Source of the DNA: an uncultured virus (IMG/VR IMGVR_UViG_3300009152_002325)
Lineage: Duplodnaviria > Heunggongvirae > Uroviricota > Caudoviricetes
Length of the DNA: 20,000 bases
Virus record (IMG/VR): IMGVR_UViG_3300009152_002325
Strand: one strand, 5' to 3'
This document shows, in pieces, positions 1 through 20,000 of this stretch; the first letter of the stretch is position 1; each line of letters begins with the position of its first letter. Under the pieces are notes generated by a model. That model searched no databases. It was given only the letters and a program-made list of their open reading frames with translations, and was not told the DNA's origin. A program made the translations under genes and the position numbers.

Positions 1-1578
1 ATCTAAAATCTTTGTAGCTGCGCTTATAAGCTTGGTAGCAACTCCAAGAAACTCTTCTCCAACATCTGCAAGCTCTGCTTTAAGGCCTTCTATAGCCCTC
101 TTGTATTTACCAGATGCGGACTCTGTAACCATTTTTAATTCTCGGCTAGCAACTGCTGCTAAATCTGAAGTGCTTGCTTTCATTAAATCTAAAACTTGAA
201 GAGTCTGGCTACCCTGCTTTCCTAAGTTGTTAAGCAATGCGCTCATTCTTGCAAATTGGAACTTACCAAACATTTGCTCCATTGCTCTTGCTTTACTTAA
301 TGGATCTAAACCATCAAGAGCTTTCTGCAAATCCATAAGCAAGCCAGTTGTATTTCCAGTATTTTTTGCAACCATTCCCATTACATCTATGCCAAAATCT
401 GACATCATGCCAACTGTTTGTTTTGTTGGGTTAATAAGTGATGCTAGACCAGACTTTAAAGCATTGGCGCCTTCTGATGCGCTAATTCCACCTTCTCTCA
501 TTGCAGTTAAATAGAGAGCTAAATCTTTAACACTTCCTCCAAGCTGTTGAATTACTGGTCCAGCTTTTGGGATAGCCTCTACTAGGTCATTAAGAGTTGT
601 TGAAGTTTGGTTTTCAACTGCGTTGAGAAAGTTAATTGATTCAGTTAGTTGTTGAGTATTTTGCTTAAAAGCTGTCTGAATAGAAAGAGTTGCTTTCATT
701 GCATCTTGTCTATCTACTTCACCGAGTATTGCTAGTCTTGTTGTTTCTGCAATTGATCCAAGGAGCTCGTCACCAGTTTGTCCTGTTGCCGCGATATCAG
801 CACCTAGCGCAATAGTTTCTTTAAAAGATGCACCCATTGTCTTAGATAAAACTTTTGCTGTTTCAACAACTTCTTCTCTAATTGCTCTTAAATCTGAAGC
901 GGATGTAGCTGCAAGACCGCCATAAACTTTTGTTAATCTTACAAGCTCTGCGTCTGCTTCTCTAAATGCTTTTCCAGCTGCCGCTCCAAACATAGTTAGA
1001 GGAACTGTGAGTCCTACGGTAAGCTGTCTACCTGCCCACTGAGTATTTTTACCCCAGTTAATTAAAGACCCTGCTCCTTCAGATAATGCACGATTCATAA
1101 TCTGCATTTCCATGCGAGCTAATTTTCCGCTATTTGCTATTGCATCTAAGCCTCTAGGAATCATTACATTGTATTGCATTAAACCTTGAGCATTTCTGCC
1201 CAGAGGTTGCAGTACTGAATTTTGAAGCATTACCTGTTCTTTGGCAAGCTCCCTGATCATACCCTTTTGAGTTGTAGAGTGCTCTCTAAATGTTTGGAAA
1301 TAGTTCTTAAGCTTTAGTCTACCAGCATCTAAGTTTTTACCAAATTTATCTACATCAGAATTAAGGTTTACAAAGTGGCTGGAGAACTGTCCGCTTCCAG
1401 TTAAGGTATCTCTGAATAGATTATTTGCTAATTTTGTTGAAGAAGATATTGCTTTGTTTGATGCAAGGAGTTCTCTTTGTAGTTGCTGGAGACTAGCACT
1501 AGCCCTGTGTACTTCAGACACAAGGCTAGACAAGTCGGCTTTGGCGACTATACTGGTTACAATTTGTTCGTCAGCCAT
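1..1578 (-). CDS. Tail tape measure protein, TP901 family (5' part; runs off the window)
   Basis: Missing from the ORF track because its stop lies outside the window. The ATG at 1578 overlaps the upstream stop (TAATG) and has an AGGAG RBS. Translation starts MADEQIVTSIVAKADLSSLVSEV and includes WGKNTQWAGRQLTVGLTVPL and INFLNAVENQTSTTLNDLVEAIPKAGP...EGGISASEGANALKSGLASLINP, typical of the tape measure core. It lies directly after the chaperones. Confidence 0.93.
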   Translation of the reverse strand, partial: MADEQIVTSIVAKADLSSLVSEVHRASASLQQLQRELLASNKAISSSTKLANNLFRDTLTGSGQFSSHFVNLNSDVDKFGKNLDAGRLKLKNYFQTFREHSTTQKGMIRELAKEQVMLQNSVLQPLGRNAQGLMQYNVMIPRGLDAIANSGKLARMEMQIMNRALSEGAGSLINWGKNTQWAGRQLTVGLTVPLTMFGAAAGKAFREADAELVRLTKVYGGLAATSASDLRAIREEVVETAKVLSKTMGASFKETIALGADIAATGQTGDELLGSIAETTRLAILGEVDRQDAMKATLSIQTAFKQNTQQLTESINFLNAVENQTSTTLNDLVEAIPKAGPVIQQLGGSVKDLALYLTAMREGGISASEGANALKSGLASLINPTKQTVGMMSDFGIDVMGMVAKNTGNTTGLLMDLQKALDGLDPLSKARAMEQMFGKFQFARMSALLNNLGKQGSQTLQVLDLMKASTSDLAAVASRELKMVTESASGKYKRAIEGLKAELADVGEEFLGVATKLISAATKILD

Positions 1579-1949
1579 TAATTACTCCTAGAATATCCTA
1601 ACCCTGCGCCAATTCCAAATCCAGCTTGTGCTGCGAATGGCCCTTGTAATCCAACAACATCATCTGCTGATGCTGTTATACCAAGTGCTCTTCTTTGGAT
1701 ATCTTCAAAGGTAGAACCTTTTTTTTCTTCTTCTACATCATCATCTAATTGTATTCCTTTTAGTGATGCTGCAAACTTTCTTTGGTTGTGCTCTTTTAGG
1801 TTTATCGCTGTTATGGTTTGAACCAACTCTGGCATCGATAAATTTTCTTCTAGCTCTTCATAATTCTTCCAGTGTCCCAGAAGAAAAACTTGGCCTTCTA
1901 AAGCGGCTAAATCTAGTTCTGACCAGCCAGTACTGCTGCCGCTATCAGG
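1578..1949 (-). CDS. Tail assembly chaperone, frameshifted C-terminal segment (gpT-like part of a gpGT fusion)
   Basis: The frame of track ORF 1578..1835 stays open up to a TAA at 1965-1967 and reads ...GWSELDLAALEGQVFLLGHWKNYEELEENLSMPELVQT.... It is the -1 frame of the upstream chaperone and is entered at slippery site CCCAAAC (1949-1955). Confidence 0.8.
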   Translation of the reverse strand, partial: PDSGSSTGWSELDLAALEGQVFLLGHWKNYEELEENLSMPELVQTITAINLKEHNQRKFAASLKGIQLDDDVEEEKKGSTFEDIQRRALGITASADDVVGLQGPFAAQAGFGIGAGLGYSRSN

Positions 1950-2245
1950 TTTGGGTCGTCCATCTTAATTCCTCCGCAAACTTCAAGGATGCGGTTAATT
2001 GTTGGAACGTCTAATGCTTCTTCTAGCTTGTCTAGGTCTGCAACTAGATCTGGTAGCTGAGTTTCTATTGCAACTCCGCATGCTTCTACCAAAATACCAA
2101 GTGTTGCAGCTTCGTCTTCTGCGTCTTGAACTTTTTTAATTACTTCCATAAACTTTCGTAGTTGCTTGATTGATAATGGCTTGAGCTTTACTTTAGCTCC
2201 GCTTTGTAGTTCAATCTCTTCTACGTCATATACTGTTGTTGCCAT
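1913..2245 (-). CDS. Tail assembly chaperone (gpG-like), 110 aa
   Basis: Small acidic protein between the major tail and tape measure genes, with a strong AAGGAGG RBS; it ends ...MDDPNLIAAAVLAGQN, and the DPN codons hold the slippery heptamer. Confidence 0.85.
   Translation of the reverse strand: MATTVYDVEEIELQSGAKVKLKPLSIKQLRKFMEVIKKVQDAEDEAATLGILVEACGVAIETQLPDLVADLDKLEEALDVPTINRILEVCGGIKMDDPNLIAAAVLAGQN
1949..1955 (-). promoter_or_regulatory. Programmed -1 ribosomal frameshift site C CCA AAC
   Basis: X XXY YYZ heptamer correctly phased in the chaperone frame (GAC CCA AAC). The -1 frame is closed by TAA a few codons upstream and open for 123 codons downstream. Confidence 0.82.
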
Positions 2246-2273
2246 TGTATCCTCCTTAAGGATCGTCTAAATT

Positions 2274-2302
2274 ATTATAGCATAATCATTATAAGGGTAC
2301 AA
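2274..2302 (-). promoter_or_regulatory. Sigma70-type promoter for the chaperone and tape measure genes
   Basis: Minus strand TTGTAC-N17-TATAAT with an extended -10 (TGcTATAAT), just downstream of the major tail terminator. Confidence 0.65.
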
Positions 2303-2305
2303 CAG

Positions 2306-2333
2306 CAAAGCCCCCAATTTCTTGGGGGCTTTG
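2306..2333 (-). terminator. Intrinsic terminator after the major tail gene
   Basis: Perfect 12-bp inverted repeat; minus strand CAAAGCCCCCAA-GAAA-TTGGGGGCTTTG followed by a weak T-rich tail (CTGTTGT); about 20 nt after the stop codon. Confidence 0.75.
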
Positions 2334-2352
2334 ATATTAATTATTAATATAA

Positions 2353-3126
2353 TTAAGCTGATAGAACACGGTCAATAATTTTACCGTACTCTGAACCAAT
2401 GTGGCTTGCTTCACCTGATGGGAGAAGACGGAATGTCACTGGGAATGTTGTTGCTGCTGTACGAGCCAAAGAGAACTGTGACTGCTCAACAGACAAAACA
2501 CGACGTGCATAGTATACACGCTCTGTTGTTATATTAGCGCCTGAATCATCTCTTGTTGGAGCTTGTCCAATTGCAATTAGTTGACGCTCTGTTGGAGCTG
2601 CACCTAGTGCGCCTGCTTCCAAGCCTAGTACGTCAACGTCAGAACCCTTTACTAGCGTTGATCCCTTTTGTCCAAATACTGCTAGGATATTTTCTAGAGT
2701 ACCTTCTGCCATTTCTGTTGAAATTTGAACCTGCATAGCAGACTTGAAAAGCTTAGCTGTATCGAGCAACTGATCAACAGTTACTGAATCGAATGTTGGC
2801 TGGTAGCTGATCTGAAGACCGTTATTTGTGTAACCTACGTTACGATATGCTCCACCCTTTTTTGGGTTAGATGCTGTAAACGGAGCTGTTGCTTGTGTAG
2901 TAGCTGTGTCTACAGATACCTTATTTAATGTATCTGTGTAAGACTCTCCTGCTAAGAATGCTGGTACGTAACGGTTTTTATCTGCAACGAAAGCATTTTC
3001 TGGGGTTGCCCCTGCTTCCATGCTATTATCATAACCATTTACGGTTGAATCTTCTACTGACAAAAATAGTGGTGATGCTCCAACAAGAATGTTGCGGGCG
3101 TCTCCTGTATTTTGATATGTTGCCAT
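2353..3126 (-). CDS. Major tail (tube) protein, 257 aa
   Basis: Start moved to ATG 3126 because AGGAGG precedes it. Motifs NILVGASPLF, YRNVGYTNNGLQISYQP..VTVDQLLD and TFPVTFRLLP fit a siphovirus tail tube; flanked by its own promoter and terminator. Confidence 0.85.
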   Translation of the reverse strand: MATYQNTGDARNILVGASPLFLSVEDSTVNGYDNSMEAGATPENAFVADKNRYVPAFLAGESYTDTLNKVSVDTATTQATAPFTASNPKKGGAYRNVGYTNNGLQISYQPTFDSVTVDQLLDTAKLFKSAMQVQISTEMAEGTLENILAVFGQKGSTLVKGSDVDVLGLEAGALGAAPTERQLIAIGQAPTRDDSGANITTERVYYARRVLSVEQSQFSLARTAATTFPVTFRLLPSGEASHIGSEYGKIIDRVLSA

Positions 3127-3200
3127 AATTGTATTGCCTCCTGATTTCATATGAAATTAATATATATATTTTGGCTGGCTAGGCCCTTTCCTCTGTTCTA

Positions 3201-3229
3201 ATTTTACTCTACTATATTATAAAAGGCAA
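3201..3229 (-). promoter_or_regulatory. Sigma70-type promoter for the major tail gene
   Basis: Minus strand TTGCCT-N17-TAAAAT; the 10-mer TTTGCCTTTT also occurs at the protease promoter (8843-8852). Confidence 0.65.
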
Positions 3230-3230
3230 A

Positions 3231-3740
3231 TTAGGCAAACCTGCCCTGGCCATTTGTTATCCTTGAATATTTGACCTCTAATATGACATCTGCTGCATAG
3301 AATCCTTGGATTTCTTCTGATGGAGCTGTAGATGATATGTCTGCTATATGGATACTATGGAATTTGAATTTATCTGATAACCCCGCCCATTTATTCACAT
3401 CTCTGGCAGATTCATCCATTCTTCTGAATTCATCTGTTAGGAAGTTTCTTATTTCAACAATATCGATAAGTTCTGGAGAATATAGTGTTAGCAGTATTTG
3501 CTCGCAGCATATCATCCAGTTATTCTCATAAGACATTCCTATCTTGTCGTAGACTATATGCTTCTTACCGCTTAAAAACTGATTCATCTCTGGTTGTTGC
3601 TGGACTGGAACAATTGGCACAAGAGTCTCATTTAGATTATCTGAATAATATTCTTCCTCGTTGAATATGCCTAACCATGTAAGCCTGTTCCAAAGGAACT
3701 TTCTTATTTCAAACATTGCATCTAATTTATAATTAGCCAT
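3231..3740 (-). CDS. Putative tail terminator / tail completion protein, 169 aa
   Basis: Start moved to ATG 3740 (MANYKLDAMF), which has a GAGG RBS and overlaps the upstream gene end. Size and position just before the tail tube gene fit; call based mainly on gene order. Confidence 0.6.
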   Translation of the reverse strand: MANYKLDAMFEIRKFLWNRLTWLGIFNEEEYYSDNLNETLVPIVPVQQQPEMNQFLSGKKHIVYDKIGMSYENNWMICCEQILLTLYSPELIDIVEIRNFLTDEFRRMDESARDVNKWAGLSDKFKFHSIHIADISSTAPSEEIQGFYAADVILEVKYSRITNGQGRFA

Positions 3741-4524
3741 GTGATAACCTCGCAAATGCTGATGATGTTGCAGCCTCAGCTTCACTTGCCAATTGATTTG
3801 GTGAGAAACTATATTTAACTGATTTAACTTGTGCTGGTACACCCAGCGCTCTAGACAATGATGAATTAAATAATCTCTGGAATCCCGATTTTTTTATAGA
3901 CATATTGACTAGCTGTCCAGTAAAGAAATATCTATACTGTGCAAAGAAGGCGTTTTTGGTTGCCGCACCTCCTGGTTTTCTAACAGTAACGGATTCGCCT
4001 TTTGGCATAAATATTGTGTATCCGTCTACATCAAATACCAGCCTTTCAGAAAATCTTGGCCTTATGACTACAGTCTTTCCCTCTTCCATAACAGAAGCTT
4101 TTTTTACAAAGACGTGTTTATTGTTAGAGTTTTCAGATGGTACAAAAGACTTTGAGTCAGTTAGTTCGTAATTAATTTTTAATGATAATCCATCTGCAGG
4201 AAGCTTATTTAATTTAAATAGTCTTGCCTCGCTATCTCCTACTCTTCCCCATTCGTAAACATGGTGAAAAGATTTTGGAGATGTTCTTGCTTTTGCGTCT
4301 ATATAGTCTGCAAAGTCGATCTGAACCTGATCAAATATGACACTTCTAAATGCTGATTGAAACTGTGGGTTAGCAGCAAGCTTAGCCATAACATTTGTTT
4401 TATAAAATAAAGCTGCAGATATCTGAGCAACTGTGCTGTCTTTTATTGCACCACTTACTGGCTTATTAGACATTAAATTAACTAATCCGCTTGCTGCTTT
4501 AATTGCTAAAATTTCAGATGCCAA
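3733..4524 (-). CDS. Putative neck / tail completion protein, about 263 aa
   Basis: Likely TTG start at 4524 (MASEILAIK) after GGAG, overlapping the upstream gene end. Basic protein with HHVYEWG and FVKKASVMEEG..VVIRP motifs, located between the head closure and terminator genes. Confidence 0.55.
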   Translation of the reverse strand: MASEILAIKAASGLVNLMSNKPVSGAIKDSTVAQISAALFYKTNVMAKLAANPQFQSAFRSVIFDQVQIDFADYIDAKARTSPKSFHHVYEWGRVGDSEARLFKLNKLPADGLSLKINYELTDSKSFVPSENSNNKHVFVKKASVMEEGKTVVIRPRFSERLVFDVDGYTIFMPKGESVTVRKPGGAATKNAFFAQYRYFFTGQLVNMSIKKSGFQRLFNSSLSRALGVPAQVKSVKYSFSPNQLASEAEAATSSAFARLSHG

Positions 4525-4939
4525 TTTGTTGATTCTCCGCTCTTTCCAATGAAGAATTGTATCCAACAACATTTCCAAAAGGATCTGCTATTGGGGTTGT
4601 TCCCATAACATCAAATACAGTATCTGTATCATTTGGGTAATTTAATTCATACCATATTGGTTTCCCATTGACATCTCTAATATTCTTAACTTTATCTCTA
4701 GCAGTAAGTCTTTCAGATGTTCTAACTTCTATAGACTGATCATTAGAATATTTGTTAGAAAATTTTTGCTTGTCATTTCCTTTAGCCCCGCCCTGCGTAA
4801 TAATTCCACGAGCATAACAATCTAATGTTTTAATATAAGAAAACTCTCTAACCATTGCACCAGTGTTTGGATCCTGCCGTTCTGATTGACGGTAGACATC
4901 CATTTTCATGGTCATTAAACCATCAACCACGTCAAACAT
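4514..4939 (-). CDS. Putative head closure (stopper) protein, 141 aa
   Basis: Small, probably beta-rich protein (DVYRQ..QDPNTGAMVREF; FDVMGTTPIADPFG) coupled by TAATG to the adaptor gene. Confidence 0.6.
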   Translation of the reverse strand: MFDVVDGLMTMKMDVYRQSERQDPNTGAMVREFSYIKTLDCYARGIITQGGAKGNDKQKFSNKYSNDQSIEVRTSERLTARDKVKNIRDVNGKPIWYELNYPNDTDTVFDVMGTTPIADPFGNVVGYNSSLERAENQQIGI

Positions 4940-5922
4940 TACACCAGTACCATTTGTGTTATAACATAGTCTGCTAAAAGTTTATCTGCGTAAGAAGATC
5001 CTGTTCCGCTAAAAGCTTCAGAAGAATACTCAAAGTCCCAGTCTGTTGTGGAGATCTTTTTAACGTATCTATCTCTCCATACACGGTCTTTTGCAAAGTA
5101 CATCTTCATTAGCTCAACTGCTGCGTCTCTAACTTCATTTGGAATATAATCCCAGCCGAATCTTGCATAAACTTTATACGACTTTGATCTTCTAAAAATA
5201 TTTGGGGAAGAGTCATTTATTGAAGGCGGTACCATTCCATTTGCAATATATACATCGTCATTAACGCCAGAAAAATGATTGGCTCTTATTCCAAATCCAC
5301 TTACTGTATTTTCAACAACTATGCCTAAGTTGTTAATGCTATTGATATTGTCTATAAGCAATTCATCATTGGCATATAGGGTATGTAGCCTATTTATTTT
5401 TTTAGGCATTGAAAGTGTATCTGAATCACTTCCTATTGTAAAGAATCTATCATCATGCAAATAAAACTTTTGCCCTGTATGCCCTTCAATTATGTTTCTT
5501 GCGTATCTTTCTGCTAGCTTTAATTCCTGATGTGTTTTATGATTTGGATCATTTGCATCTGAACCAAGTCCCATTTCTTGTGCTGCTTCTTGTATATCGA
5601 CATACGGAGTAATAACATCAAGGTAGGTTGTATTTGAATAGGATACGGAGTCGTATTGCCAATCCCATATTAATTTAAACTTTCTGTTTCTTGTTGTATG
5701 CTGTATTGGAAGGTATACGCTAAATGAGCCCTGATCTACTTCACTTGCTTCTGCTGTAACAGTAGCAATAATTGTTGAAGGACTAATTTGTGGAGAGACA
5801 ACTGGATCACCAGTTATATCATAAAATTTTACGATTACTGATGCGGTAGGCGTAACTGCTTCACCTTTTACGTAAAGCTTTGTTGTGGCTGCCGTGCTTG
5901 TATTCTGGTATATCTCTGCCAT
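4939..5922 (-). CDS. Head-tail adaptor/connector with an extra N-terminal beta-rich domain, 327 aa
   Basis: TPYVDIQE...AERYARNIIEGHTGQKF and the C-terminal GWDYIPNEVRDAAVELMKMYF...ADKLLADY match the gp6/gp15-type adaptor pattern; about 105 extra N-terminal residues. Confidence 0.7.
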   Translation of the reverse strand: MAEIYQNTSTAATTKLYVKGEAVTPTASVIVKFYDITGDPVVSPQISPSTIIATVTAEASEVDQGSFSVYLPIQHTTRNRKFKLIWDWQYDSVSYSNTTYLDVITPYVDIQEAAQEMGLGSDANDPNHKTHQELKLAERYARNIIEGHTGQKFYLHDDRFFTIGSDSDTLSMPKKINRLHTLYANDELLIDNINSINNLGIVVENTVSGFGIRANHFSGVNDDVYIANGMVPPSINDSSPNIFRRSKSYKVYARFGWDYIPNEVRDAAVELMKMYFAKDRVWRDRYVKKISTTDWDFEYSSEAFSGTGSSYADKLLADYVITQMVLV

Positions 5923-5931
5923 TTGTTAGGC

Positions 5932-6330
5932 TTAGTTGTAATACTCCTGTACTTCTCTAGGTGTAGCCAATCTAAACCCTTCCTCCTTATCAAAAATTTC
6001 TTGAGCCACATCGGGCTTCATTGCTACAAATGGGTGCTCTATTGTAAATGTAAACCCTAGCGCATCATATCTATAGTTTGGTCGATCCATCTTTACAAGA
6101 ACCATATCTTCATCAAGTTTTTGATTTGGATCCAGTCTAGGAAGAATTTCATCTGAGTCTTCTTTTGCATTTTCTATGTTCTTAAGTGTTCCTTGGTAAA
6201 CTGACCAAGTTACTCCTTCTTCTGCAAGTGATGCGATAATATCTGCTTTGTTTTTTAGGCCGTCCACGTCAACTGCGAAGTCCGCTGCTAATGTTTTTAG
6301 TTCCTTGACCTTAAGTGTGTCAAATGACAT
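5932..6330 (-). CDS. Hypothetical protein with an N-terminal HeH/Rho-N-like motif, 132 aa
   Basis: Start moved to ATG 6330 (AAAGGAG RBS). FDTLKVKELKTLAADFAVDVDGLKNKADIIASL resembles a helix-extension-helix motif often found in genes after the capsid gene. Confidence 0.6.
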   Translation of the reverse strand: MSFDTLKVKELKTLAADFAVDVDGLKNKADIIASLAEEGVTWSVYQGTLKNIENAKEDSDEILPRLDPNQKLDEDMVLVKMDRPNYRYDALGFTFTIEHPFVAMKPDVAQEIFDKEEGFRLATPREVQEYYN

Positions 6331-6357
6331 ATATATACTCCTTTGGTATGTATACAA

Positions 6358-6366
6358 ATTATAGCA
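6358..6366 (-). promoter_or_regulatory. Extended -10 promoter after the capsid terminator
   Basis: Minus strand TGCTATAAT, identical to the element at 2274-2282; only a weak -35 (TTTTCA) at 17-nt spacing. Confidence 0.55.
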
Positions 6367-6376
6367 CTATAAAATT

Positions 6377-6408
6377 AAAATGAAAAGCCCCTAAAATTAA
6401 TTAGGGGC
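6377..6408 (-). terminator. Intrinsic terminator after the major capsid gene
   Basis: Minus strand GCCCCTAA-TTAATT-TTAGGGGC followed by TTTTCATTTT, about 25 nt after the stop codon. Confidence 0.8.
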
Positions 6409-6432
6409 CTTTCCAGCAAGTTATTTCTTAAA

Positions 6433-7482
6433 TTAAGAAGCAACCTTAACGTCTTTAACGACTACCCATGCGTCTGCCTGCTCAATTTGGGTACCCACGC
6501 GAGTATACATTGTATATTCGATTGAGTCCTTCTTTGGCCAGAAGAAGCGGTAAACAGTTACATCACGCTTGATACCAATAACAACGTTATTTGGGAATGT
6601 CAAGTGGACGTCTCCGTGCTCTCCTGTTGGTGTTGCATATGATCCTACCTGAGTTTCCTTAAGTAGTGGAACTTCAACAATTGGAATACCAAATGCAAAT
6701 GGTGCAACATATCCTGCTGGACCACCTAGACCACCCTGGTCTCCACGGATGATGCTTGAAGCAATATCCTGTGGGTTAACGTTCTGGATGTTCTGTGAAG
6801 TTGAATACAAGTAATCTTGTATAAGGTTTGAGCCTGCAAGGAAGCGTAGGTCTGGACGACGCTGCTTGTACTTACGTGGCATTGCCTTAAGGGCCTTGTT
6901 GAAGATGTCACGGGAAATTGCTGCACCCGCTCCAGCTACTACACGACCATTTGTCTTTGCAATCTTAACAACACCGTCGAATGACTTGTAAAGTGCATCT
7001 CCAGTTAGAGCTGTGTTACCGTTAAGAACTACGTCCTCAAGGTCGTTACCAGCCTGTGTTGCCATAAGTCTTGCAATGTGATCTTCTAGATCTGCACCTT
7101 CAATGTTATCTTCTAGAGACTCAGTTGAAAGCTCCCAATCTAGACGAAGCTTCTTTGTTGTGAGAGAAATCTTTGAGAACTGTACAGCTGCATTTGAGCC
7201 AGTGTTCTCTGCTTCAGCTGCAAGCTTCATAAGCTTCTCACCGACGCCAATACGATCAATCTCTGTAGTGTCAGCTCTCATTCGAACTGTACGTGCTACC
7301 TTACCAATTACTGTTGCATCGAACATGTAATCGAGGAATCTTGCGGATTGCTCAGGATTGAGCAAGCCTCCCTTACCCTCGGAACCTACGTGAATTCCGT
7401 TGGTAGGGTCCGCAGCGCCAGTCATTCCACCTGTTAGTGTTGTGCCTGCTTCTGCTGCTTTTGCTAATAGTTCATTACTCAT
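6433..7482 (-). CDS. Major capsid protein (HK97 fold), 349 aa
   Basis: Motifs GGLLNPEQSARFLDY, LTTKKLRLDWELSTESLEDNIEG, QAGNDLEDVVLNG and FGIPIVEVP; follows the protease/scaffold gene and precedes a terminator. Confidence 0.92.
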   Translation of the reverse strand: MSNELLAKAAEAGTTLTGGMTGAADPTNGIHVGSEGKGGLLNPEQSARFLDYMFDATVIGKVARTVRMRADTTEIDRIGVGEKLMKLAAEAENTGSNAAVQFSKISLTTKKLRLDWELSTESLEDNIEGADLEDHIARLMATQAGNDLEDVVLNGNTALTGDALYKSFDGVVKIAKTNGRVVAGAGAAISRDIFNKALKAMPRKYKQRRPDLRFLAGSNLIQDYLYSTSQNIQNVNPQDIASSIIRGDQGGLGGPAGYVAPFAFGIPIVEVPLLKETQVGSYATPTGEHGDVHLTFPNNVVIGIKRDVTVYRFFWPKKDSIEYTMYTRVGTQIEQADAWVVVKDVKVAS

Positions 7483-7499
7483 TAGTTTTCACCATACCC

Positions 7500-8027
7500 T
7501 TATTTTGTTAATTCGCTAACGGAACCGAGGAAAGTGCCGTTCCATTTTGATTTTTTGATTGTTACTCCTGTTGACCCGCCAAGGTCAGAGGACTTCTTGA
7601 TTGCAGTGTCTGATTCTACTGCGTCTACTCTTTTTTCAACTGTGTCCATGATGGACTTGATTGAATCAACTGCTGTTGAGAGTTCTGTGTGCTTTTCTGC
7701 TAATTCTGAAATTCTCAAATCGACATTCTTGCTAAAAGCTTCGACTGTTTCCTTGATTGTTGAAACCTGAGCAGCGTTTGCCTCAGAGGCCTTTTCCAAA
7801 GTCTCTGAGAAGAAACCCTTAAGGTCGCCTAGCATTTTAACAAAGTCAGGTGACTCCTGAGATGTTAGTTCTGCTGATTTTTCCAGAACTTCGGCAGAAG
7901 TTACTTCAGCTACAATTTCAGCAGAATCTTGTTCTACTGGGGCAACTTCTTCAATAATTTCTGCAGGTGTTTCTACAACTGCTTCTTCTACTACTGGAGT
8001 TGCTTCTGTTACATTAAGCTTTTCCAC
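7500..8027 (-). CDS. Putative nested in-frame scaffolding protein (internal GTG start), 175 aa
   Basis: AAGGAGG (8035-8041) lies 7 nt before an in-frame GTG at 8027, exactly where the acidic, coiled-coil-like region begins. Confidence 0.55.
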   Translation of the reverse strand: MEKLNVTEATPVVEEAVVETPAEIIEEVAPVEQDSAEIVAEVTSAEVLEKSAELTSQESPDFVKMLGDLKGFFSETLEKASEANAAQVSTIKETVEAFSKNVDLRISELAEKHTELSTAVDSIKSIMDTVEKRVDAVESDTAIKKSSDLGGSTGVTIKKSKWNGTFLGSVSELTK

Positions 8028-8813
8028 TTCATTTCCTCCTTCTGCAATTGCCGTATTTATATTTTGTGTTTCAGGCAATGTTTGCAATCTTGATCTACGT
8101 GAATCAAGAATCTTCTCTATTTCTTTTCCTTTGTTTACGTCGTTTGACTCTACCCATCCAATGAGCTCTGTCTTTTTTCCAGTAACTGGAGACAAGTATT
8201 CTGATTCTGTTGACATAAAAACAGAATCGCTGTCTGCACAATAAAATATATTTTCCATTTTAACATCTGCTGCGATGCCTTTAAAAATCATTTGTCCGTT
8301 TACTTTTTCAATAGAAAAAATGTTACATAGTTCGTTTGCTGGTGAATCAACGATTGATAGTTCAACTAGTGCATAATCTTTAATAAATCTTACTGATGCT
8401 CCTGTTGATTTGTTTACTTCGTTATCTGATTCAAGAATCTTTCCGCCGATTGAGAAACCAGTTAAAGTTCCGTCTAGAACTTTTTCCCATGTATCCTGGG
8501 CGCCTTTTGAAATGTATGCATCAACGTAAACTCCGTTGTAAAATTCTTTTGTTATTGGGTCGTAAAAAGTTTCTGGTCTGAATGAAGCAACCTTGCCAAC
8601 TGCAAGTGGCTGATGCATTTCTCTTAGGTTTCCTCTGAAACCTTCAAACGCTTTCATACTTGCTTCTTGCGTAACGACGTCACCAGTCTGATCTAGGTTA
8701 TCTAATGTTGCAAAACCTGAGACTGTTCTTTTTTCTCGATTGACCTTTGTAAATGGAACAGCTAAATTAATAGCATTTCCATTTGAAGACCAATGTGACT
8801 TTTCGATAATCAT
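7500..8813 (-). CDS. Prohead maturation protease (HK97 family) with a C-terminal scaffold region, 437 aa
   Basis: RTVSGFATLDNLDQTGDVV, LREMHQP (His), GTLTGFSIGG (Ser) and LVELSIVDSPAN are typical prohead protease motifs; long acidic, coiled-coil-like C-terminus. Confidence 0.88.
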   Translation of the reverse strand: MIIEKSHWSSNGNAINLAVPFTKVNREKRTVSGFATLDNLDQTGDVVTQEASMKAFEGFRGNLREMHQPLAVGKVASFRPETFYDPITKEFYNGVYVDAYISKGAQDTWEKVLDGTLTGFSIGGKILESDNEVNKSTGASVRFIKDYALVELSIVDSPANELCNIFSIEKVNGQMIFKGIAADVKMENIFYCADSDSVFMSTESEYLSPVTGKKTELIGWVESNDVNKGKEIEKILDSRRSRLQTLPETQNINTAIAEGGNEVEKLNVTEATPVVEEAVVETPAEIIEEVAPVEQDSAEIVAEVTSAEVLEKSAELTSQESPDFVKMLGDLKGFFSETLEKASEANAAQVSTIKETVEAFSKNVDLRISELAEKHTELSTAVDSIKSIMDTVEKRVDAVESDTAIKKSSDLGGSTGVTIKKSKWNGTFLGSVSELTK

Positions 8814-8822
8814 ATGTTATAT

Positions 8823-8851
8823 ATTATAGAGATTATTGTATCAAAAGGCAA
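8823..8851 (-). promoter_or_regulatory. Sigma70-type promoter for protease/scaffold/capsid (near-leaderless)
   Basis: Minus strand TTGCCT-N17-TATAAT; only 9 nt between the -10 box and the ATG, and no RBS. Confidence 0.7.
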
Positions 8852-8869
8852 ATAACTAGTTGAGTAGGA

Positions 8870-10450
8870 CTAGTTGACTTGTCTTCCATCTCCTTTTGCA
8901 TTTCTGCCCTCCCCAGATTTATCTGGGGAATTTGCTGATCTCTCTTGGTCACGAGTTCTACTTTGAGTAGCCTGAGCCTTAATTTCGGCTGCCTGGGCTG
9001 CAAGGTCTACTGGGACATCTCCACCTTCTCGTGGGACCATTCCCATTCTTACTCTAATTTCATTTGGAGTAATTACCTGGAATCTAAGATATCTTTCATC
9101 TATTTTAGACTGAGTATCTGCATCTGTTAGAGAAAGCTCATTGAACTTTAGATCCATTGCATCAGTCATTTCTTGAATTATTTTACTTAGCTTTTTTTCT
9201 AGATTTTGCTGTGCTGGAAGACAAACTTGCTCTTTAAATGTCTTATCTGCGTCTCTAGCTGCAGCCAAGTTAATCCCTGCTGGGGTGCCAATTTTATTAA
9301 TTGGTACTCTGTGAGCCATTAATATTTCATCTCTATTTGAATTCCTATACTTTTCAAATGAACCTTCTTGCGCCCCTGCTTCAATTGGCTCCATTTTAAA
9401 TTCAGTTTTTGAGTCTGGTGAGTCTGGTGGAAGTGGTATATATAAAGATCTGTGGTTCTTTCCCTTTAATCCGACCTGGAAAAATTCAAGCAATTTTCTT
9501 TCAGATTCTGGAGAAAGCTTTGCTCCCTTTACTGTAATAATGTATCGAGGGACCGCTTTATTTTCAAAATAATCTAAGTTATATTTACCAGCAAATTCGT
9601 TTCCAGCCATTGCATTTTGTGCAGCAATTATATCTGGGATTCCATAATAGTTATTTTTTGGGGTGTACTTTTTTAAATGAATAATTTCGTTAGGTCTATC
9701 TTCTTGTCCTGCTATAGGGTTTATTGTTTCTGTATCCCCAAAGTTTCTAAAGAATACAGCCTTGCCGTAAAGAAGCTGTATAAAACCGTCTCTAAGGCGT
9801 CTCACACGCATTGTCTTTGAGGGTATGTGGCCAATGTACCCAATCTTTCCAGTCGTCGTTCTACCGACCTCCAGATAGCCATTACCAGTAGCCTCTACGT
9901 CAGTATAGAACTTAATAAGTGTTTCTTTAAAAGTTTCATCTTCGTTACAATCTTCAAGCCATTTATGCAAGTCTTGCTTAATTCTATTCAGCTTCTTACG
10001 TGCTCTTTCTAATTGCTTTTCATCATTAATTTCATCTAAGGCATCCGTTGTCTTTTTTGATTCAATAAAATCAAATCCAAGACCGACTATGTTTGCTACC
10101 TTTGCATTTATAGCAGCGTAGTTGTATGGAGAAATTTCATAAATTGTTGATAGATAATCTAAGTTGTATTCTGGTTGAATTAGATCAAACGTGGCGTACC
10201 CGCTAACTGCTTGTTGATGTTGAAGCTGCTGGCTTACTGCGCCGTCTTTTCCAACAAAAGATTTTTGCAGATCTCTAGAAACTTTTCTTCTAAATGAAGC
10301 TCCCAGTCCTGAAAGCTTTAAAATATCTTCGCCCTCTATATCAAATAGATCGTCTGATTTTTGAGTGGTTGGATTATTAAATCTCATCCAGTCCGCCACG
10401 TTAGAAACCTCTATGTTATTAATAAGCATATCGTCTTCATTCTCAATCAT
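8870..10450 (-). CDS. Portal protein (PBSX/HK97-like family), 526 aa
   Basis: Motifs DVEATGNGYLEVGR, NEIIHLKKYTPKNNYYGIPD, YFENKAVP, RDEILMAHRVP and VITPNEIRVRMG; located upstream of the protease. Confidence 0.93.
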   Translation of the reverse strand: MIENEDDMLINNIEVSNVADWMRFNNPTTQKSDDLFDIEGEDILKLSGLGASFRRKVSRDLQKSFVGKDGAVSQQLQHQQAVSGYATFDLIQPEYNLDYLSTIYEISPYNYAAINAKVANIVGLGFDFIESKKTTDALDEINDEKQLERARKKLNRIKQDLHKWLEDCNEDETFKETLIKFYTDVEATGNGYLEVGRTTTGKIGYIGHIPSKTMRVRRLRDGFIQLLYGKAVFFRNFGDTETINPIAGQEDRPNEIIHLKKYTPKNNYYGIPDIIAAQNAMAGNEFAGKYNLDYFENKAVPRYIITVKGAKLSPESERKLLEFFQVGLKGKNHRSLYIPLPPDSPDSKTEFKMEPIEAGAQEGSFEKYRNSNRDEILMAHRVPINKIGTPAGINLAAARDADKTFKEQVCLPAQQNLEKKLSKIIQEMTDAMDLKFNELSLTDADTQSKIDERYLRFQVITPNEIRVRMGMVPREGGDVPVDLAAQAAEIKAQATQSRTRDQERSANSPDKSGEGRNAKGDGRQVN

Positions 10451-10791
10451 TTTTTACCACCATTCAGCTTAGCCATCTCTTCTTTATGTACACTAATATC
10501 TAAAGGATCTGGAGTAAGTCCCCATCTTAATCTTTGCTTTTGATACTCAAACTCTTCGTCGTCAATTTGTCTGCTTCCCTCAATAAACTTAGGCTGGCCG
10601 ACGTCAATTCCATAGTGAGCAACTGCTGATGCTAGCAGAGCAATTCTTTCTTTATTACCAATCATTGATGCTATTGATAGGAAGTTGTTGTCTTCATCTC
10701 CAACCCATCTGCCATCTGGCATCTCCCAGACATAAACACCCAATCTGGTATCCCCAGATTTCATTTGAGCATTAATTCTTTTTATGTCCAT
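10447..10791 (-). CDS. Hypothetical protein, 114 aa, coupled to the portal gene
   Basis: Its stop overlaps the portal start (ATGA); GVYVWEMPDGRWVGD motif; no function recognised. Confidence 0.75.
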   Translation of the reverse strand: MDIKRINAQMKSGDTRLGVYVWEMPDGRWVGDEDNNFLSIASMIGNKERIALLASAVAHYGIDVGQPKFIEGSRQIDDEEFEYQKQRLRWGLTPDPLDISVHKEEMAKLNGGKK

Positions 10792-10799
10792 AGTTAATT

Positions 10800-10828
10800 A
10801 TTTTACCATCTTTATGTCTACAAGTCCA
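10800..10828 (-). promoter_or_regulatory. Extended -10 promoter (probably leaderless) for the portal operon
   Basis: Minus strand TGGACT-N17-TAAAAT with TG extension (TGgTAAAAT); ATG 8 nt downstream and no RBS. Confidence 0.55.
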
Positions 10829-10854
10829 GCCTTTTGTCACCTGACCTGACAAAA

Positions 10855-12618
10855 TTACAGAGTTTGGAACACTACCCTGTCTCTTGAATATGTTGACACG
10901 GGGCCTTGTGTCAATGACATTGACGATCCTTGCCCAACAGATAAAGGCTTTCCTATATAGAGGTCGTAATGCTCTTGGTGGCTAATTAGAGGATTTGTGT
11001 ACAGTGCAATATTTTGATATAAATTATCTTCGAGGACTCCAGTTCTTACTCCCAAAAGCTGCTTGCCATTAAACCAGATCTGACCACTTACTATTGAATT
11101 GGTTTTTATTAATATATAGTTAGGCTCATCTATATATAAGTATGAGGATATATTTGTTGCTGAGGATGCATCTTGGCCATTAATATAGATATTGCTTATA
11201 TTGGCTTTTGATATTGCTCCGCCTGCCGCCCAAGAAAGGTAGGTTTCTGTAGATCCAGTTTTGTTAAATATTAAGTGGCCACTAGATAATGATTTTGGAG
11301 TAAATATCATTTCAATATTTCTAACATCTTCTGCTGAGTTTATAAAAAATGCTGAAGATTTTGGCCTTATACCGTTGTCATAGTTTCTGGTTCTAATTGG
11401 ATATTTATTGTTGGACACATCAAAATCCCAAGTGCCCCCAATGGTTGGTTGCGAAGTAGATAGAGTACTTCCTCCATTATGAGAAAACATCTTCTTCTCA
11501 GAATGAAAATAAATCTTTAAAGAGTAAAGTTCTGGCAAGTAAATGTCTGAGTTTGTAGATGTAAATACAAATCTAAAGTATAGTATTTTGGTTGAAGAAA
11601 ATGCAGAACCTTGAGAAAAGCCTGGTATTGATGATCCATTTACACACGGTGTCCACGGTCCAGTTTCAGATGTTTCCGACACATATACTGAGACTCCTTT
11701 TGAAGCTACCCACTCTATCTTTGAAGATACATATTGATTTGTAATGTTTAAAACTATATCTTCTACAAATTCTCCGCTAGTAAATCCTGAATTTAAATAA
11801 ATGCTATTGTTATTTTGATTATACGAAATTGCTGCATTATCATATATGAGGTCTTTCCAAGGTACCTGAACTGGATAAACATATTTTGTTGTTATGTCTT
11901 GGTATCTTTCTGCGCCTCTAAATAACTCACCTAACTCTGGAACTGCAATCTGCTCATCATTATTTAAAAATAAATTATTGTAGTGTGATAGTATTGAGTT
12001 TCCAGAAAGAGCATATCTGTAAACTGCTGGGCAGTCTATTATAAAATGTTCCCCTGCTGGCGCTGGTCCACATGATAGTGTTATACTTGTATTTGTAAAA
12101 GATATGGATATAGGTTTGCTTTCAACTAAAACTCCATCTATATACAAACTCATTGAGCTTATAGAATACACTCCAACAATATGAAGCACTCTATTTGGAT
12201 TAGGAACAGAGTAATCAAGCCTTTCATTTTCTAATTTAAATACTACGTTGCCATTATCCCAATACAAACCAATTCCGTCTATGTCTGCAAATATTGGAGT
12301 TATAGATGTTAGCGTTTTTGGATGAAACCATGCTTCAAGCGTAAAGTCATTGTCATATGTTGATGGTGTTCCAAAACCTCCTGTGCCTGTGGTTCCAGAA
12401 AAATCTTTTGAAATAACAAACTGAATTGATTTAGTGCTATCTATTTTATTTGAATGTCGGCCACCAGAAACTATTGGCATGCCCGATATTTCAATTCCAC
12501 CTACATAAGATCCATTATTACCGCAACCAGAAATATCATAAGCAACAGAACCTGAAGTCTCATCAAGCTTCCATAGTCCAGTAGGTAAATCTTTTATTGT
12601 AGAAAGATAGTATGACAT
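10855..12618 (-). CDS. LamG / concanavalin A-like domain protein, probably virion-associated, 587 aa
   Basis: GLWKLDETSGSVAYDISGCGNNGSY, FTLEAWF, HIVGVYS...LYIDGVL and IDCPAVYRYALS...ILSHY follow the Laminin_G_3-like pattern; Ser/Thr/Asn-rich remainder. Confidence 0.8.
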   Translation of the reverse strand: MSYYLSTIKDLPTGLWKLDETSGSVAYDISGCGNNGSYVGGIEISGMPIVSGGRHSNKIDSTKSIQFVISKDFSGTTGTGGFGTPSTYDNDFTLEAWFHPKTLTSITPIFADIDGIGLYWDNGNVVFKLENERLDYSVPNPNRVLHIVGVYSISSMSLYIDGVLVESKPISISFTNTSITLSCGPAPAGEHFIIDCPAVYRYALSGNSILSHYNNLFLNNDEQIAVPELGELFRGAERYQDITTKYVYPVQVPWKDLIYDNAAISYNQNNNSIYLNSGFTSGEFVEDIVLNITNQYVSSKIEWVASKGVSVYVSETSETGPWTPCVNGSSIPGFSQGSAFSSTKILYFRFVFTSTNSDIYLPELYSLKIYFHSEKKMFSHNGGSTLSTSQPTIGGTWDFDVSNNKYPIRTRNYDNGIRPKSSAFFINSAEDVRNIEMIFTPKSLSSGHLIFNKTGSTETYLSWAAGGAISKANISNIYINGQDASSATNISSYLYIDEPNYILIKTNSIVSGQIWFNGKQLLGVRTGVLEDNLYQNIALYTNPLISHQEHYDLYIGKPLSVGQGSSMSLTQGPVSTYSRDRVVFQTL

Positions 12619-12785
12619 TATTTCCTAAAAAATATCTTTTTAAATTTCCTTAACATATTAGAGGCAGATTGTTTATTTTTTTCATAAGCAGCGTCTGTTC
12701 TTTCAGTAAAGGCATGGCTCTTAAAGTACGGGTTGAATTGAAGGTCTGTAAAGTGCCTTCTAGGGATTCTTTTATAAGGAGTCAT
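12618..12785 (-). CDS. Small basic hypothetical protein, 55 aa (below the ORF-track cutoff)
   Basis: MTPYKRIPRRHFTDLQFNPYFKSHAFTERTDAAYEKNKQSASNMLRKFKKIFFRK*. It fills the gap, its TAA overlaps the LamG ATG (TAATG), and TATAAT lies 7 nt upstream of its ATG. Confidence 0.65.
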   Translation of the reverse strand: MTPYKRIPRRHFTDLQFNPYFKSHAFTERTDAAYEKNKQSASNMLRKFKKIFFRK

Positions 12786-12792
12786 ATTTAAT

Positions 12793-12820
12793 ATTATACT
12801 ACAACAACTGCCAAAATCAA
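12793..12820 (-). promoter_or_regulatory. Sigma70-type promoter, probably leaderless
   Basis: Minus strand TTGATT-N16-TATAAT, then 7 nt to ATG 12785. Confidence 0.55.
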
Positions 12821-13281
12821 GAGTCTAGTTTTTTATCAATTCCCAGATTTGATAAGAATCTTTCTGGGTCAAATCTCCAATTATCTTTGGCAAATGAGGT
12901 CATTATTTCCATGCAGGTATCTTCGTATGCTTGAATTGAGATTAAAGGCTTTAATTTCAATAGGGTCTCTGTGACATCAATATAATTTGTTCTTAAAAAG
13001 CTAGGGTCTCCAGCCTGATTTCTCTTAAAGACCTTTTCATTAATTCTTCCATTGGGCTCATACAATCTAACTGTTAGATACTGCTTTGCAAAGCCCCAGT
13101 CTTCATACATATTATATGCTTCTGCTGCTTCAATTGCGTTAGGAAAGAAGATAATTGATCTTGCTGGTTCTTCCCCGTCTCTTGCAATTGTAAGCATATA
13201 GGCATCACCTTTTTTATTAGCTACCGCTTCAAGATACTCTTTAACTACATCGTGATGCTCTTGCTTTAGTTGTCCGCTCAT
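12817..13281 (-). CDS. Hypothetical protein, about 154 aa
   Basis: Likely start ATG 13281 (TAATG overlap with the methyltransferase stop); C-terminal FAKDNWRFDPERFL motif; function unknown. Confidence 0.7.
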   Translation of the reverse strand: MSGQLKQEHHDVVKEYLEAVANKKGDAYMLTIARDGEEPARSIIFFPNAIEAAEAYNMYEDWGFAKQYLTVRLYEPNGRINEKVFKRNQAGDPSFLRTNYIDVTETLLKLKPLISIQAYEDTCMEIMTSFAKDNWRFDPERFLSNLGIDKKLDS

Positions 13282-13868
13282 TACGTCCATCCCATGTTAA
13301 AATGTTCTCTATATTCTAGATAATCAATTGCATACGGGTCTACCCACCAGTCTTCATGCCATTGCCTTACAACTAGCTTATAGCCGAGAGAGGATAAGAT
13401 TTCTCGTTGGGCTTCTCTCATGCCTTTATTATTATATTCAATTTGGGCATCATGCTCAAAAGTTATTATAGAGTATCTGTATTTGCTTAATGGAACTGCT
13501 AATAGTCCATGCAGTGTTAGATAGGGATTTCCTACAGCATTTCCTTGTGGCGTATATCCAGCATCAATATCTACTTGCAGGTAATCAATTTGTTTTGGGA
13601 AATTATTTTCTTCAAAATATGAAAGGTAATTAAAATGCGTAGCATCTCCAAGGATACATGGGTTTTTTCTATTTGATACAAACTCTGCGTGTCTTTGCTT
13701 GTCTATCTCAAATGATACGCCGTTCCAATTATAGTCTGTTTCTAGATGATAGGTGTTGCTTCCTTGCTTTGAATCAAAAGCACCAAGCTCTACGTAAAAC
13801 CCATTTTCTTTATTTTTAAGTAACTGAGTAACAAATCTTTCTTGACCACTATTACCTTTATATTCCAT
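13281..13868 (-). CDS. FkbM-family (Methyltransf_21-like) SAM-dependent methyltransferase, 195 aa
   Basis: GQERFV...NGFYVELGAFD...SNTYHLE..YNWNGVSFEID, IDYLQVDID, IITFEHD and LGYKLV....EDWWV. Confidence 0.75.
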   Translation of the reverse strand: MEYKGNSGQERFVTQLLKNKENGFYVELGAFDSKQGSNTYHLETDYNWNGVSFEIDKQRHAEFVSNRKNPCILGDATHFNYLSYFEENNFPKQIDYLQVDIDAGYTPQGNAVGNPYLTLHGLLAVPLSKYRYSIITFEHDAQIEYNNKGMREAQREILSSLGYKLVVRQWHEDWWVDPYAIDYLEYREHFNMGWT

Positions 13869-14445
13869 TTATTTCTCCAAAAACATCTTTATTCAAAGAC
13901 ACAACTTCATTTAGTTTATGCTTTGCAAACATTGTAGATATGTATCTAGTTATATTATCTTGAACTGGAAGTGTTCCATGAAGTATCTCTCCAGCATGCA
14001 GAAGCAATGATCCTGCAATTGGTTTATGGGTTATCCCAAGATCTGGATACCTTAGCTCTCCGCCTTTATAGTCATCATTATAATAAATAACTACTCCATA
14101 AAAAACCTGTTCTCCATTAAGTCTGTGGCCATCATGATCATCTGTATGCTCACCAAGGGCATCGTTTAGCATATATCTTTGAAGATTTATTCCAGTTACT
14201 TCTAGATTTCCATTAAATAAATTACAGACTCTTTTATATATATCACTAAATATAGACTCTTTATTTACTAAACTGCTATTTAAAACTTTGTCTGTCCAAA
14301 AATCATACTGTATACCCTCTTCAGACCAATCTAAATTATCTTTAGATTCAGCAAACTGCATTACCTGATCAAGCTCGTCTTGTGTTATAAAATTTTGTAT
14401 TTCATAAACTTGATCAGATAACTTTGCAATTTTATAGTCTAACAT
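13858..14445 (-). CDS. 2OG-Fe(II) oxygenase, prolyl-4-hydroxylase-like (6th of 6)
   Basis: HTD...YYNDDYKGGELRY...HGTLPV....RY: HxD...H iron triad plus Arg for 2OG. Confidence 0.88.
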   Translation of the reverse strand: MLDYKIAKLSDQVYEIQNFITQDELDQVMQFAESKDNLDWSEEGIQYDFWTDKVLNSSLVNKESIFSDIYKRVCNLFNGNLEVTGINLQRYMLNDALGEHTDDHDGHRLNGEQVFYGVVIYYNDDYKGGELRYPDLGITHKPIAGSLLLHAGEILHGTLPVQDNITRYISTMFAKHKLNEVVSLNKDVFGEINGI

Positions 14446-14453
14446 CAACTACA

Positions 14454-15212
14454 TTATTCTTGGTTTTGTTCGTGATAGGCCTTTATGTATTCTTCTGATG
14501 GTCCACCTGGGCCACCTACAACATAACCATCAACAAATATAAATCCAGGAGTAATAAACTTTTCTCCTTCTTTCATAATATGAACTTGGTGCTTGTATGG
14601 ATCTGTAGATGGGAAAATTAATGCGCTTCCAGCTTTTGGCTTTGCAGTAAATGTGACCATGTCTTTAGTCCTTGGGTCTAGCGCATCATCTGGTGGTCTA
14701 AGATGACCATTCATTTCTAATCTTAGATCTTCTGGTCTAATAACAAACGATATTTCTCCGCCTTCATAGTCATCATTCCAGTAAATAATAATTGACCACT
14801 CTAGGCTATTATCTCCAGCTTGTCTATCAAAGTGAGCTCCCATTGCACAGCCTGGAATATACTTTTGTATACCAACAAACGGTGATACGTTTGGAACTCC
14901 CTTAAGGCCTCGATCAACAATAAAAGACTCTGATATATTCTTAATAGCATTTCTAATTGTTGATATAATTAGGTCGACATCTTTTCTTAAATCATCATCT
15001 AGGTTTTCTACTTCAGAAAGGTTAAAATCTTTTTTCTTTCCAAAGATGTTGCCGTCTCTGCTACTTGAATTCCAGTTTTTCCAGCTTGGAATAACCTTAT
15101 GAACTCTTTCATCAGAATCAAGCTTATTAACTAAATCAATAATTGCCTGGGGGTTCTCAATTACATCTGAATACATGTAAACATTTTCATGTAATTTTTC
15201 TTCTAGCTTCAT
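14454..15212 (-). CDS. 2OG-Fe(II) oxygenase, prolyl-4-hydroxylase-like (5th of 6)
   Basis: HFD...YWNDDYEGGEISF, an internal insertion, then PKAGSALIFPS...HQVHIMKEGEKF. Confidence 0.88.
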   Translation of the reverse strand: MKLEEKLHENVYMYSDVIENPQAIIDLVNKLDSDERVHKVIPSWKNWNSSSRDGNIFGKKKDFNLSEVENLDDDLRKDVDLIISTIRNAIKNISESFIVDRGLKGVPNVSPFVGIQKYIPGCAMGAHFDRQAGDNSLEWSIIIYWNDDYEGGEISFVIRPEDLRLEMNGHLRPPDDALDPRTKDMVTFTAKPKAGSALIFPSTDPYKHQVHIMKEGEKFITPGFIFVDGYVVGGPGGPSEEYIKAYHEQNQE

Positions 15213-15955
15213 TTGTCGTTCTCCTCTATTTTATATTTATTTCCATCTAGATCTATTCGGTATCCTTCTTTTAATGCATCTTGCCATTCTGACTTTATAA
15301 CTTCCTGCTCTTCTCTAATTTTTTTCATTTCTGCATCCCAAGCGTCTATTGTTTCTTGTGGATATGATTCTGGTGACCGATCATCCCAAAATGAACCTAG
15401 GGTGTATCTTATTCCAGAAGTTATCATTGTAACCTCATGAGTATTATCAAAGCCTCCTGCAAAAGCTGCTAGCGTTCCAGTCTCTGGGACAAGTGTATGA
15501 TTTTGCTTGTTAAATATTAACTGACCGCCCTCAAACTCATCATTTAAATACAAGAAGGCTGCGTATCTACTTCTTTCAAATGGGCCAGTGTTTCCCTGCA
15601 AATCTGTATTGTCAGAATGCTCTTTAGCATAAGCTCCTGGCTCCCACTTTTGAGCATGAAATCCAATTTTATGAATATCAAATGAAGAATTTCCATGCAC
15701 CTCAGCTACAGCATCAATAATTCTATTTTGAAGAACTGAAAAAAAATCTGATGGCAAGCCGAACTGCTCTAGTTCTTCATCTCCGTCTTGGGGCAAAACT
15801 GATGAGTATGATTCATAGAAAGTGATAGGTGTCCAAGATAGCTTTTCATTTGCAACCTGCGCTTCTAAAACTTTTATAATTGCGGAAGATTCTTCTTTTG
15901 TTAAAAAGTTTTTAAACACTAAAATATCTGGCGTTAATCTTTCTGAAATACTCAT
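15209..15955 (-). CDS. 2OG-Fe(II) oxygenase, prolyl-4-hydroxylase-like (4th of 6)
   Basis: HSD...YLNDEFEGGQLIF...HEVTMITSGIRYT; charged helical C-terminal tail. Confidence 0.88.
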   Translation of the reverse strand: MSISERLTPDILVFKNFLTKEESSAIIKVLEAQVANEKLSWTPITFYESYSSVLPQDGDEELEQFGLPSDFFSVLQNRIIDAVAEVHGNSSFDIHKIGFHAQKWEPGAYAKEHSDNTDLQGNTGPFERSRYAAFLYLNDEFEGGQLIFNKQNHTLVPETGTLAAFAGGFDNTHEVTMITSGIRYTLGSFWDDRSPESYPQETIDAWDAEMKKIREEQEVIKSEWQDALKEGYRIDLDGNKYKIEENDK

Positions 15956-16683
15956 TTATTTATATCTCCATCTAGTAGTGTTCTATGATATTTTTTATTT
16001 GGATCTGGTTGGTTTTCTCCAGTATGCTCTAAAATTTCCCAGAAAAATGGACAAGTGTATCTTATAGCACCTTTAATTTCAGTTACTCCGTGGATATAAT
16101 TCATATCGCCTGGGAAAAAATAAGCTGCTCCCTTTTTAGGTTTAAATTGAACTCCCTGTAGTGGAAAATATAATTCCCCACCTTCGTAATCATCATTCAA
16201 ATAAAATAAGCTTGATAGATCGTAGTATGGAAAATCATTTGGCAATCCAATATCTGGAAGTTCATGAAGCTCTTTATCTGCATGTGGTTTCTGGAACTGT
16301 CCAGGAAGCCAACGAACAATTGTTGTTCCAGTTGGAGTTACTTTAACTTTATAAAAATCTTCAACAATTGGTTTTAGTCTTTCAAACAAACCCTGGAGAA
16401 CGGGCCTAATTGCTGGATCATTTTTGTCTAAAGATGGGCTTGTGCAGACTCTATCTTTCCAATAATTATGATCATATACGGTTGTACCATTTTCATTTAC
16501 ATGGCTCTCCGTTACATCCCAAATGGTAATCTTTCTAGCAGCTGCTTCAAGAAACTCTATTTCTTCTTGTGTCATAAAGTTTTCTAGCTCAACTATCATG
16601 TCCTTGCCAGATCCAAAAAATCCAGATGGGGTTAAAGATGGAGTCTTGTATACGACTGAAGCGTCTTGATTTGTTTGATTCAT
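15952..16683 (-). CDS. 2OG-Fe(II) oxygenase, prolyl-4-hydroxylase-like (3rd of 6)
   Basis: HAD...YLNDDYEGGELYF...PKKGAAYFFPG...HGVTEIKGAIRYT. Confidence 0.9.
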   Translation of the reverse strand: MNQTNQDASVVYKTPSLTPSGFFGSGKDMIVELENFMTQEEIEFLEAAARKITIWDVTESHVNENGTTVYDHNYWKDRVCTSPSLDKNDPAIRPVLQGLFERLKPIVEDFYKVKVTPTGTTIVRWLPGQFQKPHADKELHELPDIGLPNDFPYYDLSSLFYLNDDYEGGELYFPLQGVQFKPKKGAAYFFPGDMNYIHGVTEIKGAIRYTCPFFWEILEHTGENQPDPNKKYHRTLLDGDINK

Positions 16684-16689
16684 ATTCTT

Positions 16690-16698
16690 ATTATATCA
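16690..16698 (-). promoter_or_regulatory. Extended -10 promoter (probably leaderless) inside the oxygenase cluster
   Basis: Minus strand TGATATAAT, whose TGA is the upstream stop codon; 6 nt to ATG 16683 and no RBS. Confidence 0.5.
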
Positions 16699-17412
16699 TT
16701 TCTCATTGCTTGAAGTAAGGTCAGTAATTTTTAACTTTAAAGACTTAACCTCATGGCTTCCAAGGACGGTGCCATCGTAATCTACTGCATCTCTATAGAA
16801 ATTTGTGAATCCACCTGATTGAGTAATTTTATCCCAGGCCTTAAGTCTCGCTTGTCTACGTATATGCTCTGACTCAGTAAATACTTTATCTTTTACTTCG
16901 AGCTCTACATTTTGATACTCTGACAAAGATATAGGGATAAATGTTGCCACTGGCATGCCCGCTGGAATCTTTATAACAGTATTCGGTCTTGTTATTTTCC
17001 ATGCAATTGGTATGCCCTCTTTTAAAACAGATGTTGAAATAATTGTTGTAAATGGAGTAGCTCCATCTACAAAAAAATTAGGAGGAACTATTTGAAGCAT
17101 TGAAACATTTGGATCCGTCTCAAAGAAAAACCCAGAGTAAAAACTAATTGTGCCATTTGCTCTTTGGCCAGTAGCAACTTGTGCTGGATCCGATATTATC
17201 TTTACATGATCTGGAGTCGTATCTGAAATACCATCCCAACTGAACTCAATATCATCTAAAAATGAGATTGACCAACCAATTGTATTTGCCAAAGAAACTG
17301 GAAAACATTTGTATGCATGGGCATTTAGAGTTTCATCCATCCAGTCTCTTTTAACTTTAGTTTGTTCTATTTTAGACCTAGTCTGTTTATTTTTATAGGC
17401 TGTTATTTTCAT
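16696..17412 (-). CDS. DUF6065-like protein, about 238 aa
   Basis: Probable start MKITAYK (17412). KRDWMDET..AHAYKCFPVSLANTIGW, PPNFFVDG and WKITRPN..I.IPAGMPVATFIP match my recollection of DUF6065. Confidence 0.7.
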   Translation of the reverse strand: MKITAYKNKQTRSKIEQTKVKRDWMDETLNAHAYKCFPVSLANTIGWSISFLDDIEFSWDGISDTTPDHVKIISDPAQVATGQRANGTISFYSGFFFETDPNVSMLQIVPPNFFVDGATPFTTIISTSVLKEGIPIAWKITRPNTVIKIPAGMPVATFIPISLSEYQNVELEVKDKVFTESEHIRRQARLKAWDKITQSGGFTNFYRDAVDYDGTVLGSHEVKSLKLKITDLTSSNEK

Positions 17413-18103
17413 TGATTTCGTTATCCCATTTTGGATCATACATCTCTTGAGTATGAAATTTTTTACTATAGTCAAGCATAGTTACTATAGAATATTTTGT
17501 TCCTTTGGTTACAGCTTTTGCTTGATGAGGGTACATAAAGTTAGATGGGAAAATATAAAGGTCTCCAGCTCTTGGCTTAATATCTAGGCCCTGAAGTCTA
17601 AAATACAATCCTCCATCATCATAGTCATCGTTAACATAACCAACCAAGGACACAACGCAATTATAAGAATATCCGTGGTCTTGGTGCTCCATAAAATGTT
17701 GGCTTTCTCCATATTTAATAAAATTAAAAGCTTCCCAATATTTAAGCTCCATAATATTATGCGCTTTGCAGTAATCTACAACTACTGGATATTGAGCATC
17801 ATAAACATCTTGCCATAGAGATTTTAACTTTTCAGCATCTTCACTTTTATCAAGAGCTATATCGCTTTTTTTAAATTTGAAATCTACGCAATCTCTATAG
17901 TCTGGCATTAACTGTTGATACCCAACATAAGCTGGCTGATAAGAATATCTTTTTTCTTTACTGCCAACTGGACCAACTGAGCCTTCAAGTCTATTTATAA
18001 TGTCAAATTCTTTTTTTAATACGTCTCTATATACAAATATTCCAGGAGCCAACTCTTCTTTGCTACTCCATGTTGGAGATGTGCTTTTCTTTTCTGTTGT
18101 CAT
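17393..18103 (-). CDS. 2OG-Fe(II) oxygenase, prolyl-4-hydroxylase-like (2nd of 6)
   Basis: EAFNFIKY...HQDHG...YVNDDYDDGGLYF...PRAGDLYIFPSNFMYPH......GTKYSIV. Confidence 0.9.
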   Translation of the reverse strand: MTTEKKSTSPTWSSKEELAPGIFVYRDVLKKEFDIINRLEGSVGPVGSKEKRYSYQPAYVGYQQLMPDYRDCVDFKFKKSDIALDKSEDAEKLKSLWQDVYDAQYPVVVDYCKAHNIMELKYWEAFNFIKYGESQHFMEHQDHGYSYNCVVSLVGYVNDDYDDGGLYFRLQGLDIKPRAGDLYIFPSNFMYPHQAKAVTKGTKYSIVTMLDYSKKFHTQEMYDPKWDNEINENNSL

Positions 18104-18873
18104 TTATATTCTCTCTTTTTCCAAATTTTTGACTTATACACTCCACCGTCGGGCTGACGATAAAACTTTGCATTATCCATTAGTTTTTTTTGCATTTCTT
18201 TTACATCAAGATACTCAACTTCGTGGCTCCAGTCTTCTCTTTTAAATGGAAGTACTTGTAGAAATGGTGTGCCTTTTGGGACAGTTCCTTCCCAATCTTT
18301 TGCAATAAAAAATGGAAATGTACCAAGTAAGTGGACCTCATCATTATCAACAATACCGCTGGTATTCAAGAAAGGCAAATCAAATCTATTCATTGGTGTC
18401 ATAAATAATGCACTGTATCCTTTTGGAACTTGAATTCCCCATTCTGGGTACCAAGCAAAATGATCTTCGTGATAACCAACTGGAGATGGAAATTGCTGCA
18501 TAGGAGGTCTTTCTGTTACAAAGCCTACATGCTTTTTATCTTTTATCTCTACAGATATTTTTCCCTTTTTATTTTTTGAAAAAAATAAATCGCATGGCGT
18601 GCTTAATACATATCCAGTCATAAATGCATCTAGTATTGCTGGGCAAGCCTTCCATGTTGGAATTTTACCATAGTCATCTTTTGTGCCTTCCCTTGGGATA
18701 GGGCAAACCTCTTTAGTGGCTTTATAGTATTCTCCATTTGGCATTTTTGCAAATCTGTCCGCCTCTTTGTACCATTCAGGAATACTGCCCTGAGTTGGCT
18801 TTGGTAAAGAAGGGCTGAATTTATCTAGCCATGGTCTAAAAGATTGAAATAGTATTTTAATATTTTTGTCCAG
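18100..18873 (-). CDS. DUF6065-related protein; true start uncertain (track start 18744, frame open further upstream)
   Basis: TWKACPAILDAFMTGY, WGIQVPKGYSALFMTPMNRFDLPF..SGIVDND and PKGTPFLQVLPFKREDW parallel the motifs of 16696..17412. The upstream in-frame stretch KILFQSFRPWL...IPEWYKEADRF looks coding. Confidence 0.6.
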   Translation of the reverse strand: MDKNIKILFQSFRPWLDKFSPSLPKPTQGSIPEWYKEADRFAKMPNGEYYKATKEVCPIPREGTKDDYGKIPTWKACPAILDAFMTGYVLSTPCDLFFSKNKKGKISVEIKDKKHVGFVTERPPMQQFPSPVGYHEDHFAWYPEWGIQVPKGYSALFMTPMNRFDLPFLNTSGIVDNDEVHLLGTFPFFIAKDWEGTVPKGTPFLQVLPFKREDWSHEVEYLDVKEMQKKLMDNAKFYRQPDGGVYKSKIWKKREYK

Positions 18874-19561
18874 TCTCTTCTTTATGATAGAGATCGTTAT
18901 AATCCATCATAATAACTACAGAATATTTTGTTCCAGATGATATATTTAAAGAAGCATGCTCGTAAACAAAGTTAGATGGAAACAGTATTATATCTCCTGC
19001 TTTTGGTTTTAAAATCATATCATGTCTTGGAAATTCAATTTCTCCGCCCACGTAATCATCATTTAAATATACAACTGCTGATACCGTACATGTGTAATAT
19101 GGACCATGGTCAGCATGTATTTTAAAAAACTCTCCTGGTAAATATTTTACAAAGTTAAATGCTTCTTTATAATTAATATTAAAATTCCATTCTGATTCAT
19201 AATGTCTTAATGCTTTATTTAATCCAATATCAACAATATCATAGCATTCTCTTAAAACATCACTGTCAGAAATATATTTACCAATTTGATCTTTTTTAAA
19301 TTTTAAATCATAACAATTTCTGGCATGAGTAGTTCTATCTTTTCCATTAACTCTTGCGCCATTCCATTGAATTCCAACTTTTTCTAAAGATATTTCTTCT
19401 TCAAGCATGGCAATTAGATTTTGGCAGTCTTCTTTACTTATTGCATTTCTATAAAGATTTATCCCGTATTCAAGGTTTTCAACAACAATGTTTTCATCAA
19501 TTTTTTTTGATTCAACTCTTGAAGTTGTTTTTTCAATTCTTGGTAGGTCATACCATTCCAT
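18857..19561 (-). CDS. 2OG-Fe(II) oxygenase, prolyl-4-hydroxylase-like (1st of 6)
   Basis: EAFNFVKY...HADHG...YLNDDYVGGEIEF...PKAGDIILFPSNFVYEH......GTKYSVV; clear paralog of 17393..18103. Confidence 0.9.
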   Translation of the reverse strand: MEWYDLPRIEKTTSRVESKKIDENIVVENLEYGINLYRNAISKEDCQNLIAMLEEEISLEKVGIQWNGARVNGKDRTTHARNCYDLKFKKDQIGKYISDSDVLRECYDIVDIGLNKALRHYESEWNFNINYKEAFNFVKYLPGEFFKIHADHGPYYTCTVSAVVYLNDDYVGGEIEFPRHDMILKPKAGDIILFPSNFVYEHASLNISSGTKYSVVIMMDYNDLYHKEETGQKY

Positions 19562-19575
19562 AGTATCTCATTTCT

Positions 19576-19584
19576 ACTATAACA
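19576..19584 (-). promoter_or_regulatory. Possible extended -10 promoter for the oxygenase cluster
   Basis: Minus strand TGTTATAGT 14 nt upstream of ATG 19561; TTGAAT lies upstream at a short 15-nt spacing. Confidence 0.35.
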
Positions 19585-19623
19585 TCTTATCATACTATTC
19601 AAGAAAAGAAAAGTATATTTTAT

Positions 19624-20000
19624 TTAGTATCCTCTAAAGTATGGGAAGTACGGTCCGCCGCCAAAACTTGGGAAGAACGGTGGGAAGAACGGTCCAAATG
19701 ATGGGAAGTATGGTGGGAAGAACGGTCCAAATAATGGGAAGAACGGGAAGCTTGGTCCCTTAAAGAACGGGAAGTATGGTGGGAAGAACGGCGGGAAGAA
19801 TGGTGGGAAGAATGGGAAGAACGGTGGGAAGAACGGCGGGAAGAATGGTGGGAAGAATGGTGGGAAGAATGGGAAGAAGGGTGGGAAGAACGGTGGGAAG
19901 AACGGTGGGAAGAACGGTGGGAAGAATGGGAAGAACGGTGGGAAGAACGGTGGGAAGAACGGGAAGAACGGTGGGAAGAATGGTGGGAAGAATGGGAAGA
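19624..20000 (-). CDS. C-terminal part of a Pro/Phe repeat protein (start outside the window)
   Basis: Absent from the ORF track. 124 complete sense codons, then TAA at 19624-19626: ...FPFFPPFFPPFFPFFPPFFPPFFPFFPPFFPPFFPPFFPPFFPFFPPFFPPFFPPFFPPFFPFFPPFFPPFFPPYFPFFKGPSFPFFPLFGPFFPPYFPSFGPFFPPFFPSFGGGPYFPYFRGY*. Same strand as all other genes; variation in the core is at Pro third positions (CCA/CCG/CCC). Confidence 0.8.
   Translation of the reverse strand, partial: FPFFPPFFPPFFPFFPPFFPPFFPFFPPFFPPFFPPFFPPFFPFFPPFFPPFFPPFFPPFFPFFPPFFPPFFPPYFPFFKGPSFPFFPLFGPFFPPYFPSFGPFFPPFFPSFGGGPYFPYFRGY
19641..20000. repeat. Coding tandem repeat of 12-nt (YGGYGGGAAGAA) and 9-nt (YGGGAAGAA) units
   Basis: Seen directly. 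All unit lengths are multiples of 3. Pure Pro/Phe from 19777 to the window edge, degenerate towards 19641. Confidence 0.95.

What the first reader, a model, noticed from the sequence alone, without database searches (positions are those of the whole stretch)
13281..20000. Candidate phage protein-modification system: PPFF polymer plus six prolyl-hydroxylase-like oxygenases, two DUF6065-like proteins and a methyltransferase
Seen: a protein tail with 49 Pro and 57 Phe in 124 residues (hand count) ends about 60 nt upstream of a co-oriented, overlapping run of nine enzyme-like genes, which in turn precedes a LamG protein and the portal/capsid module. Established: prolyl 4-hydroxylases are 2OG-Fe(II) enzymes acting on Pro-rich repeats (collagen, plant extensins, algal Hyp-rich glycoproteins), and FkbM-family enzymes are SAM-dependent O-methyltransferases. 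Inference: the repeat is the substrate of the adjacent enzymes, with Pro and perhaps Phe/Tyr hydroxylated and then methylated or glycosylated, giving a modified virion fibre or coat, or a RiPP-like product. I do not know of a characterised phage system like this.
Basis: partly seen in the sequence, partly recalled or inferred. Interest (0 to 1): 0.9.

Follow-up and report, generated by a model that had tools for sequence, protein, structure and literature searches.

The report
Phage proline-phenylalanine fibre with hydroxylase array
An uncultured freshwater actinobacterial phage encodes a fibre-like protein ending in a 150-residue proline-phenylalanine polymer right next to a block of six prolyl-hydroxylase-like enzymes, a pairing kept in well over a hundred related viral contigs, which makes the unknown role of the many oxygenase genes in aquatic phages directly testable.

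Summary
The window's last 124 codons (57 Phe, 49 Pro) are the C-terminus of a 532-aa protein with fibronectin-III (FN3) domains and a 150-aa Pro/Phe tail. It ends 62 nt before six 2OG-Fe(II) oxygenases, two DUF6065-type proteins and a weakly FkbM-like protein, followed by LamG and portal genes. All six oxygenases keep the HxD...H iron triad. A modelled one is closest in fold to the chlorovirus collagen prolyl hydroxylase.

The pairing recurs. Of 80 flanked viral loci found by a (PPFF)4 DNA pattern, 63 have oxygenase or DUF6065 genes within 3 kb of the repeat gene. Of 66 assessable loci found through DUF6065, all 66 have a Pro/aromatic-repeat FN3 protein directly upstream, including PPGFFA and FCPFFPN variants. 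In relatives the repeat is followed by self-cleaving fibre modules (Peptidase_S74, intein-like).

No deposited phage genome has a DUF6065 homologue. The nearest cultured relative examined (Streptomyces phage Genie2) lacks both enzymes and repeat.

Best reading (about 0.5): a virion-fibre maturation system in which the enzymes hydroxylate the Pro/Phe rod. The chemistry is untested. Inherited synteny with other substrates is the main rival. DUF6065 has a dUTPase-like fold and its role is unknown.

The parts
19624..20000 (-). C-terminal 124 residues of the 532-aa FN3-(Pro/Phe)n protein. The whole gene is G000:C1:51763-53361, so it runs about 1.2 kb past the window end.
   Evidence: 57 F and 49 P in 124 residues. 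Full ORF and 150-aa tail with 70 F and 61 P. Pfam fn3 6.8e-10. 12-nt tandem array.
19562..19623 (-). 62-nt spacer between the repeat gene and the first oxygenase
   Evidence: Promoter-like and terminator-like sites in 12500-20000 are no more frequent than in shuffles.
18857..19561 (-). oxygenase 6, 2OG-Fe(II)_Oxy_3 (P4H-like), 234 aa
   Evidence: Pfam 1.6e-10, 42.2 bits against cut-off 27. phrog_61 1e-30. Weak PDB hits to lysyl hydroxylase LH3 and B. anthracis P4H. HxD...H plus Lys.
18100..18744 (-). DUF6065-related protein 2, 214 aa
   Evidence: phrog_7084 6e-32, shared with the DUF6065 protein. No Pfam hit. Aligns with DUF6065 proteins at 13% identity.
17393..18103 (-). oxygenase 5, 2OG-Fe(II)_Oxy_3, 236 aa
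   Evidence: Pfam 1.2e-11. HxD...H plus Lys.
16696..17412 (-). DUF6065 protein. The start is probably the ATG at 17412, by homologues. Upstream alternatives are 17439 and 17475.
   Evidence: Pfam PF19541 1e-33, 117 bits. Model pLDDT 91.7. dUTPase/dCTP-deaminase fold: Foldseek E 1.6e-4, VIA Z 10.5. Invariant Cys, His and Trp residues in 30 homologues.
15952..16683 (-). oxygenase 4, 2OG-Fe(II)_Oxy_3, 243 aa. Homologues occur in most of the arrays examined, including the smallest ones.
   Evidence: Pfam 3.5e-8. Model pLDDT 89.8. Best Foldseek match is the PBCV-1 collagen prolyl hydroxylase 5c5t, E 1.2e-10.
15209..15955 (-). oxygenase 3, 2OG-Fe(II)_Oxy_3, 248 aa
   Evidence: Pfam 5.3e-9. Triad kept.
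14454..15212 (-). oxygenase 2, 2OG-Fe(II)_Oxy_3, 252 aa
   Evidence: Pfam 8.4e-9. Triad kept.
13858..14448 (-). oxygenase 1, 2OG-Fe(II)_Oxy_3, 196 aa
   Evidence: Pfam 1.1e-6, 30 bits against cut-off 27. Triad kept.
13281..13868 (-). 195-aa protein, weakly FkbM-methyltransferase-like
   Evidence: No family hit of its own. PF05050 in 6 of 9 homologues, best E 0.0021. Atlas neighbour cluster with PF05050 in 52% of members, score 0.97. Profile against PDB gave 0 hits.
12817..13290 (-). 157-aa conserved protein of unknown family, between the array and LamG
   Evidence: No family hits. Homologues hold the same position in close relatives.
10855..12618 (-). LamG (Laminin_G_3) protein, 587 aa. It starts the head module shared with Streptomyces phages.
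   Evidence: Pfam 1.1e-14. A 578-aa hypothetical protein and a small gene hold the same position before the portal in phage Genie2.
8870..10450 (-). portal protein
   Evidence: Pfam Phage_portal 3.2e-31. 57-59% identity to Streptomyces phage portals.

Best explanation
This is a virion-fibre maturation module of an uncultured freshwater actinophage. The 532-aa protein has four FN3-like domains followed by a 150-residue Pro/Phe rod. It is a fibre or whisker component, encoded right after an Mtd_N-type tail-fibre gene. The genes that follow encode prolyl-hydroxylase-type Fe(II)/2-oxoglutarate dioxygenases. These hydroxylate the prolines of the rod in the infected cell before assembly, and possibly other positions too. 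They would also act on the (PPFF)8 linker of a 917-aa protein encoded in the tail module. Hydroxylation would make an extremely hydrophobic polymer soluble and stiffen its polyproline-type conformation. Old, diverged paralogues (18-32% identity to oxygenase 1 in alignment A5) would each serve a different position or stereochemistry. The DUF6065 proteins and the FkbM-like protein are accessory, with roles unknown. Shown: the gene content, intact catalytic residues, prolyl-hydroxylase-like fold, the conserved pairing, and the fibre context. Inferred: that the repeat is the substrate, the chemistry, and the virion location.
For: (1) Pairing from the repeat side. Of 80 flanked viral loci found by the (PPFF)4 DNA pattern, 63 have an oxygenase or DUF6065 gene within 3 kb of the in-frame repeat ORF, median gap 130 nt. 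Five more have arrays with the repeat ORF cut at a contig end.
(2) Pairing from the enzyme side. All other 66 have an FN3 protein with a Pro/aromatic repeat directly upstream: 57 by regex and 9 by inspection.
(3) The link survives change. There are four junction types (repeat gene next to ox6, ox4 or ox5 on the same strand, and ox4 convergent). Some loci place the repeat gene between the array and the portal. DUF6065 identity falls to 27%. The repeat itself varies (PPFF, PFFPPFF, PPYF, PPHF, PPWF, PPGFFA, PPSFFS, FCPFFPN). It always keeps Pro plus aromatic residues, with F in the second place after PP in 2396 of 2419 tallied cases.
(4) Both parts are absent together. No DUF6065 homologue exists in 50,697 deposited phage genomes. 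Oxygenase-4 relatives there are only distant cyanophage genes. Phage Genie2, whose portal is 57% identical, has neither the enzymes nor a (PPFF)2 pattern.
(5) Enzymes. All six, and three further paralogues in the genome, keep HxD...H and a basic residue. The oxygenase-4 model's best matches are the PBCV-1 collagen prolyl hydroxylase, bacterial and algal P4Hs, P3H1 and PHD2, interleaved with PiuC-type oxygenases of unknown substrate.
(6) Fibre context. An Mtd_N fibre gene lies directly upstream. A second PPFF stretch sits in a 917-aa protein downstream of the tape measure. In relatives the repeat is followed by Peptidase_S74, the endosialidase chaperone (3.7e-11), or by an intein-like domain (profile hit to a bacterial intein-like domain at 3.6e-6, 15 of 15 hits inteins).
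(7) Exact-match contigs from two lake RNA libraries lie on ox6, DUF6065-2 and three gene junctions. This is weak: DNA carry-over is not excluded.
Against: No result shows hydroxylation or binding. All loci checked seem to belong to related WhiB-carrying actinophages, so part of the synteny may be inherited and not selected. The same genome has three more Oxy_3 genes, two Asp/Asn-hydroxylase-like genes and a JmjC-like gene far from any PF repeat. Complete relatives have 8-13 Oxy_3 matches. Many of these enzymes may therefore have other targets. Cyanophages carry multiple such oxygenases with no known repeat partner (passages of PMC3037559). DUF6065 has a dUTPase-like fold, which points to nucleotides if anywhere. 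Characterised P4Hs act, from recall, on X-Pro-Gly, PAPK or Ser-Pro type motifs. A Pro flanked by Phe is untested. Twelve of the 80 pattern-found loci show no oxygenase within 10 kb: seven long tail-type proteins and five others. Of five such whole records only two show DUF6065; the three negatives are 25-50% fragments.
Confidence: 0.5

Rival explanations
1. The array is a block of auxiliary oxygenases with other substrates: host proteins such as translation factors, small molecules, or simply consumption of 2OG. It sits next to the repeat gene only because this actinophage lineage inherited that gene order.
For: All loci tested look like related actinophages. WhiB is in this genome and in 3 of 5 records of the most diverged clade. 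LamG and portal follow the array in most set-2 loci. More oxygenases lie scattered elsewhere in the genome. Cyanophages have multiple 2OG oxygenases, explained so far by 2OG or nitrogen signalling or by DNA repair. A bacterial P4H that modifies EF-Tu is among the fold matches (5v7y).
Against: Phage genomes are mosaic, yet the pairing holds in 66 of 66 assessable loci and through four junction types, strand flips and relocation. In some relatives further protein-modifying genes (Sulfotransfer_2, Asp_Arg_Hydrox) are inserted exactly between the repeat gene and the array. The nearest cultured relative examined lacks both parts.
Confidence: 0.28
2. The Pro/Phe tail is the substrate, but the product is not a virion part. 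It is cut off and released as a modified peptide or polymer, a RiPP-like or secreted material acting on the host or its envelope.
For: Relatives end the repeat with self-cleaving domains, intein-like and S74. The genome also holds a radical-SAM/SPASM protein and a subtilase. There is a weak NCBIfam hit of oxygenase 3 to a cyclophane-peptide oxygenase, E 0.001 and far below cut-off.
Against: The repeat is fused to 1-5 FN3 domains, not to a short leader. It occurs as an internal linker in a 917-aa protein of the tail module. The self-cleaving domains lie C-terminal to the repeat, so cleavage there would remove the domain and leave the repeat attached to the FN3 part; S74 is, from recall, a trimeric-fibre chaperone. 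The rSAM and subtilase genes are 40 kb away.
Confidence: 0.1
3. The block modifies nucleotides or DNA. dUTPase-fold DUF6065 proteins handle a nucleotide, oxygenases oxidise a base as TET/JBP enzymes do, and the FkbM-like protein methylates.
For: DUF6065's top 22 wide structural matches are all dUTPases or dCTP deaminases, apart from two herpesvirus proteins (HCMV pp71, MHV-68 ORF10), Z up to 10.5. There are weak Tet_JBP hits for oxygenases 1 and 4, at 20.1 and 17.7 bits against a cut-off of 34.9.
Against: The Tet_JBP hits are below threshold. The modelled oxygenase matches prolyl hydroxylases best. DUF6065 shows no Pfam dUTPase hit. The same fold occurs in non-dUTPase viral proteins, as the pp71 and ORF10 rows show. 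This reading explains neither the constant repeat-protein partner nor the sulfotransferase or AspH insertions.
Confidence: 0.06

Closest known systems
Chlorovirus PBCV-1 prolyl 4-hydroxylase (vCPH) and the virus's own proline-rich repeat proteins
   Same: A virus encodes both a P4H-type 2OG oxygenase and proteins with short proline-rich tandem repeats. The oxygenase-4 model's best structural match is this enzyme (5c5t, E 1.2e-10). That PBCV-1 P4H hydroxylates (Pro-Ala-Pro-Lys)n-type viral repeats is recalled from Eriksson et al. 1999 and was not read here.
   Different: Here the virus is a bacteriophage. The repeat is about 80% Pro plus Phe with no charge. There are 6 clustered paralogues (9 in the genome, 8-13 in relatives). 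They are accompanied by DUF6065 proteins and physically linked to the repeat gene.
Mimivirus collagen-like proteins with the bifunctional lysyl hydroxylase/glucosyltransferase L230 (recalled, not read here)
   Same: Virus-encoded enzymes post-translationally modify virus-encoded repetitive fibre proteins. Lysyl hydroxylase LH3 is the top PDB sequence hit of oxygenase 6.
   Different: The window's repeat has no Gly-X-Y collagen motif and no Lys in its regular part. A glycosyltransferase of a Hyp-GlcNAc family is in this genome but in only 1 of 5 relatives.
Multi-copy 2OG-Fe(II) oxygenase genes of marine T4-like cyanophages
   Same: Several P4H-like oxygenase genes per aquatic phage genome, of unknown function (passages of PMC3037559). 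The only deposited-phage relatives of oxygenase 4 are these, at 24-31% identity. They share phrog_61.
   Different: Those are explained by 2OG or nitrogen signalling or by DNA repair, with no substrate gene proposed. Here a candidate protein substrate is encoded next door. No DUF6065 exists in deposited phages.
Plant extensins and hydroxyproline-rich glycoproteins; mussel foot proteins (from general knowledge)
   Same: Pro-rich repeats interspersed with aromatic residues, made functional by prolyl hydroxylation and further modification. The result is rod-like or adhesive extracellular material.
   Different: There is no Ser-Pro4 motif and the Extensin Pfam family is not matched by the PF protein. 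Phe, not Tyr, dominates: 39% F against 3.7% Y over 176 repeat regions. Any cross-linking or adhesion is speculation.
Phage tail-fibre C-terminal autoprocessing modules (Peptidase_S74 chaperone; bacterial intein-like domains)
   Same: Relatives' repeat proteins end in S74 (3.7e-11) or in an intein-like domain whose first residue is Cys. In the S74 case the residues before the domain ('...PPAFK') equal the natural C-terminus of many short relatives.
   Different: The window's own protein has neither module. It ends in a Gly/Tyr-containing P/F tail, '...RGY'.

Membership tests
2OG-Fe(II) oxygenase, P4H-type (Pfam PF13640) | Profile match above the curated gathering score | tested here: met
   Six of six array proteins score 30-45.9 bits against cut-off 27. 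Three more in the genome.
2OG-Fe(II) oxygenase, P4H-type (Pfam PF13640) | HxD...H iron-binding triad and a basic residue for the 2OG C5 carboxylate | tested here: met
   H100, D102 and H156 are invariant in nine paralogues. R or K lies about 10 residues after the distal His. The role of the basic residue is from general knowledge.
2OG-Fe(II) oxygenase, P4H-type (Pfam PF13640) | Double-stranded beta-helix fold closest to prolyl hydroxylases | tested here: met
   Oxygenase-4 model pLDDT 89.8. Top Foldseek hits are vCPH 5c5t (1.2e-10), B. anthracis P4H, Chlamydomonas P4H, P3H1, PHD2 and C-P4H-II, with PiuC-type proteins of unknown substrate interleaved. Only one of the six was modelled.
2OG-Fe(II) oxygenase, P4H-type (Pfam PF13640) | Peptidyl-proline hydroxylation activity | not testable with these tools
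   Needs an enzyme assay.
DUF6065 (Pfam PF19541) | Profile match above cut-off | tested here: met
   16696-17475: 117 bits against cut-off 26.6. For 18100-18744 the feature is not met in Pfam; it is related through phrog_7084.
dUTPase / dCTP deaminase superfamily | Beta-barrel fold of the superfamily | tested here: met
   Foldseek E 1.6e-4 to EIAV dUTPase. In the VIA wide search Z is 10.5, and the top 22 are dUTPase/dCD chains apart from two herpesvirus proteins, pp71 and ORF10.
dUTPase / dCTP deaminase superfamily | Sequence-family membership and the conserved dUTPase motifs | tested here: not met
   No dUTPase Pfam or NCBIfam hit at E<=0.01. 7-14% identity to the matched chains. The individual catalytic motifs were not mapped.
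FkbM-family methyltransferase (Pfam PF05050) | Profile match | tested here: inconclusive
   The window protein has 0 families even at E<=5. Six of 9 homologues match, best E 0.0021. There is an Atlas lead of 0.97 to a cluster with PF05050 in 52% of members. The PDB profile search gave 0 hits.
Collagen triple helix | Gly at every third residue (Gly-X-Y) | tested here: not met
   The window's tail has 7 Gly in 150 residues, none periodic. The variant PPGFFA or PPSFFS repeats of relatives do place G, A or S at every third position.
RiPP precursor with tailoring enzymes | Short leader-core precursor beside its maturases and a leader peptidase | tested here: not met
   The repeat follows 382 residues of FN3 domains. 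It is also internal in a 917-aa tail-module protein. There is no peptidase in the array.
Hint / bacterial intein-like domain (in relatives only) | Profile similarity to inteins and an N-terminal Cys | tested here: met
   A profile of 12 domains gave 2lwy 'bacterial intein-like domain' at 3.6e-6, and 15 of 15 hits are inteins. Cys1 is invariant. Single-sequence Pfam hits are below cut-off. The domain is absent from the window's own protein.

The most novel reading that the evidence does not exclude
The array is a production line for a new kind of biological material. An uncharged Pro/Phe (Tyr, Trp, His) polymer is oxidised at several defined positions by a set of specialised paralogues: 4- and 3-hydroxyproline, perhaps dihydroxyproline, beta-hydroxy-Phe or aryl cross-links. 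DUF6065 would be a dUTPase-fold protein with an invariant Cys/His pair recruited as a new type of protein-modifying enzyme or substrate chaperone. Sulfation, methylation or glycosylation would be optional extras. The product would be a stiff or adhesive whisker by which abundant freshwater actinophages find their tiny hosts. The same logic would then explain the long-unexplained oxygenase multiplicity of aquatic phages in general.
Probability: 0.2. Interest if true: 0.9.

Novelty: new variant of a known kind. Interest (0 to 1): 0.78.

Why it matters
Aquatic phages carry many 2OG-Fe(II) oxygenase genes whose function has stayed open since the first cyanophage genomes; the passages read offer only 2OG signalling or DNA repair. 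Here a whole clade of uncultured freshwater actinophages offers a concrete, genetically linked candidate substrate. That turns the question into a simple biochemical experiment: peptide, enzyme, Fe(II), 2OG, mass spectrometry.

If true, this would be the first phage case of virus-encoded prolyl hydroxylation of a virion protein. It would define a new repeat class, (PPFF)n, that is almost confined to phages: 10 stretches in 185,579 prokaryote species genomes, at least half of them phage-like MAG contigs. It would also give a first functional context to DUF6065.

My text searches found no paper on PPFF repeats in phages, on DUF6065, or on hydroxyproline in phage virions.

Tried and rejected
1. 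Complex prediction of oxygenase 4 (alignment A3) with 48 residues of the PF tail and Fe gave 'no answer': score 0.02 against a mark of 0.32, and controls were not run. It says nothing either way.
2. The other-strand reading of the repeat, (GGKN)n, and the other open frames were rejected. Only the FPPF frame continues into a long ORF with FN3 domains and is the in-frame reading in relatives.
3. A promoter and terminator scan of 12500-20000 found no more sites than in shuffles. It gives no information on operon structure.
4. PDB sequence searches gave only chance-level hits for the DUF6065 protein, the 195-aa protein, the GlcNAc-family GT and a single intein-like domain.
5. tblastn of the FN3 part against deposited phages gave no match; the low-complexity filter may be the cause.
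6. The full DUF6065 alignment A1 was too diverse for a locus search.
7. A homologue search with DUF6065 returned 776 proteins. All 120 listed are unnamed, 'hypothetical' or 'DUF6065', so there is no functional lead.
8. I tested whether PF11397 (a GlcNAc transferase family that I recall as the Skp1-hydroxyproline GlcNAc transferase family) is a constant part of the system. It is present in 1 of 5 related records, and in 1 of the 4 that are at least 90% complete, so it is not a core part.
10. RNA-library contigs cover only parts of the array. Uncovered parts mean nothing, and transcription is not proven.

Full report
WHAT IS THERE

The window is bases 32140-52139 of a 116.5-kb virus record estimated 97% complete. 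All genes from 8870 to 20000 lie on the minus strand, packed or overlapping.

The neighbouring genes have 4.9% Phe and 4.6% Pro. The DNA is a 12-nt tandem array of 25.7 copies.

Five of six frames are open over the repeat, so the frame had to be settled. With the whole record laid, the FPPF frame runs on into a 532-aa ORF with an ATG start. Its first 382 residues are FN3-like repeats (Pfam fn3 6.8e-10; a 273-nt duplication). Its last 150 residues hold 70 Phe and 61 Pro. In other runs all four indels inside the repeat are 3 nt long.

THE ENZYMES

Pfam places six proteins in 2OG-FeII_Oxy_3 above the gathering score, and 16696-17475 in DUF6065 at 1e-33. The protein at 18100-18744 has no Pfam hit but shares phrog_7084 with the DUF6065 protein.

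The six oxygenases, and three more elsewhere in the genome, keep an invariant HxD...H and a basic residue after the distal His. They are only 18-32% identical to oxygenase 1 in alignment A5, so they are old paralogues.

A model of oxygenase 4 (46-sequence alignment, pLDDT 89.8) is closest to the PBCV-1 viral collagen prolyl hydroxylase (E 1.2e-10). Next come PiuC-type oxygenases, bacterial and algal P4Hs, P3H1, PHD2 and human C-P4H-II.

A model of the DUF6065 protein (pLDDT 91.7) has a dUTPase/dCTP-deaminase fold. Foldseek gives E 1.6e-4. The wide VIA search gives Z 10.5, and its top 22 chains are of that superfamily apart from two herpesvirus proteins, pp71 and ORF10. It has no sequence-family match to dUTPases. 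Among 30 homologues a Cys, a His, Trp residues and Asn residues are invariant.

The 195-aa 'methyltransferase' has no hit of its own. Six of nine homologues touch PF05050 (FkbM), best E 0.0021. An Atlas neighbour cluster carries PF05050 in 52% of members. That name is a lead only.

THE PHAGE

The portal is 57-59% identical to portals of Streptomyces phages of the Stanwilliamsviridae. In phage Genie2 a 578-aa hypothetical protein and a small gene precede the portal, as LamG and a small gene do here. Upstream of them Genie2 has lysis and nucleotide genes, not oxygenases.

The genome encodes WhiB, a DnaE-type polymerase and a 3867-aa tape measure. G+C is 34-44%. Near-identical DNA is held by freshwater and lake metagenomes from several studies. 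I read it as an uncultured freshwater actinophage.

Directly upstream of the repeat gene lies a 1119-aa protein with an Mtd_N (tropism-determinant) N-terminus. A second protein with (PPFF)8, 917 aa, sits among the large genes downstream of the tape measure.

DOES THE PAIRING RECUR?

From the repeat side. In 113 of the 120 the pattern is in frame in an ORF. The 80 flanked loci break down as follows:

| Loci | What they show |
|---|---|
| 63 | An oxygenase or DUF6065 homologue within 3 kb of the repeat ORF |
| 5 | An array present, but the repeat ORF cut at the contig end |
| 7 | A long (700 aa or more) tail-type protein with an internal PPFF linker, no oxygenase within 10 kb |
| 5 | Other cases: one cut contig, one 62-aa ORF in a 455-kb contig, three unexplained |

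For the 63, the median gap is 130 nt. The seven long proteins resemble this genome's second copy, which lies 40 kb from the array. Whole records of five of the long type show DUF6065 elsewhere in two. One of those two is the only complete record. The three negatives are 25-50% fragments.

From the enzyme side. Fourteen lack 1.5 kb of upstream sequence. Fifty-seven have a regex-defined Pro/aromatic repeat ORF upstream on the same strand. The other nine, inspected by eye, all have an FN3 protein with an irregular P/F repeat (PFFPFFPPFF, FCPFFPNFCP) in that place. That makes 66 of 66.

The link is not one frozen arrangement. The neighbour of the repeat gene is oxygenase 6 (18 loci), oxygenase 4 on the same strand (16), oxygenase 4 convergent (15), oxygenase 5 (6) or others. 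In two loci the repeat gene lies between the array and the portal. DUF6065 identity falls to 27%. The most diverged clade is still actinophage-like: WhiB is in 3 of 5 records, and the other two are 22-23% fragments.

In 185,579 prokaryote species genomes the pattern occurs 10 times, all in MAG contigs. Six loci (five contigs) are the same phage-type protein with oxygenases nearby. Four are short ORFs without oxygenases.

Deposited phage genomes (50,697) hold no DUF6065 homologue, and only distant cyanophage relatives of oxygenase 4. Genie2 has no (PPFF)2 pattern. The nearest cultured relative examined therefore lacks both parts.

WHAT THE REPEAT PROTEINS LOOK LIKE

Across 176 distinct repeat regions the composition is 40% Pro, 39% Phe, 3.7% Tyr and about 3% each of Gly, Ser and Ala. 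Lengths are 34-165 residues (some ORFs are truncated). After Pro-Pro the second residue is Phe in 2396 of 2419 tallied cases. The first is F, Y, G, S, H, V, A or W.

One clade uses hexads such as PPGFFA or PPSFFS, which put a small residue at every third position.

N-termini are one to five FN3 domains, a PASTA domain or a small domain. C-termini fall into classes:
- a bare '...PPxFK';
- a Cys-rich tail;
- a Gly/Tyr-containing P/F tail, as in the window;
- a Peptidase_S74 endosialidase-chaperone domain right after '...PPAFK' (3.7e-11);
- a roughly 155-aa domain starting with an invariant Cys. Its 12-sequence profile hits a bacterial intein-like domain (3.6e-6) and mini-inteins, 15 of 15 hits.

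S74 and intein-like domains are self-cleaving (general knowledge). Their presence marks the repeat proteins as matured fibre-type proteins. In some relatives a Sulfotransfer_2 gene and an Asp_Arg_Hydrox gene are inserted between the repeat gene and the array.

HOW IT MOST LIKELY WORKS

I commit, at about 0.5, to a fibre-maturation module. The FN3-PF protein, and the PPFF linker of the tail-module protein, are made in the infected cell. The P4H-type paralogues hydroxylate their prolines, and possibly other positions. The modified rod becomes part of the virion.

Shown: gene content, catalytic residues, prolyl-hydroxylase-like fold, the recurrent pairing and the fibre context. Inferred: substrate identity, chemistry and virion location. 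The role of DUF6065 is open. Its fold hints at nucleotide binding, but the pp71 and ORF10 rows show the same fold in non-dUTPase viral proteins.

Against this reading:
- All loci may belong to one broad actinophage group, so inherited synteny contributes.
- The genome has further oxygenases far from any PF repeat, and complete relatives have 8-13 Oxy_3 matches.
- Cyanophages carry similar enzymes without a known partner.
- No known P4H has been tested on Pro flanked by Phe (recall).

The rivals are inherited synteny with other substrates (0.28), a released RiPP-like product (0.10) and nucleotide or DNA modification (0.06). They are set out in their own section.

COMPARISON AND NOVELTY

The closest known system is chlorovirus PBCV-1, whose own P4H hydroxylates the virus's proline-rich repeats (recalled; the structure match is). 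Mimivirus collagen with its hydroxylase/glycosyltransferase is the second (recalled). Multi-copy oxygenases of cyanophages are the nearest phage relatives, but no substrate is proposed for them.

This case differs in four ways. The host domain is bacterial. The repeat is an uncharged Pro/Phe polymer. The paralogues are numerous. DUF6065 is a constant companion, and the array is physically linked to the substrate candidate.

My searches found no paper on PPFF repeats in phages, on DUF6065 or on hydroxyproline in phage virions. Searches gave only background. I file it as a new variant of a known kind, and keep open a bolder reading: a new oxidised Pro/aromatic material and a new role for a dUTPase-fold protein.

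LIMITS

- Gene calls in loci are stop-to-stop ORFs matched by phmmer at E<=1e-3 to the window's proteins.
- Only one oxygenase and one DUF6065 protein were modelled.
- RNA evidence is limited to exact-match contigs in two lake RNA libraries over parts of the array, which does not prove transcription.

Noticed in passing
outside the window: G000:C1:10562-13315 (-) = L127:10562-13315: A second PPFF protein: 917 aa with an internal (PPFF)8 linker before a C-terminal FN3-like domain. It lies among the large genes downstream of the tape measure. It ends in '...GGGY', much as the window's protein ends in '...RGY'.
   Followed up: partly
outside the window: G000:C1:92147-92389 (-) and 92553-93182 (-) (L131:147-389, L131:553-1182): An 80-aa protein with an (APAKK)8 tail lies beside a JmjC_2-like 209-aa ORF. 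The tail has sub-threshold HC2 and Extensin_1 hits and is histone-H1-like. This is a second 'repeat protein next to an oxygenase' pair in the same phage.
   Followed up: no
outside the window: G000:C1 about 65.7-105.3 kb (loci L129-L131): There are many more oxidative or protein-modifying genes: a TylF-like O-methyltransferase next to another Oxy_3 on the plus strand, two more Oxy_3, two Asp_Arg_Hydrox, a radical-SAM/SPASM protein, a subtilase, a PF11397 GlcNAc-family glycosyltransferase, APS kinase, ferritin, AhpC, a CMD-family protein and Cpn10. PF11397 occurs in only 1 of 5 related records.
   Followed up: partly
window 1-1578 (-), continuing to G000:C1:22114-33717: The window begins inside a 3867-aa tape-measure gene (PhageMin_Tail 3.2e-26), very long for a 116-kb phage.
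   Followed up: no
window 19777-20000 in public runs X20 and X6: The summed contig depth over the repeat is hundreds of times that of the flanking genes in an estuary RNA library and a freshwater DNA run. Many records fit two places. PF-repeat DNA from many phages is therefore abundant in such samples. Depth from contigs is only a rough guide.
   Followed up: no
control genomes of the genome search: Both DUF6065 and 2OG-FeII_Oxy_3 'ring' above cut-off in the Caulobacter vibrioides control genome. Whether they are neighbours there could not be seen. If they are, DUF6065 plus oxygenase would be a pair independent of phages.
   Followed up: no
relatives: L170:8062-9325, L166:831-2079, L181:5369-6638: Sulfotransfer_2-like and Asp_Arg_Hydrox-like genes are inserted between the repeat gene and the array in the PPGFFA clade (Pfam run on L170 only). 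This genome instead has an APS kinase elsewhere.
   Followed up: partly
relatives: e.g. L086:1882-2817, L040:17182-18138, L186:505-1515: Several repeat proteins end in 30-50-residue tails with 8-12 Cys, knot-like. This may be a distal tip domain. No family was found for the one scanned.
   Followed up: no

Follow-up and report, generated by a model that had tools for sequence, protein, structure and literature searches.

An uncultured freshwater phage with a genome of about 117 kb carries actinobacterial hallmarks and encodes a fibre-type protein whose C-terminal tail consists largely of proline and phenylalanine, directly upstream of an array of predicted prolyl-hydroxylase-like genes. With a probability of roughly 0.55, the tail is best read as an extended, sticky fibre end and a candidate hydroxylation substrate of the neighbouring oxygenases. 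The suggested link between enzyme and substrate draws on gene order and on co-occurrence among partly related phages, and the tail is put forward as a possible new type of protein fibre tailored by enzymes, an idea that can be tested. Hints to the host are a WhiB gene and a capsid protein 62% identical to the capsid proteins of Streptomyces phages.

Tail gene and domain layout

The virus record spans 116.5 kb, of which the window, referring to the whole 20,000-nucleotide stretch that was analysed, covers positions 32140-52139. The tail gene, termed FN3-PFF, is only partly inside the window, with an open reading frame (ORF) of 532 amino acids running on the minus strand from record position 53361 to 51763. 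The ORF opens with an ATG located 27 nt past the stop of the preceding gene, bears AGGGG about 10 nt upstream and contains no in-frame stops, so that the upstream sequence neither lacks a start nor is interrupted by stops, either of which the first-pass annotation had named as grounds for refutation (Table 1).

The encoded protein features a short N-terminal peptide common to relatives (MASK..G.KS.A.DNFLEP), four FN3-like domains, which bring the part before the tail to 383 residues, and a Pro/Phe tail of 149 residues. The fn3 profile (PF00041) matched with 39.5 bits against a cut-off of 25, and the AlphaFold2 model of aa 289-532 contained a confident beta-sandwich at aa 289-383 (five strands, pLDDT ~90), both the profile score and the fold agreeing with FN3 membership, while the tail was modelled with neither helix nor strand at pLDDT 40-67. 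A trimer prediction with three copies of aa 289-532, run without controls, gave a score of 0.00 and no verdict, and carries no weight for or against a trimer. With the N-terminal 382 residues as query, a phmmer search of 1.84 billion representatives reached E≤0.001 for 9,861 of them, for the most part long FN3 arrays; swamped by these, the search says nothing on the tail.

The N-terminus MASKRRGIKSSAQ shows neither a signal peptide nor a lipobox-like start, and the protein ends in RGY with no further domain, hence with no C-terminal Peptidase_S74. FN3-PFF is the last gene in a string of tail-fibre-like genes, the upstream members of which match tail-fibre families, one of them with Mtd_N. The product is probably a fibre-type protein of the virion, a location suggested by its gene neighbours, and the filament or adhesive initially considered for the tail fits its position at the end of an FN3 protein within such a string.

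Table 1. Features of the tail gene and the downstream array (positions in the window)
Feature	Position	Strand	Remarks
Tail start (aa 384) and ATG (window-equivalent 21222)	past window end	minus	whole-record ORF
Pure Pro/Phe part of tail held by window	19777..20000	minus	aa 408-482 of 532-aa protein
Degenerate tail end	19627..19776	minus	PPYF, PFFKG, PSF, PFF, PLFG, PFF, PPYF, PSFG, PFF, PPFF, PSFGGG, PYF, PYFRGY
Stop codon TAA of FN3-PFF gene	19624..19626	minus	from translation
Oxygenase 1, 234 aa	18857..19561	minus	PF13640; H-x-D...H plus K; 62 nt downstream of tail gene
phrog_7084 protein, 214 aa	18100..18744	minus	E 6.1e-32; no Pfam match; interleaved in array
Oxygenase 2, 236 aa	17393..18103	minus	PF13640
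DUF6065 protein, 259 aa as listed	16696..17475	minus	PF19541, E 1e-33
Oxygenase 3, 243 aa	15952..16683	minus	PF13640
Oxygenase 4, 248 aa	15209..15955	minus	PF13640
Oxygenase 5, 252 aa	14454..15212	minus	PF13640
Oxygenase 6, 196 aa	13858..14448	minus	PF13640 just above cut-off (30 bits vs 27)
Two ORFs, 195 and 157 aa	12817..13868	minus	close same-strand string before head module; no family found

Composition and repeat pattern of the tail

Translation of the minus strand confirmed that 74 consecutive codons at 19777-19998 encode only Pro or Phe, and in the whole record this run extends to 99 residues (aa 384-482). The complete tail contains 70 Phe (47%), 61 Pro, 7 Gly, 5 Tyr, 3 Ser and one each of Lys, Leu and Arg, with Pro or Phe at 131 of the 149 positions. 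Genome-wide, the two amino acids together account for 8.4% of protein residues, and since a 99-residue run would then have a probability of ~1e-107, a chance origin is excluded. Prolines of the core are never separated by more than two residues, and none of the seven glycines is periodic or lies within the 99-residue core. Although all six frames are open over the repeat, the PFF frame alone joins a long ORF. Toward the C-terminus the units decay to PSFG, PLFG and PYF before the final RGY, just as first described, and the same degenerate end PSFGGGPYFPYFRGY occurs in the relative L018.

The blocks of 2, 2, 4, 4 and 3 PPxF units split by single PFF units were likewise found as described, within a longer series of PFF, PFF, 5, PFF, 2, PFF, 2, PFF, 4, PFF, 4, PFF, 3 (numbers giving PPxF units). 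The higher-order organisation that the first-pass annotation saw in them did not hold up, as the block patterns match tandem duplications of 33, 45 and 57 nt and the order of PFF and PPFF blocks differs among close relatives, leaving the unit order free. Judged by its sequence, the pattern arose by local tandem duplication, and relatives do not retain it.

Oxygenase array

The strongest lead in this region is the prolyl-hydroxylase-like gene array directly downstream of the tail gene. All six oxygenases score above the PF13640 cut-off and keep the H-x-D...H iron ligands together with the Arg/Lys ligand of 2OG; the paralogs share 22-38% mutual identity and their order is kept in relatives. The best oxygenase matches among PDB sequences were the collagen lysyl hydroxylase LH3 and the Bacillus anthracis P4H (E ~5e-4). 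A fold model was built for just one of the six, the first enzyme (pLDDT 84.7), for which the top match was the collagen prolyl hydroxylase of PBCV-1 (5c5t, E 1.7e-10), followed by PHD2 and then by algal, Pseudomonas and Bacillus P4Hs (5l9b, 3gze, 2jig, 4iw3 and 5iat among the matches). With these features, the six genes are predicted to encode P4H-type 2OG-Fe(II) oxygenases, old and diverged, that resemble collagen-type prolyl hydroxylases.

In PHROGs, the array proteins belong to the class 'auxiliary metabolic gene and host takeover'; families named after DNA endonucleases were matched too, but more weakly. The listed start of the DUF6065 gene overlaps the preceding gene by 83 nt, so that the true start may be later. 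Scanning 12500-20000 for promoters and terminators gave counts no higher than in shuffles. On the minus strand, the gap separating the tail gene from the first oxygenase holds no terminator-like site, a weak observation that speaks neither for nor against a link of the two.

Distribution and co-occurrence

At least 120 viral contig stretches matched a DNA pattern for (PPFF)4, and in all 80 loci fetched the pattern lay in an open frame. Among 185,579 prokaryotic species, represented by one genome each, only 10 stretches with (PPFF)4 were uncovered, all on MAG contigs; 6 of them are phage-like, 4 of which are adjoined by oxygenase ORFs. A word-based search with the tail alone gave 6,653 candidates, of which only 48 passed at E≤0.001 because of the composition correction, and the one functional name among the 48 was 'Fibronectin type III [uncultured Caudovirales phage]'. 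The ESM Atlas search with the tail returned no usable match by features, all structure rows having TM <0.3. No report of PPFF-type repeats in phages was found in the literature searched, and the matches listed on prolyl 4-hydroxylases or oxygenases in phages and actinophages did not address such tails in their accessible portions.

By local HMM search, an oxygenase ORF lies within 3 kb in 62 of the 80 loci, on the same strand downstream in 55 and on the same strand upstream in 1. The association holds for tails that are terminal or capped (60 of 66) in contrast to linker-type proteins (2 of 14). Additionally, PF13640 is present in 43 of the 49 PPFF-bearing viral records searched, which derive from 50 of the 80 loci, and the 6 records without it are all fragments, 4-31% complete.

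A further set comprised 17 relatives by capsid protein with room for the gene; 16 have arrays, and each of these 16 has a Pro/aromatic tail gene. Five of the tails match the strict (PPFF)3, while the other 11 are variants such as PPGFFS and PPSFFG, located no more than 1.2 kb upstream of the array. The FN3 proteins of the lone array-less relative end in Gly-rich domains and have no Pro/aromatic tail. The records behind both tests (49 and 17) are partly related. Their backbones are diverse: capsid identities among PPFF records span 97% down to 40%, and the capsid protein has no match on several contigs of 64-105 kb. X-Pro-Gly, the classical target of collagen P4H, is absent from the tail, which counts against the tail as a hydroxylation substrate; Pro-Pro-Gly or similar occurs only in the syntenic tails of the 11 relatives.

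The module is also found in other contexts. In a second protein of the same phage (917 aa), domains are linked in frame by (PPFF)8. In locus L042, a Peptidase_S74 domain directly follows ...PPAFK (E 3.6e-11), the only such case among 14 relatives' proteins scanned, and an SDxRxK motif after the tail was matched by regex in 2 of the 80 loci, L042 and L064. Some relatives feature a PASTA-type cell-wall-binding domain before the tail, namely L095 (E 1.3e-9), P0015 and L069. Across the sequences searched, these results show such Pro/Phe tails to be phage-specific, kept in frame and co-occurring with oxygenase arrays.

Selection on the tail and read data

Codon choice in the tail is non-random. Phe is encoded by TTC in 91% of cases within the tail and in 21% elsewhere in the genome, and the share of CCG is 41% against 4%; over the 80 loci, TTC reaches 83% within repeats compared with 41% across the remainder of those ORFs, and TTTTTT encodes only 24 of 940 Phe-Phe pairs. 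The phage has no tRNAs for Pro or Phe, so its tRNAs do not explain the preference. In line with the expectation set out at the start for a translated repeat, indels relative to homologous loci were all multiples of 3 (5/5 against L018 and 9/9 against L094), and the seven indels listed from four public runs were all of 3 letters.

The stretch was contained in 14 public DNA runs from 8 studies, whose labels read fresh water, lake water or simply metagenome; an RNA run did not show its transcription. Read depth at the repeat in the public runs is inflated by repeats from other phages. The short-read contigs of the four runs examined all break inside the repeat, and as none spans it, the exact copy number in the record is not independently confirmed. 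This breakage, like the openness of all six frames, would fit an assembly artefact or a non-coding simple sequence, which can nevertheless be practically dismissed, since independent assemblies have the same gene, frame and C-terminal end with in-frame length differences, the PPFF frame is open in every one of the 80 loci, the second gene requires this frame to connect its two domains, and the codon choice is as described. The tail is evidently a protein-selected module and not an artefact.

Proposed function and alternatives

The tail would be a non-globular, proline-stiffened chain projecting from the FN3 stalk, an extended conformation suggested by its composition and by the low-confidence model. 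Polyproline-II has a rise of 0.31 nm per residue; a fully polyproline-II tail of 99 to 149 residues would thus span about 31-46 nm. The neighbouring enzymes would hydroxylate the tail prolines, and perhaps other positions, during synthesis in the cytoplasm, with several paralogs possibly serving different positions or sequence contexts, and the hydroxylation would keep a chain with 47% Phe soluble and stiff. On the virion, the tail may form a sticky filament or spacer, aromatic in nature, that makes contact with the host envelope or zips up with the tails of adjacent copies, while shorter versions of the module would be stiff inter-domain linkers in other fibre proteins.

A more far-reaching version is offered tentatively, as a possibility and not as the expected outcome. 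Freshwater actinobacterial phages might possess a new fibre, in which a Pro-Phe polymer at the fibre tips is turned into a hydroxylated, stiff and self-zipping aromatic filament by a dedicated set of prolyl-hydroxylase-like enzymes, six to eleven in number and sub-specialised. The phage arrays would gain their first assigned substrate and synthetic Hyp-Phe-Phe materials a natural counterpart, and PPGFFS-type tails as well as self-cleaving Hint or S74 caps would belong to the same maturation system.

Alternatively, the tail might be an unmodified low-complexity spacer or sticky end that shares a variable island between the tail-fibre and head modules with oxygenases acting on nucleic acid, host protein or a small molecule. 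PF13640 arrays are indeed found in phages without a PPFF-type repeat, for instance a cyanophage (10 matches) and a Methylophilales phage (3), judged by the PPFFx2 and PPxFFxPPxFF patterns, which indicates that such enzymes have other substrates elsewhere; the PHROGs class and the DNA endonuclease-named matches fit this as well, as does the linker-type PPFF protein of this genome, which lies ~35 kb away from the array. The directional gene order, with the oxygenase downstream in 55 loci and upstream in 1, speaks against it, together with the joint presence of tail and array in 16 capsid relatives and their joint absence in the 17th, the recurrence of the pairing on backbones with capsids 40% identical or without detectable relation, and the closest solved folds being protein prolyl hydroxylases rather than nucleic-acid oxygenases. 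An unmodified spacer is considered unlikely.

Partition of the tail into the host membrane or a hydrophobic surface layer at adsorption or assembly, as a membrane- or lipid-active anchor, would suit its Phe content and the PASTA-type domain preceding it in some relatives, with which the protein would work at the envelope. Such an anchor is improbable: Pro at least at every fourth position rules out a membrane-spanning helix, the same module links soluble FN3-like domains, and the N-terminus is devoid of export or lipidation signals of the kinds noted above. The transmembrane form of this idea was rejected, the short spacing of prolines in the core and the helix-free model bearing out the earlier remark that the tail is too Pro-rich for a transmembrane helix. 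A multi-core precursor, from which small Pro-Phe peptides would be excised and tailored in a RiPP-like manner, was also suggested by the first-pass annotation; it gains from the repetitive units, the adjoining tailoring-type enzymes and the occurrence of Pro-Pro-Phe-Phe in cyclolinopeptide A, which the available part of a published paper bears out (PMC9182219). This proposal was abandoned as very improbable, because 383 residues of folded FN3-like domains precede the tract in one 532-aa protein encoded within a fibre gene string, no protease, cyclase or transporter family was seen among the genes of the string, the freely ordered units have no conserved cleavage sites between them, and the module doubles as an in-frame linker.

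Genes for 2OG-Fe(II) oxygenases are common and widely spread among aquatic phages, and to our knowledge none of these enzymes has a known substrate; a conserved candidate encoded directly upstream makes the substrate question testable. If the preferred reading of a hydroxylated fibre tail is true, it would mean that a battery of several enzymes tailors a phage virion protein after translation, and would add a new motif for protein materials, one whose synthetic analogue is known. Pro/Phe tails escape low-complexity-masked searches and break short-read assemblies, and thus an abundant group of lake phages is likely to have fibre genes that are mis-assembled or under-annotated.

Comparison with known systems

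Marine cyanophages likewise possess several PF13640 genes per genome, with 10 matches in Synechococcus phage S-MbCM7. In total, the array oxygenase matched 362 of 50,697 cultured-phage records, 329 of which have cyanophage names (Synechococcus 266, Cyanophage 49 and Prochlorococcus 14). The cyanophage oxygenases differ in having identities <30%, no PPFF-type repeat was found in the one cyanophage tested, and their genes are not behind a fibre gene in the stretch examined.

Collagen-like Gly-X-Y tail fibres of phages and surface proteins of bacteria are proline-rich fibrous repeats as well, and the Bacillus anthracis P4H (PDB 3itq, 5hv0) is among the best sequence and fold matches of the first oxygenase. 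Peptidase_S74 domains also follow trimeric fibre stalks, and the relative L042 carries this trimer chaperone behind its tail. Unlike collagen, the tail has units of 3 or 4 residues in free order, and without Gly at every third position a collagen triple helix is not possible. A collagen-like reading was rejected on the glycine content, 7 non-periodic residues in 149.

Extensins, the hydroxyproline-rich glycoproteins hydroxylated in plants and algae, share with the tail an extended proline-rich chain with aromatics, and the Chlamydomonas P4H (PDB 2jig, 3gze) is among the top fold matches of the first oxygenase. The tail differs from them by having no Ser-Pro(n) motif and by belonging to a cytoplasmic, bacterial-viral protein rather than a secretory one, and family searches revealed no glycosyltransferase in the tail-gene string, in contrast to extensin systems.

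Antamanide contains Pro-Pro-Phe-Phe. The same four residues are given for cyclolinopeptide A in the accessible portions of two papers (PMC9182219, PMC9266943). Both are single-copy rings of 9-10 residues from plants and fungi, and their likeness to the tail is one of letters only. The tripeptide Pro-Phe-Phe corresponds to the three-residue unit of the tail. According to the available part of one study, it forms helical-like sheets that a dry zipper of Phe rings keeps together, while hydrogen bonding is different in the Hyp version (PMC8113556). Those tripeptides are free, in crystals or fibrils, whereas the tail units, known from sequence, follow one another in a single chain, interspersed with PPFF.

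The closest parallel in fold is PBCV-1, which, like the phage, is a virus with a P4H-type 2OG oxygenase and proline-rich repeat proteins, its enzyme vCPH (5c5t) being the top fold match. In the 1999 work of Eriksson et al., vCPH is said to hydroxylate Pro-rich repeat peptides of its own virus. PBCV-1 differs in being a eukaryotic virus with one enzyme, while the phage encodes a row of six diverged paralogs along with the DUF6065 and phrog_7084 proteins, and the phage repeat consists of Pro and Phe, is free of charged residues, continues from FN3 fibre domains in the same protein and is encoded directly upstream of the enzymes.

The Pro/Phe tract and its gene

On the minus strand, window 19624-19998 translates as FPFFPPFF...PYFRGY*, and the tract described in the first-pass annotation, with its 74 Pro/Phe codons, blocks and degenerate end, was recovered as such. 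In the whole virus record of 116,500 bases (G000:C1; estimated completeness 97%, 37.5% G+C), where the window occupies G000:C1:32140-52139, the tract forms the end of a gene that is separated by 27 nt from the stop codon of its upstream neighbour and carries AGGGG about 10 nt 5' of its ATG. The tail comprises aa 384-532, with Pro or Phe in 131 of 149 residues and a longest pure run of 99 residues in the full record; since these two amino acids make up only 8.4% of residues in the proteins of this genome, a chance origin of the run is excluded. All frames are open across the repeat, and the long ORF is joined by the PFF frame only.

The N-terminal 383 residues correspond to four FN3-like domains (fn3 profile score 39.5 bits), predicted as a confident beta-sandwich, and MASKRRGIKSSAQDNFLEP, the first 20 of these residues, is found again in relatives bearing such tails, which suggests that it may serve as a shared attachment peptide. 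Genes upstream match tail-fibre families, including an Mtd N-terminal domain in one. A second PPFF gene closes the tail module of this genome, ~35 kb away from the array of oxygenases, and its product had no match in a Pfam scan. Its (PPFF)8 is an in-frame linker between folded parts, ahead of the last FN3-like domain, and the PPFF frame is therefore required. Both proteins end in Gly-Tyr (...TGGGY and ...RGY, respectively).

Coordinates of the features discussed in the text
Feature	Location	Strand	Remarks
Leading 74 Pro/Phe-only codons	window 19777-19998	minus	translation
Tail-gene ORF	G000:C1 53361 to 51763	minus	532 residues, ATG start
Second PPFF gene	G000:C1:10562-13315 (L011:10565-13315)	minus	917 aa; (PPFF)8 at aa 788-819
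PF13640 gene away from array	G000:C1:66789-67040	plus	among early or replication-region genes
PF13640 gene away from array	G000:C1:88672-88950	minus	among early or replication-region genes
WhiB-family gene	G000:C1:98135-98308	minus	E 3.3e-13
S74-bearing tail protein	L042:1085-1762	minus	226 aa; Peptidase_S74 right after ...PPAFK, E 3.6e-11 (Pfam)
Stretch examined in public runs	L013:1400-2700		window 19540-20000 and beyond

Block pattern, copy number and codon use

The block series of the full gene reads PFF, PFF, 5xPPFF, PFF, 2, PFF, 2, PFF, 4, PFF, 4, PFF, 3, and Tandem Repeats Finder detected periods of 12, 33, 45 and 57 nt; the longest unit, PFF plus four PPFF, is present in 3.8 copies with 91% match. 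The close relatives L018 (0,0,2,1,4,1,4,4,1,1) and L094 (1,2,1,4,4,1,2) have other series. Recent local duplication thus accounts for the pattern, and the higher-order organisation claimed earlier is incidental rather than a conserved design. Among 80 PPFF loci fetched from viral contigs, single-P units occur alongside PPxF in 24, and the other 56 consist of PPxF alone, with Tyr, Trp or His standing in for some Phe. In the 65 ORFs with an intact 5' end, the repeat has a median span of 59 residues (range 16-152).

Alignment of the tail DNA with L018 and L094, both from other assemblies, placed all gaps in frame (5/5 and 9/9, respectively), and the last 15 residues of the tail are identical in L018. 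All seven repeat-internal indels listed in four public runs are 3 letters long. The contigs of these runs stop inside the repeat with none spanning it, leaving the exact unit number of this record provisional. Word depth over the repeat rises up to hundreds of times flank depth in lake metagenomes (~8,900 vs 14 in run X8). Repeat words are common to many co-occurring phages there, and short-read contigs end at them.

Codon choice in the tail departs from the rest of the genome, with TTC at 91% of Phe codons vs 21% elsewhere and CCG at 41% of Pro codons vs 4%. Over the 80 loci, TTC accounts for 83% of Phe codons within repeats vs 41% in the remainder of the same ORFs; it exceeds TTT inside the repeats of 70 loci, and 24 of 940 Phe-Phe pairs are coded TTTTTT. 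Enrichment of CCG within repeats was likewise seen (window 19627-20000 and loci L017-L096). The TTC preference could reflect avoidance of slippery homopolymer runs or choice of the fully paired Phe codon, and the TTC/CCG bias may answer the translation demand of long Pro-Pro/Phe-Phe tracts; a search of the phage genome for tRNA genes found none for Pro or Phe.

The PPFF module in other genomes

The (PPFF)4 DNA pattern matched at least 120 stretches of viral contigs, and in all 80 loci fetched from these the PPFF frame lies within an ORF. Sorted by simple rules, the architectures comprise a ...PPxFK terminus at most 12 residues from the repeat (29 loci), other short ends (19), linkers with more domains behind them (14), short Cys-rich ends (7), a Hint-like domain after the repeat (6), long Cys-rich ends (3) and an SDxRxK motif after the repeat (2). 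A Pfam scan of 14 proteins placed a PASTA domain ahead of some small tail proteins, and Hint or intein matches were sub-threshold in the five Hint-like loci scanned out of six. Small tail proteins of ~125-340 aa with an N-terminal PASTA-type domain were seen in L095, L069 and P0015, and also in L218, L220 and L223. PASTA-type domains are cell-wall-binding domains of Gram-positive bacteria, and their combination with a Pro-Phe tail is compatible with a Gram-positive host and with action at the envelope.

The S74 chaperone cuts at its own start, and the stop-encoded end ...PPxFK* coincides with the point at which S74 self-cleavage would be expected. The ...PPAFK that precedes S74 in L042 is the end type reached by a stop codon in 29 of 80 loci, and in L064 and L087 the domain is reduced to SDYRLK plus a short acidic remnant.

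In a prokaryote set of one genome for each of 185,579 species, the pattern occurred 10 times, always on MAG contigs: four occurrences are short junk frames and six are of the phage small-protein type, with oxygenase ORFs near four of the six and discordant taxon labels. The short contigs concerned (L218, L220-L223 and L226) come from MAGs assigned to Verrucomicrobiales, Gammaproteobacteria, Acidibacter and Cyclobacteriaceae, and have the appearance of phage sequence mis-binned with bacteria. The module is in effect phage-only.

The oxygenase array

A same-strand gene string starts 62 nt downstream of the tail gene and contains six PF13640 oxygenases, among which one DUF6065 and one phrog_7084 protein are interleaved, then two ORFs of unknown family; portal, protease and major capsid genes lie downstream. 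All six oxygenases keep H-x-D...H and the basic residue; they share 22-38% identity among themselves, and corresponding copies stand in the same order in relatives with 26-78% identity, a pattern indicative of old, specialised paralogs. The best PDB sequence matches of the first oxygenase are the collagen lysyl hydroxylase LH3 and a Bacillus anthracis P4H (E ~5e-4), and its predicted structure (pLDDT 84.7) is nearest to the PBCV-1 collagen prolyl hydroxylase, followed by PHD2 and algal, Pseudomonas and Bacillus P4Hs. The DUF6065 gene (window 16696-17475) probably starts further in than its listed TTG, because that start overlaps the preceding oxygenase gene (17393-18103) by 83 nt. In 37 of the 80 loci, DUF6065/phrog_7084 genes are found no more than 3 kb away.

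Co-occurrence of tails and oxygenases

Of the 49 PPFF-bearing viral records searched, drawn from 50 of the 80 loci, 43 have a PF13640 match, and the remaining six are fragments, 4-31% complete. A local HMM of the six enzymes detected an oxygenase ORF no more than 3 kb away in 62 of 80 loci. Same-strand ORFs lie downstream in 55 loci and upstream in one, and opposite-strand ORFs occur in 19; where both flanks extend for at least 2 kb (38 loci), the numbers are 26, one and 12. Such proximity characterises terminal or capped tails (60/66) vs linker-type proteins (2/14).

Among 17 capsid relatives, hand-picked from the 80 closest with contigs reaching at least ~16 kb upstream of the capsid gene, 16 bear oxygenase arrays of 5-10 copies and only five a strict (PPFF)3. 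Eleven of the other 12 carry variant Pro/aromatic repeats (PPGFFS, PPSFFG, SPPFFPPGFF or PFF/PYF) at the end of a syntenic FN3 gene, which precedes the array by no more than 1.2 kb. The exception, L238 (record G063; portal 75% identical), is without array and without Pro/aromatic tail, and encodes two FN3 proteins with long Gly-rich C-terminal domains instead. The variants of L227-L237 show period 6 (PPGFFS, PPSFFG, APPGFF) or are mixed (SPPFFPPGFF), many with a Hint-like cap. Pro-Pro-Gly, the classical target of collagen hydroxylases, occurs in these variant tails.

The PPFF records are not a single lineage: this capsid protein has a match in only nine of 49, at identities from 97% to 40%, and several PPFF contigs of 64-105 kb have no match to it. 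The oxygenase family occurs in 362 of 50,697 cultured-phage records, mostly cyanophages. PPFF-type repeats were absent from the cyanophage (10 oxygenase copies) and the Methylophilales phage (three copies) in which they were sought, and Streptomyces phage BillNye yielded neither enzyme family nor repeat. The enzyme family is thus wider than the tail. Such tails therefore seem to depend on the enzymes but not vice versa, an association drawn among partly related contigs.

Host and habitat

The host is likely actinobacterial, because the capsid protein is 62% identical to Streptomyces phage capsid proteins and the genome carries a WhiB-family gene, a family matched only in Corynebacterium among 14 control genomes. 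The stretch is contained in 14 DNA runs of eight studies, which carry the labels fresh water, lake water or simply metagenome.

Proposed role of the tail

With Pro at least at every fourth position, a chain cannot build a helix or sheet of appreciable length and favours polyproline-II, with a rise of 0.31 nm per residue; the 99-149 residues would then extend 31-46 nm. The structure model of the tail has no secondary structure, at low to middling confidence. Phe makes up 47% of its residues, and such a chain would be very sticky. In the preferred reading, to which a probability of about 0.55 is assigned, the enzymes would hydroxylate tail prolines in the cytoplasm, each paralog serving one position or context, and hydroxylation would render the tail soluble and stiff. 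On the virion, the tail could then act as a distal adhesive filament or spacer, or zip with the tails of neighbouring copies. The filament or adhesive proposed by the first-pass annotation is plausible, and its multi-core peptide precursor was rejected.

That the tail is a real, translated phage fibre module is nearly certain, given the open frame in all 80 viral loci fetched and in-frame gaps across assemblies; an artefact is scarcely credible, even with short-read contigs breaking at the repeat. That it is the substrate of the neighbouring enzymes is somewhat favoured by the proximity of oxygenases to terminal tails. An unmodified spacer that merely shares a variable island with the arrays would suit the phages with oxygenases but no such repeats and the linker-type proteins far from the arrays, and is a minority possibility in view of the directional gene order and of the co-occurrence among capsid relatives. 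A membrane-active anchor would draw on the same Phe content and is improbable for a chain so rich in Pro. Least probable of the functional readings, to the point of being negligible, is the peptide precursor, set against a repeat borne by a fibre-type protein.

Comparison with known systems

Literature searches found no paper containing PPFFPPFF and none linking PPFF with phages, and the literature on phage prolyl hydroxylases held no treatment of such tails among the matches listed. Collagen-like phage fibres, extensins and cyanophage oxygenase arrays each have one feature in common with the tail system. The PBCV-1 hydroxylase, together with the Pro-rich repeats of that virus, comes closest among known systems. 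Tail and array would likewise pair viral enzymes of prolyl-hydroxylase type with a Pro-rich repeat as their candidate substrate, and the proposed enzymatic step on the tail is directly testable.
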